From Bdellovibrio sp. (GTDB lineage Bacteria; Bdellovibrionota; Bdellovibrionia; Bdellovibrionales; Bdellovibrionaceae), in NCBI GenBank assembly GCA_036676395.1, contig JAKFCY010000003.1, positions 320,001 through 384,000 on the forward strand: DNA of 64,000 nt, in the 5' to 3' direction. Position 1 is the stretch's first letter, and every line of letters starts with the position of its first letter. The notes under the pieces are model-generated. The model did not search any database and was not told where the DNA came from. It worked only from the letters and a program-made list of their open reading frames with translations. The translations under genes and the position numbers were made by a program. This document shows positions 1 through 64,000 of this stretch, one piece after another.

Positions 1-1342
1 GAATATTCGCTATAATATATCTGGTATGGGTGTAAGCGCACATCAATTAAATTCAGAGATGTCGAAAGAATTAATTTTTAGCTTTTGGCATGCGATCGTG
101 GTCATCGGGTTAATTTTAGTTGTCGTATTTCGTTCTTATAAATGGGCTCTTATTGCTTGTCTGCCTAACTTGGTGCCGCCGCTTGCGCTTATTGCCATAC
201 TAGCTGCAACGCGCACCCCGATTAAGCCAAGTGTTGCCATTATATTTTCAATAGCGATCGGCTTGGCATTTTCTAATACGGTGTACCTGCTTGGAAAACT
301 TAAAAAAGTAATTAAAGAAAAAAATCTAATAGACTATTTACCGGTAAAGTCTATGCTCGTTTCAGAGATGATTCCTTGTTTATTGGCGACTGTACTTGTG
401 GCTTCGGGATTTATTGTATTTACGTTTTCATATTTTGAAATGAATAAGATTTTTGGAGTATACATGATTCTTTCAATTTTTGCCGGGGCTTTTGCTGATC
501 TTATGTTTTTACCCTCTTTTATCAGACGTTATCCAAAATTTTTATTACAAAAACAATCTATGCTACCACCAAAGTTAGTCACGGCAACAACAGCTGCAAC
601 ATTTTTATTGTTGGTTGTCTTTTCACAAAAATCTTTTTCGGCCTCTGTTGATGTTGATACCTTATTAAAAAAATCAAAAGCATTAATCGCAAGTAAAGAT
701 GATGTTGCCGACGTTAAAATGAAAATTATTGAAAAAGATGGTTCGGTTAAAGAACGTTCAATGCAAATTAAACGCAAGTTCGGCGCCAAACATATGACCC
801 TTGTGCGTATGAAGTCTCCTGCAGATCTTAAAGGCACTGCTCTATTAAATGTGATCGAAGGCGGCGAAGAGAACCAATGGCTTTACTTGCCTTCAAGCAA
901 ACAGGTGCGCCGAATTATGGGGCAACAGAATAAAAAAGCTGGAGTTTTAGGCTCAGAACTTACACCTGAAGATTTAGACATCACCACAGTTAAGGGTTCA
1001 AAAGCGACTTTGGTCAAAGAAGTGAAAGTCGGAAACCAAGCTTTTGCTTTAATTGAAATCAAATCAAATTCAAACACCACTGAATATTCAAAAGCCTTAG
1101 TGTTAGTGTCGCTAAAAAGCAGCTTACCTGCCCGCCTTGAGTACTACGATAAGCAAAATAAAGCCGTTAAACGTGTGGATTTTGAAAATTACATACAAGT
1201 AGGTGGAGCATATCGCGCTCAGTCAATAAAGGTGCGCAATTTAGTCAATAAAAGAGGCACCGATTTGATTCTTTCAAACATTAAATCAAATTCAGGTCTG
1301 ACTGAAGATGAGTTTTCTCAGCGCGCATTATCACGAGAGTAA
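1..1342 (+). CDS. 5'-truncated MMPL/RND-family transporter C-terminal TM region fused to a LolA-like 'outer membrane lipoprotein-sorting' domain
   Basis: Frame is open from the window edge (N-I-R-Y-N-I-S-G-M). First ~170 aa are MMPL-type TM helices (FRSYKWALIACLPNLVP, IAIGLA, FIVFTFSYF). C-terminal SPADLKGTALL..QWLYLPSSKQVRRI..LGSELTPEDL..LPARLEYYD is the typical motif set of the LolA-like sorting family. Confidence 0.75.
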   Translation, partial: NIRYNISGMGVSAHQLNSEMSKELIFSFWHAIVVIGLILVVVFRSYKWALIACLPNLVPPLALIAILAATRTPIKPSVAIIFSIAIGLAFSNTVYLLGKLKKVIKEKNLIDYLPVKSMLVSEMIPCLLATVLVASGFIVFTFSYFEMNKIFGVYMILSIFAGAFADLMFLPSFIRRYPKFLLQKQSMLPPKLVTATTAATFLLLVVFSQKSFSASVDVDTLLKKSKALIASKDDVADVKMKIIEKDGSVKERSMQIKRKFGAKHMTLVRMKSPADLKGTALLNVIEGGEENQWLYLPSSKQVRRIMGQQNKKAGVLGSELTPEDLDITTVKGSKATLVKEVKVGNQAFALIEIKSNSNTTEYSKALVLVSLKSSLPARLEYYDKQNKAVKRVDFENYIQVGGAYRAQSIKVRNLVNKRGTDLILSNIKSNSGLTEDEFSQRALSRE

Positions 1343-1415
1343 AAGCACTAAAACCGTTTGTTTCTTGTAAATTAACCATGGTAAATTCTCTGACTCAGAG
1401 AGAGGTAATTTACCT

Positions 1416-2975
1416 ATGCAAGAAAATGTAATGCAGCTAAAAATTCAAGATCTTGAAAAAAGAAACGACAAAGCATTTGCCGGTGGTGGTGCAGATAAAA
1501 TTGCAAAACACAAACAAGGCGGAAGACTTACAGCACGTGAACGTGTTGAAGTTTTAGTTGATCCAGGCAGCTTCGTTGAAACTGATCGTTTCATGACTCA
1601 TCGTTGTACTAACTTCGGTATGGAAAAAAATAAAGTTCCAGGTGATGGCATCATCACTGGTTACGGCCGCATCAACGGAAAACTGATTTATCTTTCTTCG
1701 CAGGATTTCACGGTTAACGGCGGATCAATGTCTCGCACTCAGGCGAATAAAATTTGTAAAGTGATGGATCTAGCTCTTAAAAATGGAGCTCCATTTATTT
1801 CAATCAACGATTCTGGTGGTGCGCGGATTCAAGAAGGTATCGAATCTCTTGGTGGTTACGCCGATATCTTTACCCGCAATGTTTTATCATCGGGTGTGAT
1901 TCCGCAAATTACCGCAATCATGGGGCCGTGCGCTGGTGGAGCGGTTTATTCTCCGTCGATCACTGATTTCGTATTCATGGTTGAAAACACTTCGTACATG
2001 TTTGTAACTGGTCCTGATGTTATTAAAACAGTAACTCATGAAGATGTGACTAAAGAAGATTTAGGTGGTGCAGTTACTCATTCACAAAAATCTGGCGTAT
2101 GTCATTTCACGGCGACTGATGATAAACACTGCTTATTATTAATCCGCGAATTAATGAACTTTATCCCTTCAAATAACTTGGATGATTCTCCTACTTTAGG
2201 AACTAAAGATACTCCTGATCGCATCAATGAAGCTTTAAATAAGTTGATTCCTGATAACCCGAAAAAACCTTACGACATGTTACAAGTGATTTCAGAAGTT
2301 GTAGATGAAGGTTATTTCTTAGAAGTTCATAAAAACTTCGCACAAAATATTATCGTAGGTTATGCCCGCATGAATGGCCGCCCTGTAGGTATCGTTGCCA
2401 ACCAACCACAAATTTTAGCCGGATGTTTAAATATCGACGCTTCAAGAAAAGCGGCTCGCTTTATTCGTTTTTGTGATGCGTTTAATATTCCAATTGTATC
2501 ATTTGTTGACGTTCCGGGTTTCTTACCGGGCCGTGACCAAGAATGGAATGGAATTATCACTCATGGTGCAAAACTTCTTTATGCTTACGCTGAAGCAACT
2601 GTTCCGAAAGTTACAGTGATTACGCGTAAAGCTTACGGTGGTGCTTACATCGTGATGGGCTCTAAATTATTACGTTCAGATGTGAACTTAGCTTACCCGT
2701 CTGCTGAAATCGCCGTTATGGGCGCTGAAGGCGCGGTAAATATTATTCACCGTGAAAAAATCGCAAAGGCTGCTGACCCTGCTGCTGAAAAAGCAAAACT
2801 CACTGCTGAATATGAACAAATGTTTTCTAACCCGTATGTTTCTGCAGAACTTGGTTACACTGATGAAGTGATCGAACCAGCACTAACTCGTAAACGCGTG
2901 ATTGATTCTTTGGAAATGCTTCGCAATAAACGCGAAATCAATCCACCGAAAAAACACGGAAACATTCCACTTTAA
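1416..2975 (+). CDS. pccB: acyl-CoA (propionyl-CoA) carboxylase carboxyltransferase beta subunit
   Basis: [39 protein letters not shown]-terminal KKHGNIPL. Confidence 0.93.
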
Positions 2976-2987
2976 GAAGGGGTCGAT

Positions 2988-4520
2988 ATGCATAGTCATG
3001 AAATTTCAACTCCACAGAATGCCCCGTTTAAAAAGATTTTAATCGCTAACCGCGGTGAAATCGCGATTCGTGTAACTCGTGCTTGCCGCGAGTTAGGAAT
3101 TGCAACAGTGGCTGTATTTAGTGATGCTGATCGCGAAAGTTTACATGTGTTCTTAGCTGATGAAGCTTACCATATCGGACCAAGCCCATCTAAAGAAAGC
3201 TATTTAAATTATAAAAAAATTATCGAAGTTGCAAAAAAAGCTAACGTAGATGCAATTCATCCAGGCTATGGATTCTTGTCTGAAAATCCAGTTTTCGTAA
3301 GAGCTTGTAAAGAAGCCGGCATCACGTTTATCGGACCAACTCCTGAAAATATGGAATCAATGGGAGATAAATTATCTGCGAAAGCTTTAATGAAAAAAGC
3401 TGGTGTTCCTTTGGTTCCGGGATCTGATGGCGGGGTTGAAACTGTTGAAGAAGCTTTAGTTGTTGCTAAAAAAATCGGTTTACCAATCATTATTAAGGCA
3501 ACTGCTGGTGGTGGTGGTAAAGGAATGCGCGTTGTTCGTCAAGAATCAGAGATCGAAAGTGCCTTTCGCGCTTGCCGCTCTGAGGGGCAAAACTATTTCG
3601 CCAATCCTACAGTATATATCGAAAGATTTATTAACGATCCAAAACATATCGAAATTCAAATATTCGGTGATACTCACGGAAACGTAGTTCATTTATTTGA
3701 ACGCGAATGCTCGGTACAACGTCGTCACCAAAAAATTATTGAAGAATCACCGTCTCCATCTGTTCCAATGGATGTGAAACTTAAAATGGGTGATTGCGCA
3801 GTTCGTGCCGCTAAATCAATTGGTTATGTTGGGGCCGGTACAATCGAATTTATTTTTGATAACCAAACTAAAGAATTCTTCTTCATGGAGATGAATACTC
3901 GTTTGCAAGTTGAACATCCGATCACAGAACTTGTTATCGGTGTAGATCTTGTGAAAGAGCAAATTTTTGTCGCCAAAGGTAATGAACTGAGCTTCAAACA
4001 AGAAGACATCAAACAAAAAGGTCATGCCATTGAAGCACGTATTTGTGCTGAAGACCCAACAACGTATAAACCATCACCTGGTTTAATTCGTGCTTGTCGT
4101 CATCCACAAGGGCCATTCTTACGTATCGATTCATATGCTTACCCTGGTTATGAAGTGCCTATCTATTACGATCCAATGATTGCTAAAGTCATCACTTGGG
4201 GTGATACGCGTGAAGAAGCCATTGATCGTATGCAAAGAGCTTTAGCTGAATTCGTATTAACTGGAATTAAAACGAATATCGTTTTACATCGCACTATCTT
4301 AGGCCACCCTAAGTTCTTAGATGGATCATACACAACTCAATTCATTGAAAAGAATTTTGAAGTGTTAGAGCCGCAAATGTTTCGCGAAGTTAACGACAAG
4401 GTATTCTTGATTGCAGCCGCAATTACAGCTTTCGAAGACCGTAAATCAAAAGATGTGCGCAGATACAACGTGCGCTCTAACTGGCGCAGTCTTAGCCGTA
4501 AAATTCAATTAAGAACTTAG
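2988..4520 (+). CDS. accC: biotin carboxylase subunit of acyl-CoA carboxylase
   Basis: KILIANRGEIA, HPGYGFLSEN, GGGGKGMR, ERECSVQRRHQK, EMNTRLQVEHP. Confidence 0.93.
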   Translation: MHSHEISTPQNAPFKKILIANRGEIAIRVTRACRELGIATVAVFSDADRESLHVFLADEAYHIGPSPSKESYLNYKKIIEVAKKANVDAIHPGYGFLSENPVFVRACKEAGITFIGPTPENMESMGDKLSAKALMKKAGVPLVPGSDGGVETVEEALVVAKKIGLPIIIKATAGGGGKGMRVVRQESEIESAFRACRSEGQNYFANPTVYIERFINDPKHIEIQIFGDTHGNVVHLFERECSVQRRHQKIIEESPSPSVPMDVKLKMGDCAVRAAKSIGYVGAGTIEFIFDNQTKEFFFMEMNTRLQVEHPITELVIGVDLVKEQIFVAKGNELSFKQEDIKQKGHAIEARICAEDPTTYKPSPGLIRACRHPQGPFLRIDSYAYPGYEVPIYYDPMIAKVITWGDTREEAIDRMQRALAEFVLTGIKTNIVLHRTILGHPKFLDGSYTTQFIEKNFEVLEPQMFREVNDKVFLIAAAITAFEDRKSKDVRRYNVRSNWRSLSRKIQLRT

Positions 4521-4533
4521 TAAGGAATTAGAT

Positions 4534-5061
4534 ATGTATTTTGAAGCAGAACTAAAAGATAAAAAATATAAAGTCGATGTTCACGAAGAACGTCATTCTT
4601 GGAAGGTCTCTTTACAACAAGATGGCCAGGACTGGCAGCACTACGATATTTCTAAAACTGATTTTCAGCATGCTGAAGAGTATGTGAGCTTTCTATTTGA
4701 TGGAAAGTCATACCTTATCGACGTGCTCGGACAAGACACTGAATACACAGTATTCATTCGTAATTCGTTTCGTACGATCAAAATTTTCAATGATGAAATG
4801 TTATTACATGAATCATTAAAAAAAGGCGGCGGCGCTGGATCAAACATTGAATTAAAAGCTGGTATGCCAGGTAAAGTGATTGAAATCTTTGTTAAAGAAG
4901 GTGAAATCGTTAAGGCTGGTAAACCATTGTTAATTATGGAAGCCATGAAAATGGAAAATGAAATGCGTGCATCCAGCGATGTTAAGATCAAACAGATCTG
5001 CATCAAGCAAGGCGACTCGGTCGAAAACGGAGCTGTCTTAATTAGATTCGAAAAACCATAA
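4534..5061 (+). CDS. biotin carboxyl carrier protein
   Basis: EAMKMEN biotinylation motif; in operon with pccB/accC. Confidence 0.92.
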   Translation: MYFEAELKDKKYKVDVHEERHSWKVSLQQDGQDWQHYDISKTDFQHAEEYVSFLFDGKSYLIDVLGQDTEYTVFIRNSFRTIKIFNDEMLLHESLKKGGGAGSNIELKAGMPGKVIEIFVKEGEIVKAGKPLLIMEAMKMENEMRASSDVKIKQICIKQGDSVENGAVLIRFEKP

Positions 5062-5063
5062 AT

Positions 5064-5094
5064 AAAAAAAGCTCCTTAACCGGAGCTTTTTTTT
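5064..5094. terminator. bidirectional intrinsic terminator
   Basis: A7-GCTCC-ttaacc-GGAGC-T8 between convergent genes. Confidence 0.85.
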
Positions 5095-5118
5095 GCTTTA
5101 AATTTGAAAATCTAAAAA

Positions 5119-5868
5119 CTATAAAGCTGAAAAATTACCTAAACCATCGATATGGTATGAATAAGACTGTGTCTCTTTTTTCAAGATTGTAGAAACCGTC
5201 CAATTAATATTTATAATCATACCAGCTAAAGGATTTGTTGAAGTTCCTTTATTATATACTGATTCAACTGCAGCTTGTACGTTGAATGTGTATAGGTAAG
5301 CTGTTTTAAATTCTTGTGGCTCTACCGACACATAACCAATGTATTTACCTTGGCCTTTATAGCTGCCATTAGTTAGATAAATGATTTTGTAAACTAATTT
5401 AGCCACTTCGACATTGTATAAATTTTTATACGTAATTTCGTAGTATTTAGATTGTGGGTTTTTCCAACCTTCTAACTGTTGCCAGGCTGTAATATTTTGT
5501 GGAACCGCAGACGCTTTTGCCATCTTTTGATAGTTTGCTACTGGTTTTCCTTTTTCTAAAACATTCCAGATTTTTGTACCTATATTAATGATTTTATCGA
5601 CAATGATTTCGACTTGATTCAATTGCCCGATCACTTGATCAAACGGCCCACCAACGCCCAGATCAGCTTCAATAGCTTCACGTTGCAGTGCTGCTTGTTC
5701 TATTTTAAATCGGTTTTTCTTTTGGTATTTTTCGGTGACATCGCGAACTTCGACGTTAAGCGGCGTCAATTGATCCATCATCTCTTGCGAGATGTCGCGT
5801 GGATCAGCGGCGTTAGCTAATATCGGCATTGCAAGACTTGCGAGAACAATAATCGTTAAAAACTTCAT
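5119..5868 (-). CDS. secreted hypothetical protein
   Basis: Likely start ATG at 5868 (MKFLTIIVLASLAMPILANA signal peptide) with GGGGGAAG RBS, shorter than the ORF-track call; no recognised family. Confidence 0.7.
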   Translation of the reverse strand: MKFLTIIVLASLAMPILANAADPRDISQEMMDQLTPLNVEVRDVTEKYQKKNRFKIEQAALQREAIEADLGVGGPFDQVIGQLNQVEIIVDKIINIGTKIWNVLEKGKPVANYQKMAKASAVPQNITAWQQLEGWKNPQSKYYEITYKNLYNVEVAKLVYKIIYLTNGSYKGQGKYIGYVSVEPQEFKTAYLYTFNVQAAVESVYNKGTSTNPLAGMIININWTVSTILKKETQSYSYHIDGLGNFSAL

Positions 5869-6021
5869 ACTTCCCCCTGTGGATGTGGGGCCACCATATA
5901 ATTGGGTGTTGTTTATTATCAACAATCTTTGAGCACAATTGTAAAGAATCAAAGATCGTCAAAAAAATTGTCACTCTCGTGCCAACGAGGTTAATTGTCC
6001 CTCCATCGGTTTAAATCATCA

Positions 6022-6037
6022 TGGCATGTTCAATGCT
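6022..6037 (+). promoter_or_regulatory. putative sigma54 (-24/-12) promoter
   Basis: TGGCATG-TTCA-ATGCT versus consensus TGGCACG-N4-TTGCW, with correct GG/GC spacing, 25 nt before the kinase start. Confidence 0.45.
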
Positions 6038-6062
6038 TTAATAGCGCCTGTATAGAGGAACC

Positions 6063-8930
6063 GTGGATCAATCATCACCTAACAAAAACTTAACAGCACT
6101 AAGTTTGAAGCTTACACGTTGGCTTTCTGGGATTGTTTTACTGATTCCTATTGTTGTAACCATTGGCCATGCTTTTGAGATCCCGGTTTTAACTGGTCAA
6201 GTCGGCGAATATCCCCCTATGCGCACAAACAGTTCGCTTGGGGTATTTATTTTATCTCTTAGCATTTTTTTAACATCGATAAAAAATGCGCCGCGATTTA
6301 TTATTGCGCTGGGTGCAGCGTTCACTTTGTTACTCGGAAGCTTGAACTTAGCGGGGCATTTTTTGCCTTTTACGAGCGGGGTGCCGACTCCTCAAGTAGC
6401 GTTAAATTTTATCTTGATGGGAGCTAGTGTAATTATTTATTGTTATCTGCCCCGCCTAATAAGGCTTGCACAGTACATGGTTTTATTTGCTTGTCTTAAC
6501 GCTGAAATTGCAATAACTGGGTATATCTTTAATGCCACCGAGCTTTATGGTTTTCCGATGTACAGACAAAACATGGGAATGTCTGTACCCACTACCGCGT
6601 CTTTTCTTATGCTTGCTTTAGCTATAATTTGTAGTCGCCCAGACGTAGGCTTAACCAAGATTCTATTTCGCGAAAAATCTGCAAGCGGTGCCGTGGCACG
6701 AAAACTTTTTCTGACAGTCATTCTTGGCCCTCTGGTTATCGGCGTAATTACCCACCTGGGTTTGTTTTTTGGTCTTTATGAAGACAAGGCGCATGACGCC
6801 CTGTTTGTTATCCTTTTTATCGCAATGATTATTCGCAATACGTGGCAATCCGTAAAACAATCTGAAATTCAGGAACTGCGAGTCGAACAGGCCTTAATCG
6901 AAAAAAACTTATCTGAAGCAAGGGCCACCGGAATCATTTCTATTTCTGCTGATGCTATCATTTCGATAGATCGCCGCCAAAAGATAGTTCTTTTTAATGA
7001 GGGCGCAGAAAAAATTTTTGGATACAGCAAGGCGGAAATGTTAGGAAACAAATTAGATCAACTTATTCCCGAACGCTTTCGCAAAAATCACCATCACGAC
7101 GTAGACAAATTTTCTTCTGAAAAAAATGCAGCTCGTCGTATGGGCGAGCGTGGCACCACGATTTATGGACTTAGAAAAAATGGAGAAGAGTTTCCGGCCG
7201 ATGCGGCAATTTCAAATATTAACGTCGGTGGAAATCAACTGATGACTGTGACCTTACGAGACATCACTGACAGGGTACGTATCGAAAAAGCACAGAAATT
7301 ATTGGCAGAAGTTGGGTCGGCCTTAGCTGAAGGTGGGCTTAATTTAGAAAAAATGATTCAAAAGCTTGCCGAAGTCTCGGTTAGAAATTTAGGTGATTAT
7401 TGTATTTTAAATATTGCTTGTGCCAGTAATGATTGTGACATTCTAAAAATTGTCGCTAACGACGCAAACAACAACCAAAAGTGCGATGATTTATCGAATC
7501 TTATCAAATCAGGGGCATTTGCGCATTTAATCGCTCAATCTGAAGAATCTTTAATAATTGAAAATGTAACCGATTACCAACGTTCGCTATTAGCTGGCAA
7601 CGAAACTGAATTACAAACGTTGCACAATTTAAATCTGATCTCATTGATGTCTGTTCCTTTAATCGCCAAACAAAAATATATTGGCACCCTGGTAATAATA
7701 TCAGCCACGCAGAATCGTCGTTATCATGATCTTGATTTACATTTGGCCGAAGCAGTTGCCCTGCGCGCAGCTCTATCGATCGAGAATTCTCATCTTTACA
7801 ATGAATCTCAGAAAGCCATCACCAGTCGTGAAGAAATTTTAGCCATCGTCTCGCATGATCTAAAAAGTCCACTAACCACAATTAAATTAATCGGCGAAAC
7901 ACTGCAGCTACTTGATTCTCCAGACAAAAAAACTTGCGATTCATTCGCAAAAAAAATTAGCAAATCTGTCAAACAAATGCAGGTGCTTATCGGTGATTTA
8001 TTAGATTTTGCCAAAATCCAAAGTGGTTCTTTTTCAGTCAGCAAACAAAGCGAAAATCTTTTGGATGCACTTCGGGAAACCACTGAGTCAGTCCAAGCAC
8101 AAGCTGAAGCTAACCATCAAACTTTGGTTATGGATTTTGCAGCTGACTTACCGAAAGTAACTATTGATCTGCCGCGAATAGTTCAAGTCATATCAAATCT
8201 ATTAAGTAACGCCATAAAGTTTACTCCTGCGAGTGGCACGATTAAAATTTCGGCCGTTGTTCTTAAATCCGATATCTTAGTCTCTGTTTCAGATACAGGC
8301 CCAGGAATTGCCCCTGAAAATTTAACTAAAATCTTTGATCGCTTCTGGCAAGTTGATTCTGCGAAACACAAAGGCAGCGGCTTAGGTTTATCAATTGCTA
8401 AAGGAATTATTCAAGCCCATGGCGGGAAAATTTGGGCTGAAAGCGAATTGCAAAAAGGAACTACTTTTTATTTCACCTTACCAATAGTTTATGCAGAAAA
8501 AACTGAATTTGCTCGTCGTATTATCGACATGTCAAATTCTTCAACTAGCCTTTTACATGGCCAGCACATTTTAGTTGTCGATGATTCGCCGGATAATCTA
8601 TTTTTAATAAAACATTTACTTGAAAGTATGGGGGCAGAAGTTTCTGTGGCAGATAATGTAAAAACAGCATTATCGCGTATTAAGTTTTCTTTGCCTGATG
8701 TTTTGTTTACAGACATCGAAATGCCTGAGGAAACTGGTTACGATCTGCTTTCTCAATTACGTGAATCTACTGATTCGCAGAACAACCCAATACCGGTCGT
8801 TGCATTAACTGGGCACGAAGATAAACAAGAGCTCGATAAAATCAAGGCTGCCGGTTTTGATTTATGTTTGTCAAAACCTATTAATTTAGAAAAATTAGTT
8901 TCGGCTATATTACAATTTACAAATCACTAA
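6063..8930 (+). CDS. membrane-bound hybrid sensor histidine kinase (TM-PAS-GAF-HisKA-HATPase-REC)
   Basis: N-terminal TM helices; PAS (FNEGAEKIFGYS); H-box VSHDLKSPL; NLLSNAIKFT; DTGPGI; GSGLGLSI; receiver ILVVDDS..DIEMP..KP. Confidence 0.92.
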   Translation: MDQSSPNKNLTALSLKLTRWLSGIVLLIPIVVTIGHAFEIPVLTGQVGEYPPMRTNSSLGVFILSLSIFLTSIKNAPRFIIALGAAFTLLLGSLNLAGHFLPFTSGVPTPQVALNFILMGASVIIYCYLPRLIRLAQYMVLFACLNAEIAITGYIFNATELYGFPMYRQNMGMSVPTTASFLMLALAIICSRPDVGLTKILFREKSASGAVARKLFLTVILGPLVIGVITHLGLFFGLYEDKAHDALFVILFIAMIIRNTWQSVKQSEIQELRVEQALIEKNLSEARATGIISISADAIISIDRRQKIVLFNEGAEKIFGYSKAEMLGNKLDQLIPERFRKNHHHDVDKFSSEKNAARRMGERGTTIYGLRKNGEEFPADAAISNINVGGNQLMTVTLRDITDRVRIEKAQKLLAEVGSALAEGGLNLEKMIQKLAEVSVRNLGDYCILNIACASNDCDILKIVANDANNNQKCDDLSNLIKSGAFAHLIAQSEESLIIENVTDYQRSLLAGNETELQTLHNLNLISLMSVPLIAKQKYIGTLVIISATQNRRYHDLDLHLAEAVALRAALSIENSHLYNESQKAITSREEILAIVSHDLKSPLTTIKLIGETLQLLDSPDKKTCDSFAKKISKSVKQMQVLIGDLLDFAKIQSGSFSVSKQSENLLDALRETTESVQAQAEANHQTLVMDFAADLPKVTIDLPRIVQVISNLLSNAIKFTPASGTIKISAVVLKSDILVSVSDTGPGIAPENLTKIFDRFWQVDSAKHKGSGLGLSIAKGIIQAHGGKIWAESELQKGTTFYFTLPIVYAEKTEFARRIIDMSNSSTSLLHGQHILVVDDSPDNLFLIKHLLESMGAEVSVADNVKTALSRIKFSLPDVLFTDIEMPEETGYDLLSQLRESTDSQNNPIPVVALTGHEDKQELDKIKAAGFDLCLSKPINLEKLVSAILQFTNH

Positions 8931-9538
8931 ATCTTTTTTAGTAATTCTTCTTTTTTAGCTGTGTATTCAGCTTCTGAAAGGGCGCCTGATTGATATAGCT
9001 TGTGTAGGTCTTCGATAACTTTTGACACATCTGCTGATTGTGAAGAAGACACCGTAGATGTTGTCGTGTTCACTGAACTTGCCGCATTTGAAACTTCTGC
9101 TGAATCACCAGCTAAGCGATTAAAAATAACTTTAACTTCAGCTAACCAAACTTGAAAATAATTTAAATCTGGCGCGTCTTGGTTGACCACAACACTTTCA
9201 GCAATCATATCGTGGAGTGTTTGGCGTCTAGCCGTAAATAAGTTCATTAAATAACCAATACCCAAAACAAAACCAGATAAAATACTGCAAAAATATCTAA
9301 TGTAAGATTGTTTTAATGTTAAACGTTCACCCGTTTCAGATAAAACAACCATTCTCATCATGGCTTTTCCAGGTGTGCCTTTTAACGGTGATGCTTCAAA
9401 AACCGGTTTATATAATAAGCCAAGAACAAGCCCGCCGACATAAGGAACTAATGTTCCTAAGATAGCCGCTGGAATTAACATAATTAATGCATCAATAACT
9501 GTGGCCATAAAACGTCGCCAAAAACCTGAATAAACCAT
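8927..9538 (-). CDS. RDD family membrane protein with C-terminal SHOCT domain
   Basis: YSGFWRRFMATVID, GTPGK, RQTLHDMIA; C-terminal LHKLYQSGALSEAEYTAKKEELL. Confidence 0.85.
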   Translation of the reverse strand: MVYSGFWRRFMATVIDALIMLIPAAILGTLVPYVGGLVLGLLYKPVFEASPLKGTPGKAMMRMVVLSETGERLTLKQSYIRYFCSILSGFVLGIGYLMNLFTARRQTLHDMIAESVVVNQDAPDLNYFQVWLAEVKVIFNRLAGDSAEVSNAASSVNTTTSTVSSSQSADVSKVIEDLHKLYQSGALSEAEYTAKKEELLKKI

Positions 9539-9548
9539 TTAAATCTCC

Positions 9549-10334
9549 TTAGTTCTCAAAACTCTCTGTTAACGCTTTTTTCTTTTCAAAAAAGCCAACA
9601 ATTACAATTGATATTTCATACATCACCCAAAGAGGTACCATAAGTAAAATCATACTTAAAGCATCTGGCGGGGCAACAACCGCAGAAACAGCGGTGATAG
9701 CGACTACTGCATATTTCTTTTTTTCTTTTAAAAATCTTTGCGAAACCAGACCGACCATTCCCAAGAACGTGATCACGACAGGCATTTCAAAAGTTAATCC
9801 AAACACTACGGCAGTTTGAGTGAAAAATCCAAGATAGTGGTCAATCGTAATCATTGGTTTATCGACATCGCCACCAAAGGTCATTAAAAATTTAAAGGCC
9901 ATTGGCAAGACCACGAAATAACTAAAAGCAACGCCTAAGCAAAACTGCAGTGTTCCGAAAAAAATAAAGCCTGTCGCCATTTTTCTTTCATTGCGGTAAA
10001 GGGCTGGCGCAATGAATTTCCAAAGTTGATATAGCCATAACGGAGCAGATAAAACTAATCCCGCAACAAAGGCGATTTTAATATGCGCCATAAATTTATC
10101 AATGGGCCCAGTATAAACTAAGCCGCCGCTTGGTAAATACGGTTGAATGGGCTTACGAATAACATCAAAAAGTTTTTCGCTGAATCCCCATGCCAAGCAA
10201 GTTCCAAAAAAAATAGCGTACGCTGCGCGTGTTAAGCGAAAACGTAATTCTCCCAGATGTTCAATCAGAGACATGTTTTTTTCTTCTTCGGTAGCAGCTG
10301 CTGTTTTAGGTTCTGGATTAGGATTTGGATTCAT
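9549..10334 (-). CDS. tatC: twin-arginine translocase TatC
   Basis: MSLIEHLGELRFRL, YQLWKFIAPALY, FEMPV, PPDALSM. Confidence 0.95.
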   Translation of the reverse strand: MNPNPNPEPKTAAATEEEKNMSLIEHLGELRFRLTRAAYAIFFGTCLAWGFSEKLFDVIRKPIQPYLPSGGLVYTGPIDKFMAHIKIAFVAGLVLSAPLWLYQLWKFIAPALYRNERKMATGFIFFGTLQFCLGVAFSYFVVLPMAFKFLMTFGGDVDKPMITIDHYLGFFTQTAVVFGLTFEMPVVITFLGMVGLVSQRFLKEKKKYAVVAITAVSAVVAPPDALSMILLMVPLWVMYEISIVIVGFFEKKKALTESFEN

Positions 10335-10605
10335 CGGATTTTTCTGCCGCTACTTCATCTAAGTTTGTTACTGGCGCAGAAGGAGTTGCTTGCTGTTGCG
10401 CTTGCTGCGGTGGTGTTGGCTTGTGTTTTAATAAATCTGAAGGTCTGAGTTCAGCTTCTTTTTTAAGTTCATCAAAGACTCCCGAGGTGCTTCGGCGCAA
10501 ATCATTAAACATGCGACCAATATTGCGCATAACTTCAGGAAGCTTCTCTGGTGGGATAACGATAATCAAAATTATTCCAAGAATAAGTAAATGGCTAAAA
10601 CTCAT
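10318..10605 (-). CDS. tatB: TatB/TatA-family translocase subunit
   Basis: Short N-terminal TM helix, P-EKLPE amphipathic helix, directly upstream of tatC. Confidence 0.8.
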   Translation of the reverse strand: MSFSHLLILGIILIIVIPPEKLPEVMRNIGRMFNDLRRSTSGVFDELKKEAELRPSDLLKHKPTPPQQAQQQATPSAPVTNLDEVAAEKSDESKS

Positions 10606-10620
10606 GTAATCAGTTTTAAC

Positions 10621-11235
10621 TTAGGCTTTATTAAGTTTCAATTGTTCTTTTGGCAGGGTCACAATGCCCAATTGAGTTAGCTTTTCGCGAGCCATTTCAG
10701 AACCTGTTTTCAGATACAAGTCATAAAGGCGTAAGACGTTCTGATCGGCCTGTACGGCTGACTTTTCACTCATATAGCTTAGCACTTCTACAAACTCTAT
10801 AAAGCGCTTAGAAAACGTTTTATAGACTTCGCTCAAGTGGTCTTCTTTAGTCCAGGTCGCTAAGTTAAAATACGCGGCCGAGCCCATTTCAGAATAATAA
10901 TCAATGTCGACTAACTTCTTTTGCAATGAATCGCCAAAAAATCCCGCTAGGTATAGCGAACGATCTGCCAGCGTTTTCATGATTTCTTTTTTGCGTGTAT
11001 TTTCTGAATTCATCGCAATCAAATACATTTCAGCTAAAGTTTCAGGAGGATTTTCGCTGTTTTCGCCATGCGTACTATGCGGTGTAAACAAATTACGTGA
11101 ATCAAGATAGTGTTTAAGCATATGAATAAGATACGTTTCCAAATGTGGATACGATTTTACTTTTCTTTGCTCTAAAGCTTCTTTCAAAGCTTCGGAGAAA
11201 TGCTGCTCCGGAGAAATAAATAAAAATGCACTCAT
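10621..11235 (-). CDS. conserved hypothetical cytoplasmic protein
   Basis: 204-aa ORF (LADRSLYLAGFFGDSL..VDIDYY..MG..AY) co-oriented with tatBC; function unknown. Confidence 0.7.
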   Translation of the reverse strand: MSAFLFISPEQHFSEALKEALEQRKVKSYPHLETYLIHMLKHYLDSRNLFTPHSTHGENSENPPETLAEMYLIAMNSENTRKKEIMKTLADRSLYLAGFFGDSLQKKLVDIDYYSEMGSAAYFNLATWTKEDHLSEVYKTFSKRFIEFVEVLSYMSEKSAVQADQNVLRLYDLYLKTGSEMAREKLTQLGIVTLPKEQLKLNKA

Positions 11236-11259
11236 AGCTTGTGTCTCATCTTAATATAC

Positions 11260-11287
11260 TTATCGGCCTTGATCTAGTCGGGCTTAA
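11260..11287 (-). promoter_or_regulatory. sigma28 (FliA)-type promoter
   Basis: Minus strand reads TTAAG-N15-GCCGATAA; the -10 is a perfect consensus match. Confidence 0.7.
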
Positions 11288-11339
11288 CGTAAAAGTGGCT
11301 CTCAGCGCAATTCTTGGCCTAGGTCGGGTTAAACCGACT

Positions 11340-11366
11340 TAATTCTGTTTCATAATAGTCCGATAA
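11340..11366 (+). promoter_or_regulatory. sigma28 (FliA)-type promoter for the cpaF-like gene
   Basis: TAAT-N15-TCCGATAA ending 6 nt before the ATG. Confidence 0.5.
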
Positions 11367-11372
11367 GCTCTT

Positions 11373-12419
11373 ATGTTGAATTACGGCCCTCTAAAATCAT
11401 TATTCACCTCGGATGACATGAGTGAAATCATGGTCAACTCTTGGGATCATGTTTTTGTCGAACATAAAGGATGCCTTGTACGCACAGCTGCACGCTTTAT
11501 GGATGCGCGCGAATTTCAGGATTTAGTTTTTGCAATACTAGCGCATGATAAACAGGATTACAGCAAAACATATTCGTTTGATGGCATCTTGCCTGAAGGT
11601 CATCGTTATAATATTACTTTGCCGCCCCTGAGCCCTAAAGGACCAACGTTAACGATTCGTAAATTTTTAGAGAAAAATTTTTCTTTAGATCAGATGATTG
11701 CTTCTGATTTTTTATCTGACAAAACAGCACGCTTTTTAAAATTAGCTGTCGAAGCCCGATTAAATATCGTAGTGTCTGGCGGTACCGGCACTGGTAAAAC
11801 TTCATTTTTAAATACACTGGCAAGTTTGATTCCAGAAGATCAACGTGTTGTTTCGGTCGAAGATACACAAGAACTTAGACCGACTCATGTTAATTGGATT
11901 TATCTTAAAACAATTAAAAATGAGCAAACAAAAGTCACTGCTAAAGACTGCGTTTACAATGCCTTACGGATGCGGCCAGATCGCATTATTGTTGGCGAAT
12001 GCCGCGGTGGTGAAGCTTTTGATATGTTACAAGCCATGAACACAGGTCACGAAGGTTCAATGACTTCGATTCATTCTAATTCAGGTAATGATTGTTTGGC
12101 TCGCTTAGAAACCTTAATTAATGTGGCTAATCCCGATATGCCCCTAAAAATGGTGCGCACACAAATTAGCGAAGCTGTTGATTTAATTGTGCAGCTTAAA
12201 CGTTTACCTGATGGTCGCAGACAAATTTCTGAAATCATCGAATTAACCGGAATGGAAGCTGATATCATCACCCGTTCGCCGATTTTTACCCGCACAAAAT
12301 CAGCAAAACTAGATGTGACTGGTTATGTGCCAGATGTCATTCAACGAATTAACTATCAAAGCAAAAAGATTTCGCCGCAATTTTTTGATCCAAACACCCA
12401 GCTTAAAAAATCTAGCTAG
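11373..12419 (+). CDS. CpaF/TadA-family (VirB11-like) secretion ATPase
   Basis: LTIRKF, Walker [44 protein letters not shown]. Confidence 0.9.
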
Positions 12420-15030
12420 GCTGTTTTTTACCCACAACACTGGTGATATGCGCCTGACTGAAAAGTCTTTGCGCTACACGTTTTACATCATCAGATGTAA
12501 TGCCATTGTAGATTTTATCAATGTGTAAAGATTCATTAAAATCGTTTCCATAAAAATCATCAAAAGCGATCGTGTTACATAAAGATGATTTTCTCTGTAA
12601 CCCGATATCATTTTGCCCGATTAAATATCTTTGCGCGCGCTTAAGTTCTTCATGCGGCACTTTGTGGGTGCGAATTTTATCAAATTCAATATGAAACATT
12701 CTAATCGCTTTTTCTACTTTATCAGGCGAACACGCAATATATCCACCGAAATAGCCGCACTCTAAACTTTCCATACGAATTGGCGAAACTGAATAGGCTA
12801 AAGAATTTTTATCACGCAGTTCAATAAATAAACGGCCACCCTGGCCAGCCATGATGGCCTGAATCACATGCAAAACATAACGATCTGGGTCGGTGATGTT
12901 GATACCTTGCCAGCCAACGATCACATGCGACTGTTCTTTGTCTTTTTCAATAAAATAACTTTTGTTTTCTGTTATTGGTTTAAATTCTGTCGTCGGCAAT
13001 AACTTCGGTGTGCGCTTAAAAGATTTTTCTAAACGTTCAATACTGTCTATCCAAGTTTTTTGATCAAAATCACCAACTACAACTGCTAGCATATTATTTG
13101 ATGATTTAACTTTATCTAAGTAGTTCGTTAAATCAATTGCATGAATATTATTCGTTGTTTCAATCGTGCCCAACTGATCATAAGACACGGGGTGATTCGG
13201 AAACATGTTTTTCACGAATTGTTTTCCGCATAAATATGAAGGCTGATCTTCTTTTGAATGAATTTGTCTTTGCATCGCCTGGCGTTCACGATCAACAACC
13301 GCAGGCACAAAATCAGGCTCTAAAAATAATTCTTCCATAAGGCCAACAATTTTGTTTTCAAAGGGCTTCATATAATCTAATGAAAAACCAACCGTGTTTT
13401 TACCGCTAAATGGCGAAAGGCCCGCTGCAGATTCTTCAATTAGTTGTAAAATTTGTGATTCTGATTTTTGTTTTGTTCCACCCAACCAAGAGCGACCTAA
13501 TAATTCAGAGGTGCCCATTTTATCAAGTTGTTCGATGCGGGCACCGCCGCCTAATAATATTCGCGCCGACACTGTTGGTATTTCTAGCGATTTTTCAAAA
13601 ATCACGCGCGTTCCGTTATTTGTCGTAACAACTTCAATGCCGGATTTATCGGTTTTTTTAATCTCTTTAAAAACAATTTTAGGAATAGCTACTTTTTTAT
13701 TTTTAACTTTTTTTGCTGGCTTTTCTTTTTTCTGACTTGCAATAATTTGTAACCAAACTTTGTGTGAATCTTTTAAGATATCAACAAATTCAGTTTCTTT
13801 TTTTGGCCCCAGCACCGTGTAGCTGGCTACTTTTGGATCAAAGTATTTTTTTGCAACCCGCATAACATCTTTTGGTGTAATTTTTTGAATCGTTTTTAAA
13901 TACTTTTCATGGGCTAAGCTATCGTTCATGTAAAATTGTGATGAACCAATTTTACTGGCAATCCCATCTACTGTTTCGATTGAATAAAACTGCTCAGAAG
14001 AGATATTAATGATGGCTTTACGAATTTCTTCCCAACAAACTTCTTCTTTTTTGATTTTTTCGATCTCTTGATAAATACCTTCGAAAGCCAATTTTGGATC
14101 TTGTTCTAATACTTTAAAGCTTAACGCTAATAAGCCTGGATCTTGGGGGGTGTAACTATAACTTGAAACACTGCTGACTAAACTTGATTGCAAACGCAAT
14201 TTTGAAAATAATCGACTGGTTTCGCCTTGACCTAAAACCATCGCCATCACATCAAGTGCCGGAACATCTTTATGCTTAATCGCCGGCGCTGGAAAGGCTA
14301 GATTGTAGTTACTATCTTTTAAATCTTTAGTTTTAGCCTTGTATGTGACTTTAGTGGCTTTTGGTTCTTTCGTGCGTATAATTTTTTTCAGTTTATATGG
14401 CATAAATGTAGAAAAATATTTATCGACATTTTGGCGCATTTCTTTTTCATCAAAATCGCCCGACACAATCAGACACATGTTCGATGGCACATAACGCGAT
14501 TGATAAAAACTTTTTAGTTTTTTGACTGGCCATGCGCGAACATTTTTTTCATAACCAATAACTGGAATACCATAAGCATGTTTTTTAAATACTGAGCTAA
14601 ACAGCAGTTGTGAAGATTGCCGCCCCGGAGAATCTTGTCCCATTTTAATTTCTTCACAAACAACTTCGCGTTCACTATGGGTTTCGTCGGCATCAAATGT
14701 GGGGTGACCCATCATTTGCGAAATCACATCGAGTGCCACATCCTGAAAAGTTTTTGAAATTGTGACATAAAACACTGTTTGATCAAACGAGGTGTAAGCG
14801 TTCAATTCACCGCCCGAGGCCTCTACAATAGACGCAATTTCACCGACTTTGTATTTGTGAGTGCCCTTAAACACCAAATGTTCAATAAAATGACTTATAC
14901 CTTCTTCGCCTTTTTTTTCATCGGCGCTTCCGGTCTTTACCCACATCTGCACGCTCACCACAGGAGATTTATGGCTAGGAATAAGAATTACTTTAAGCTT
15001 GTTTTTGAGTTGAAATTTAACCTGTTTCAT
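12412..15030 (-). CDS. M16 family zinc metallopeptidase (two fused halves)
   Basis: HFIEH inverted zinc motif, NAYTSFDQT, SRLF/GRLF..LR motifs; second half lacks HxxEH. Confidence 0.92.
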   Translation of the reverse strand: MKQVKFQLKNKLKVILIPSHKSPVVSVQMWVKTGSADEKKGEEGISHFIEHLVFKGTHKYKVGEIASIVEASGGELNAYTSFDQTVFYVTISKTFQDVALDVISQMMGHPTFDADETHSEREVVCEEIKMGQDSPGRQSSQLLFSSVFKKHAYGIPVIGYEKNVRAWPVKKLKSFYQSRYVPSNMCLIVSGDFDEKEMRQNVDKYFSTFMPYKLKKIIRTKEPKATKVTYKAKTKDLKDSNYNLAFPAPAIKHKDVPALDVMAMVLGQGETSRLFSKLRLQSSLVSSVSSYSYTPQDPGLLALSFKVLEQDPKLAFEGIYQEIEKIKKEEVCWEEIRKAIINISSEQFYSIETVDGIASKIGSSQFYMNDSLAHEKYLKTIQKITPKDVMRVAKKYFDPKVASYTVLGPKKETEFVDILKDSHKVWLQIIASQKKEKPAKKVKNKKVAIPKIVFKEIKKTDKSGIEVVTTNNGTRVIFEKSLEIPTVSARILLGGGARIEQLDKMGTSELLGRSWLGGTKQKSESQILQLIEESAAGLSPFSGKNTVGFSLDYMKPFENKIVGLMEELFLEPDFVPAVVDRERQAMQRQIHSKEDQPSYLCGKQFVKNMFPNHPVSYDQLGTIETTNNIHAIDLTNYLDKVKSSNNMLAVVVGDFDQKTWIDSIERLEKSFKRTPKLLPTTEFKPITENKSYFIEKDKEQSHVIVGWQGINITDPDRYVLHVIQAIMAGQGGRLFIELRDKNSLAYSVSPIRMESLECGYFGGYIACSPDKVEKAIRMFHIEFDKIRTHKVPHEELKRAQRYLIGQNDIGLQRKSSLCNTIAFDDFYGNDFNESLHIDKIYNGITSDDVKRVAQRLFSQAHITSVVGKKQPS

Positions 15031-15045
15031 CTATAACATCCTTCT

Positions 15046-16215
15046 ATGTCTGAACAGTTTGGCGTCTACATTCATATCCCGTACTGTATTCAGCGCTGTT
15101 CATACTGCGACTTTGCCACCTATGTGCAGTCAGAAATTTTAGTTCCCGAAAGATACGTAGCTTTAGTCAAAGAAGAAATCCCTTTAAGAAAACATTATTT
15201 TGGTTTCTCAAAAGACACCGAAAAAAAATTAAATACGGTGTACTTTGGCGGGGGAACTCCCAGCCTGATTTCTTCTGACCTCATTGTAGGCCTGATTTCT
15301 GAACTCAACAAGCATGGGTTAACAACTGGTCCTGATGCAGAAATCACAATTGAAATAAATCCAGCCACGATTGATGAACGCAAAATAGAACATTATTTAT
15401 CGGCTGGGGTTAATCGCTTTAGCGTTGGGGCACAAACGTTTCATGATCGCCTATTGAAAATGGTGAAGCGTGAACACAATGCGAAACAGACCTTGCAGAC
15501 TTTAGACCTGTTAAAACGCTATAAATTAAACTTCTCGTTCGATTTACTTTTTGCGTTACCCACCCAAACTGTCGAAGAATTAAAATCCGATGTGGAAATG
15601 GCTGTGGAAATCGGCTCATCACACATTTCGCCGTACTGCTTAACGGTGCCCGAAGCGCATCCACTTTCAAAAAATCGGCCACTTGAAGATGAACAAGTTG
15701 AAATGTTTGATATTATTCATCAACACTTGACTGCAAAAAACTTCAATCGCTATGAAATTTCTAATTACAGCTTGCCGGGTAAAGAGTCTCGTCATAACCG
15801 CTTATATTGGGATGATCATTCTTACTGGGGCTTGGGTTTAAGTGCCCATTCTTATTCAAGAACGTCTCAGTGGGGCCACAGATTTTGGAACCCAAACAAT
15901 ATCGATGTTTACGAAAAACAAATTCGCCAAGGCTTAGTTGATTTACCCGATAATCAAATTGAAACCTTGCAAAAACATCAGGCTCTTACCGACTTTTGTC
16001 ATACCTCACTGCGCGTTGCAGAAGGCGTTTCATTCGCGCGCCTAGAACGCAAGTTCGACGCGATAGCGTGCAGTAAAGTTCTAGAAATCGCGCAGCCGAT
16101 GCTAGAACGTAAGCTTTTAAAGCTAGAAAATAATCATTTAGTGCTCACCCATCGCGGAGTGCTAATCAGTAATCAAATATTTGAGAAATTCACCTTTTTA
16201 GCTGAAGACATCTAG
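15046..16215 (+). CDS. hemW: radical SAM haem chaperone HemW (HemN-like)
   Basis: YIHIPYCIQRCSYCDF, YFGGGTPS, YEISNY, HN..YW. Confidence 0.9.
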   Translation: MSEQFGVYIHIPYCIQRCSYCDFATYVQSEILVPERYVALVKEEIPLRKHYFGFSKDTEKKLNTVYFGGGTPSLISSDLIVGLISELNKHGLTTGPDAEITIEINPATIDERKIEHYLSAGVNRFSVGAQTFHDRLLKMVKREHNAKQTLQTLDLLKRYKLNFSFDLLFALPTQTVEELKSDVEMAVEIGSSHISPYCLTVPEAHPLSKNRPLEDEQVEMFDIIHQHLTAKNFNRYEISNYSLPGKESRHNRLYWDDHSYWGLGLSAHSYSRTSQWGHRFWNPNNIDVYEKQIRQGLVDLPDNQIETLQKHQALTDFCHTSLRVAEGVSFARLERKFDAIACSKVLEIAQPMLERKLLKLENNHLVLTHRGVLISNQIFEKFTFLAEDI

Positions 16216-16277
16216 TTGACATTTCTAGGATAGAACTCACACTTTAAAGGTTAATATTTTTGAATATGCGAGGATCT

Positions 16278-16835
16278 ATGACAGAGGATAAAAATACAAA
16301 ATCTGAAACTCAAAATGGGACGACCGGCAACGGTGAAGCCAGCGCTGAGGGCAACGCTACTGTTACACCAATCAAGTCTGAATTAGAGCAAGCTCAAGAA
16401 GACGTGCAAAAATGGAAAAACGAATATTTATATTTGCGCGCAGAATTTGATAATTACAAAAAGCATGCGATCAAAGAAAGATCTGATTTATTAAAATTCG
16501 GCATCGAAAGAATCGCTCGCGATATTTTAGAAGTTATGGATAATTTCGAACGTGCCTTACAAACAAAAGTAACGGCTGAAAATATTCCCACTTATAAAAC
16601 TGGTGTTGAAATGACAGCAAAAGAGTTAAAAGAAGCTCTGACAAAACATGGTATTCAAGAAGTGCCTAGTGAAAATCAGCCTTTTAATCCTCAAGTGCAT
16701 GAAGCGATCAGCTCTGAACCTACAACCCAGGTTGCCGAAGGTCACATCACTAAAGTATTTAAAAAACCTTATAAACTTCATGATAAAGTGATTCGTATGG
16801 GTCAAGTTATCGTAGCTACAGCGCCAAAAGCATAA
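16278..16835 (+). CDS. grpE: nucleotide exchange factor GrpE
   Basis: [37 protein letters not shown] at 16278 follows GAGGA. Confidence 0.93.
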
Positions 16836-16836
16836 A

Positions 16837-17826
16837 ATGAGTAAAAAAGATTTTTATCAAGTATTGGGTGTTACTAGATCATCAACTGCAGATGAAATTA
16901 AAAAAGCTTATCGCAAGCTTGCAATGCAGTATCACCCAGATAAAAATCAGGGCAACAAAAAGGCTGAAGATCAGTTTAAGGAGATTTCTGAAGCCTACGA
17001 AGTTCTAAGCGATACAGAAAAAAGAAAAAATTACGATACTTTCGGTCATGCCGGTGTGAACGGTAATCCGTTCGGTAGCGCTGGTGGCCAACAAGGCAAC
17101 CCCTTTGGCCGCGGTGGTGGCGGCAATCCGTTCGGCAATGCCGACATTAATGATTTATTTGGCGACATCTTTGGCGAGGCTTTTGGTGGCGGTGCTCGCA
17201 CTCGATCATCACAACAGCAACGTCCTCGTCATGCCAGCAAAGGTGCAGACCTTCGCTACACATTAACAATTACTTTTGAAGAAGCGGCTACTGGCACTGA
17301 AAAAGTAATTAGCTTTGTTCGCCAAGTTGGGTCCCGCGAAGAAGCTGCAAAACTTTCTGTGACGGTTCCGGCCGGAGTCAAAGAAGGCCAACGTCTAAAA
17401 CTGACTGAAGAAGGCGATAAACCCTCTTCTGGAACCGCAGGCGACCTTTACGTTATTATTAATTTACAAGAGCATTTATTGTTTAAACGCGAAGAAGCAG
17501 ATGTGATGTTAGATCTTCCGGTTAAATACACAGAAGCCATTTTAGGAACAGAAGTTGAAATTCCGACCTTATCTGGTAAAGCCCAAATTAAAATTCCTGC
17601 CGGAACTTATTCTGGTCAGGTTTTACGATTAAAAGGAAAAGGTTTTCCTCGTATCGGTGGCATCGGCAACGGTGATATGTTGGTGCGTCTATTGGTAGAT
17701 ACACCATTAAAAACCAACACCCGTCAAAAAGAGCTTCTCGAAGAACTAAACCGCTACGCCGAAGAAACCCCACTAGTAAAAACTTATAAAGAAAAATTAG
17801 AATCTTTGTTGAGGTCGCGAAAATGA
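16837..17826 (+). CDS. DnaJ-class chaperone lacking the zinc-finger region (class B / CbpA-like)
   Basis: J-domain with HPD, G/F-rich linker, C-terminal domain; no CxxCxGxG repeats. Confidence 0.9.
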
Positions 17827-19292
17827 TTAAAAAATTAAGTTTAGCTGCTGCCGCAGCCATCGTATTTCATGGCTGCTCAAGCACTCCATCTATTGAAACA
17901 CGTCACAAAACGATACCTTCAAAAAAAAATGAATACGTCAAAGTCGAAAAAAGCTCTACACAGGCACCTACTTCGATTTACGCTCCTGCACCGGTAATTG
18001 CTGCGGCAACACCGCCACCAGAAATAGTTACAGCTCCTCCGGCAGTGGTCATTCCCCCAGTGCAAAATTTTAATTTAGACGAAGAAAAAACCGACAAACC
18101 CAGATCGACAGTAAGTTATGATTCTGACGCGCAAAAAATTGGAGTTATTCTTCCGATCACTGGCAAAAATGCCAGCTTAGGTCAACGCACTTTAAATGCT
18201 ATTCGCTTAGGTCTTGGCCTTGACGATAAAAATCCTTCATTTTCAATTCACATATACGATAGCCAAAGTAATCCCGATGTTGCGGCTCAGGGCGTAGAAA
18301 AACTTTTACGTGATGATCATGTCATTGCAGTTTTGGGTGGTTTAAGCGCCAAAGAAGCCCAAAATATTTCAGCTAAGGCTGAGTTTTTTCAGGTTCCATT
18401 TTTTTCGTTCTCACAAAAATCAGGTCTAACAGATTCGACCGAATACACTTTTAGAAATTCTGTAACCCCTGAAATGCAAGTAGCAAGGCTTCTGCAACAC
18501 GCTTTTAAAAACATTAATGCGAAACGTTTTGCCATCCTTTACCCGAATGATGCTTATGGAGTTGAATTTGCCAACAAATATTGGGATTTGGTTTTAGCTG
18601 GCGGCGGAGAAGTTGTAGCCGCTCAAGCTTATGACCCGAAAGATACAAATTTAAATATTTACGTGCAAAAACTAGTCGGCACTTATTACACCGATGCACG
18701 CTCTGAAGAGTTCAAAGCTCGTCAAAAAGAAATCGCCGAAAAAAAGAAAAAACAAAAAGAAACAGAACCTGCAAAGAAAAAAAATACTCGTGAACATGAA
18801 GCACAAGAAAATATTTTACCTGCAATAGTTGATTTCGATGTCTTGTTTGTGCCTGATAGTGGAAAAGCTTTAGGTCAAATCATGGCTTTTATGAAAAATA
18901 ATGATGTCGCGCAAATGACTTACCTGGGCACTAACTTGTGGAATACTCCGGATTTGTTTCGCCGTGTTGGAACCAACACCAGCAGCGTATTTTTTGTTGA
19001 TTCTACATTTACTCCTGAAGAACAAAAAAAATCTGACTTTCACGAGAAATATTTCGCTAAGCATGAAGAAGATCCAACTATTGTTGAAGCTCAAGTGTAC
19101 GAAGCAGCTAAAATATTACGCGATATCATTGGTAACAGCTCTATTAGTCGCAGTTCGTTAGCCTACCAGTTAGGTATCTTAGGCCGCAAAAGCGGCGCCT
19201 ACAGCGAAATACGTATGAATAACAATCATGAAATTGAACGCCCATTGCATATCTTTAGCTTGACCGAAGGGTCTATTCAGAAAACAGAATAG
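17823..19292 (+). CDS. LppC/LpoA-like lipoprotein (periplasmic binding-protein fold; putative PBP activator)
   Basis: Lipobox FHGC, Pro-rich linker, [29 protein letters not shown]. Confidence 0.75.
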
Positions 19293-19445
19293 ACTTTAGT
19301 CCATAATATCCACATTATAAGAATTTTTTGCGGCATTTTTAACCTGCCGCTAACCGTTTATTCCCCCTACCGCATCCAATGTCCAAGAACTAGCACAATA
19401 GTCTAGTCCTAAAAAATGCATAGAGCATGGTGGAGGGGTATTCAG

Positions 19446-19838
19446 ATGAAAAAGGATTTTTTATCAGAACAAACAATTCAGGTATGTAGAACAAAACTTT
19501 TAGATCTTAAAAGCCAGTTTTTGAATCAAGCAAAGACGATGGCTGCTAATTTCAATATGGTTGATAAATCACGCGGCGACGAAAGTGATCTGTCTGCAGC
19601 CCACCAAGAAGAGCATAATTTTTTAATCGCCCAAACACGCATGAAAGCTCAGCTAGTAGAAATAGAAATGGCCCTGAGCCGCATTGAGAGCGGTAACTAC
19701 GGCATCTGTGAAGAAACTGATGAGTTAATTGAAACAGAGCGCCTATTGGCTATTCCATGGACACGCCTGAGTATAGAAGGTGCAGAAATCCGTGAGTCGC
19801 AAACAAAAAAAGCAGGCAAAGGCTATCTTGCTTTTTGA
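19446..19838 (+). CDS. DksA/TraR-family RNAP-binding factor, single-Cys (probably Zn-free) type
   Basis: Coiled-coil tip GDESDLS; AL.RIE.G.YGICEETDELI..ERLLAIPWTRLSIEG; ATG at 19446 after GGAGG. Confidence 0.85.
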   Translation: MKKDFLSEQTIQVCRTKLLDLKSQFLNQAKTMAANFNMVDKSRGDESDLSAAHQEEHNFLIAQTRMKAQLVEIEMALSRIESGNYGICEETDELIETERLLAIPWTRLSIEGAEIRESQTKKAGKGYLAF

Positions 19839-20013
19839 TTCTACAAATTACAGAAATCGTTTAAGATTCTGCGATCCTAATGCTTTAGCGCAGCAATGAA
19901 AATCAAAGTGTCGCAGTGTTTTTTGATGACAGAAATCTGTCTTAAGATAATTATCCCCCTCGATTCGGAACTATTCAACATGTCAGCTGACGTTGGTCAG
20001 TGAGGGGGATTTG

Positions 20014-20409
20014 GTGAAAAAAACCGAGAATTCAGAAACATTAATTATGTCGCCAGAACTGACTATCATCAGAGATTCATTACTATTGCAAAAAAGCGAA
20101 ATTTTAAATCGTGATAACGAATTTAAATTAGCGCAATTAGATGTAGCGAAACTTTCAGATGAAGGTGATCAGACTGCGCAAGAACAACAAAACAATATTT
20201 CAATTCAGCTGCACGAACGCGAGAGAATGTCTCTGGTGCACATTGAAAAAACTCTTTCAAAATTTGCTACTGGTACCTACGGTGAATGCGAATCTTGTGG
20301 TGATGACATCACGATCAAGCGTTTACAAGCTAGACCTTTAACTCCTTTTTGCATCAATTGCATGGAAGAGCACGAAGAGCAGTCGCATCACTCTGGACTA
20401 ATCCAATAA
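20014..20409 (+). CDS. DksA/TraR-family factor, C4 zinc-finger type
   Basis: SDEGDQTA tip; YGECESCG..RLQARP..FCINC; GTG at 20014 after GAGGGGG. Confidence 0.85.
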   Translation: MKKTENSETLIMSPELTIIRDSLLLQKSEILNRDNEFKLAQLDVAKLSDEGDQTAQEQQNNISIQLHERERMSLVHIEKTLSKFATGTYGECESCGDDITIKRLQARPLTPFCINCMEEHEEQSHHSGLIQ

Positions 20410-20584
20410 GCGGTCGTTTAATTCCAGCCTTTAGTAACTAAGAAAACAGTATGTTTTCTCATGGAATGAGACCTGCTGACATGGATGTCAGTCTTGTTTT
20501 TGACAATTTCTTTAAATCCAGACTTAAATTCATTTAAGCCGCTCCATTTTGCTCCGATTAGGTTTGTAAGAAACAGGAGCCGAC

Positions 20585-23005
20585 ATGACATTTGACAATC
20601 AACCAGTTGAAGTACCGCAAACTCTACCGATGTTACCAGTAAGAGATATCGTTGTATTCCCATACATGATCATCCCTTTATTTGTTGGCAGAGAATCTTC
20701 TATCAGATCAGTTGAAGATGCTTTAGCTAAAAATCGCCTTATCTTTTTAGCATCGCAAAAAGATATCGCTGAAGAAAATCCTACGCCAGACACAATCTAC
20801 AAAGTTGGTACTGTCGCAAAAATTATGCGCATGAGAAAACTTTCTGATGGCCGTGTAAAAATCCTGATTCAAGGTGAAGCGAAAGCGCAAATCACTTCTT
20901 TCACAAAAACAACTGGCAGCTATGAAGTAGCTATCGAAAAAATCGAAGACAAAGGCACGACTTCAACTCCTGCTGAAATCGAAGCTTTAATTCGCACAGC
21001 GAAAGAGTCGATCGAAAAAATCATCGCTCTTGGTAAAGCTTTATCTCCTGATATCTTATTAGTATTAGATGATGTGACTGATCCAGGTCGTATCGCAGAT
21101 CTTATCGCAAGCAACTTGGGCGTAAAAGTTCAAGAAGCGCAAAAAGTTCTAGAAACAGTAGACGCAAAAGAACGCCTCTCCCTAGTGTGCACAATCTTAG
21201 CTGCTGAATTAGAAGTTTTACAGGCGCAAGCAAAATTACGCGGTAACTCTCGTGATGACCAACACAAAAATCAAAGAGAAAACTTTTTACGCGATCAAAT
21301 GAAAGCTATAAAATCTGAACTTGGTGAAGCTGGTCAGCAAGATTCAAAAGCTGAAGAGATGGATGAACTACGCGCTAAACTTATGGCGTGCGGAATGCCA
21401 GAACCAGTTCAATCTGAAGCTTTAAAACAATTAACCCGTTTAGAGCGAATGCATCCGGATGCTTCTGAAGCAACTATGGTTCGTACATACTTAGACTGGA
21501 TGGTTGATCTTCCGTGGAGCAAACAAACTGAAGATATCCATGATTTAAAACATGCAATGCAAGTTTTAGATGATGATCACTATGAATTACAAAAAGCTAA
21601 AGACCGTGTAATGGAATTTTTAGCTGTAAGAAAGTTAAAAACGACAATGAAGGGTCCAATCCTTTGTTTCTCTGGTCCTCCGGGCGTAGGTAAAACTTCG
21701 CTAGGTCGCTCAATTGCAAAAGCAATGGGTCGTGAATACTTCCGTATCGCACTTGGCGGCGTAAAAGACGAAGCTGAGATTCGTGGTCACAGAAGAACAT
21801 ACGTAGGAGCAATGCCAGGTAAAATCGTGCAAGCTTTACGTCAATGTAAAACTAAAAATCCGGTTATCGTGTTAGATGAGATCGATAAAATGGCTTCAGA
21901 TTTCAGAGGTGATCCAGCTTCTGCAATGTTAGAGGTGTTAGATCCAGAACAAAACACAACTTTCCGTGATAACTATTTAAATGTAGATTTCGATTTATCG
22001 AAAGTTCTATTCATCGCAACAGCAAACGTGGTTGAAAACATTCCGCCAGCTTTACGCGATCGTATGGAAATGATCTACATCCCTGGTTACACTGAAAATG
22101 ATAAATTATTTATTACTAAAAAACATTTGATTAGCAGACAAATGGAAGCCAACGGAGTTACATCAGATAATATTAAATTTACTGATGAAGGTATCAAATT
22201 CTTAATCGCAGGATACACACGCGAAGCCGGATTACGTAACCTTGAAAGAGAAGTTGGTTCTGTTTGCCGCAAGGTTGCTAAAAAAGTTGTGATGAATGAA
22301 TCAAACTTTGTTGAAGTGAATGAAGTAACAGTACCAGAATTACTTGGTCCTCCACGTTTCTTACGTGATGAAAGAATGCTTGAGCCATCTGTTGGTGTTG
22401 TTCAAGGTCTTGCTTGGACTCAAGCTGGTGGTGAAGTACTTTTAATCGAAGCACTTAAAATGAAAGGTAAAGGCAGTTTAATGCTTACCGGACAATTAGG
22501 TGATGTGATGAAAGAGTCTGCTCACGCAGCGATGTCTTATGCTCGTGCTCATATGGACGAACTAGGTATCGATCAAGAAATGTTTGAAAAATTTGATATT
22601 CACGTGCATTTACCTGCAGGTGCAATTCCGAAAGATGGTCCTTCTGCCGGTATCACGTTAACTACAGCCTTGGTCAGCTTGTTAACTGGAACACCAATCA
22701 GAAATGACATCGCTATGACTGGCGAAGTGACTTTACAAGGTCGCGTCTTACCTGTCGGCGGTATCCGTGAAAAGTGCTTAGCGGCACTTAACTTAGGAAT
22801 CACTAACGTGATCATCCCTATGGCTAACGGAAAAGATCTTGAAGACATCCCACAAATTTTCAAAGAGAAGATGAATTTCATCTTAGCAGAAAATTTAGAT
22901 GAAGTTTTTGCAGTAGCTTTCGAGAAATCAGAGCGCTTCTCAAAAACTAAAACCGGAGCCAACAAATCTCCGAAAAAAGGCAAAGCTACATCAGCGGCGG
23001 CTTAG
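20585..23005 (+). CDS. lon: ATP-dependent protease La (Lon)
   Basis: LPVRDIVVFP, GPPGVGKTS, DEAEIRGHRRTYVGAMPG, PKDGPSAG catalytic Ser. Confidence 0.97.
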   Translation: MTFDNQPVEVPQTLPMLPVRDIVVFPYMIIPLFVGRESSIRSVEDALAKNRLIFLASQKDIAEENPTPDTIYKVGTVAKIMRMRKLSDGRVKILIQGEAKAQITSFTKTTGSYEVAIEKIEDKGTTSTPAEIEALIRTAKESIEKIIALGKALSPDILLVLDDVTDPGRIADLIASNLGVKVQEAQKVLETVDAKERLSLVCTILAAELEVLQAQAKLRGNSRDDQHKNQRENFLRDQMKAIKSELGEAGQQDSKAEEMDELRAKLMACGMPEPVQSEALKQLTRLERMHPDASEATMVRTYLDWMVDLPWSKQTEDIHDLKHAMQVLDDDHYELQKAKDRVMEFLAVRKLKTTMKGPILCFSGPPGVGKTSLGRSIAKAMGREYFRIALGGVKDEAEIRGHRRTYVGAMPGKIVQALRQCKTKNPVIVLDEIDKMASDFRGDPASAMLEVLDPEQNTTFRDNYLNVDFDLSKVLFIATANVVENIPPALRDRMEMIYIPGYTENDKLFITKKHLISRQMEANGVTSDNIKFTDEGIKFLIAGYTREAGLRNLEREVGSVCRKVAKKVVMNESNFVEVNEVTVPELLGPPRFLRDERMLEPSVGVVQGLAWTQAGGEVLLIEALKMKGKGSLMLTGQLGDVMKESAHAAMSYARAHMDELGIDQEMFEKFDIHVHLPAGAIPKDGPSAGITLTTALVSLLTGTPIRNDIAMTGEVTLQGRVLPVGGIREKCLAALNLGITNVIIPMANGKDLEDIPQIFKEKMNFILAENLDEVFAVAFEKSERFSKTKTGANKSPKKGKATSAAA

Positions 23006-23030
23006 TTTATAAAATTATAATGTTCAAACG

Positions 23031-23063
23031 AAAAGGCTCAGGTTATTACCCTGGGCTTTTTTT
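23031..23063 (+). terminator. intrinsic terminator after lon (possibly bidirectional)
   Basis: AAAA-GGCTCAGG-ttattac-CCTGGGCT followed by a T run. Confidence 0.8.
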
Positions 23064-23079
23064 CTTTTACGCAAATTTG

Positions 23080-23328
23080 TTACCCTTTTTTAGTTTCCCT
23101 AATCAAGTCACGAATTAAAACCTTCTTACCTTTAAGCTTCGTCAGCCCGTCCGCAATTTGCTCTAGCGCCAGCAATGTTGGGTTCGCCCCTTCTTTTTTA
23201 TAAGCATAAAGCTGTGTGTACACGACACCAATTTGATTGGCCAAATCAATAATCGAATGCTCTCCTAAAAGCTCTTCAAATCTTAACTGTGTTTTGGGTT
23301 TTTTATCTGTGCTCAATTTTGACTTCAC
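23080..23328 (-). CDS. XRE/Cro-type helix-turn-helix regulator
   Basis: SIIDLANQIGVVYTQLYAYKKEGANPTLLALEQIADGL matches the XRE HTH pattern; GTG start. Confidence 0.8.
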   Translation of the reverse strand: MKSKLSTDKKPKTQLRFEELLGEHSIIDLANQIGVVYTQLYAYKKEGANPTLLALEQIADGLTKLKGKKVLIRDLIRETKKG

Positions 23329-23338
23329 GCTTAATCTG

Positions 23339-23388
23339 AATATATGTTTAAAATTATATTTGTTATACTATAACTTTAAACATATATT
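23339..23388. promoter_or_regulatory. 20-bp inverted repeat operator overlapping divergent sigma70-like promoters
   Basis: AATATATGTTTAAAATTATA-N10-TATAACTTTAAACATATATT (19/20 match). Plus strand has extended -10 TGtTATACT at 23361-23369; minus strand has TTGCAA-N17-TATAGT at 23395-23367. Confidence 0.75.
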
Positions 23389-23409
23389 ATTGCAAGCCGA
23401 GGAAAAAGC

Positions 23410-23832
23410 ATGAATAACAATGAAAAGTTTTCTAAATCAAAAGATATGATTCTGAGCATTAAGCCTCCTTATGCAAACTTAATTGTTGATGGCGTGAAGA
23501 CGATTGAATTAAGACGTCGCTTTCCAGAAAACCTTCCTCAAGGCACTAAAATATATGTTTATTCAACATCTCCCCAACAGGTCGTGATTGGAGAATGTGA
23601 GATTAAAGAAATCATTAAGAGGCCACTTGCTACATTGTGGTCAGCCGCCGCTATCGAGGCGATGATTTCTAAAAAAGATTTTGACGACTATTTCACTGGC
23701 TTAGAAGAGGGATATGGGGTCCGCGTCTGGAAATTTAAACGGTACGAAAAGCCTAAAAGCTTAACATCTTACTTAGGAAGTAAGGCAACTGCTCCACAGT
23801 CCTATAGATACGTACCTGAGATTGAGGCGTAA
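23410..23832 (+). CDS. ASCH/PUA-like domain protein
   Basis: ILSIKPPYANLIVDGVKTIELRRR (GxKxxExR), IYVYSTSP..VIGE, FDDYF.G, APQSYRY. Confidence 0.88.
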   Translation: MNNNEKFSKSKDMILSIKPPYANLIVDGVKTIELRRRFPENLPQGTKIYVYSTSPQQVVIGECEIKEIIKRPLATLWSAAAIEAMISKKDFDDYFTGLEEGYGVRVWKFKRYEKPKSLTSYLGSKATAPQSYRYVPEIEA

Positions 23833-23839
23833 AATATAA

Positions 23840-25651
23840 ATGAATATTAGCCTGTTGATAGATACGAATGTCGCTATCCAGCTCGAAGAAGCAGGTACCG
23901 ACGGCGAAATTAAGGGATCATTTGCCCTATTACATTCCCAGGTGCTTAAGCATAAAATATCAGTACTTATCCATCCTATATCTGTAGAGGATGTAAAAAA
24001 TGATAAAAATGAGGCTCGTAAAAAAACTACATTATCACGCCTCAATAAGTATCCTTTTTTGCAGTCGCCTCCGACGCCAGTAGGAAACCAGTTAGAGGAA
24101 CTATTTGGCGGTCTTTCAAAGACAAATGATGTTGTAGATGCGAATATTCTCTTTGCTGTCTATAAAAACTGTGTCACTTACCTAGTTACAGAAGATCTTG
24201 GTCTACACAAAAGAGCTAAAAATTCGGGATTGGATGACCGTGTTCTTTCTGTGGCCGAAGCTTTAGATTGTATTAATCGGACATACGAACCATCAGCGGT
24301 GCACTTCCCAGCCATAAGAGAAGAATATACATATAATATCGACATAAATGATCCAATTTTTGATTCTCTAAAAGAAGATTATGACGAATTTGTTCAATGG
24401 TATCAAAAAAAGTGTTGTGAAAAGCAAAGAAAGGCTTGGATTATCGAAGCAGATAATCGTCTTGCGGGCATTTGTATTTATAAGCATGACGATACACAGG
24501 AACACAGTGGTATTGATCTACCATCAATGAAACTAGCTACGTTTAAAGTTTCCGATGATTTCAAAGGTGCTAAATATGGTGAGCTTCTTTTGAAAATGGC
24601 GTTAGGTTATGCCTATAAAAATGGAATAAAAACAATTTGGGTTACTGCGCGGCCTAAGCAAATAGTATTAATTCAGTTTCTTAAAGATTTTGGTTTTAGT
24701 GCGCATTCTGAACTCGCCGGCGAGGATATGATTTTTTATAAGCAGTTGTTCGTGCCGAACGGAACTCAGTCAATGCCACCTTTAGAATTTCACATTAAAT
24801 TTAGCCCCCACTACCTTGATCATAAGCATATCAATAAGTACGCAATCCCGATTAAACCAAAATATCATGATTTATTGTTTCCGGAAATATCTCCGCAAAT
24901 ATCCTTGGGCACGGGTGTTCCCGGCAATACGATTAAAAAAGTTTATATTTCTCAGTCAAAAATTAATGAATTAGCAATTGGATCATTGATTTATTTCTAC
25001 CGTTCATCGCCAGAACAATATTTAACCACAATCGCTGTTGTTGAACGATGCAGAAGAATGTCGGATTTAACTGCTATTGCAAGTGCAATTGGGAAAAGAT
25101 CAGTTTATTCCTCAAAAGAAATCGAAGAGATGGTTGCAGAAAACAAAGAAATACTTATTATAAATTTTAGACTAATTGGGCATTTTAGAAAATTTATTAC
25201 ATTAAAAGAATTGGTTTCTTCTAATATTTTTAGTGCTGCACCTCAGTCTATTACTGGTCTATCTGAAGATGTCTATACTAAACTTAAAGATTTTTCTCCA
25301 GTCGCACGCCATCCATTCGATATTGAAATGAAACTTAGCCCGGAGCCATTTGCAGTAACTATTTCTGGGCAAAAAACTTTAGAAGTAAGAATACATGATG
25401 AGCGCCGAAAATATTTAAAGCCCGGCCAAATAATTCGTTTTGTAAATAGCGAAAACGGTAAAGAGGAACTGTTTGCAACAGTTATAAGTATTCGACTCTA
25501 TTCAAGTTTAGATCAGTTAGTACAACAAGAAGATATCAGAAAAACCGGTGGATTATATACTGATCCAAACGATTGGTTAGAAAAACTTAAAAAATATTAT
25601 CCTGACGGTGGCGAGGGTATGGCAATTGAAATTACCAAGCTAAATTTCTGA
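23840..25651 (+). CDS. PIN-GNAT-EVE/PUA-like-ASCH multidomain protein
   Basis: PIN: LLIDTNV, SVED, NDVVDANIL, LVTED. GNAT: KLATFKVSDDFKGAKYGELLL..FLKDFGF. PUA/EVE-like: IPIKPKYHDLLFPE..GNTIKKVY..GSLIYFYRS..APQSI. C-terminal ASCH: MKLSPEPF..ISGQKTLEVRIHDERR..LKPGQIIRF. Confidence 0.82.
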   Translation: MNISLLIDTNVAIQLEEAGTDGEIKGSFALLHSQVLKHKISVLIHPISVEDVKNDKNEARKKTTLSRLNKYPFLQSPPTPVGNQLEELFGGLSKTNDVVDANILFAVYKNCVTYLVTEDLGLHKRAKNSGLDDRVLSVAEALDCINRTYEPSAVHFPAIREEYTYNIDINDPIFDSLKEDYDEFVQWYQKKCCEKQRKAWIIEADNRLAGICIYKHDDTQEHSGIDLPSMKLATFKVSDDFKGAKYGELLLKMALGYAYKNGIKTIWVTARPKQIVLIQFLKDFGFSAHSELAGEDMIFYKQLFVPNGTQSMPPLEFHIKFSPHYLDHKHINKYAIPIKPKYHDLLFPEISPQISLGTGVPGNTIKKVYISQSKINELAIGSLIYFYRSSPEQYLTTIAVVERCRRMSDLTAIASAIGKRSVYSSKEIEEMVAENKEILIINFRLIGHFRKFITLKELVSSNIFSAAPQSITGLSEDVYTKLKDFSPVARHPFDIEMKLSPEPFAVTISGQKTLEVRIHDERRKYLKPGQIIRFVNSENGKEELFATVISIRLYSSLDQLVQQEDIRKTGGLYTDPNDWLEKLKKYYPDGGEGMAIEITKLNF

Positions 25652-25879
25652 TAGCATCGATTATCTAAATCAAAACGGAACTTATGCTGCCTTTTAATTT
25701 ATAAATGTTGTTAATTCGAGTAAACAACTCAGCGTAAAAACATTGAGCTTTTTACAAGGTGTGGTTCCAGTGTAAAACCACTTATCATTTCGATTTCAAT
25801 TAGTAGTTAGTGCGTTTTCAATTACAAAAATTATTTTTAAAAATTATGGTTTTTCGAATGCATCGTTTATAGATGCGCC

Positions 25880-27085
25880 ATGCGCTCAATATCAGCACTC
25901 TTAATTTTTTTATCTCTTCCCGCTTTCGCTCAATCAGACTTTTCTTTTAAACAAAGATATGTTGGTGAATTTCAATTTATTCAAGAAGATAAATTTAAGA
26001 CGGTAAATAATCTTACGCCCTACCAGCGTAAATCTTTTGATCTAAAAGCCATCGAAGCTGAATACGAAATTCAGTTAAATCCTAATAATAAATTCGAATT
26101 CGAAGTTGAATATGAACATGGCGGTGTGGGCTCTGCTGTTGAGTTTGATAATTTCGAAGAATTCGGTGAGTTCGAAACCGAAGTTGAAAAAGGCGGAGAA
26201 GTTGTTGTCTCTGAAGCTTTTCTCTTAAAAAAGCTTTCACCAAAAACAGAATTATATATAGGTAAGTCTCCAGTAGGGATCACGCTGAATAATGCGATGA
26301 ATTCTCCGCTTATGTATTCTTCGAATGAGGCTTCGCAGTTAGAAGCGCGCATTGTTCCGCAAGAGTGGAACGAAATGGGCCTGCAAACTAAAACACGTCT
26401 TGGCGACTGGAGTATCTACGCCGGTATCGTGAGCGGTTTAAATTCTGAATTTTTTCGTAAGTACAATTGGGTTGGCGGCGGATACCAAAAACAATTCGAA
26501 AATATCAACGCCGATCAATTAGCCTACACGGCTGGTCTTGAATGGGGTGATGTGATTTGGGGCCGCGGGATCAGCGTTCATTATTATGAAGGTGATACAC
26601 AAAAAAACCGTTACAAACTAGATAAACTGACTGTTCCAGCTACTGTGCGCATCTACACCGCGATGGCTCAGTGGAAATTTTTTGATCGCGTAGGAATCGT
26701 TACTGAGCATATCCGAGGCACGTTGCAAAACTCTGAATCTGTTGCTTTAGCTAATGCTACTTTAAGTGGTGTGGCTAAACCAAAAAGCTTTGCCGCGCTT
26801 GGATCACAAGCAGCACTTCAGATGTATCAATTAAATGTAGATGTAACAGACACGTTAAATATTTTTAGTCAGTACGAACACGTAAATACTTTTATGCAGG
26901 TTGAAGGAACGATCGCAAAAGACCCCCGTTATGATGTGATTCAGAATGGTTATGGTTTCGCTTACAAGCTGGATGAAATCACGCATATCAAAGCTCATTA
27001 TTATAAAGAAAAAACAAAATTAGAAGCGCTTCCGGAAACTACGCACTTTGTGCTGAGCTTTAATCTGGATACCGCTGAATTTTAA
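25880..27085 (+). CDS. outer-membrane beta-barrel/porin heading the iron-uptake operon
   Basis: Signal peptide; EVEYEHGG..GGEV..EA..P..WNEMG motifs seen in imelysin-associated porins; C-terminal Phe. Confidence 0.7.
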   Translation: MRSISALLIFLSLPAFAQSDFSFKQRYVGEFQFIQEDKFKTVNNLTPYQRKSFDLKAIEAEYEIQLNPNNKFEFEVEYEHGGVGSAVEFDNFEEFGEFETEVEKGGEVVVSEAFLLKKLSPKTELYIGKSPVGITLNNAMNSPLMYSSNEASQLEARIVPQEWNEMGLQTKTRLGDWSIYAGIVSGLNSEFFRKYNWVGGGYQKQFENINADQLAYTAGLEWGDVIWGRGISVHYYEGDTQKNRYKLDKLTVPATVRIYTAMAQWKFFDRVGIVTEHIRGTLQNSESVALANATLSGVAKPKSFAALGSQAALQMYQLNVDVTDTLNIFSQYEHVNTFMQVEGTIAKDPRYDVIQNGYGFAYKLDEITHIKAHYYKEKTKLEALPETTHFVLSFNLDTAEF

Positions 27086-27098
27086 CTAAGGAGAAGAA

Positions 27099-28184
27099 AT
27101 GAAAATCATGAACCTAGTGCTTAGCACTCTATTATTCGGTGCTGTTGCATCAGCCGGAACACTTGAAAAACAAGTGATCGAAAACGTTTCTAAAAACGTT
27201 ATTCTGCAAACTTATAAAGATCTTTCTGATCGTTCAGCAGACTTATTAACTGCTGTTAAACAATTAGAAGGCAACCGCACGCAAGCAAATTTATTAAACG
27301 CACAAAATGCTTGGGTTGCTGCTCGTGCCCCATGGGAAGCTTCTGAATCTTTTTTATACGGCCCAGTTGATTCTTTAGGTATTGATCCAATGATCGACAC
27401 TTGGCCTTTAAGCCGCATCGATTTAGATTCTGTTTTACATTCTGGTAATACAATCAATTCTGATTTCGTTAGAAACTTGGGTGTAAACTTACAGGGTTTT
27501 CACACATTAGAATATTTATTATTCGGTGATGGCATTCATACTAACACAAAAGAAGTTTCAAGCTTTACGCAAGCGCAATTTGATTACTTAATCGCTACTG
27601 CGGTTTTACAAGCTGAATACACTCATAAATTACATTACGCTTGGACTACTCAAGCTGATCCAGATGACGCTTCTCAACCAGGCTTTATCGATGTCATCTC
27701 TAAACCAGGCTTCGACAATCCAATTTATTCTTCTGAACAAGCTGTTATGTTTGAATTCGTCAATGGTATCTTAGGCATTTTGGACGAAGTGGCTAACGGT
27801 AAAATGTCTGATCCATTGGGCGGCGATATCGCGCATGCTAATGTTGAGTTAGTTGAATCTCCGTACTCTTGGAATTCATTATTAGATTTCGAAGACAACA
27901 TCCGCAGCGTTTACAACGTTTACACAGGCTCTTACGGCGGCAGCAAAAAAGGCCCTGGTCTTAAGGAAGTTATTGCGCAAACTAACCCTGAATTAGCAAA
28001 TCGTGTTGAAGCAAGAATTCTACAAGCTATGGGTAAAATCAAAGCTATTGCTGGCGACAACAACACACCTTTCAATAAAGCAATTTTAGATGCTCAGGGC
28101 CGTGTTTTAACAACTGAGGCGATCAATGACTTAAATGGTTTATTCCAATTAGTTGAGAGCGAAGTATTACCAATTTTTCAATAA
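27099..28184 (+). CDS. imelysin / peptidase M75 family iron-regulated protein (IrpA/EfeO-C-like)
   Basis: AW.AAR.PWE.SE.F.YGP, DTWP, GFHTLEY (HxxE), ESPYS.NSL.DF.DNI. Confidence 0.9.
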   Translation: MKIMNLVLSTLLFGAVASAGTLEKQVIENVSKNVILQTYKDLSDRSADLLTAVKQLEGNRTQANLLNAQNAWVAARAPWEASESFLYGPVDSLGIDPMIDTWPLSRIDLDSVLHSGNTINSDFVRNLGVNLQGFHTLEYLLFGDGIHTNTKEVSSFTQAQFDYLIATAVLQAEYTHKLHYAWTTQADPDDASQPGFIDVISKPGFDNPIYSSEQAVMFEFVNGILGILDEVANGKMSDPLGGDIAHANVELVESPYSWNSLLDFEDNIRSVYNVYTGSYGGSKKGPGLKEVIAQTNPELANRVEARILQAMGKIKAIAGDNNTPFNKAILDAQGRVLTTEAINDLNGLFQLVESEVLPIFQ

Positions 28185-28195
28185 TCAGGATTTAT

Positions 28196-29680
28196 ATGAA
28201 GATTTCTTTGTTCTTAACATTTATTTTCTTAAGTTTAACTTCTCAAGCTGAAATAATTTTTGATGATAGCTTTGTTAGGCAAAGAAATCTGGGTGGTGAT
28301 GGTACATATGTTGCCAACTTCGGCACTACTGTTTCATTTAAACAACCGGTGACAACCATGCCGCCAGAATTACAGGAAAAACACATTGTGGGCGATGGCT
28401 TATTCGAAAAAAACTTTTCTGATGATCCTACCCGTTCAGATTATGGATTAGGTCCTGCTTACAATAATATTAGCTGCGCCAGCTGTCATATCCGTGACGG
28501 CCGCGGTTCTTTGCCTGTTATCTCTGCCAATAATGCGTGGACAAAGCTTGGCCAAAACGAAGCTATTTTTCTTCGTATTAGTGTTGAGTCTTACGTTTCT
28601 AAAAATCTGCACGGCGAACCGACTGCTGTTCCAGGTTACTCAACCCAATTATTTCACCTTGGCAGTTATCATTTACGCCAAAATTCACCAAACACAGGCC
28701 AAGCCGAAGTTTGGATGAAATATGAATACTCAACTTTTACTTATCCCGATGGACAAGTTGTTAAAATTAAAAAACCTATTTTTCAAATTAGAAACCCTTA
28801 CGATTTATCAACTGATGAATCAGGAAATTCAACAAGCCGTCTGTTTCAAGATGATGTTCGCACAAGCCCGCGCATGACTCCGCCCATGATCGGTTTAGGT
28901 TTATTAGAAGCTATCGAACAAGATGATATTATCGCCTTAGCTAATCGCGATTTATCAGCCTGGGGTGTGCATGGGCGACCAAACTGGGTTTACGATATTG
29001 AAAAACAAAAAAATAATTTTGTCGATGTTTATAGCCTAGGGCGTTTCGGCTTAAAGGCAAATACACCTTCGGTGTTACACCAAGCCCTGGGGGCTTTTCG
29101 CGGTGACATGGGCGTGACAAATTCATTTTTTCCTGATGAAAGTATCGCCGGAACACCATTGATCGAAAAAATTCTTCCGTCGTTAAAAAAAGAAGTAAAT
29201 ATCAATGATGAAGATGCTCTAGACACTGTATTTTATTCGCAAACTTTAGCCGTGCCTTCCCGTCGCAAAGAATACTTAGAAGCTGACATCGTTGCCGGCG
29301 GTAAGAATTTCAAAAATGTTGGCTGTACAAATTGCCATCAACCTGAATTCATAACTGGCAAACATTCTATCGAAGCTTTAAGTTTTCAAAGAATTGCTCC
29401 ATACACAGATTTATTATTGCACGACATGGGCGAAGGCTTAGCTGATAACCGTCGCGATTTCCAGGCCTCTGGCCGCGATTGGAAAACTCGCGCACTATGG
29501 GGAATCGGCTTAACTAAAACAATCAATGCCCGCGGTGGCTTTTTACATGATGGCCGCGCAGCTACTATCGAAGAAGCCATTCTATGGCATGGCGGCGAAG
29601 CACAAATCAGTCGTGATAAATTCGCAAGTCTGCCAGCTAATGAGCGTGCTCAAGTTATTAAATTTATCAACTCACTTTAG
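28196..29680 (+). CDS. di-haem oxidoreductase (DHOR/DUF1111, putative peroxidase)
   Basis: GLGP.YN..SCASCH, GCTNCH, GLGLLEAI, GRFGLKA, YTDLLLHDMG, LHDGRA.TIEEAILWHGGEA. Confidence 0.92.
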   Translation: MKISLFLTFIFLSLTSQAEIIFDDSFVRQRNLGGDGTYVANFGTTVSFKQPVTTMPPELQEKHIVGDGLFEKNFSDDPTRSDYGLGPAYNNISCASCHIRDGRGSLPVISANNAWTKLGQNEAIFLRISVESYVSKNLHGEPTAVPGYSTQLFHLGSYHLRQNSPNTGQAEVWMKYEYSTFTYPDGQVVKIKKPIFQIRNPYDLSTDESGNSTSRLFQDDVRTSPRMTPPMIGLGLLEAIEQDDIIALANRDLSAWGVHGRPNWVYDIEKQKNNFVDVYSLGRFGLKANTPSVLHQALGAFRGDMGVTNSFFPDESIAGTPLIEKILPSLKKEVNINDEDALDTVFYSQTLAVPSRRKEYLEADIVAGGKNFKNVGCTNCHQPEFITGKHSIEALSFQRIAPYTDLLLHDMGEGLADNRRDFQASGRDWKTRALWGIGLTKTINARGGFLHDGRAATIEEAILWHGGEAQISRDKFASLPANERAQVIKFINSL

Positions 29681-29690
29681 AGGTTAGAAA

Positions 29691-29999
29691 ATGTTAAGCG
29701 TTTTATTATTGTTTTCAAATTTAGCTTTCGCAGATGATTTAGTTTTTAAGATCGAACTTAAAAACCGCACGATGGTGCCAAATGAAATCGTTGTGGCGCC
29801 AAACACTCCTTTTACCATCGAAGTTGTTAATACAGATAACACAGCTGAAGAATTTGAAAGTAACAGTTTAAAAATTGAAAAAATTATTCCACCAAAACGT
29901 TCGGCAAAATTTAAAGTTAAACCACTAGCCGCCGGCGAATACGAAATCTTTGGCGAATTTCATATGGATACTTGCCAAGGTAAGGTCATAGTAAAATGA
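29691..29999 (+). CDS. cupredoxin-domain protein (FtrB / EfeO N-terminal-like)
   Basis: Signal peptide; EEFES.SL.IEK, PL..GEY..FGEFH motifs. Confidence 0.85.
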   Translation: MLSVLLLFSNLAFADDLVFKIELKNRTMVPNEIVVAPNTPFTIEVVNTDNTAEEFESNSLKIEKIIPPKRSAKFKVKPLAAGEYEIFGEFHMDTCQGKVIVK

Positions 30000-30628
30000 A
30001 CTGGGCGGCATTCTCAATTGTTTTGCGCGAAAGCTTAGAAGCTTTATTAATCATTGGTATTTTAACATCGGTATTAAAAAAAGATCAGAACACGACTAAG
30101 AAACACTGGATGTTTTTAATTTTCGGCGTACTTGCAGGCGTTTTTGTAAGTTTAGCTTTAGGAATGTCGATCATGTTCTTGCCAGACGCAGTTCCAGAAT
30201 CTGCAATGAACTATATTGATGTTGGATTTCCATTAGTTGCGGGTTTAATGATTATTCATGTTATGTGGTGGATGCATAAAAATGCCAAGACAGTTAAATC
30301 TGACTTAACTGAAAAAGTAGAAAATGCTTTAAGCAAACAAAGCCTTATCAGCTTATTGTTAATCAGTTTTTTGGCCGTGGCCCGTGAAGGTTTAGAAACT
30401 GTTTTATTCTTAAGCGGTGAGCTCATCGAAGCAACTTCAGACAAATTATTAAATCTAGGTGGTCAAATCGCTTTGGCTGTTATCGTTTCTTACGTCATTT
30501 ATTTTATTTTGCAGAAGTCTTTAGGAAGTTTACATTTCAAATGGTTTTTCAGAGTAACGAACGTCTTGTTATTTGCAGCGGCAGTTCAATTACTTTATAC
30601 GGCCTATAATAAATATCAGTATATCTAA
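29996..30628 (+). CDS. FTR1-family iron permease (short form)
   Basis: Two RExxE motifs (LRESLEA, AREGLET); hydrophobic helices; ends soon after FFRVTNVLL. Confidence 0.88.
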   Translation: MNWAAFSIVLRESLEALLIIGILTSVLKKDQNTTKKHWMFLIFGVLAGVFVSLALGMSIMFLPDAVPESAMNYIDVGFPLVAGLMIIHVMWWMHKNAKTVKSDLTEKVENALSKQSLISLLLISFLAVAREGLETVLFLSGELIEATSDKLLNLGGQIALAVIVSYVIYFILQKSLGSLHFKWFFRVTNVLLFAAAVQLLYTAYNKYQYI

Positions 30629-31099
30629 TTAATAATCTAAGTTTTGATTCGAAGAATAAGCCACATGATTTGGGTTATTCTTTAGGTTTAAGCGTTGATT
30701 CTCAGATTCAAGAACGCGAACTAAGGTACGTAAATCAGAAATTTCTTCCTTTAACGCTACAATCTGTTCTTCTTTTTCTTGTAACACTTGGGTGTAGGCT
30801 TTTTTCAGATCCGTTAATAAACGGTTGGCTGCCGTAATCACTGACTCGCCTTGGGCGTTCTCTTGTTTGGCAAACTCAGCAGCAGAAGAATCACTTTTTA
30901 GGGAGGGGCGATGGGCTTCTGTACTGAACGTTTTATCTTCGACAATTGTTGTTGTTGTTGTAGCTGTTGGGTCTGTGTCGAAAATAAAATACTTGCCGTC
31001 ATCCAAGCGGTACTGAATGTCCTCAGCTTTAATCCGACGTCTTAACGTGGAAATACTCACTTTATGTTTCATTGAGTATTCAGCTAAAGGTAACCACAT
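30629..31099 (-). CDS. hypothetical protein with N-terminal HTH-like region and C-terminal coiled coil
   Basis: WLPLAEYS...VSISTLRRRIK (MerR/excisionase-like HTH); KEEQIVALKEEISDLRTLVRVLESEN coiled coil. Confidence 0.65.
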   Translation of the reverse strand: MWLPLAEYSMKHKVSISTLRRRIKAEDIQYRLDDGKYFIFDTDPTATTTTTIVEDKTFSTEAHRPSLKSDSSAAEFAKQENAQGESVITAANRLLTDLKKAYTQVLQEKEEQIVALKEEISDLRTLVRVLESENQRLNLKNNPNHVAYSSNQNLDY

Positions 31100-31191
31100 T
31101 CTATGTGCCTCCGGGTTGACTACTCAAGCCTAACACAGCCGAAAGGCTTGTCAAATAAGGATTCTAGACTTTTTTCAATCCAGACTTTTGA

Positions 31192-31246
31192 CGTGGATAT
31201 CCAAAGATTTGCGTCATTTTTTGTGCAAAATGCGTGGATATCCACG
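31192..31246. promoter_or_regulatory. paired palindromic operator-like sites
   Basis: CGTGGATATCCA at 31192-31203 and perfect palindrome CGTGGATATCCACG at 31233-31246, in a divergent intergenic region. Confidence 0.5.
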
Positions 31247-31303
31247 ACCAAGGTGTGGTTTAGGTGCCTTTACACTAGACCTTGATCGTGCTTAACTAGC
31301 CTT

Positions 31304-32500
31304 ATGTCTGTGAATATTCACGATAAAAAAAAGATTGCCCTGGTTCTTAGCGGTGGCGGAATAAAAGCTGCGGCATTTCATATTGGTGTATGTCTAGCGC
31401 TTAAAGAAAAGGGAATTGCCTTTGAGGGCGGAACTAAAGAATCGGTGCAAATTCGAAATACCAAGGGGCCAAAGATTCAAACCTATGTTGGCTCTAGCGC
31501 TGGGGCTTTTGTTAGCTCGGTTTTGGCTTCTGGCAGGTCAATCGAGTCTTTAATTACGGCCTTTCAAGTCGGCGCCGGCGATTCACCGTTTTACTCTTTG
31601 CCTGAAGACGAAGTGATTAAACCTATCGGTTACCGCCATATGTTTAATATTAACAGTGCCCGTTTACTTAGTTTTTTACCCGAAGCTCTGTTTAAAAAAT
31701 CGATCTTAACCGGTGGTTTAGAGGTCTTTTTAAAAGAGGGCTTTAAGTTAAACGGACTATTTAACACCAACGGTATCGAACGTTATTTACGTAAATATGT
31801 TTTAGACGAAAATGAGTTCTCACGCTTGGGCGTCGAGCTTTACATTGTTGCAACTCAGCTGAATCATTCACGCAAGGTTGTTTTTGGTAACTACTTAGAA
31901 AACAGAAAAGATTCTGAGGCTTTATATATTGGTTCATCTAAGGTTTCGGAAGCCGTGGCCGCTTCAACCGCCCTACCGCCAGTATTTGCACCGTATCCGA
32001 TTACCTTACCTGATTATAAAAAAGAGATTTATCTATATGACGGTGAAATTCGTGACACTTTAAGTACGCACGTAGCTGCCGATCACGGAGCTGATCTAAT
32101 TATCGCCTCATATTCGATGCAACCTTATCACTACGCCGAAGAAATGGGTTCATTACATAAATACGGAATCCCGGCGATTGTGAACCAGGCTTTATATCAA
32201 GTGCTTGAACAAAAAGTTGCTCGTGGTATTCAGTATCAGAATCAAAAAAAGAATCTTTACGGCGAACTAAAAAAAATCTGTGTGAGCGAAGGCTTGTCGT
32301 CTGAGATCACCAAAAAAATATTAACTGCCGTTGAAAAAACAACCAGCTTTCAACCCAATGTCGACTACGTCTACATCAAGCCACGCCCACAAGATTACGA
32401 AATGTTTTTTGCCGACCATTTCTCGCTAAACCCAGCAATTTTAGAAAAGATTCTCTGGATTGGCTTTAAATCGGGATTAAGCACTTTACGTCATCTGTAA
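31304..32500 (+). CDS. patatin-like phospholipase
   Basis: LVLSGGGIK, GSSAG nucleophile elbow, ASTALPPVF, DGE. Confidence 0.9.
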   Translation: MSVNIHDKKKIALVLSGGGIKAAAFHIGVCLALKEKGIAFEGGTKESVQIRNTKGPKIQTYVGSSAGAFVSSVLASGRSIESLITAFQVGAGDSPFYSLPEDEVIKPIGYRHMFNINSARLLSFLPEALFKKSILTGGLEVFLKEGFKLNGLFNTNGIERYLRKYVLDENEFSRLGVELYIVATQLNHSRKVVFGNYLENRKDSEALYIGSSKVSEAVAASTALPPVFAPYPITLPDYKKEIYLYDGEIRDTLSTHVAADHGADLIIASYSMQPYHYAEEMGSLHKYGIPAIVNQALYQVLEQKVARGIQYQNQKKNLYGELKKICVSEGLSSEITKKILTAVEKTTSFQPNVDYVYIKPRPQDYEMFFADHFSLNPAILEKILWIGFKSGLSTLRHL

Positions 32501-32610
32501 ATAGTCTGATCAATCAAAGCCTCTAAAACCTAGCTCTGTTTGGAGCCAATATCGCAATATAAACCTCTTAAGAAATTGTCGCGTGTCTGCGACACGACTT
32601 GGGAGTTTAT

Positions 32611-33762
32611 ATGAAAAATTTCACTCTATTTTTTGTCTCATTTTGGATCGGTCTTTCGGCCTATGCAGACTGCGATAGTTTTCTTCAATTACCCCAAGAA
32701 GATGCGCGCAAAGCCAGTCTTTATAAGCGGGATTGCGATATCCAAGGTCGCTATCAAAAATTACAAGCTTCTTTTAATTCTGAAGGCATCAACGTCGCAG
32801 AACTTGCTGAATATCGCTTGTTACGCTTTGTCGACCGCGGCAGTTATGAAACCGCTAAAAAAACTGAATTGCCACCTTCACAAATTTATAAACCGGCTCC
32901 AACCACATGGGAGGTCTGGGATTCCGGAATCAGGGCTCTTTTTGCTGATGATACTCAAGTAGCCGCTTTGCTTTTTAGATCGGGTGGTTTTAACTCAACT
33001 GAAAAAGGTTACGAAAATTTAAACTTCGCCATAATCAACGGGGCTTTATTAAAAAATAATCGTGGCGATATCAGCCGCGATTATTTATCGGGAATAAATC
33101 GTCGCACATCAAAACCTGGAACTTACCGCCAAGCTGGAGATACACAAGTTGGTTGGACCGCAGCGATTCCTGACTGCAAAGACAAAGTGACTTGCGCACA
33201 AAATTCTATGCTTAAAGCCCAACAAAACTGGGAAGTTGAATACGGAATGAACTTTAGTGAAGTCGTCAAAGAATGGAATGGCCAAAAACCAAATGCTGCA
33301 ACACTTACCGTGCCGATGACTGTTACTGCGAGTGATGCAGGAAAATTTTATGTAGCCTATGCGCCAAGCGATATGGTTGCCGCGCAAATTTCATGGTTAG
33401 ATATTTTTATTAAAGCAACGATTGAACGCTATCGCGCGAATAAACCACTTATGCCGCCGATTGAATTTTCTGCCCTCGTGCAAAAGTGGTTAGTTACAAT
33501 TCACCCATTTTCTGATGGCAACGGCAGAACTTCGCGTGCAGTTCAGGATTTTATCTTAGCTACGTTTAAAATGCCCTATGCGCCGGGCGGTGATTTGCAA
33601 AACGATACTTTAGAAGACTTCGATAAATACGTAGATCTTACTTATGATCGTATGGAAAATATGGTTTTGAAACTTGAGGCTTGTGCAGAAGAATACCGCC
33701 AAAAACAAAAACCGTCCTACGGCTGTAGAACGGTTAAAAGTATGGAAACTATAACTAATTAA
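32611..33762 (+). CDS. exported Fic-domain protein (putative AMPylase)
   Basis: Signal peptide MKNFTLFFVSFWIGLSAYA after GGGAG RBS; complete HPFSDGNGRTSR motif; PGTYR. Confidence 0.85.
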   Translation: MKNFTLFFVSFWIGLSAYADCDSFLQLPQEDARKASLYKRDCDIQGRYQKLQASFNSEGINVAELAEYRLLRFVDRGSYETAKKTELPPSQIYKPAPTTWEVWDSGIRALFADDTQVAALLFRSGGFNSTEKGYENLNFAIINGALLKNNRGDISRDYLSGINRRTSKPGTYRQAGDTQVGWTAAIPDCKDKVTCAQNSMLKAQQNWEVEYGMNFSEVVKEWNGQKPNAATLTVPMTVTASDAGKFYVAYAPSDMVAAQISWLDIFIKATIERYRANKPLMPPIEFSALVQKWLVTIHPFSDGNGRTSRAVQDFILATFKMPYAPGGDLQNDTLEDFDKYVDLTYDRMENMVLKLEACAEEYRQKQKPSYGCRTVKSMETITN

Positions 33763-33765
33763 AAA

Positions 33766-35226
33766 CTAACCTAAGCTTTTTTCAACAAGATCAAATAATG
33801 GACCCGAGAATAAGCCGATCGCGATAATTATAAATGCACAGACAAACACTAAAACTGTTGTCGCATGTAAAGAATGATCTGCAACATCTGCATCGCCGTC
33901 TTTCATGTACATAACAACGATTGGGCGTAAGTAGTAATAAACACTGATGACAGAGTTAATTACACCCCATAAAGCTAACCACACTAACCCTTCGTTTACA
34001 GCAGCGCTAAATAAATAGAACTTACCAAAAAATCCCAATGTTGGCGGAAGACCCGCAAGTGATAACATAAAAATCGTTAAGCACATGGCTAATGCCGGCT
34101 GGTTTTTCGCAAAACCTGCTAAGTCATCAGTATTGATTACCGAATTTTCAGAGCGTTCGATAAGGCTTACAATTGCAAAAGCACCCATCGTCATAATGCT
34201 GTAAGCAAATAGATAGAACAACACGCTTGATGCGCTATACGCTGAATTCTGACTGATGCCCGCCGTAATTAAACCAACTAAGATATAACCAGAATGAGCT
34301 ACTGAAGAATAAGCTAAAGTGCGTTTCAAATTATTTTGCATAATCGCCGCTACATTACCCACCGTCATGGTGATTACGGCTAGCCATTGCATAACATCAA
34401 ATAAATTTTGCGAACCTACTAATGGTTGCGTTGCGATTATACGTAAGAACGCCGCAAATGAAACTGCTTTTACTGCTGTCGCCATAAAAGAAGTTACTGG
34501 CGTAGGAGATCCCTGATAAACATCTGGAGCCCAGGCATGAAACGGAGCAATTGAAACCTTAAAACAAAAACCCAAGATCACAAAAACGATACCAAATAAG
34601 AATAATTTATTTGTTTTTACCAGTGTCGCGGCACTTTGCATGAAATCAGTAATATTTACTGATCCAGAACTTCCGAACACGAAAGATACTCCATATAAGA
34701 AAATCGCCGATGCAAAAGAGCCCAATACGAAATACTTAATTGCAGCTTCTTTTGAAATTTTTTGTTCGTGCGACATCGCAATCATTAAGTATAGGGCTAA
34801 TGACATTAACTCTAAACCGATAAACACCGTAATCAAATTCACAGCGGCAACCAAGATAATCATTCCCAGCACTGAATTTAGTGCTAAGAAAATTAATTCA
34901 GAAAACTGTTTACCGCGTGTCGATGGGTTTTCGTACATCATAATTAAACCGCCGGCCGAAGCCACGATCGCAAGTAATGCTGACCACTGAGTTAAGCCAT
35001 CAAATAATAATTGATTATTAAATGCCGTTCTATCAGAGCCACCAAATACTAATAATAAGCCTGCAGTTAAACCCAGGCCGATTAAAGCAATAACGATTGT
35101 AGCTGCGGGGTTTTGCTCTTTATTGCCACGCAAAACTTTAATCGCAAGCGGGATTAAGCTGAACAAAAACAAAACAATCAGCGGAGAGGCTAATAAAACA
35201 TCTGTAAGACCAACTGTAATATTCAT
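33766..35226 (-). CDS. nuoN: NADH-quinone oxidoreductase subunit N
   Basis: EAAIKYFVLG, FKVSIAPFHAWAPDVYQGSP, LAYSSVAHSGY. Confidence 0.95.
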   Translation of the reverse strand: MNITVGLTDVLLASPLIVLFLFSLIPLAIKVLRGNKEQNPAATIVIALIGLGLTAGLLLVFGGSDRTAFNNQLLFDGLTQWSALLAIVASAGGLIMMYENPSTRGKQFSELIFLALNSVLGMIILVAAVNLITVFIGLELMSLALYLMIAMSHEQKISKEAAIKYFVLGSFASAIFLYGVSFVFGSSGSVNITDFMQSAATLVKTNKLFLFGIVFVILGFCFKVSIAPFHAWAPDVYQGSPTPVTSFMATAVKAVSFAAFLRIIATQPLVGSQNLFDVMQWLAVITMTVGNVAAIMQNNLKRTLAYSSVAHSGYILVGLITAGISQNSAYSASSVLFYLFAYSIMTMGAFAIVSLIERSENSVINTDDLAGFAKNQPALAMCLTIFMLSLAGLPPTLGFFGKFYLFSAAVNEGLVWLALWGVINSVISVYYYLRPIVVMYMKDGDADVADHSLHATTVLVFVCAFIIIAIGLFSGPLFDLVEKSLG

Positions 35227-35228
35227 AA

Positions 35229-36755
35229 CTATTTCACCTCAAGAGTGTAGTTGTGTTTGTTAGAGATTAAATGATCAACGCTCTTTTTTGAATAATCCAT
35301 AAAGTGGTTGGGAAAAATCCCCATCCAAAAGATTAAGATAATCAGCGGAGTCATCACAACCCATTCACGTACACTTAAATCATGTAAAGCATGTTCTTTA
35401 TCTTCTTCAGCGTGAGTGACGATTTCACCTTTAGGCCCGAAGAACACACGTTTAACCATCCATAACATATACGCAGCACCCAAGATCACACCCGTTACCG
35501 AAATTCCTGCAGCTAAAGGAGAATATTGATATGTGCCCATTAAGATTAAGAATTCGCCGATGAAACCATTTGTTAGCGGAACCGCGATTGAAGACATCGT
35601 CACAATCACAAACATAATCGTAAAAATCGGAAGTGCACTTGCTAAACCGCCGTATTTAACAATCATACGCGAGTGTGTGCGTTCGTAAATCATACCGATT
35701 AACAGGAATAGCGCGCCTGTCGAAATACCGTGATTTAGCATTTGGTATAAAGCGCCGTTTACACCGTATTGATTCATCACAAAGATTCCTAAAATCACAT
35801 AACCCATGTGCGACACTGAAGAGTACGCTACTAATTTTTTCACATCAGGTTGTACCATCGCAACTAATGCGCCGTACACGATACCGATCACACCAAGAGC
35901 TACGAAAAACCAGGCATAGTATTCTGCAGCTTCAGGAAACAATGGAATCACCCAGCGCAAGTAACAAAATGTACCCATTTTTAACATCACACCCGCAAGA
36001 ACCACCGAACCAGGAGTTGGTGCCTCAACGTGGGCGTCAGGTAACCATGTGTGTAATGGAAAAAGTGGAACTTTAATCGCAAACGCTAGTGCGAAAGCAA
36101 AGAACAATAACGTTTGGGCAGTGAAAAAATCACCGGCCACAAATGGAATTTGTAATTTATAGAAATCAAGTAAGCTGGCACTTACTGCGCCGCCTGTTAC
36201 TTCTGGAGTTAAGCGCATTAAAAAGATAATCGCTAATAACATCAGAACAGATCCGGCCATCGTGTAGATGAAGAACTTGATCGTCGCGTATATTCTGCGA
36301 GCACCGCCCCAGATACCAACGATAAAGTACATCGGAACAAGCGATAATTCCCAGAACACATAGAATAAAACCGCATCCATCGCTAAGAAAGATCCCATCA
36401 TCGCTGTTTGTAAAACAAAAAGCGCAACGTGAAAGCCTTTAACTCTGTCTGTGATTGAATTCCAAGATCCTAAAATAATGATCGGAGTTAAGAACGTTGT
36501 TAGCATAATTAACATTAAGCTAATACCGTCAATCCCGATAAAATATGAAATCCCGAAACGCGGAACCCAAGCGTATTGCTCGGCCATTTGCAGGGCTGCA
36601 GAGGCTTGATCGAAGTTTTTAAGAACTACCAGTGATGCTAAAAACTCGATTAACGATAAACCCAAAGCCAGCTGGCGAATTGTGGTTTTTTGTGGCCAAA
36701 CTGTCAGAATCACCGCAAAAACTAAAGGTAAAAATAAAACAACTGATAACAACAT
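35229..36755 (-). CDS. nuoM: NADH-quinone oxidoreductase subunit M
   Basis: FYVFWE, KVPLFPLHTWLPDAHVEAPT, LVAYSSVSHMG. Confidence 0.95.
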   Translation of the reverse strand: MLLSVVLFLPLVFAVILTVWPQKTTIRQLALGLSLIEFLASLVVLKNFDQASAALQMAEQYAWVPRFGISYFIGIDGISLMLIMLTTFLTPIIILGSWNSITDRVKGFHVALFVLQTAMMGSFLAMDAVLFYVFWELSLVPMYFIVGIWGGARRIYATIKFFIYTMAGSVLMLLAIIFLMRLTPEVTGGAVSASLLDFYKLQIPFVAGDFFTAQTLLFFAFALAFAIKVPLFPLHTWLPDAHVEAPTPGSVVLAGVMLKMGTFCYLRWVIPLFPEAAEYYAWFFVALGVIGIVYGALVAMVQPDVKKLVAYSSVSHMGYVILGIFVMNQYGVNGALYQMLNHGISTGALFLLIGMIYERTHSRMIVKYGGLASALPIFTIMFVIVTMSSIAVPLTNGFIGEFLILMGTYQYSPLAAGISVTGVILGAAYMLWMVKRVFFGPKGEIVTHAEEDKEHALHDLSVREWVVMTPLIILIFWMGIFPNHFMDYSKKSVDHLISNKHNYTLEVK

Positions 36756-36758
36756 CGA

Positions 36759-38693
36759 CTACCTCATCAACACAAATGTTAGAACGACAACGACACCTAA
36801 TCCGATGTACATCGCGTATTGTTGCATGTTTCCAGTTTGAAAAGAGCGAGCTAGCGAGCCCGCGCCTTTTGTCATATCGCTGATCACATGAGTTGTCTTA
36901 TCGATGAAATTCACATCGATATACATCCATAAATTCTGACTTTGTTTAACTAGCGGATTAATGATTCCGGCAAAGTAAGCTTCATCAACAAAATATTTAT
37001 TATTCACAAAGTTATATACAGGACCAAAAGCTTTAGCGATTTGTTCGTTTGTGCCTTTGTTGTTTGTGTAAATACGGTAAGCTGTAAAAGCAGAAATTAA
37101 GGCTAATGAAACCGAAGTTGCCATTAAACCCCACTCTTCAGCAGCCGTGTGTGGTGCTCCTGTTTCAGGAAGTTTGCGAATTAAAGGATCTAACCAGTCA
37201 GCCCAGTAATTTGGAATGTGCCCTAAATACTCACCGATCACGTGTGGAACACCAATGAATCCACCAATAACAGATAAAATAGCTAAGATAATTAGTGGAA
37301 TCGTCATGATCGCAGGGCTTTCATGTGGATGCACTGATTTAGGAACTCTTGAACCACCCCAGAAAGTTAACGCCATTAAACGAGTCATGTAGAACGCAGT
37401 TAATAACGCACCGGCAACGCCAGCGATCCATAAGAAAACGCTACCGCGTGGAGAAGCGTAAGCTTGCCATAAGATTTCATCTTTAGAAAAGAAACCTGAA
37501 AATAACGGAAATCCGATAATCGCAAGCCATCCCATTAAGAATGTAAAATGCGTGATCGGTAAATATTTTTTAAGGCCACCCATTTTGCGAATGTCTTGTT
37601 CTTCGTGCATCGCGTGGATCACTGAACCAGAACCCAAGAACATTAACGCTTTAAAAAATGCGTGAGTCATTAAATGCATCATGCCCGCGCCGAATGCGCC
37701 AACACCCACAGCTAAGAACATATAACCAAGCTGAGACACTGTTGAATAAGCTAATACTTTTTTAATATCAAACTGGGTTAAACCAATTGTTGCTGCCATC
37801 ACCGCAGTCACCGCACCAACGATTGCAATCACCATCATTGTATTTGGCGCTGCTACGAACATTGGGTTTAAGCGCACGATCATGTAAACACCCGCCGTCA
37901 CCATCGTCGCCGCATGGATTAACGCAGATACCGGCGTTGGACCCGCCATCGCATCAGGTAGCCAAACATAAAGCGGAACCTGCGCTGATTTTCCAGTCGC
38001 GCCGATGAACAGCATGAGTGTTCCCAGCGTGGCTGCGCCCATCCAGCTTGCTTCAACAGTAGTTGGAGCTAACGCGTTTAATTCGAACATATTTAATGTG
38101 CCGAACGAAAAGAACAAAATAAACATACCGATAATAAAAGCCGCATCACCAATACGATTTGTGATAAAGGCTTTCATGCCGGCTGCAGCTTTAGCAGAAT
38201 CAGAGAACCAAAAACCAATGAGTAAGTAAGAACAAAGGCCGACGCCTTCCCAACCAACGAACATTGTTAATAATGAATCACCTAATACTAGAATTAACAT
38301 GTTGAAGATAAAAAGATTTAAATACGCAAAGTATTTAGTAACACCTTTATCGTGGTGCATGTAACCAATCGAAAATAAGTGAATCAATGAGCCTACGCCC
38401 GTAATGATTAAAATCATAATTGAGCTGATCTGATCGACGACAAAGCCCGCATTAACTTTAAAACCACCTACCGCGATCCATTCAAAAAAGTTAGCAGCCA
38501 ATCGTCTTTGATCTACTGGGGCGTTGATCAAATCAATCATCAACATCACAGAACAGATAAAAGAAACAAACACGGCACCCGTGGCAATCGATCCGGCTAA
38601 AATATAGTTAGACGAACGAAAACGGACTCCGTTTAAAATAAATCCCACCAAAGGGCTTAGTAATAATATTGCAATCAATGCTTCATGACTCAT
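36759..38693 (-). CDS. nuoL: NADH-quinone oxidoreductase subunit L
   Basis: GWEGVGLCSYLLIGFW, GKSAQVPL.VWLPDAMAGPTPVSALIHAATMV. Confidence 0.95.
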   Translation of the reverse strand: MSHEALIAILLLSPLVGFILNGVRFRSSNYILAGSIATGAVFVSFICSVMLMIDLINAPVDQRRLAANFFEWIAVGGFKVNAGFVVDQISSIMILIITGVGSLIHLFSIGYMHHDKGVTKYFAYLNLFIFNMLILVLGDSLLTMFVGWEGVGLCSYLLIGFWFSDSAKAAAGMKAFITNRIGDAAFIIGMFILFFSFGTLNMFELNALAPTTVEASWMGAATLGTLMLFIGATGKSAQVPLYVWLPDAMAGPTPVSALIHAATMVTAGVYMIVRLNPMFVAAPNTMMVIAIVGAVTAVMAATIGLTQFDIKKVLAYSTVSQLGYMFLAVGVGAFGAGMMHLMTHAFFKALMFLGSGSVIHAMHEEQDIRKMGGLKKYLPITHFTFLMGWLAIIGFPLFSGFFSKDEILWQAYASPRGSVFLWIAGVAGALLTAFYMTRLMALTFWGGSRVPKSVHPHESPAIMTIPLIILAILSVIGGFIGVPHVIGEYLGHIPNYWADWLDPLIRKLPETGAPHTAAEEWGLMATSVSLALISAFTAYRIYTNNKGTNEQIAKAFGPVYNFVNNKYFVDEAYFAGIINPLVKQSQNLWMYIDVNFIDKTTHVISDMTKGAGSLARSFQTGNMQQYAMYIGLGVVVVLTFVLMR

Positions 38694-38699
38694 TTTAAA

Positions 38700-39026
38700 T
38701 TACCCCTTCAAGTGTTCAAAGAATCTGATATTAACTTCTTTGAAGCGTTTAAAGATTGATACCGCTAATGCCAAACCAACTGCTGCTTCAGCCGCTGCGA
38801 TTGTCATTACAAAGAAAACCATAATTTGGCCTTCGATGTTGTTGTTGTATTTTGAAAATGCCACGAAGCTGATGTTCACGGCGTTCAACATTAATTCAAC
38901 TGACATTAATAAAACGATCAAGTTACGGCGAAGTAATACTCCTGCCATACCCATAGAAAAGATAACCGCTGATAACACTAAGTAGTGTTCAAGACCGATT
39001 GTTGTAAAAATATTAGTCTCTGGCAT
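38700..39026 (-). CDS. nuoK: NADH-quinone oxidoreductase subunit K
   Basis: [25 protein letters not shown]. Confidence 0.95.
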
Positions 39027-39555
39027 GTGTGCCCCCTCTGCTGCGTGATAGCGCTACAGTTCCAACTGCAATTACTAAAAGTAAAACGCCCAAAGCTTCA
39101 AAGCCAAAAACGTTTTGTAAAAATAAGTTTTGTGCTAACGCCATCGTGTTGTCGGCGTAGGTTTTTCCGGTATCCGCATCTGCTTGCGTTTTTTGCGATA
39201 ACTCAATCGCCTTGGTGCTTAGTGTGATCGCGCCAACAACTAATCCCGCTAAAATTCCGACCGAAGCAATCTTAACTGCTCCCGTAATTTTACCGCGCGT
39301 GAACGCTTGGATTTCGTGTTTCAAATCGAAAAGCATGATGACCATGACGAATAAAACCATCACCGCACCAGCATAAACGATCAATTGCACGCCAGCTAAA
39401 AAGAAAGCGCCTAAAGTTACAAACAAAGCTGATACACCCACCATCGTCATCGCTAGTGAAAGCGCTGAGTAGATCGGGTTAGACATCAGAACTACAGATA
39501 GCCCTGCACCAACAGTTACAAAAGCTAAAAACCAAAACAAGATTGCATCAGTCAC
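39013..39555 (-). CDS. nuoJ: NADH-quinone oxidoreductase subunit J
   Basis: [22 protein letters not shown]...VLLL. Confidence 0.95.
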
Positions 39556-39569
39556 AAATTCCTACTTTC

Positions 39570-40706
39570 TTAGAACGCAAATTGCGCCGCTGCGAAAATT
39601 ACAATTGAAGTTAAAATCGTGTTAGCCAACGCCCATGGAAGCATGGTTTTCCAACCAAGATCCATTAATTGGTCATATCTAAAACGCGGAAGAGTCCAGC
39701 GAACATGGATGAAGATCCAAAGCAGAATTAAGAATTTAACATTGTACATCAAGAAGTGAAGCACAGTGTTTAAAACATTCGTTAAATCAGCAGAGAAACC
39801 AAAAGAGGCTAACCAGTCATGAACGCCCTGAACCGTTGTCCACGGAATGTTGTACCCACCTAAAAAGAAAGTCGCAAACAAACCAGAAGCAATCATCATG
39901 TGACCGTACTCGCCAATGAAGAACATTAACATTTTAAAGCCGCCGTACTCAGTGTGGAATCCGGCAACCAACTCTGCTTCGCCTTCAGCCAAGTCGAAAG
40001 GTAAACGATTTGATTCGGCAAAAGCTGCTGCAAAGAAAATTAAAGCGCCAAGCGGTTGAAAGAAAATTCCCCAGTTGGGTAGCGGCATTGTTAGGGTGCT
40101 GCCAAATCCGTTGAACGTTAAAAAACCTTGTTGCTGGGCAATCATCTCGCTTAGGTTAAACGTTCCGTAAGTCATGATCACGCCAACGATCGAAAGACCC
40201 AGCGCTAATTCGTAAGAAATAATTTGAGCTGATGCGCGCATCGCTCCCATTAAGGCAAACTTACTTCCCGAGCCCCAGCCCGCCATCAAAATAGTGTATG
40301 CTGCCAAAGACGAAACACCTAAAATGAAAACGATACCGACGTTAACTTCAAAACCTTGAATTAAAAATTTTGAATCGCCGATAAGAAGTGGCGTCGACAT
40401 TGGAATCGCCATGTAAGCAATTGAAGCCGGAATTAAAGCAAAAATCGGAGCCGCATAGAATAAATATTTATTGCCTTTATCTGGTACGAAATCTTCTTTA
40501 GTTAAGAATTTTACGGCATCTGCAAGAAGCTGCATTAAACCCAAGGGCCCGATACGATTTGGACCAAAACGATTTTGAATAAACGCAGACCCGCGACGCT
40601 CGACCCAAACTAAAATTGGAACAAGCTGAACCATCATTAAGAAAACTAAAACAGTTTTCACGACGTTGATTGTAATTTCAAAAGGAGTACTTCCCATATC
40701 CATCAT
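39570..40706 (-). CDS. nuoH: NADH-quinone oxidoreductase subunit H
   Basis: ERR..A.IQ.R.GPNR, AQIISYE, NRLPFDLAEGEAELVAGFHTEY, PRFRYDQLM. Confidence 0.95.
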   Translation of the reverse strand: MMDMGSTPFEITINVVKTVLVFLMMVQLVPILVWVERRGSAFIQNRFGPNRIGPLGLMQLLADAVKFLTKEDFVPDKGNKYLFYAAPIFALIPASIAYMAIPMSTPLLIGDSKFLIQGFEVNVGIVFILGVSSLAAYTILMAGWGSGSKFALMGAMRASAQIISYELALGLSIVGVIMTYGTFNLSEMIAQQQGFLTFNGFGSTLTMPLPNWGIFFQPLGALIFFAAAFAESNRLPFDLAEGEAELVAGFHTEYGGFKMLMFFIGEYGHMMIASGLFATFFLGGYNIPWTTVQGVHDWLASFGFSADLTNVLNTVLHFLMYNVKFLILLWIFIHVRWTLPRFRYDQLMDLGWKTMLPWALANTILTSIVIFAAAQFAF

Positions 40707-40719
40707 AAATTAGTTTCCT

Positions 40720-41091
40720 TTAGTCCCACTCAAGAGCTTTAGATTTGATTTCCCACCATAGACCGAAAATGAAAATCGCTAAGAAGATTGCCATTGATCC
40801 AAAAACAAAAGGCCCGGCGCCCGAGTGAATAAACTCTTTGAAACCAACTGCCCATGGGTACATAAAAATAATTTCGATATCGAACAGAATGAACAAGATC
40901 GCCGTTAAGTAAAACTTAACAGAAATTTTAGTGTCCTTTTTTTCTTGTTCTGGAATACCACATTCGTAGATTTCCATTTTAGCTTCGCTAGTGCGTTTTG
41001 CGCGGCCACCCGTCCAACGTGCTAGGTAAATTAAAATTACCCCAAACACACCGATGAAAAGCGTGATAAAAATGATCCCACCTAAAGGCAT
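40720..41091 (-). CDS. nuoA: NADH-quinone oxidoreductase subunit A
   Basis: YECG, FYLTAILFILFDIE, ALEWD. Confidence 0.95.
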   Translation of the reverse strand: MPLGGIIFITLFIGVFGVILIYLARWTGGRAKRTSEAKMEIYECGIPEQEKKDTKISVKFYLTAILFILFDIEIIFMYPWAVGFKEFIHSGAGPFVFGSMAIFLAIFIFGLWWEIKSKALEWD

Positions 41092-41272
41092 CTTGCCTCC
41101 TTATTTTAATGAATAGTTTTAACTACTTAGTTATACAAAGCGTTCAGTTAAAAACCAAATGAAAAAGCTCAGATTTGGACTGCCAAATTATTGTTTCGCG
41201 AATGGTGTTTCGTGGATGACGAAAGAATATTTTTTTGGCAACATCCAAAAAGTTTTTAGGAAGATCATCAAA

Positions 41273-44200
41273 GTGAATAGTCAGTATCAACTGCGTTTAG
41301 AAGAAATTATTCTTCGCGCGGCCAACAAAAAGAAAGAATTGTTTAATATTGTCGGCACTCAGTCGTCGACAGCTATTTCTTTTTTGTTGTCACAACATTT
41401 TTCTATACATTTCAATGGCTTGCCGACACTTGTCGTAGTTTCAAGTTTAGATGATGCCGAACTATTTGCTAAGCAAATGAGCTTTTTTTCTAATGAATAT
41501 CGCTGCCATATCTTAAAACATTTTGATGTTCAGCCTTATTCAGGTCTTTACCCATCGCCTTCGGCTTCGTGGGATCGATCAAAATTTTTGTATTGGGCTA
41601 ATCAACCAAACGCTGAAAAAAACAACATCTTTATCGCACCCATCTCGGCCCTTCAACAAAAGTCAGCTCCGTTTAATCAATTCAGCAAACGCTGTCGTGC
41701 TATTAAATCTGGCGACGAGTTGCCGACAAACTTAGCCGAATATTTTCATGATTTAGGTTATCAACCAGCTCCAGTGGTTGAAGATCGCGGCCAATACAGT
41801 ATCCGCGGCGGTATTGTCGATATTTTTTCAGTGGCCGAAGAAAAGCCTATCCGTTTAGAGCTGTTCGGGGATCAGGTTGAAACCCTAAGATATTTTTCTC
41901 ATATTTCTCAATTAAGCGAAGATGTGACGAGGGTTTTAAATTTAGCGCCGGTGTTTGAATATCAACTTGATGACGACAATTTAGAATCTGTTGTTAAAAA
42001 GTTTCGTAAACAATTAGAGGGCCGTCCTGTTGCACATGCTGAGCGTGATGAATTGCTTCGCGAATTAACGCAAAAAACTTTGTTTCCAGGCGCTGAATAT
42101 CTTTTGCCTTACAGCTATGATTCGTTAGTTTCACCACTTGAGCACTTTTCTTCAGGGTTAAATGTGATCATGCTTGATCCTGTCGAGGTGGCCAGAAAAG
42201 CTGACGAATTCTATCAAGAGGTTGTTGCTGATTACCGCGCAGCTGAAACCACGTTGTTTAAGCCAGAAATTGAAGAGTTGTATTTTTCATTTGATAAAGT
42301 TGTTTATCCCGAAGGTTCGCAAACAATTCAATTTTCTAATTTAGCTTTTTTAACTGATGAATCTTTTACTGAAGAGCGTATCGAATACAAATCAAGCCCA
42401 CTGACTGAGTTTACCCAGTTGGCGCACAATAAAACTCCGGGATCTACCGAGTGGGTTTCTGTGGCCGCGCCAAAATTGCAATTATGGCGCAAAGATAAAT
42501 TTAAAATATTCATTTCTTATAAAAACCAAACTCAGCTTGATCGTTTAAAAAATTTATTGGATCGCTTAGAAGTTAGTTTTGAAGTCGCACCTAGCTCGGG
42601 CTCTGCAAGTTATGATTGGGATAAATGGTTAAGCTATTTAGACCAGGCTAATCAGCCGGCCGTGTTAATTCCGCGTGATCTTGGCGAAACGGTGTTGTTA
42701 CACGAAGAACAAATTGTATTCTTGCGTGCCGATGATTTTTTCGGGCGCAAACAACGAGCGGCGACACAAAGCTCTTACGAAGAGTTTTCTAAAAATGCTA
42801 AGCGCTTAAGTTTCGGAGATTTAAAACCTAGTGATTTAGTAGTGCACGTAAAACATGGCGTTGGTATTTATGAAGGCTTAAAGCTGATGAATGTAGGCGG
42901 TATCGAGTCTGAATTCATTCAGGTCGCCTACAAAGACAAAGATAAATTATATCTTCCTGTCTACCGCGTTGGCCAATTGCAAAAGTTTTCTGGCGCTTCG
43001 CAAACCACGATCTTAGACAAACTTGGCGGCACTGGTTGGGAAAAAACCACCAGTAAAGTTAAAAAACATTTACGCGATATTGCGGCTGAATTGTTACAGC
43101 TTTATGCAAAGCGCGCCGAAATCACACGCTTTCCTTTAATATTAGATGAAGTGGCTTACGGCCAGTTCGAGCGAGCCTTTCCATACGATGAAACGATAGA
43201 TCAATTGCGAGCGATCAATGAAATTCAAAAAGATTTTCACAGTGATCATCCAATGGATCGTTTAGTTTGTGGTGATGTGGGCTTTGGTAAAACCGAAGTT
43301 TCTATGCGTGCGGCATTTCAAGCTGTGGCCAACAAAAAGCAAGTGGCCGTGCTTGCACCGACAACAGTTTTAACATTTCAGCATTTAGAGACATTTAAAA
43401 AACGATTCGCGGGATTTAACTATGAAATCAGATCTTTAAATCGATTTGTTTCTACAGCTGATCAGAAAAAAACTTTAGCCGAACTGAAAGATGGTAAGGT
43501 CGACATAATTATCGGTACGCACCGCTTATTTAGTAAAGATGTTGTCTATAAAGATTTAGGTTTATTAATTATCGATGAAGAACAAAAGTTCGGCGTATTA
43601 CATAAAGAAAAAATCAAAAAATTTAAAACTAATGTTGATACGTTAACTTTGTCGGCAACACCGATTCCAAGAACTTTAAACATGAGCTTTACCGGCGTGC
43701 GCGATTTATCAATTATCAACACTCCGCCAGTAGACCGTTTGCCGACAAGAACATTTGTTTCAAAATTTGATACTGAACTTATTCGCAAAGGCATTACGGC
43801 TGAAATCGCTCGCGGCGGACAAGTTTATTTTATTCATAATCGCGTGCAATCTATTTACGGCATCGCAGACGAATTGCGGCAAATTCTTCCAGATGCACGC
43901 ATGAAAGTGGCTCACGGCCAAATGGCCGAAGAAGATCTTGAAGCTGCAATGCTTGCTTTTTTTAATCACGAAATCGATGTTCTAATTTGTACTTCAATTG
44001 TTGAATCGGGAATGGATGTTCCACGCGCCAACACTATGTTTATTGATCAAGCGCATATGTTTGGTCTATCGCAGCTTTATCAGCTGCGTGGACGCGTAGG
44101 CCGCAGCAAAGCGCGCGCTTATTGTTATTTATTAATGCCTAAAGACAAACGCATTGAAAAAGTTGCGCAAGAGCGGCTTAAAATTATTCAAGACAACTCT

Positions 44201-44806
44201 GCATTAGGTTCAGGAATCAAAATTGCGCAGTACGATTTAGAATTGCGCGGAGCCGGTAATATTTTAGGTGACGATCAATCTGGGCATGTAAATTCAGTTG
44301 GTTACGAAATGTATATGGATTTGTTAAACGAAGCTCTTGCCGAAGCAAAAGGTGAAAACACACCTGATGCTGAACTGGATCCAGAAATTAATTTACGTAT
44401 TCCTGCGCTTATTCCTGATAACTACATTAAAGATATTCGCATCAGACTAAGTTATTACAAAGCTTTAGCAGATATCAAATCTCAAGAAGACTTAGACCAA
44501 ATCGAAGCCGAATTAAAAGATCAGTTTGGCGAATTGCCAGAGCCCGTAGTTAATTTAATGGGTTTAATGCTGATTCGTCGCCAATGTAAAAATTTAGGCG
44601 TGCGCGATATCAGTGGCGGGTTAAAAACTGTGTCTCTGGTATTCACCGAACAAACTAAATTAAAACCGCAGACGGCAATTCAATTAGCTATGCGTGAAAA
44701 TAAAAAATATTCAATCACGCCAGATCAGCGTTTAAATGTGCGCATGAACACCATTACTTGGTCTGCAGTTTATGAAGAGCTACAGTATTTGTTAAGTCTT
44801 GTTTAA
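41273..44806 (+). CDS. mfd: transcription-repair coupling factor
   Basis: RGGIVDIF, VVHVKHGVG, MDRLVCGDVGFGKTEV, DEEQKFG, QLRGRVGRS, DLELRGAG. Likely start is GTG at 41273 after AGGAAG rather than 41159. Confidence 0.95.
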   Translation: MNSQYQLRLEEIILRAANKKKELFNIVGTQSSTAISFLLSQHFSIHFNGLPTLVVVSSLDDAELFAKQMSFFSNEYRCHILKHFDVQPYSGLYPSPSASWDRSKFLYWANQPNAEKNNIFIAPISALQQKSAPFNQFSKRCRAIKSGDELPTNLAEYFHDLGYQPAPVVEDRGQYSIRGGIVDIFSVAEEKPIRLELFGDQVETLRYFSHISQLSEDVTRVLNLAPVFEYQLDDDNLESVVKKFRKQLEGRPVAHAERDELLRELTQKTLFPGAEYLLPYSYDSLVSPLEHFSSGLNVIMLDPVEVARKADEFYQEVVADYRAAETTLFKPEIEELYFSFDKVVYPEGSQTIQFSNLAFLTDESFTEERIEYKSSPLTEFTQLAHNKTPGSTEWVSVAAPKLQLWRKDKFKIFISYKNQTQLDRLKNLLDRLEVSFEVAPSSGSASYDWDKWLSYLDQANQPAVLIPRDLGETVLLHEEQIVFLRADDFFGRKQRAATQSSYEEFSKNAKRLSFGDLKPSDLVVHVKHGVGIYEGLKLMNVGGIESEFIQVAYKDKDKLYLPVYRVGQLQKFSGASQTTILDKLGGTGWEKTTSKVKKHLRDIAAELLQLYAKRAEITRFPLILDEVAYGQFERAFPYDETIDQLRAINEIQKDFHSDHPMDRLVCGDVGFGKTEVSMRAAFQAVANKKQVAVLAPTTVLTFQHLETFKKRFAGFNYEIRSLNRFVSTADQKKTLAELKDGKVDIIIGTHRLFSKDVVYKDLGLLIIDEEQKFGVLHKEKIKKFKTNVDTLTLSATPIPRTLNMSFTGVRDLSIINTPPVDRLPTRTFVSKFDTELIRKGITAEIARGGQVYFIHNRVQSIYGIADELRQILPDARMKVAHGQMAEEDLEAAMLAFFNHEIDVLICTSIVESGMDVPRANTMFIDQAHMFGLSQLYQLRGRVGRSKARAYCYLLMPKDKRIEKVAQERLKIIQDNSALGSGIKIAQYDLELRGAGNILGDDQSGHVNSVGYEMYMDLLNEALAEAKGENTPDAELDPEINLRIPALIPDNYIKDIRIRLSYYKALADIKSQEDLDQIEAELKDQFGELPEPVVNLMGLMLIRRQCKNLGVRDISGGLKTVSLVFTEQTKLKPQTAIQLAMRENKKYSITPDQRLNVRMNTITWSAVYEELQYLLSLV

Positions 44807-44887
44807 TACGAAAGTCCAGAAGTTTTACCCCAGCTAAACTGTTTATCCCTGCAAACCGAATAGCTGTTTAATGAACAAGGGGAACTT

Positions 44888-45556
44888 ATGAAATTTACTG
44901 TCATTTTCACTATCTTATTTAGCCCTGCTTTCACTTTTGCTGCAGAAAAACTTGCACCATCTGATGCGCCAGCAAATTTTTCAGATAAATATAATGGCTC
45001 TTTAAAACTTTCTCAAACTTACTCTGCTTCTGAATATAATTCTAGCGTCATTAACTTTAAACAATTAAGAATTAAGCCCGGGACTGGTTCACTTATGGTT
45101 AAACAGGATACAAAAGATGAACAGCAGGCGGCTAAGATTGTTAAGGGATCTTGTAGTTTAACTATCCCAACAAAAAATAGCGTTGAAGTTACAAATACTA
45201 AACTTTGGAAAAGATCAACGGTAATTCTGAGTGATTCAGTAATTCGCGAAATTTATGTTGTCGCAAATGGAGCTGACAGTGTTTTTATGCACCTAAGATG
45301 TTTACACCCTAATCCTAAAGAGTGTAACCCAGACACAGCTTCTTACACGGCTTGCTCAAAAAAACACAAAACAGAACTCATCGAACAGTTAAAACAATTT
45401 AGCATCGAAAATCGTTTAGAAACCCAAATTTACGAATCAACTGCGCAAAAAAATGCTCGTTATCAGAAAAGTCTTAAAGAAGCTGAAGCTTCAAAGTTTA
45501 TTAAAATTCGCCACACGGTACCAGCTAAACCTTTACCGCGCGCAACAAGCATTTAA
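44888..45556 (+). CDS. secreted hypothetical protein
   Basis: Signal peptide (..PAFTFA), GGGGA RBS, four Cys; no recognised family. Confidence 0.65.
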   Translation: MKFTVIFTILFSPAFTFAAEKLAPSDAPANFSDKYNGSLKLSQTYSASEYNSSVINFKQLRIKPGTGSLMVKQDTKDEQQAAKIVKGSCSLTIPTKNSVEVTNTKLWKRSTVILSDSVIREIYVVANGADSVFMHLRCLHPNPKECNPDTASYTACSKKHKTELIEQLKQFSIENRLETQIYESTAQKNARYQKSLKEAEASKFIKIRHTVPAKPLPRATSI

Positions 45557-45582
45557 TTTTCAGGGTATATAATTTCGATATC

Positions 45583-46362
45583 TTAGTTTGATTTTAGTTT
45601 TAATAGCTCTACAACATTACGACTTGATGAAAAATTTAATCTAACCACTTGGCCTTCGTTACCAATGTTGCCAACCAATTTATTATTACGATAAATTTCA
45701 TAATTAAATTTACGATCAAGCGCTTGCAACATCGATTCAACACACGGAAGCGTGTCTTGATTAAAATAATCCATTTTTAAATAATTGATAAAGGCATCGT
45801 CTGATAATTTTTCAGAAATTTGCGCAAGTGTTAGCTGAAAACCTAACTGCCCCTCGTAAATTGCATCCATCGCATAATGCACATTTAAAATACCTTTAGT
45901 TTCTGAAAGTGCAATCACCGAGCGTGCCGTTTGACAGGCGCAAATCGTGAAATTTCCTCCCGCAATTACGACATCACTTCCACGCATTACTATGCGGTGC
46001 GAATCTCCTTGAAAGGGGTATAGGTTGTCTGCAGTTACACCCTTTGGAAAATAATTAGCTGTTAATTTTTGGCTGCGATCTTGTAAATCCGCCATATAGA
46101 GATACGGCAGATTTTTACCGGCAAAATATTGCACTAACTTTTCGGTACCACTCCAGGTCAGGCGCTGATTATCCCAGTACTGTGAATTATGCGTTATTAG
46201 CAGCAGCTGTGACTGCTCAACCGTTCTAGGCGGATATGGAAAGCTATCCATAAATTCGACTTTAAAACTACGACCACCAGAATTAAATATCTGTTCAACC
46301 ACTTCGCCAGCAGATGATATTTGCACAAACATAAAAGTAATCAATAAAGCCAATGTTTTCAC
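45583..46362 (-). CDS. secreted protein, possible divergent cysteine-hydrolase (isochorismatase-like) fold
   Basis: Signal peptide; VVIAGGNFTICACQTARSVI...NVHYAMDAI resembles G..T..CV..TA....V.V..DA. Confidence 0.55.
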   Translation of the reverse strand: MKTLALLITFMFVQISSAGEVVEQIFNSGGRSFKVEFMDSFPYPPRTVEQSQLLLITHNSQYWDNQRLTWSGTEKLVQYFAGKNLPYLYMADLQDRSQKLTANYFPKGVTADNLYPFQGDSHRIVMRGSDVVIAGGNFTICACQTARSVIALSETKGILNVHYAMDAIYEGQLGFQLTLAQISEKLSDDAFINYLKMDYFNQDTLPCVESMLQALDRKFNYEIYRNNKLVGNIGNEGQVVRLNFSSSRNVVELLKLKSN

Positions 46363-46434
46363 AGAGAGCCTTTATAACATATTTTTTATGATTCTAAGGG
46401 ATTACTTGGGCTACTGTGTCTGGCTATGAAATAA

Positions 46435-47223
46435 TTACTGCTCTGGGTATACAATCTGTATATCGGCCATACGATCTTTTTTGCTTTTTTTGACTCGCGC
46501 CTTGCGCCCAGCTTTAACTATTAAAGGTTTCTCGTCTGCGCCGTCATCAAGGGCTGCGATGTTCTTGCTCTTGGATTTCTTGGCTGCAACTTTGCGAACA
46601 CTGCCTTTTTTAAGCTTCACCAGACGAATTTTTACTTGTCCTTTTTGTACAGATACATTTTCGTCAGTGTCCGCCGGTTCGCCATTTAGTTCTGCGAGCG
46701 CCTGATTTAAATCTACAGAATATTTAGTGCCGACCGGAGTTATCTCAATCGAACTCGTTGCGACTTCAAAATTTTCTTCGCTAGCTTTACAGTCTTTTTC
46801 GCGGGCTTTATGGTCAGATGAAAAAGTCGCTTTGCCGCTGTGTAATTCAAAACTTAAATGACAAATTTTTTCATCGAGAGATTTGTTATACCGTAAAATT
46901 TTAATCGCGGTCTTTGGTAAAAGTTCAATCATTTGACCCGTTGAAGGAATATAAACTTTAGCTTTGTCTGTACTTGCTGTAATCGTCATGCCCGGAGTTA
47001 AGACCATATTGTCGTCAATTTTAACGTCTTCACCTTTTTCGTTTTTAACTACTAGAAAGGGTGCACCACTGATCAAAGGCTTAGGTAAATACGCTGTGGC
47101 CGGCGCTTCTGTTTGTTGAGCTATTTGCAGTAAATTTTGCATAGACGAATTGCTCTGCAAACCGCAGGCTATCGCCTCGTTCGTAGAGGTTAACACATAC
47201 ATTAACACTAGCAATAGTCGCAT
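46435..47223 (-). CDS. secreted FecR-like beta-domain protein
   Basis: Signal peptide; IELLPKT.I, L.SGKA.F, FEVATSS.EI..VGTKY.V, VSVQKGQV; Lys-rich tail. Confidence 0.6.
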   Translation of the reverse strand: MRLLLVLMYVLTSTNEAIACGLQSNSSMQNLLQIAQQTEAPATAYLPKPLISGAPFLVVKNEKGEDVKIDDNMVLTPGMTITASTDKAKVYIPSTGQMIELLPKTAIKILRYNKSLDEKICHLSFELHSGKATFSSDHKAREKDCKASEENFEVATSSIEITPVGTKYSVDLNQALAELNGEPADTDENVSVQKGQVKIRLVKLKKGSVRKVAAKKSKSKNIAALDDGADEKPLIVKAGRKARVKKSKKDRMADIQIVYPEQ

Positions 47224-47234
47224 TAAAACCCTTA

Positions 47235-48017
47235 TCAGAACTCGAGCTTAAGTCCCATTCCAAGGCCAGAACTAGAAAGATTAGCTTCACCGTCATCAGA
47301 GCCTAAAGCTCCAACAATTGGATCTGGCTCTGCGTAAGCCGAATAACCAGAATAAAATATATCTAAATACGTATTTTCCAAACCAGAAGAGCGCAAGCCC
47401 TCGGTTGTCGTAGTCGGATCAATCCAATTTTCGATCCAGTTTAATTGTAACAACACGCCAAATTTATAGTGAGCATTTGGCTTGGCAATTAAGGTTTCAA
47501 TCACATTATCACTGCCGGTAAAACTGTTTTCTTCCCACTCGAGTTGGTGAATTCCGCCTTGCGCGTAGGGAACAATCCATGGCTCTGATGTTAAGTTATC
47601 TAAAGCAAAATTCAAATCAAGCTTTGTGATTCTAACGCTCGCACCATCTAGGTTTTGCGCCTCATTGGCAAAGGTGCCAGCGCCATAACCAAATAACGCA
47701 GAAACTGAACCTAAAGCAAAATTATATTTTACGCCGATTTCTGCACCTATAACCGGAATCGATTCGCCTTCAGAAATCTCTTCATAAGATTTGTTTTGAA
47801 TTACTGAAATATGCTCTTCAGGAAAGTAGCGTTCGTAATTAATTGAAAATAGCGCGCCAAAATCTTTACGTCGTTCTTTGTATGACGTCGTAAGATCTTG
47901 AATGCTTTCTACGGTAATTTCATCGCCACGCAATGGATCTGAATAATCTTGCGCGTTGGCATAGACGCCAAAAATTGTAACTCCGAAAAAAAGAACAGCT
48001 CTTTTTAGATAACTCAT
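47235..48017 (-). CDS. outer-membrane beta-barrel protein
   Basis: Signal peptide, alternating beta-strand pattern, WIVPYAQGG, C-terminal GLKLEF. Confidence 0.7.
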   Translation of the reverse strand: MSYLKRAVLFFGVTIFGVYANAQDYSDPLRGDEITVESIQDLTTSYKERRKDFGALFSINYERYFPEEHISVIQNKSYEEISEGESIPVIGAEIGVKYNFALGSVSALFGYGAGTFANEAQNLDGASVRITKLDLNFALDNLTSEPWIVPYAQGGIHQLEWEENSFTGSDNVIETLIAKPNAHYKFGVLLQLNWIENWIDPTTTTEGLRSSGLENTYLDIFYSGYSAYAEPDPIVGALGSDDGEANLSSSGLGMGLKLEF

Positions 48018-48205
48018 ACCTCTTCATTTTAGCTCTATTTGCTTATCGCTGTTTACAGTTTTATGAATTAAGCTTGAATAGCCCTTATAATAGAGACCAA
48101 GGTTTTAAGACCTACGTCTGTCAAAGTTATGTACAGTCATTACCTTATTACCCTGACAAATCTTGCTCATTTCGCATTTAAAACGCTTCCCGCATAATCA
48201 CCGAC

Positions 48206-49285
48206 ATGAAATACCCCAATTCATCAAAATTAAAATTCTTCTTCGCTGCTCTTTTGTCAACTCAAGCTATCGCCTCTGTGGCTATCGCGGCCTCTGACGA
48301 TATCACCATAAGTGCGATCGGCGATGTCATGATGGGAACAAACTTTCCGTCTGAAAAAATGATGCCCGCAGATCATGGAATGGGCTTGTTTGACCCTGCA
48401 AAACAATGGATTCAAGCGGCCGATGTTCGCTTTGCAAATTTAGAAGGAACTCTCTTTGACGGTGAACCTCAAGAAGACGGCAAAAAAACCGGCCCAAATC
48501 GTTATTTATTTCGTACGCCAACAATCATGGGTAAACGTTTAGTTGATGCCGGTTTTAATGTAATCTCTTTGGCAAATAATCACGTAAATGATTTTGGCAA
48601 AGCTGGTGTTGAATCGACTAAATCAACTTTAGCTACGCTAGGTTTACAATATTCATCTAAAGCTGGTGAAGTGGCTTTGTTGTCTGCCAAGGGTCACAAA
48701 ATTGCGTTGATCGCAACAGACTTCTATAAAGGCCGCAGAAGTATTAATAACCCACTTGCCGTCTATGAAGAGATTCGTAAATTAAAGGCAGCAGGTTATA
48801 TCGTTTTAGTTTCTTCACATGTTGGCGGTGAAGGCTCGACAGAAATTTCTTTAACTGGAAACGAAATGTATCTGGGTGAAAACCGCGGTGATTCGGTGAA
48901 GTTCGCCAGAACGGCAATTGATGCCGGAGCGGATTCAATCATTATGCATGGCCCACATGTTCCACGCGCGATCGAACTTTATAAAAAGAAATTAATTATT
49001 TACAGCTTAGGTAATTTTTTAACTGGGCAAGGAATCAACGTGAGCGGACTTTCTGGCCAAGCCCCTTTGATTCGTTACCAAATCAATGCCAACGGCGAGT
49101 TTATCGGCGGGCAGATTGTTTCGTTTATTCAAAAAAGAAGTCCCCAGCGTATTGAAATTGATAAGGCTGCGGGGGCTCTTAAAACCATCTACACGATGAC
49201 ACAAGAACAGCTTAACGGCGGTGGTATCGATTTCGAAAAAAACGGTGTGTTCCGCCCAATGGATGGCAACGCAAATCTTCCGTAG
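48206..49285 (+). CDS. CapA/PGA_cap-family metallophosphoesterase
   Basis: GDVMMG, ANLEG, SLANNH..DFG, H.GGE, GAD.I..HGPHV, YSLGNF. Confidence 0.9.
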   Translation: MKYPNSSKLKFFFAALLSTQAIASVAIAASDDITISAIGDVMMGTNFPSEKMMPADHGMGLFDPAKQWIQAADVRFANLEGTLFDGEPQEDGKKTGPNRYLFRTPTIMGKRLVDAGFNVISLANNHVNDFGKAGVESTKSTLATLGLQYSSKAGEVALLSAKGHKIALIATDFYKGRRSINNPLAVYEEIRKLKAAGYIVLVSSHVGGEGSTEISLTGNEMYLGENRGDSVKFARTAIDAGADSIIMHGPHVPRAIELYKKKLIIYSLGNFLTGQGINVSGLSGQAPLIRYQINANGEFIGGQIVSFIQKRSPQRIEIDKAAGALKTIYTMTQEQLNGGGIDFEKNGVFRPMDGNANLP

Positions 49286-49296
49286 TTTTTTCACAT

Positions 49297-49331
49297 AAAA
49301 AAAGACCAAGGATTTTCGCCCTTGGTCTTTT
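49297..49331. terminator. bidirectional intrinsic terminator (atp operon end)
   Basis: A7-GACCAAGG-attttcgc-CCTTGGTC-T4. Confidence 0.88.
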
Positions 49332-49353
49332 CAATAAGAATTTTAATTTCTTC

Positions 49354-49773
49354 TTAGTGGTGTCTGATATTTTCGTTAACCAGATCAATGCCCACTTGAG
49401 CTTTTTTAGCTTCGTTTAAAGTCTCTTCAAACTGTGCATCAGTTAAATTTTCTTTTGTTAACTTAGCATTCGCTTCAACAACTTTAGCTTTTGCAACCTC
49501 TTCAGAAATCTCTTCTTTTAATTGAATTGATTCTGTAAGGATGTTTACACCTTCAGGATTTACTTCGCAGTAACCAGAGCTGATAACGGCTTTAAATACC
49601 GCGCCAGTTTCTTTAACTTTGAATTTTAAAATCCCAGTGCCAAGGTTTGCAATCATCGGAACGTGCCCAGGTAAAATATCAACTTCACCTGAGATCGTTG
49701 GGATAACGGCTTCTGTGATCTCTTGATCAACAACAACCTTTTTTTCTGGAGTTAATAGGTTTAGTTTAAACAT
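49354..49773 (-). CDS. atpC: ATP synthase F1 epsilon
   Basis: LTPEK, GEVDILPGHVP, ISSGY.EV. Confidence 0.95.
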   Translation of the reverse strand: MFKLNLLTPEKKVVVDQEITEAVIPTISGEVDILPGHVPMIANLGTGILKFKVKETGAVFKAVISSGYCEVNPEGVNILTESIQLKEEISEEVAKAKVVEANAKLTKENLTDAQFEETLNEAKKAQVGIDLVNENIRHH

Positions 49774-49776
49774 AAA

Positions 49777-51222
<1,446 letters not shown>

Positions 51223-51227
51223 CTAAA

Positions 51228-51270
51228 TTATTTAATCGCTTCCGCGGTCGATCTACTTGATCGCCTCGGC
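51228..51270 (-). repeat. synonymous direct duplication of the last six atpG codons
   Basis: GCC GAG GCG ATC AAG TAG, then atcgacc, then GCG GAA GCG ATT AAA TAA; both copies read A-E-A-I-K-stop. Confidence 0.8.
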
Positions 51271-52128
51271 TCCAGATACGATCTCGGTTAACTCTGTAGT
51301 AATTTTTTCTTGACGAGCTTTGTTGTAAGTCAGAGTTAATTTGTTAATCATTTCTTTCGCGTTGTTCGTTGCGTTTTCCATAGCAGACATACGAGCACCG
51401 TGCTCAGACGCCACTGATTCAGACATTGCTTTGTAAACCGATAAGTTAAAATGCTTTTTCAAAAGCTCTTCAACGATCGCTTCTGGAGACGGATCAAAAA
51501 TAATGTCTTTAGAAAATTGGCTGCCTTCTGCATCAAATGATGTTTGATCAACTTGAATCGGAAGAAGCGTTTCGCATGTCACGATTTGAGAGATAGCTGA
51601 TTGGAACTCGTTATATACTAAGCGAATTTCATCGTAGCTACCATCAAGGTAGTGATTAATTAATTTTTCAGCGACACCTTTTGCTAAACCGTAAGAAATA
51701 TCTTTATCTAACTTGAAGTAAGTTTCGATAGATTTGATATTACGTTTTGCGAAATAGTCATCACCGCGTTTGCCGATAAAGAAAAAATCTAATTTTTCTA
51801 GTTTAGGTGCGTTCTCTAAACGATATTTATCAGCAAACTTAATAATATTTGTATTAAAGCCACCACAAAGACCGCGATCCGAAGTTAAAACTACAAGTAG
51901 AACTCTTTTTACAGAGTCTTTTGCCGTCATCAACGGATGAGTCACTTTTTGAGTTGCCGTAATGTTTGCGATAACTTTTTTCAAAGTCACCGCATACGGT
52001 CTCATATTTGTGATGTTGTGTTGTGCTCTACGTAGTTTCGCCGCAGATACCAGCTTCATCGCTTTCGTGATTTGCTGAGTATTCTTTGTCGAATCGATAC
52101 GCATGCGTATGTCTTTTAAACTTGCCAT
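51253..52128 (-). CDS. atpG: ATP synthase F1 gamma
   Basis: QITKAMKLVSAAK, SDRGLCG, RMSAMENAT.NA, RQEKITTEL.EI. Confidence 0.97.
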   Translation of the reverse strand: MASLKDIRMRIDSTKNTQQITKAMKLVSAAKLRRAQHNITNMRPYAVTLKKVIANITATQKVTHPLMTAKDSVKRVLLVVLTSDRGLCGGFNTNIIKFADKYRLENAPKLEKLDFFFIGKRGDDYFAKRNIKSIETYFKLDKDISYGLAKGVAEKLINHYLDGSYDEIRLVYNEFQSAISQIVTCETLLPIQVDQTSFDAEGSQFSKDIIFDPSPEAIVEELLKKHFNLSVYKAMSESVASEHGARMSAMENATNNAKEMINKLTLTYNKARQEKITTELTEIVSGAEAIK

Positions 52129-52140
52129 CTTTGTCCCTGA

Positions 52141-53664
52141 CTATTTAGTCGCTTGGAAAATAGCTTTGAATTCGTTAAGCGCGTTAACCATCTCTTTTTT
52201 GTTATCATCAGAGATCGCTTTTTTAGCCACGATATCTGTTAATACTCCAGAGTATTTTTGCTTCATGAATTCAATCATTTCTTTTTCGTAACGTTTAACA
52301 TCAGTTTCAGGAATAGTATCAACATAACCATTTGAAGCTGCGAAAATCATTGCAGTTTGTTCTTCAACTTTTACCGGTTGGTATTGACCTTGTTTTAAAA
52401 CTTCAACTAAACGACGACCACGAGCTAATTGGTTTTGCGAAGCTTTATCTAAGTCAGATGCGAAAGCTGCGAAAGCCTCTAACGCACGGAACTGAGCTAA
52501 TTCTAATTTCATAGAACCGGCAACTTGCTTCATCGCTTTAATCTGAGCGGCACCACCTACGCGTGATACTGATTTACCAACAGAAATTGCTGGACGGATA
52601 CCTTTGTAGAATAAATCTGATTCTAAGAAGATCTGACCATCAGTGATCGAGATAACGTTTGTTGGAATGTACGCAGAGATATCGCCCGCTTGAGTTTCGA
52701 TCATTGGTAATGCTGTTAATGAACCGGCACCAACTGCATCAGAAACTTTAGCTGCACGCTCTAATAAACGGCTGTGTAAATAGAATACGTCGCCTGGGTA
52801 GGCTTCACGTCCCGGAGGACGACGTAATAATAATGACATCTGACGGTATGCTTGAGCTTGCTTAGTTAAATCATCGTAAATGATTAATGCATGCTTACCA
52901 GAATCACGGAAGTATTCAGCCATTGCAGTACCAGTGTATGCAGATAAGTACTGCATAGGAGCTGGTTCAGAAGCTGAAGCTGTGATTACAGTTGTGTATT
53001 CCATTGCGCCAGCTTGACGTAATTTTTCAACAACTAGTGATACTGTAGATTGTTTTTGACCGATCGCTACGTAAAAGCAGTGAACGTTCTGACCTTTTTG
53101 ATTGATGATAGTATCAATCGCAATAGTCGTTTTGCCAGTTTGACGGTCGCCAATGATTAACTCACGTTGACCACGGCCAATTGGTACTAAGGCATCAATA
53201 GCTTTGATACCAGTCTGTAAAGGCTCATGAACCGATTTACGGTAAACGATACCTGGAGCTTTTAATTCTACGATACGAGTCTCTTTAGCGTTTAAAGGAC
53301 CTTTTCCATCAACTGGGTTACCTAAGGCATCAACTACGCGGCCTAATAATTCAGGGCCTACAGGAACTGATACGATTTGTTTTGTACGTTTAACAGTATC
53401 GCCTTCTTTAATGTCGCGATCTTCCCCGAAGATAACCACACCCACTTGAGAAGCCTCAAGATTTAGGGCCATACCTTTTACGCCTGAAGCGAATTCAACT
53501 AATTCACCGGCCATTACGTTTTCTAAACCATAAACGCGGGCAACACCGTCACCTACAGAAAGCACGCTTCCTGCCTCGGCAACTTCTACAGTTTTATTAT
53601 ATTTAGAAATCTGTTCTTTTAAAATACGGCCAATTTCATCGGCTCTGATTTGGGTTTCCATCAA
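52141..53664 (-). CDS. atpA: ATP synthase F1 alpha
   Basis: [40 protein letters not shown]. Confidence 0.98.
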
Positions 53665-54204
53665 TTATAGTCCTCTCTTAATTAAATCATCTTTTAAACT
53701 TTTTAAATGGGCTTGTGCAGAATCGTCCATTGTCCAACCAGCTACTTCGACTTTGAAGCCAGCCACTAAACTTGGATTTTTTTCGAAAGTAAGCTCTACT
53801 TTTTTACCTAAAGCTTTTGAAGCAGTTGCTTCAGCTTGCTTTAAGAATTCAGCAGAAACCTCTTGAGCCGCAGATAATTTGCCTTTTGTGATGCCAGCAG
53901 ACGCTTGCACCAAAGAGCTAAATTCTTTCGCGATATCTTTTAATAAAGCAACGCGCTCGTTTTGTACTAATATAAGAATAAAATTAAATGTTTCAGGAGT
54001 AACTTTTCCCTCTAATGCCGCTTTTGCTACAGATAATTTATTGTCTGCAGTGTTAAACGGGCTTGTGAAAAACGCCACTACTTCGCCAGTGAAAATTTTA
54101 GTGATTTCGTTAAGCTGTTGACCAACTTCGCCGGCAGCACCTTTTTCGTAAGTTACGTCAAATAAAGACTTTGCGTATTTTTTTACTACGTTATTAGAAC
54201 TCAT
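53665..54204 (-). CDS. atpH: ATP synthase delta
   Basis: KYAKSLF, NF..IL..N.R, P.L..G....V...MD.S; operon position. Confidence 0.92.
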   Translation of the reverse strand: MSSNNVVKKYAKSLFDVTYEKGAAGEVGQQLNEITKIFTGEVVAFFTSPFNTADNKLSVAKAALEGKVTPETFNFILILVQNERVALLKDIAKEFSSLVQASAGITKGKLSAAQEVSAEFLKQAEATASKALGKKVELTFEKNPSLVAGFKVEVAGWTMDDSAQAHLKSLKDDLIKRGL

Positions 54205-54767
54205 GCTTTCACCTGTCCTAAATTTTGTAAAAATCCTGACTCAGATTTTTTAGTAACCGCATCTGCAGTGGCTTTTAGCCCTTGCTCAGTGATTGCCATA
54301 GATTGAGTAATGATTTTTTCGCGAATTTGTGATTTTGCTTTTAACACTTCAGCATTGATAATTAACGAAGTGTCTTCAACTATTTTTTTACCTTGAGCCT
54401 GAGAATCAGTTACCAATTTTTCAGCCGCAACCATCGCTTCTTTTTCGGCTTTGGCGATTGCTGCTGTTTCGCTTTTTTCAAGATCAGCAAGACGAGTTTT
54501 AATGTCTTTCAATTCCGCTTCCGCTAATTTTAAAGCGGCTTCGGTTTTTTGCGCTTCTTCTAAAAACGTCGCTTGGCGAGCAGCAAAAACCTGTGGAATT
54601 GATTTTCTTAATAAGAAAATAAGCGCAGCCAGCAAAATACCTACGTTGATTGCCTGATTGCGAATATCTGTCCAGGGAATGTGGTGATCGTCATGTGCGC
54701 CGCCCCCACTAGCCGCTAATGCAGCTGCAGATACTAATAATGTAGTTGTAAATAATAATGCTTTCAT
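54201..54767 (-). CDS. atpF: ATP synthase F0 subunit b
   Basis: Signal-like N-terminus, His-rich stretch, QAIN TM helix, long coiled coil; operon position. Confidence 0.85.
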   Translation of the reverse strand: MKALLFTTTLLVSAAALAASGGGAHDDHHIPWTDIRNQAINVGILLAALIFLLRKSIPQVFAARQATFLEEAQKTEAALKLAEAELKDIKTRLADLEKSETAAIAKAEKEAMVAAEKLVTDSQAQGKKIVEDTSLIINAEVLKAKSQIREKIITQSMAITEQGLKATADAVTKKSESGFLQNLGQVKA

Positions 54768-54769
54768 TC

Positions 54770-55240
54770 TTATAACCCCTGCTCGAATTTGCCTGTTAGG
54801 GTTTGTGCGATATCCGAAGAAATTTTTGCGATTTCACCGTCAGCAGCCTTCATTTGATCGTCGATATTTTTACGAGCTTTTGTCGCAGCTTCATCGGCTT
54901 GAATTTTTGCTTGAGAAATAATATCAGCTGATTTTTTTAAAGCTTTATTTTTTTCGGCATCAAAAATATCGCGAATTTTATTATTCACTTCGCGCGCTTT
55001 GGTTTGATAAACCAATTGCAAATTTTTAGCTTCAGCGGCCGCATCTTTTGCTACTGCATCTGCACCTTTTGTTTTTTGAAAACGTTTATCAGCGGCTTTA
55101 AAATATGGACCATAAACCACCGTCGTTAAAAACGTAATCGCTACGATAAAAATAACGACTTGAATGTACGCAGTCGTATTAGCTCCTAATTGGAGAAGAA
55201 TCTGCATAACGATCTCACCAATTTTTGAGAAAATTTCCAT
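54770..55240 (-). CDS. ATP synthase F0 subunit b'
   Basis: T..IQ..IF TM helix, Y.P......R, coiled coil; start uncertain (55264/55240/55207). Confidence 0.82.
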   Translation of the reverse strand: MEIFSKIGEIVMQILLQLGANTTAYIQVVIFIVAITFLTTVVYGPYFKAADKRFQKTKGADAVAKDAAAEAKNLQLVYQTKAREVNNKIRDIFDAEKNKALKKSADIISQAKIQADEAATKARKNIDDQMKAADGEIAKISSDIAQTLTGKFEQGL

Positions 55241-55343
55241 AGGCATCCTTATGTTAGAAAACACCTTGGAATAGCATTGTATTTAATTTGAGGTCAAGAT
55301 CTAAGAGCCAGCTGGGTTTTTGCAAGGCAAGTGAAAATTAAAT

Positions 55344-55376
55344 AGCTTCCGCTTTATTTTCATACAGCCGGAAGCT
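55344..55376 (-). terminator. hairpin downstream of the bactofilin gene (possible terminator)
   Basis: AGCTTCCG...CGGAAGCT inverted repeat followed by ATTT on the minus strand. Confidence 0.4.
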
Positions 55377-55386
55377 TTGGCAGATT

Positions 55387-55716
55387 TTATGTTTTAGGAA
55401 TATACGAGGCGCCCTCAAAAACCACACCCTCTTCTATCTTAAGACTTGGAGCAGTTACTGTGCCTCTAAAATGAGCTGGTGGCAGCATGATCACTTTAAC
55501 GTGAGCCGTGATATTGCCCTCAAAAGTGCCTTTTACGGTAATGCTGCCAACTTCAACATCGGCTTTTACAAAGCCCGTTTCGGTGATTATTAATTCATCA
55601 CGCGAAAAAATCTCTCCGTTAAACTGGCCCGAAATTTTTGCAGTGCCGCTGAAAGACATACGCCCCTCGATGGCGCAGCCTTCTTCAACAATAGCTGATA
55701 TAGAGTGTTGATCCAT
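55387..55716 (-). CDS. bactofilin (polymer-forming cytoskeletal protein)
   Basis: Beta-helix repeats IEG..SF.G..KI.G.F.GEI, V.G..EGNI.A, L.IEEG..FEG; start overlaps the parB stop (TAATG). Confidence 0.9.
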   Translation of the reverse strand: MDQHSISAIVEEGCAIEGRMSFSGTAKISGQFNGEIFSRDELIITETGFVKADVEVGSITVKGTFEGNITAHVKVIMLPPAHFRGTVTAPSLKIEEGVVFEGASYIPKT

Positions 55717-56681
55717 TATTCAGTTAATCTTTCGTAAATACTATTAAGTTGCTCATCCGAATAAAAGTGAATCGTTAACTCGCCCTTACCTTTTTTGTAA
55801 GAGATAGTTGTCTTGGTGCCTAAAGCCTTTTGAACCTGAGAGGCCAATTGCTGCGCAAGTTTTTCTGGCATATCTAATTCTTTAATTTTTGCATCAGAAG
55901 ATTCGTCTTTATGGCCGCCAGACTTTAAAAGTTGTTCTAAAGCACGAACCGATAGGCCTTTTGCTTGAACGGCTTTTGCTAAGCGCATTTGCTCTGGTTT
56001 TCCGTCTACAGAAAGAATTACTTTGGCATGTCCTACTGAAATCATTTTATCAGCGATCATATTTTTGATTTCAAATGGCAATACTAATAGGCGCAAGGCA
56101 TTGGCCACGGAAGATCTTTCTTTTCCAACTTTTTCAGCCACCTGCTGTTGCGAAAGATTAAATTCTTCCATTAAGCGCTGATAACTTTCAGCCTCATCAA
56201 TAGGGTCTAAATCTTCGCGTTGAATATTTTCAATTAATGCCAATTGAAGTGCTTCTTGATCAGTGAAGGCTTTAATTAATGCTGGAATTTCATGTAATCC
56301 GGCAATTTGAGCTGCTCTCCAGCGACGTTCACCGGCTACGATTTCAAAACCACCCGCTTGGCGCTTGCGAACTACGATGGGCTGTAGAATTCCGTTTTCT
56401 TTGATCGATTGAGCCAATTCATTTAATTGTTCTTTTTCAAATTTTTTACGAGGCTGATATTGGCCAGGAACAAGTTTATCTACGGCAATCGACCATATTC
56501 TTTTATCTTCATCGATTTTTTGTTCGACAATTTTTTCTACGATTTTTTCCACAACAACTTGTCTTGGCTCTTGATTAGCCACAGACTTTGGTTGAGTAGT
56601 CGCTCCAGCAGCTACGTCACCAAAAAGTGACATTTTTCCAAGACCGCGTTTTTTGTTTGAATTTTCTGTATTGTTTTCCAT
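55716..56681 (-). CDS. parB: chromosome partitioning protein ParB
   Basis: QPRK.F, GILQPI.VR, AGERRWRA, ENIQREDL, HTH with RSSVANALRLL. Confidence 0.96.
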   Translation of the reverse strand: MENNTENSNKKRGLGKMSLFGDVAAGATTQPKSVANQEPRQVVVEKIVEKIVEQKIDEDKRIWSIAVDKLVPGQYQPRKKFEKEQLNELAQSIKENGILQPIVVRKRQAGGFEIVAGERRWRAAQIAGLHEIPALIKAFTDQEALQLALIENIQREDLDPIDEAESYQRLMEEFNLSQQQVAEKVGKERSSVANALRLLVLPFEIKNMIADKMISVGHAKVILSVDGKPEQMRLAKAVQAKGLSVRALEQLLKSGGHKDESSDAKIKELDMPEKLAQQLASQVQKALGTKTTISYKKGKGELTIHFYSDEQLNSIYERLTE

Positions 56682-56684
56682 GTG

Positions 56685-57494
56685 TTACAGCTCTTGACTT
56701 GGTTGTTTGTTTTGTTCTAAAACTTCAGTTTTGCGTTTTGCGATGATCTCTTTGCCCAATTCTAGGTACATTAAAGCACCAATGCTTCTTGGGTCGTAAC
56801 CAAAAATAGATACTCCGTGGCTAGGCGCCTCAGATAGACGAACATTTCTCGGAATGATCACGCCAAACACTTTATCTTTAAAATGGGTTTTAATTTCTTC
56901 AACCACTTGGTGGCTTAAGTTGTTGCGCTTATCAAACATCGTTAAAAGAATACCTTCGATATGCAAGTTGGGATTGATGCCCTTTTTGACTAAACCCGCA
57001 GTATTTAATAGTTGAGACAACCCTTCTAAGGCGTAATACTCACATTGAAGTGGAACTAAAAAGCTATTGGCCGCTGCCAAAGAGTTTAAAGTGAGTAGTC
57101 CAAGCGATGGTGGGCAATCAATGATAACGTAGTCATACTGATGAGAAACCGTCTGAATAGCCTGTTTTAGACGAAACTCACGCTGTGGCATATCCACCAG
57201 CTCGATTTCAGCCCCCACAAGGTCAGGATTTGCAGTAGCAATATGTAGATTGTCGTGATTGGCTCTAAAAACGACCTCAGATAGGGTACTTTCGCCGATT
57301 AAAACATGATAAATATTCTTTTCTTCGGTCTCGTGCTTCTTAATGCCTAGTCCGCTGGATGCATTTCCCTGGGGATCCATATCCACCACTAATACTTTTT
57401 TACCTAACTGAGCTAAGGCAGACGATAAATTCACTGTAGTGGTGGTTTTTCCCACTCCACCCTTTTGATTGGCTACGCAAATGACTTTAACCAT
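56685..57494 (-). CDS. parA: chromosome partitioning ATPase ParA
   Basis: NQKGGVGKTT, DMDPQGNAS, DCPPSLG, PRNVRLSEAPSHG; ATG at 57494 after GGAGG. Confidence 0.96.
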   Translation of the reverse strand: MVKVICVANQKGGVGKTTTTVNLSSALAQLGKKVLVVDMDPQGNASSGLGIKKHETEEKNIYHVLIGESTLSEVVFRANHDNLHIATANPDLVGAEIELVDMPQREFRLKQAIQTVSHQYDYVIIDCPPSLGLLTLNSLAAANSFLVPLQCEYYALEGLSQLLNTAGLVKKGINPNLHIEGILLTMFDKRNNLSHQVVEEIKTHFKDKVFGVIIPRNVRLSEAPSHGVSIFGYDPRSIGALMYLELGKEIIAKRKTEVLEQNKQPSQEL

Positions 57495-57514
57495 GATGTT
57501 TTCCTCCAAAGAAA

Positions 57515-57530
57515 TGTTCTACGTGGAACA
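57515..57530. other. parS site
   Basis: TGTTCTACGTGGAACA, one mismatch from the palindrome TGTTCCACGTGGAACA. Confidence 0.85.
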
Positions 57531-57601
57531 ATGTGAATATCCTGTCCCTCGCATGTGTTCTTTACAAGAAAATACTTTAGTGCCGCACTATTTAATCCGA
57601 T

Positions 57602-57617
57602 TGTTCTACGTGGAACA
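57602..57617. other. parS site
   Basis: TGTTCTACGTGGAACA, identical to the first site. Confidence 0.85.
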
Positions 57618-57618
57618 T

Positions 57619-58146
57619 ATGCAAAAACCAATAAAACTCCTTCTTTTTACGCTCCTGCTGATCGGTTTGGCGGGTTGTAATAAGCGCGATCCCAACCCAG
57701 AGAATAAAGATGCTGTTTTTGCCCAATTAAATAAAGATCTAGCCGAAGCAAAAGTCGCACTCGCCTATGTCGCCGATTATATTAATACAAACAAACTAGA
57801 TCTTGAGACTGCCGTTCCACAATCAGGCGAACAGCCGGTTTATGTGAAAAGAATAAATGAAGGGCTAAACGCGCAGACTTATGCCGCACAACAGGTGCGC
57901 GCATATGAAGTTCGCATCGAAGAGCGAAAATTATATGTTCAGCGACGTTATTTAGAAAGTCTTACGCCTAATGGCAGAAAATGGCCCGAAGAGGGCGAAG
58001 CCGAAGCTGAACTATTAAAACTACAGATGCTTCGGGAAAAAGTCGCGCGCGTGAAGAACACGTTGCCAAAAGCCGAAGATAAAAATGTTCCACGTGGAAC
58101 AACCGATGGAAAAACTCCGGCAGTAGCTCCCGCAAGTTCTCATTAA
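57619..58146 (+). CDS. hypothetical lipoprotein
   Basis: ATG at 57619 gives MQKPIKLLLFTLLLIGLAGC (lipobox LAGC); helical/coiled-coil body. Confidence 0.75.
   Translation: MQKPIKLLLFTLLLIGLAGCNKRDPNPENKDAVFAQLNKDLAEAKVALAYVADYINTNKLDLETAVPQSGEQPVYVKRINEGLNAQTYAAQQVRAYEVRIEERKLYVQRRYLESLTPNGRKWPEEGEAEAELLKLQMLREKVARVKNTLPKAEDKNVPRGTTDGKTPAVAPASSH
58086..58101. other. parS site (perfect palindrome, intragenic)
   Basis: TGTTCCACGTGGAACA. Confidence 0.92.
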
Positions 58147-58161
58147 TAACGTAATTTTAAA

Positions 58162-58812
58162 TTAGGCGATCTTTGTCGCCGCAATAACATAGAAACTAGA
58201 ATCTGTTGTCGGAAGCTTATATTCATGAAAAAGTTTAGGCGACCAGATAGAACAAAGCTGTGTTGGTACCTCAGAAATTTCTATCGGCCAATCCGAAGCT
58301 TTCATAAAATACATCACACCATTAACTTTAAAAGATTTGCGTAAAGCTAAAAAAGCTTTCGACAAAGTCGTGTATCCCCGACAAATGGCTTGCTCAATTG
58401 AATCTTCTTCAAGAGTTTCTGCAGACAGCGGAATAACAAAAATATTTTTTGCACCGGTGATTGCGATAACTTTTTTCAAGAAGTCGCACCGACGTTGGTC
58501 TGAGTCGACAAGGTGCACGCGCACGTCAGGATAAGCCAAGCCGATGACCATTCCTGGAAAACCATTTCCAGAGGCTATGTCATATAAAGGCTCGTTTTTA
58601 TTAATGTTTTTGTAAACTGATTCGAAAGCAAGGAGTGAATCCGAAAAATGCACAAGATCTGCATGGGGAAGCGATTTATCTGAGACTAGGCTTAGGTTTT
58701 TATTGGCTTTGATAAGTTCTTGGTTAAATAGACTTAGCTTATCAATCGCATTTTGCGGAAGTTTTGGAAACCATTTAGCTAAGCGCCAGTTGACTTGTAA
58801 TTCAGAGCTCAT
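58162..58812 (-). CDS. rsmG: 16S rRNA m7G527 methyltransferase
   Basis: N...NLSL, HFSDSL, DIASGNGFPG, LVDSD.RR..FL; between mnmG and parA. Confidence 0.9.
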   Translation of the reverse strand: MSSELQVNWRLAKWFPKLPQNAIDKLSLFNQELIKANKNLSLVSDKSLPHADLVHFSDSLLAFESVYKNINKNEPLYDIASGNGFPGMVIGLAYPDVRVHLVDSDQRRCDFLKKVIAITGAKNIFVIPLSAETLEEDSIEQAICRGYTTLSKAFLALRKSFKVNGVMYFMKASDWPIEISEVPTQLCSIWSPKLFHEYKLPTTDSSFYVIAATKIA

Positions 58813-58833
58813 GAGAAATAGGTCCCTCTCAAA

Positions 58834-60702
58834 CTATAAAAATTTATTACCTTTAAGATAAATCATTATAGCCTGAATTGCTGACGGATTCACACCTGAA
58901 ATTCTTTGCGCCTGACCTAAAGTGCGTGGCTTAACTTTATTTAGTTTATCAACTTCTTCGTTCGATAACCCTTTAATATTTGAGAAAACTAATTCTTGTG
59001 GAATTTCGAGCGTCTCTAATTTTTTAGATTGTTCGATGATTTCGTACTGTTTCTTCACGTAGCCAGAATACTTAACTTCGATCTCTACAGCCTCGGTGAC
59101 CACTTCATTTTTATTAACTGGAAAGTCTAGCTTCTCAAGATGTGAAAAATTGATCTCGGTGCGACGTAAGAACTCTTCCATAGTGACAGGCTTTAATAAA
59201 GGCTTACTGCCCATTTCAACAATTGTGTCGTTGATCGCTTTTTTTGGATAAAGAATCGTAGATTGTAGCTGACCTAGTAAAACACTGCGCTCATCTTTGA
59301 TAGCCATTAGCTGATTCAGCTCTTTTTCAGAGACTAAACCGATCTTTTTCGAGATATCCGCCAAACGATCAATCGTATTGTCTTCACGTAAGACTAAACG
59401 ATGCTCGGCACGTGAAGTAAACATGCGGTAGGGCTCGCGAGTGCCTTTAGTTACAAGGTCATCAATCAATACACCCGAATAAGCTTCAGATCTTGATAGG
59501 ATAAACTCTTCTTTTTCTAATAAACTGTGTGAAGCATTTACGCCGGCAATAAAACCCTGAGTGGCAGCTTCTTCATACCCGCTAGTTCCGTTAATTTGCC
59601 CTGCTAAAAATAGATTTTTAATCGGACGAGTTTCTAGGCGGTGATGAATCTGAGTTGGCTCAATAAAATCATACTCAACAGCGTATCCGTAGCGAACTAC
59701 TTTTACGTTTTCTAAGCCAGGAATAGTCTTTAAGAACTGATCTTGTACATCAGCTGGCAAGGACGTCGAAATACCCTGTAGATAAATCAAATCACTGGTT
59801 AAACTTTCTGGTTCTAAGAAAGTTTGATGTGTGCCTTTTTCATGAAAGCGCGTCACCTTGTCTTCGATAGATGGACAGTAACGTGGCCCAACGCCTTCGA
59901 TAATTCCGCAATACATAGGAGATTTATCTAAGTTGTTTCTGATAATTTCGTGCGTTTGCTCTGTCGTGTGCGAAAGATAGCACAGCACTTGTGGCAGGTA
60001 AAATTCACGTTTTGATTTAAAACTGAACGGGTAAAACTTTGGATCACCCTGTTGCGGCATGGTTTTACTCCAGTCGATACTATCTTTATGAAGGCGCGCA
60101 GGAGTTCCCGTTTTTAAACGTTGAACAGTAAAACCGAATTCACGCATTTGATCAGAAAGCCCCACAGAAGCCGCATCGCCGACGCGTCCACCTGGAGTTT
60201 GTTCTAAACCGATATGCATAACTCCATTTAAAAAAGTTCCTGCCGTAATGATCACGCGCTCAGAAAAAATTTGCGAACCATCTTGTAAAACTACACCACG
60301 GCATTCGTTACCGTCTAAGATAAGATGTTTTACTTCGCCCTGAATTACTTCTAAATTTTGTTGGCTATACAAGGCTGTCGTTTGAATTTGTGAATATATT
60401 TTTTTATCGTTTTGCGTACGTGTTCCACGAACCGCTGGGCCCTTAGAGGCATTTAGTCTTTTAAACTGAATACAAGATTCATCAGCGGCGACACCCATTT
60501 GTCCGCCAAGCACGTCGATTTCGCGAACCATGTGGCCTTTGGCTAATCCGCCGATAGATGGATTACAAGACATGTAACCTATGCGATCGATATTACTAGT
60601 CACCATCAGGGTTTTTAATCCTAATTTAGCTGGCACTAAACAGGCTTCAATTCCTGCGTGACCTGCTCCGACTACAATGACTTGATACGAATTAGATTTC
60701 AT
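58834..60702 (-). CDS. mnmG: tRNA uridine-5-carboxymethylaminomethyl modification enzyme
   Basis: GAGHAGIEA, MSCNPSIGG.AKG, GPRYCPSIEDK, AGQINGTSGYEEA. Confidence 0.97.
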   Translation of the reverse strand: MKSNSYQVIVVGAGHAGIEACLVPAKLGLKTLMVTSNIDRIGYMSCNPSIGGLAKGHMVREIDVLGGQMGVAADESCIQFKRLNASKGPAVRGTRTQNDKKIYSQIQTTALYSQQNLEVIQGEVKHLILDGNECRGVVLQDGSQIFSERVIITAGTFLNGVMHIGLEQTPGGRVGDAASVGLSDQMREFGFTVQRLKTGTPARLHKDSIDWSKTMPQQGDPKFYPFSFKSKREFYLPQVLCYLSHTTEQTHEIIRNNLDKSPMYCGIIEGVGPRYCPSIEDKVTRFHEKGTHQTFLEPESLTSDLIYLQGISTSLPADVQDQFLKTIPGLENVKVVRYGYAVEYDFIEPTQIHHRLETRPIKNLFLAGQINGTSGYEEAATQGFIAGVNASHSLLEKEEFILSRSEAYSGVLIDDLVTKGTREPYRMFTSRAEHRLVLREDNTIDRLADISKKIGLVSEKELNQLMAIKDERSVLLGQLQSTILYPKKAINDTIVEMGSKPLLKPVTMEEFLRRTEINFSHLEKLDFPVNKNEVVTEAVEIEVKYSGYVKKQYEIIEQSKKLETLEIPQELVFSNIKGLSNEEVDKLNKVKPRTLGQAQRISGVNPSAIQAIMIYLKGNKFL

Positions 60703-60753
60703 GTGCCCTTATAATTGTAACGCTTCGTCCGTTACCCTTTGTGTTTAGGGCGA

Positions 60754-62151
60754 TTACTTCCCTAAGCAGAATTCTTTAAAAACGCGATCCATAATTTGAT
60801 CGTCAAAATATCTTCCAAGAATTTTTTGTAACGCTAATAGTGAGTTCTTTAAAGTCTGTGCAACGAATTCGCTTCCGAGTTCATTTTCTAATTCAGTGAT
60901 AGATTGATCGATTAGATCCATCGCCGCATTTGAAAGTTCGAACTGTCGGGCTGATGAAATAACCGATTCATCGCTAAACTTTTCAGACCCCATAATAGTG
61001 CTTACACGAAGTAATATCGTATCGCGGGCAGTAACATCAAGGGCTGAGACAGGAACCACATCGATAACCCTGGGGCCACCCTCTAAATCCTGTAATTTTT
61101 GCTTAATTTTTTCGGGCGCTTCAGAACTGGCTTTATCGGCTTTATTCGCAAGGATCAGGGCGTTTCCCTTAACCATGCGAAAACGCTCAAGATCGCCCTG
61201 CTGGAGGCCTAAAGAGCTATCAAACACAAACAGCGTAAGATCTCCGCTTTCGATCTCTTTAAGTGATCTTTGCACCCCGATATTTTCAACAACATCGATA
61301 GTATCGCGTAAACCTGCGGTATCTGAGATATTAAATTTAATGCCATTGAAAAAAGTATGGCCAACAACCACATCACGAGTTGTTCCTGCGATATCGGTTA
61401 CAATCGCCTTTTCGTCTAAAACTAAATTATTTAACAAACTTGATTTACCCACATTTGGTAAACCTGCCAAAACTAACTTAATACCATCTTTTAAAATTTT
61501 ACCCTGACTGTATGACCCAGTTAAAATTTCTAGTTCGGCTTTTAATTCTTTTAATTTTTGAATCAGCACTAATGGATCAACGACATCAATGCCTTCAGTT
61601 GAAAAATCAATTGAAGCTTCAATGTGAGCCAGGCACCAAGTTAGTTTATCTTCTAGGTGCTGAAATTTTTCTGAAACTTTGCCTTCGAGCTGACGCAGTG
61701 ACATTTTTAGAGCGCTATCTGATTGGCTTTCAATAACTGATAACACCGCTTCGGCTTGTACTAGATCCAGCCTGTCATTCATGAACGCGCGATAGGTGTA
61801 TTCGCCTTTTTCTGCAGTGACAGCACCGTATTCAACTAAAGCTTCTAATATTTTTTTTGTAACATGTGGAGAACCATGTGAAGAAATCTCGATGGTCTCT
61901 TCTCCGGTATAAGATTTACCCTGAGCAAAGGCCGTAACCACAACTTGATCGATGATTTCATTTTTACTGTTGGCAAATTTTGCGAGATAAACTTTATGCG
62001 ATTCGATTTTTTTGCGGCCCAGGCTTTTACAGGCTTTTTGAATAATTTTATAAGAATCTGGGCCACTGAGTCTGATGACTGAAATGGCCGCAGTTCCGGC
62101 TGCTGATGCTAACGCACAAATCGTTTTTGCTTCGCGATTAGCATCGAACAT
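60754..62151 (-). CDS. mnmE: tRNA modification GTPase
   Basis: SYTGE, G.PNVGKSSL, GTTRD, DTAG, NKAD, FCLGK. Confidence 0.97.
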   Translation of the reverse strand: MFDANREAKTICALASAAGTAAISVIRLSGPDSYKIIQKACKSLGRKKIESHKVYLAKFANSKNEIIDQVVVTAFAQGKSYTGEETIEISSHGSPHVTKKILEALVEYGAVTAEKGEYTYRAFMNDRLDLVQAEAVLSVIESQSDSALKMSLRQLEGKVSEKFQHLEDKLTWCLAHIEASIDFSTEGIDVVDPLVLIQKLKELKAELEILTGSYSQGKILKDGIKLVLAGLPNVGKSSLLNNLVLDEKAIVTDIAGTTRDVVVGHTFFNGIKFNISDTAGLRDTIDVVENIGVQRSLKEIESGDLTLFVFDSSLGLQQGDLERFRMVKGNALILANKADKASSEAPEKIKQKLQDLEGGPRVIDVVPVSALDVTARDTILLRVSTIMGSEKFSDESVISSARQFELSNAAMDLIDQSITELENELGSEFVAQTLKNSLLALQKILGRYFDDQIMDRVFKEFCLGK

Positions 62152-62159
62152 TTTTTAAA

Positions 62160-62711
62160 TTACCCTTCGTCAGACATAGAAGCATCTGGTGCTTCAGTGC
62201 CATTGGCTTTAACTGGAAAAATTTTAATTTTTTTGTATAAGCCATCACCTAACGAGCGACTTTTTACGCGCGCATCTAAAGCTAAATATTGGTGAACAAC
62301 TTTACGCTCTTTCGGAGGTAAAGCGCGGTAATAAACTGATTTACCCTGTTCGATAGCAATAGTTTTTAAGTGTTCAGCGCGCTCGATAAGAGCAGCTTCT
62401 GATTCTTGACGGTATCCGCCGCAATCAACTAATACATTTGTTTGCACATCTGGAAAGTTATGTTGAGTAACGCGTTTAATGATTAATTGAAATGCGTCTA
62501 ATAGCTGACCTTTGTGGTCTTTTAATAACTCTTCGTCTGCGCCAGAAAAATCAATTTTAATTTCAGTGATTTCTTCTTTTTTGGTGATTGCTAGATTGTA
62601 CTCTAAATCAAAACCACCTTTTTCTAAAATTCCTGACAATGTTGCTTCAACAACTGCGTCGATATCTGATTTTTTTCCACCACCAAATAATTTTGCGAAA
62701 AATCCTGCCAT
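62160..62711 (-). CDS. jag: Jag/KhpB-family KH-R3H RNA-binding protein
   Basis: GQLLDAFQ, VD..GYR, ERKVVH (R3H), SRS.G.G; between yidC and mnmE. Confidence 0.85.
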   Translation of the reverse strand: MAGFFAKLFGGGKKSDIDAVVEATLSGILEKGGFDLEYNLAITKKEEITEIKIDFSGADEELLKDHKGQLLDAFQLIIKRVTQHNFPDVQTNVLVDCGGYRQESEAALIERAEHLKTIAIEQGKSVYYRALPPKERKVVHQYLALDARVKSRSLGDGLYKKIKIFPVKANGTEAPDASMSDEG

Positions 62712-62759
62712 ATGTGTCCCCTATCCTTAATAACTTTACGCCACTGTTAAGTGTGGCGG

Positions 62760-64000
62760 CTATGCCACCGCTGGGCTATTAGTTTTTGTTTCTTTTAATA
62801 AAAAATACTGTTGAATCACACCGAAAAGCGCACTCACGAAATTGTACAGAGTTAAACCACTCGGAAGAGTTAACATAAATAACGTAAATAAAATCGGCAT
62901 GAAATTTAAAATTTTAGCCTGTGTAGGATCCATCGTTGTCGGAGTCATTTTTTGTTGTAAGAACATTGTAATACCCATCAATACCGGGAATACAAAGAAT
63001 GGATCATGATAGCTTAAATCTGTGATCCAACCAAAGAATGGTTGTTGATAAATCTCAATGCTAGAGCCAATTGCGCGCCATAGAGCGAAGAAAATTGGAA
63101 TTTGAATTAACATTGGCAAACAACCAGATAAAGGGTTGGCGTTATTTTCTTTCATAACAGCCATGGTCTCTTTATTCATACGCATTGGATCGTCTTTAAA
63201 CTTCGCACGAATCGCATCAAGTTTTGGTTTCACTTTTTGCATTGATTGCGCAGATCTAAAAGACATGACGTTAAATGGTAAAAGAATCGAACGTACAACC
63301 AAAGTTAAAGCAATAATCGCCAAACCCCAGTTGCCAAAAATGCTGTGCATGAACACTAATAGTTTCATTAACAATGCCGAGATAAAACCGAACATACCGT
63401 AATTTAAAGTCTCAGTTAATTGTGTATCAATTTTAGCTAAGACTTCAGTTTGTTTTGGACCAAGATAAATCGCTTGGCTGATTTTGTTGATCTTAGCATC
63501 TTTAAGATTATAGCTGATATTTACAGAGGCTAAATTGCTTTCAACCTTATTTGTAATGCTTGGTACAATGTCAGCGCGATTTACAGAAGCCGCAGTAAAA
63601 TACTGTGTGCCAATTGATGCCATTGTCGCTGCTGGAGCCGCTTTTAAGAAGCTTTCGTTTTCTTTTAATCCCGCAATACTTTCGTTGTTCGCAGAACCGG
63701 CTTCCATCCAGATAAAATCTTGCTGTTCAAAGCTCGGAGTTAAAAAGTTTGTACTTTCTGGTTTATGATGTTTTTGAAATAATTTAAGCGCTAAAGAATC
63801 AAAACCTAAATCAAATTCAGCTTCAGAACTAAAAGATGAGGTCTCTTTATTATATGTTAATTTGCGGGTGATTTTTTTACCGTCTACAACTGCAGATCCG
63901 GTAAACTCAGATTCTCCAGCTTTTTCCACAGTGAAATTAACAACATTATTATTTGCTAATAATTCTGCTTGGCCTTCAACACTTGTAAAGTTGATTTGTT
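62760..64000 (-). CDS. yidC: membrane protein insertase YidC (5'-truncated by window)
   Basis: NWGLAII.LT..VR..L.P, NPLSGCLP.LIQIPIFFALW, WITDLS..DP, PSGL.LY. Confidence 0.95.
   Translation of the reverse strand, partial: QINFTSVEGQAELLANNNVVNFTVEKAGESEFTGSAVVDGKKITRKLTYNKETSSFSSEAEFDLGFDSLALKLFQKHHKPESTNFLTPSFEQQDFIWMEAGSANNESIAGLKENESFLKAAPAATMASIGTQYFTAASVNRADIVPSITNKVESNLASVNISYNLKDAKINKISQAIYLGPKQTEVLAKIDTQLTETLNYGMFGFISALLMKLLVFMHSIFGNWGLAIIALTLVVRSILLPFNVMSFRSAQSMQKVKPKLDAIRAKFKDDPMRMNKETMAVMKENNANPLSGCLPMLIQIPIFFALWRAIGSSIEIYQQPFFGWITDLSYHDPFFVFPVLMGITMFLQQKMTPTTMDPTQAKILNFMPILFTLFMLTLPSGLTLYNFVSALFGVIQQYFLLKETKTNSPAVA

Follow-up and report, generated by a model that had tools for sequence, protein, structure and literature searches.

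Between the lon gene and a group of iron-related genes, the analyzed stretch of Bdellovibrio DNA (64,000 nucleotides, hereafter the window) carries a compact three-gene cassette, in which a small HTH-like gene diverges from an operon encoding a stand-alone ASCH protein (ASCH1) and a 603-aa protein with PIN, GNAT, EVE-like, and second ASCH (ASCH2) domains. The features are:

20585–23005: lon gene, upstream of the cassette
23006–25734: inserted accessory block of exactly three genes, 2.7 kb
23030–23062, plus strand: terminator-like hairpin 3' of lon (13-pair stem, then a T run), at the left edge
23080–23328, minus strand: small HTH-like protein, 82 aa, divergent from the operon (ORF and weak HTH matches)
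23339–23388: candidate operator, an inverted repeat of 20 nt (spacer 10 nt), within the 81-bp divergent promoter region
23410–23832, plus strand: ASCH1, 140 aa, PDC-M11B, ZmASCH-like (PADLOC, Pfam, PDB)
23840–25651, plus strand: PIN-GNAT-EVE-ASCH2 protein, 603 aa, PDC-M11A plus an extra domain
23840–24295, plus strand: PIN domain, residues 1–152 (VapC21 fold match, invariant acidic residues)
24296–24754, plus strand: GNAT domain, residues 153–305 (Pfam, fold search)
24827–25291, plus strand: EVE/PUA-like barrel, residues about 330–484 (ZmASCH fold match)
25328–25648, plus strand: ASCH2 domain, residues 497–603, PH0355-type (profile match)
27099–28184: imelysin gene, downstream of the cassette
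28196–29680: di-haem oxidoreductase gene, downstream of the cassette

An earlier note on this DNA had described a compact cassette between the lon terminator and the iron genes, and an ORF check together with the hairpin bore out this layout, including the coordinates of all three ORFs. The large gene starts at 23840, 7 nt past the ASCH1 stop (23832), with both genes on the plus strand. The ORF list contains no kinase or AAA_17 gene within the cassette and no integrase or transposase inside the inserted block; with the ASCH2 profile described below, it agrees with the claim that a kinase is missing and an extra ASCH is fused instead. The cassette stands isolated between lon and the iron-related genes, and its surroundings are not a defence island.

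Insertion site and candidate operator

The cassette is an insertion absent from close relatives. The large protein occurs in none of the 40 relatives searched (0/24 same-genus and 0/16 same-order genomes), and the sister genome G018 has 39 bp in place of positions 23006–25734, between flanks of 96.6% (18000–23005) and 93.1% (25735–30000) identity. A metagenome contig joins position 22984 to 25760, skipping 2775 bases; sequencing run X6 includes an empty-site contig, and genome G016 holds other cargo at the same site. The GC content of the block is 0.34–0.36, versus about 0.39–0.42 in the flanks. Because the large protein is missing from the 40 relatives, the site is empty in G018 and X6, and G016 carries different cargo, the cassette is accessory, and its horizontal acquisition is supported. 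Universal synteny at lon, which the earlier note had named as the sign of a core locus, is contradicted by the same count and by the clean empty site of the sister genome.

Comparison of the left and right junction DNA gave no support for an att site or a target-site duplication; the best junction alignment, considered as a flanking direct repeat, was an 8-mer equalled by 408 of 1000 shuffles and was rejected. A three-way alignment at the junctions showed terminator-like similarity only.

The 82-aa protein, whose gene lies within the inserted block in the G018 alignment, is probably a repressor. Its best Pfam HTH match scores 0.094 and NCBIfam RstR 0.0071, NCBIfam yielding no useful name, and its Atlas feature matches are HTH_3/HTH_26 clusters (score 0.94). 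The "XRE" in the previous label "XRE HTH" has weak support at these scores. Only eight close homologues were found, and no homologue at the 80 related loci; the sole relative in the genus sits in an integrase-bearing element that does not carry the system, and the window HTH may be a passenger. Its equivalence to the divergent HTH of related locus L001 was rejected for lack of similarity (E 5.6). The arms of the candidate operator are 19/20 complementary; none of 2000 dinucleotide shuffles reached 20 (maximum 14), and a scan of the 64-kb window matched these two arms and nothing else, versus 0.03 matches expected. The word TATAACTTTAAA of the candidate operator recurs upstream of an HTH homologue in genome G023.

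Domains and predicted contacts of the operon proteins

ASCH1, correctly named beforehand as a stand-alone ASCH protein, matches Pfam ASCH at 2.5e-8, the PADLOC PDC-M11B model PDLC04425 at 5.8e-34, and, in a PDB sequence search, ZmASCH (5guq) at 1.8e-15 over residues 10–102; YqfB is absent from the PDB sequence matches of ASCH1 and ASCH2 at E ≤ 1. All 25 sequences compared share residues G28, K30, E33, R35, Y51, P55, W77, P129, and Q130, the first four giving an ASCH octapeptide of the GKER type. According to the consulted portion of a preprint (10.64898/2026.02.27.708502), all 19 ASCH proteins assayed, including ZmASCH and Pyrococcus ones, remove ac4C from tRNA in vitro; free ac4C was not hydrolysed by ZmASCH, nor did its expression in E. 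coli lower tRNA ac4C, and a previous paper describes ZmASCH as a Mg-dependent ssRNA RNase (PMC5615036, in part). Because of this inactivity on free ac4C and in E. coli, and the reported RNase activity, ASCH1 could by analogy be a nuclease or sensor instead of an eraser. TmcA (PF13718) and TmcAL (PF05636) gave no match in this 99.3%-complete genome, in searches whose positive controls matched. A third ASCH gene of the genome, on contig C2, adjoins a FUR-family gene; it was rejected as part of the system, being unrelated and having no GNAT or PIN nearby.

The 603-aa protein matches the PADLOC PDC-M11A model PDLC04421 at 2.6e-139 (residues 4–479 on model positions 2–477 of 486), and its AF2 model has a pLDDT of 81.6, high over residues 1–485. 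Structure prediction recovered all three folds that the earlier note had expected, i.e., PIN, GNAT, and PUA-like. When the entire 603-residue model was searched, GNAT matches masked the PIN domain, so residues 1–152 were folded separately (pLDDT 93.3). The resulting model superposes on VapC21 (5sv2; Z 10.9, rmsd 4.0, 127 aligned). All of the first 39 rows of its fold search are PIN proteins, with VapC, Nob1, Utp24, and the exosome among the top matches. Pfam PIN has no match on the protein itself, and PIN_3 is matched by 9 of 37 aligned family members. Residues D8, T9, N10, E16, D97, D100, and D119 do not vary among 37 sequences; the VapC21 match and the invariance of D8, D97, D100, and D119 uphold the claim of a PIN domain with its acidic residues kept. 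The GNAT domain has a Pfam match at residues 168–286 (4.9e-8) and a fold match to 1y9k (Z 16.4, rmsd 1.9, 133 aligned, model residues 155–304). K245, G247, and E248 are invariant across the 37 sequences, and the best structural matches are generic (PaiA, Ard1, RimI).

The region labelled EVE is, according to its model, a PUA-like barrel of the EVE/ASCH type, because model residues 330–490 superpose on ZmASCH (5guq_A; Z 14.7, rmsd 3.0, 143 aligned) and 12 of 37 aligned homologues match Pfam EVE. The barrel may be of the EVE or of the ASCH subtype, and Pfam EVE has no match on the 603-aa protein itself. A weak PDC-M11B match covers residues 382–483 (8.6e-4).

A linker (residues 485–496) leads to ASCH2, whose first residue is a Met aligned with the start Met of stand-alone relatives. 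Proposed from the motif SGQKTLEVR, this second ASCH domain falls below the Pfam ASCH cut-off (0.0048), yet its relatives score above it, and a four-sequence profile finds PH0355 (2z0t, 1.3e-21), PF0455 (1s04, 4.9e-19), and PF0469 (1xne, 4.9e-15) over nearly the full length; the proposal is thereby confirmed. The octapeptide is again of the GKER type (G, K, E, and R kept). The AF2 model of this part has low confidence (pLDDT block means 35–64), and the fusion joint is identical in contigs from runs X4 and X6. The extra C-terminal stretch of ~107 residues occurs in none of the 120 best homologues, and a PH0355-type ASCH is a separate neighbour gene in 3 of 79 related loci. An HMMER search with the domain gave 4729 representatives; a word-indexed search with it alone returned two candidates, neither scored, a blank that reflects a sensitivity limit. 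Elsewhere, a GNAT plus ASCH2-type fusion is found in P0146, and family members are fused to reader- or effector-type partners (e.g., TIR-DUF6273) and to TRAM-tRNA(U5) methyltransferases.

The predicted complex places ASCH1 on the GNAT domain, with a contact surface at residues 272–320. Three runs of complex prediction scored 0.80, 0.00, and 0.74 (median 0.74; best control 0.00) and shared at least 0% of contacts, one of the three being the run at 0.00; the partner pLDDT was at least 76. Among 157 solved complexes, 116 reached this score mark, as did 2 among 215 mismatched pairs; the calibration holds roughly, as the prediction used its own alignments.

Relationship to PDC-M11 and its neighbourhoods

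The defence-catalogue check suggested by the earlier note, run with PADLOC, placed the 140-aa and 603-aa proteins under the candidate system PDC-M11; by sequence, the cassette is a rare fused variant of this catalogued candidate anti-phage system. PDC systems were defined by "guilt-by-embedding", the source genes being those found inside BREX, DISARM, and type I RM systems (10.1101/2024.01.29.577857, in part). PIN-GNAT-EVE genes beside ASCH genes, often with a P-loop partner, are described in the comparative genomics of Bell et al. 2020 (PMC7641849, in part), in agreement with the earlier note; that paper credits Iyer et al. 2013 with the first mention of the operon. Since systems of this kind are known and catalogued, the cassette is less novel than had been held, its unusual features being confined to the fused extra ASCH and the split HTH. 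The literature search turned up no experiment with a PDC-M11 member, and the papers found to name PDC-M11 list it as annotation output only.

A family search with the 603-aa protein gave 903 matches at E ≤ 0.001. A script rule finds ASCH1 as the adjacent gene in 77 of 79 related loci, and inspection by eye adds L065; in 28 of the 79, an AAA_17-like gene is no more than 1.5 kb away. Of the 11 long ASCH ORFs scanned, 8 carry HTH_3/HTH_31 fused to ASCH1; L001 and L011 have a divergent XRE HTH as a gene of its own. The neighbourhood survey covered 12 related loci and 131 flanking ORFs. L005, L006, L008, and L009 have type IIG or type II RM genes as direct neighbours, AbiE/AbiT are present at L004, L010, and L011, and TIR effectors at L008 and L010; integrases occur at L001, L002, L014, and L020, the last also with a T4SS coupling protein, and ParA/RepO are among the neighbours. 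Homologues were found on 33 plasmid records, 11 of them conjugative, none of the 33 covering ≥80% of the 603-aa query. All parts match PHROG families: ASCH1 PHROG 3136 (3.4e-35), the large protein PHROG 10674 (4e-95), and ASCH2 PHROG 19935 (7.3e-14). The distribution of the family is patchy across phyla, plasmids, and phages.

Proposed function and known systems

The best explanation, which we hold to be about as likely as not, is that the cassette is a horizontally acquired, self-regulated member of the PDC-M11 candidate defence family that acts as a toxin–antitoxin-like or abortive-infection module on an RNA target, probably tRNA. In such a module, the GNAT domain would acetylate a nucleic-acid target, either the amine of aminoacyl-tRNA (as in TacT/AtaT) or a base amine to give an ac4C-like mark; the EVE-like barrel would place the enzyme on a modified base, and the PIN domain would cleave RNA. 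ASCH1, sitting on the GNAT domain, would keep the system off by blocking, by acetyl removal, or by both, as DarG does for DarT, and the fused ASCH2 may act in cis as a further eraser or reader. At the 20-nt inverted repeat, the divergent HTH protein would serve as repressor of the shared promoter, and infection would disturb the ASCH1/GNAT balance, releasing acetylation and RNA cleavage. The casting of the small ASCH as the antagonist has indirect support from its predicted complex with GNAT, from the resemblance of HTH-ASCH fusions to type II antitoxins, and from the in vitro deacetylation reported for its homologue ZmASCH (10.64898/2026.02.27.708502, in part). The eraser idea also draws on the missing TmcA and TmcAL matches and on the GNAT plus ASCH2-type fusion of P0146. 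By-eye reading of the alignment shows ZmASCH Arg50 and Lys53 as Ser and Gln in ASCH1; this difference and the position of the cassette apart from any defence island count against the explanation.

The domains would also fit a modification-dependent sensor nuclease resembling type IV restriction, in which the three PUA-like domains (ASCH1, EVE-like, ASCH2) read modified bases in phage DNA or RNA and PIN then cuts the invading nucleic acid; ASCH1 would then be a specificity or sensor subunit and no antitoxin, with GNAT marking or regulating. The predicted ASCH1–GNAT contact suits a subunit and an inhibitor equally well, the RM genes flanking four related loci and the reader- and effector-type partners of the ASCH2 family point the same way, and the consulted part of PMC7641849 infers from HTH-ASCH and HsdS-ASCH fusions that modified DNA is bound by ASCH in these operons, some of which lie near type I RM. 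However, the top structural matches of the PIN domain are all RNases, an octapeptide invariant in ASCH1 and kept in ASCH2 suits catalysis over reading alone, and the invariant GNAT motif is left without a role, so we hold this scenario to be rather unlikely, its reassignment of ASCH1 included.

We think it unlikely, too, that the cassette is a selfish addiction module that stabilises itself or its carrier mobile DNA and has no anti-phage role. Toxin-type PIN and GNAT domains paired with an HTH-linked partner are what such a module would show, and homologues do travel on plasmids and have integrases, ParA/RepO, and a T4SS coupling protein as neighbours; here, however, the cassette is chromosomal in a block free of integrase and transposase, PDC systems derive from genes embedded in defence loci, and the neighbours at related loci include RM, Abi, and TIR genes. 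A housekeeping set for RNA-modification turnover, acetylating and deacetylating tRNA in the service of translation, draws on the common ties of PUA/ASCH domains to translation and RNA modification (PMC7641849, in part), on the in vitro deacetylation of tRNA ac4C by ASCH proteins (10.64898/2026.02.27.708502, in part), and on the TRAM-tRNA(U5) methyltransferase fusions of ASCH2 relatives. Its absence from every same-genus and same-order genome searched, the clean empty site beside a 96.6%-identical flank in the sister, the low GC of the block, and the patchy spread of the family make such a role highly improbable.

Within the preferred reading as a PDC-M11 candidate-defence module, a more specific version, which we regard as doubtful, is an acetylation counterpart of DarTG: GNAT would write a reversible, ac4C-like mark on tRNA or other RNA, GNAT-bound ASCH1 and the fused ASCH2 would erase it, the EVE-like barrel would read it, and PIN would cut the marked RNA once infection upset the balance. 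If so, the widespread tRNA deacetylation by ASCH proteins, for which the evidence to date is confined to in vitro work and overexpression, would gain its first physiological role, that of an immune antitoxin. The adjacency of a ZmASCH homologue and an acetyltransferase makes this writer/eraser hypothesis testable, and the locus is a compact test case, with three genes, an empty-site sister, a candidate operator, and a natural ASCH2 fusion, for a PIN-GNAT-EVE plus ASCH family widespread on plasmids, in prophages, and in defence islands.

The closest known relative is PDC-M11, or (PIN)-GNAT-EVE plus ASCH, which shares the order of PIN, GNAT, and EVE-like domains and the adjacent, co-directional ASCH gene. 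The cassette differs in its fused PH0355-type ASCH, unmatched among the 120 best homologues, in having no AAA_17 partner where 28 of 79 loci have one, and in an HTH that is a separate divergent gene and not fused to ASCH1 as in long ASCH ORFs. ZmASCH (ZMO0922, PDB 5guq, Zymomonas mobilis) is a sequence homologue of ASCH1 and also superposes on the EVE-like domain; its Tyr47 and Ser128 correspond, with positions read by eye, to Y51 (invariant) and S131 (nearly so) of ASCH1. In PMC5615036, whose text mentions neither an operon nor an acetyltransferase, ZmASCH was studied alone, without a GNAT partner, whereas ASCH1 adjoins a GNAT gene. The archaeal ASCH proteins PH0355, PF0455, and PF0469 (PDB 2z0t, 1s04, 1xne), deposited as hypothetical proteins, are stand-alone and ~110 aa long, while the PH0355-type domain here is fused to PIN-GNAT-EVE. 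The YqfB type of ac4C amidohydrolase has a G-K-[T/S]-R octapeptide (10.64898/2026.02.27.708502, in part), unlike ASCH1 and ASCH2.

Among GNAT toxins, AtaT (6ajm, 2.6e-5) and TacT3 (7ak9, 3.2e-5) are found in the Foldseek matches of the large protein. In TacAT and AtaRT, a small RHH antitoxin accompanies a stand-alone GNAT, whereas the GNAT here is part of the 603-aa protein and no RHH gene is present. The PIN fold is closest to VapC toxins, although VapBC has a stand-alone PIN with VapB upstream, in place of the fused PIN and upstream ASCH of the cassette, which has no VapB-type gene. Unlike in any of these systems, both toxin-type domains share one chain with PUA-like domains. In DarTG, a toxin that modifies nucleic acid is restrained by a partner able both to bind it and to remove its mark. 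The cassette is not a DarTG member, having neither an ADP-ribosyltransferase nor a macro domain; the likeness lies in the proposed logic only, and the chemistry here would be acetylation.

An accessory cassette downstream of lon

The three-ORF cassette that the earlier note placed after the lon terminator is found in full in the ORF list, with all three ORFs in place and a hairpin ahead of them:

up to 23005, end of lon (Pfam Lon_C, 4e-87)
23030-23062, terminator-like hairpin 3' of lon
23080-23328, minus strand, HTH-like ORF, 82 aa
23410-23832, plus strand, ORF of ASCH1, the stand-alone ASCH protein, 140 aa
23840-25651, plus strand, PIN-GNAT-EVE-ASCH2 ORF, 603 aa

A gap of 7 nt separates the end of the 140-aa ORF from the start of the 603-aa ORF. 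The 3' neighbours of the cassette encode a 401-aa protein (no match in a Pfam scan), an imelysin (Pfam, 2.6e-61), and a di-haem oxidoreductase (5.4e-176); GC content is 0.34-0.36 in the cassette versus about 0.39-0.42 alongside. Immediately 5' of lon, at window 19993-20409, lies a gene for a DksA/TraR-type zinc-finger protein (3.7e-11).

The host genome holds a single copy of the cassette. A search of 40 further genomes, 24 from the same genus and 16 from the same order, found the 603-aa protein in none; 30 of these genomes are at least 90% complete. In the relative G018, whose flanks are 96.6% (18000-23005) and 93.1% (25735-30000) identical to the window, 39 bp replace positions 23006-25734, and because this empty site spans the whole block, the HTH gene belongs to the insertion. 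By presence and absence at the lon locus, a check that the earlier note proposed, the cassette is accessory. A second relative, G016, which belongs to the same genus (flanks 86% and 78% identical), carries other cargo at the same site, namely a minus-strand ORF of 89 aa and an HTH_3 plus Peptidase_S24 (LexA/CI-like) protein of 253 aa (locus L085, 8509-9612), and the lon-downstream site behaves as a small insertion hotspot. A flanking repeat was looked for around the block and found no support, and the ORF list contains no integrase or transposase within it.

Contigs from public metagenome runs X1 and X3 contain the full stretch with 0 differences and may be the window's own source. Contigs from X4 (record 9, 24757-25536) and, in a third study, X6 (record 16, 25201-25357) span the domain-fusion joint, also with 0 differences. 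Another X6 contig, in which 22984 runs directly into 25760 with 2775 bases missing, is an empty-site relative from the same sample.

Domains of the 603-aa protein

Direct Pfam searches of the 603-aa protein matched GNAT (residues 168-286, 4.9e-8); across 37 aligned family members, GNAT was matched in 37/37, EVE in 12/37, PIN_3 in 9/37, and PIN_12 in 3/37. An AlphaFold model built on the 37-sequence alignment (pLDDT 81.6) is of high confidence at residues 1-485 and low at 489-603. In fold searches, residues 155-304 matched the GNAT 1y9k (Z 16.4, rmsd 1.9, 133 aligned) and residues 330-490 matched ZmASCH (5guq_A; Z 14.7, rmsd 3.0, 143 aligned), both in accord with Foldseek. Residues 1-152, modelled separately (pLDDT 93.3), matched VapC21 (Z 10.9, rmsd 4.0, 127 aligned) and VapC15 (Z 10.8), and the top 39 rows were all PIN-domain proteins. 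Structure prediction, whose failure the earlier note had held would tell against its PIN-GNAT-EVE-ASCH reading, thus recovered the PIN and GNAT folds and a PUA-like match to ZmASCH, while direct Pfam matches to PIN and EVE were absent from this protein. Invariant in the 37 sequences are D8, T9, N10, E16, D97, D100, and D119 of PIN; K245, G247, and E248 of GNAT, in its motif A region, which by our reading is a K/R-G-x-K-x-G-E variant; and P337, I338, P348, E349, and R420 of the third, EVE-like domain.

The second ASCH domain (ASCH2), read in the earlier note from SGQKTLEVR, fell below the Pfam threshold when searched directly (residues 498-589, 0.0048); a four-sequence profile gave PH0355 (1.3e-21), then PF0455 and PF0469, as the nearest solved relatives, and the G-K-E-R octapeptide is kept. 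The C-terminal 120 residues were reached by 0/120 best homologues (354-521 aa, 56-83% query coverage) and 0/36 aligned homologues, and no plasmid homologue had at least 80% query coverage.

Scanning one genome per species gave 258 relatives, of which 80 loci were kept, 79 with a whole core gene (the 603-aa homologue); counts are not independent because duplicate loci come from different MAG records (L002/L003 have identical coordinates, L027/L029 look alike, and likewise L057 and L061-L063). An ASCH2 homologue is a separate gene in 3/79 loci. That of L001 (116 aa, 3e-21) is co-directional and is preceded by a divergent XRE HTH gene; that of L020 lies immediately upstream of ASCH1; and that of L043 follows the core gene, its ATG 11 nt past the core stop. 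The window's ASCH2 retains, behind a 12-residue linker, the Met aligned with the stand-alone start codons, and the fusion looks like a read-through of an L043-like arrangement.

The four-sequence profile found 4729 representatives at E<=0.001, mostly 110-120 aa. When 5 short and 15 long proteins from the best 150 were checked by Pfam, ASCH was matched in 20/20 and DUF3850 also in many, and 0/20 had a PIN-GNAT-EVE architecture. Fusion partners in the long ones are TIR-DUF6273, TRAM-tRNA(U5) methyltransferase, GNAT (Acetyltransf_3), Macro, DNA-alkylation-repair, EamA, or trypsin-like domains. The TIR-DUF6273, GNAT (Acetyltransf_3), and Macro fusions of PH0355-type ASCH (proteins P0236, P0146, and P0168) hint at conflict-system and mark-removal roles.

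ASCH1, the HTH gene and a candidate operator

ASCH1 matches Pfam ASCH directly (2.5e-8) and is homologous in sequence to ZmASCH (5guq, 1.8e-15). G28, K30, E33, R35, Y51, P55, W77, P129, and Q130 are invariant in 25 sequences, and S131 nearly so. By our reading of the alignment, Y51 and S131 correspond to ZmASCH Tyr47 and Ser128; ZmASCH Arg50 and Lys53 are not retained. According to the available text of a 2026 preprint (10.64898/2026.02.27.708502), 19/19 ASCH proteins, including ZmASCH and six from Pyrococcus, were able in vitro to strip ac4C from the tRNA of E. coli; ZmASCH left the free nucleoside unhydrolysed, and its expression in E. coli brought no fall in ac4C. GNAT, toxin, defense, and phage have 0 occurrences in that text, and the ASCH-acetyltransferase link is therefore our own inference. 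The host genome (99.3% complete) has no match to TmcA (PF13718) or TmcAL (PF05636), with control genomes positive. Should ac4C-like marks be the substrate of the ASCH domains, the obvious writer would be the cassette's GNAT.

Complex prediction of ASCH1 with the 603-aa protein, using a separate alignment for each, scored 0.80, 0.00, and 0.74 in three runs (median 0.74; best of 3 controls 0.00), a mark reached by 116/157 solved complexes and 2/215 mismatched pairs; the partners had a pLDDT of 76 or more, and between-run agreement was at least 0%. In the confident interface, GNAT residues 272-320 (plus 86, 124, 128, and 224) meet ASCH1 18-30, 74-90, and 107-109. The prediction lends support to a putative binding of ASCH1 to the 603-aa protein. 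The genome's third ASCH gene (159 aa, 1.5e-7; contig C2, L089 3936-4868) lies immediately 3' of a FUR-family regulator gene, with GNAT and PIN absent nearby.

The 82-aa HTH protein has 8 close homologues only (69-91% identity) and none among the 80 related loci. Atlas features group the protein with clusters of HTH_3/HTH_26 type (179 shared features, score 0.94), as a lead only. In 51 other genomes of the genus, its one relative (G023, 61% identity) adjoins a Phage_integrase-family gene (contig C18, L088 2686-10922; integrase at 7535-8827); nearby are a resolvase-like ORF, another ORF of 148 aa and, upstream, a cluster in which an XRE-like ORF is joined by three larger ORFs (3003-5543), surroundings that look like an integrative element.

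Within the 81-bp divergent intergenic region lies a 20-nt inverted repeat (23339-23358 / 23369-23388; 19/20 complementary, 10-nt spacer); 20 was attained in 0/2000 dinucleotide shuffles (maximum 14). The repeat is matched nowhere else in the window (expected 0.03), a word akin to it is found 5' of the G023 homologue, and the repeat overlaps promoter-like hexamers in both directions, whose count is not above chance. An HTH is fused to ASCH1 in 8/11 long ASCH ORFs scanned, and a divergent XRE gene is present in L001 and L011; judged from such gene arrangements, the PIN-GNAT-EVE/ASCH system is recurrently accompanied by an HTH, in varied forms. Type II antitoxins are usually built from an HTH and a toxin-binding domain.

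Interpretation and comparison with known systems

The best fit to the evidence is a toxin-antitoxin-like or abortive-infection module that regulates itself and acts on RNA; in it the GNAT domain would write a mark, ASCH1 (and ASCH2) antagonise, the EVE-like domain read, and the PIN domain cut. Rival readings would make of the same genes a modification-dependent sensor nuclease, a purely selfish addiction module, or a housekeeping tRNA modification unit; the accessory distribution argues strongly against the last. The earlier note's observation of genes and domains held, and its interpretation is partly supported.

The surroundings of the toxin-antitoxin-like or abortive-infection candidate's relatives were surveyed by Pfam in 131 flanking ORFs from 12 loci. 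Restriction-modification genes (Eco57I/MmeI-type or SfiI) adjoin L005, L006, L008, and L009; AbiE or AbiT occurs in L004, L010, and L011, TIR effectors in L008 and L010, integrases in L001, L002, L014, and L020, and a T4SS coupling protein in L020. About 2 kb 3' of the closest full-length homologue, L001 encodes a reverse transcriptase (9294-10304; RVT_1, 9.8e-17), a possible retron or DRT-type defence gene; it is set among HTH, response-regulator, and HRDC genes. Homologues occur on 33 plasmid records, 11 of them conjugative, and PHROG matches were obtained for ASCH1 (3.4e-35), PIN-GNAT-EVE (4e-95), GNAT-EVE (1e-32), and the ASCH2 part (7.3e-14).

By a distance rule, an ASCH1 gene is adjacent in 77/79 loci (upstream in 56, downstream in 21); one is present in L065 too, where an ORF call that is too long overlaps it, and L004 has none. 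AAA_17-like genes lie within 1.5 kb in 28/79 loci, with none in the closest, L001-L011. The available text of Bell et al. 2020 (PMC7641849) describes (PIN)-GNAT-EVE proteins with an ASCH gene adjacent almost always and a frequent AAA_17 ATPase partner, places these systems close to type I RM and other defence systems, reports HTH-ASCH fusions from alphaproteobacteria, and gives no such module as experimentally characterised as of 2020. We found no functional study of an ASCH/GNAT/EVE domain in phage defense in the literature from 2021 on; among the matches listed for PDC-M11 by name, it occurs in annotation output only.

PADLOC, suggested earlier as a check, matches both proteins to this phage defence candidate, i.e., a (PIN)-GNAT-EVE plus ASCH operon: the 603-aa protein to PDC-M11A (2.6e-139, residues 4-479 versus a 486-position model) and the 140-aa protein to PDC-M11B (5.8e-34). 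PDC systems derive from genes lying inside BREX, DISARM, and type I RM loci, according to the available main text of 10.1101/2024.01.29.577857, where ASCH and GNAT are unmentioned. The cassette thus belongs to an already known candidate family and is unusual in its fused fourth domain and split regulator.
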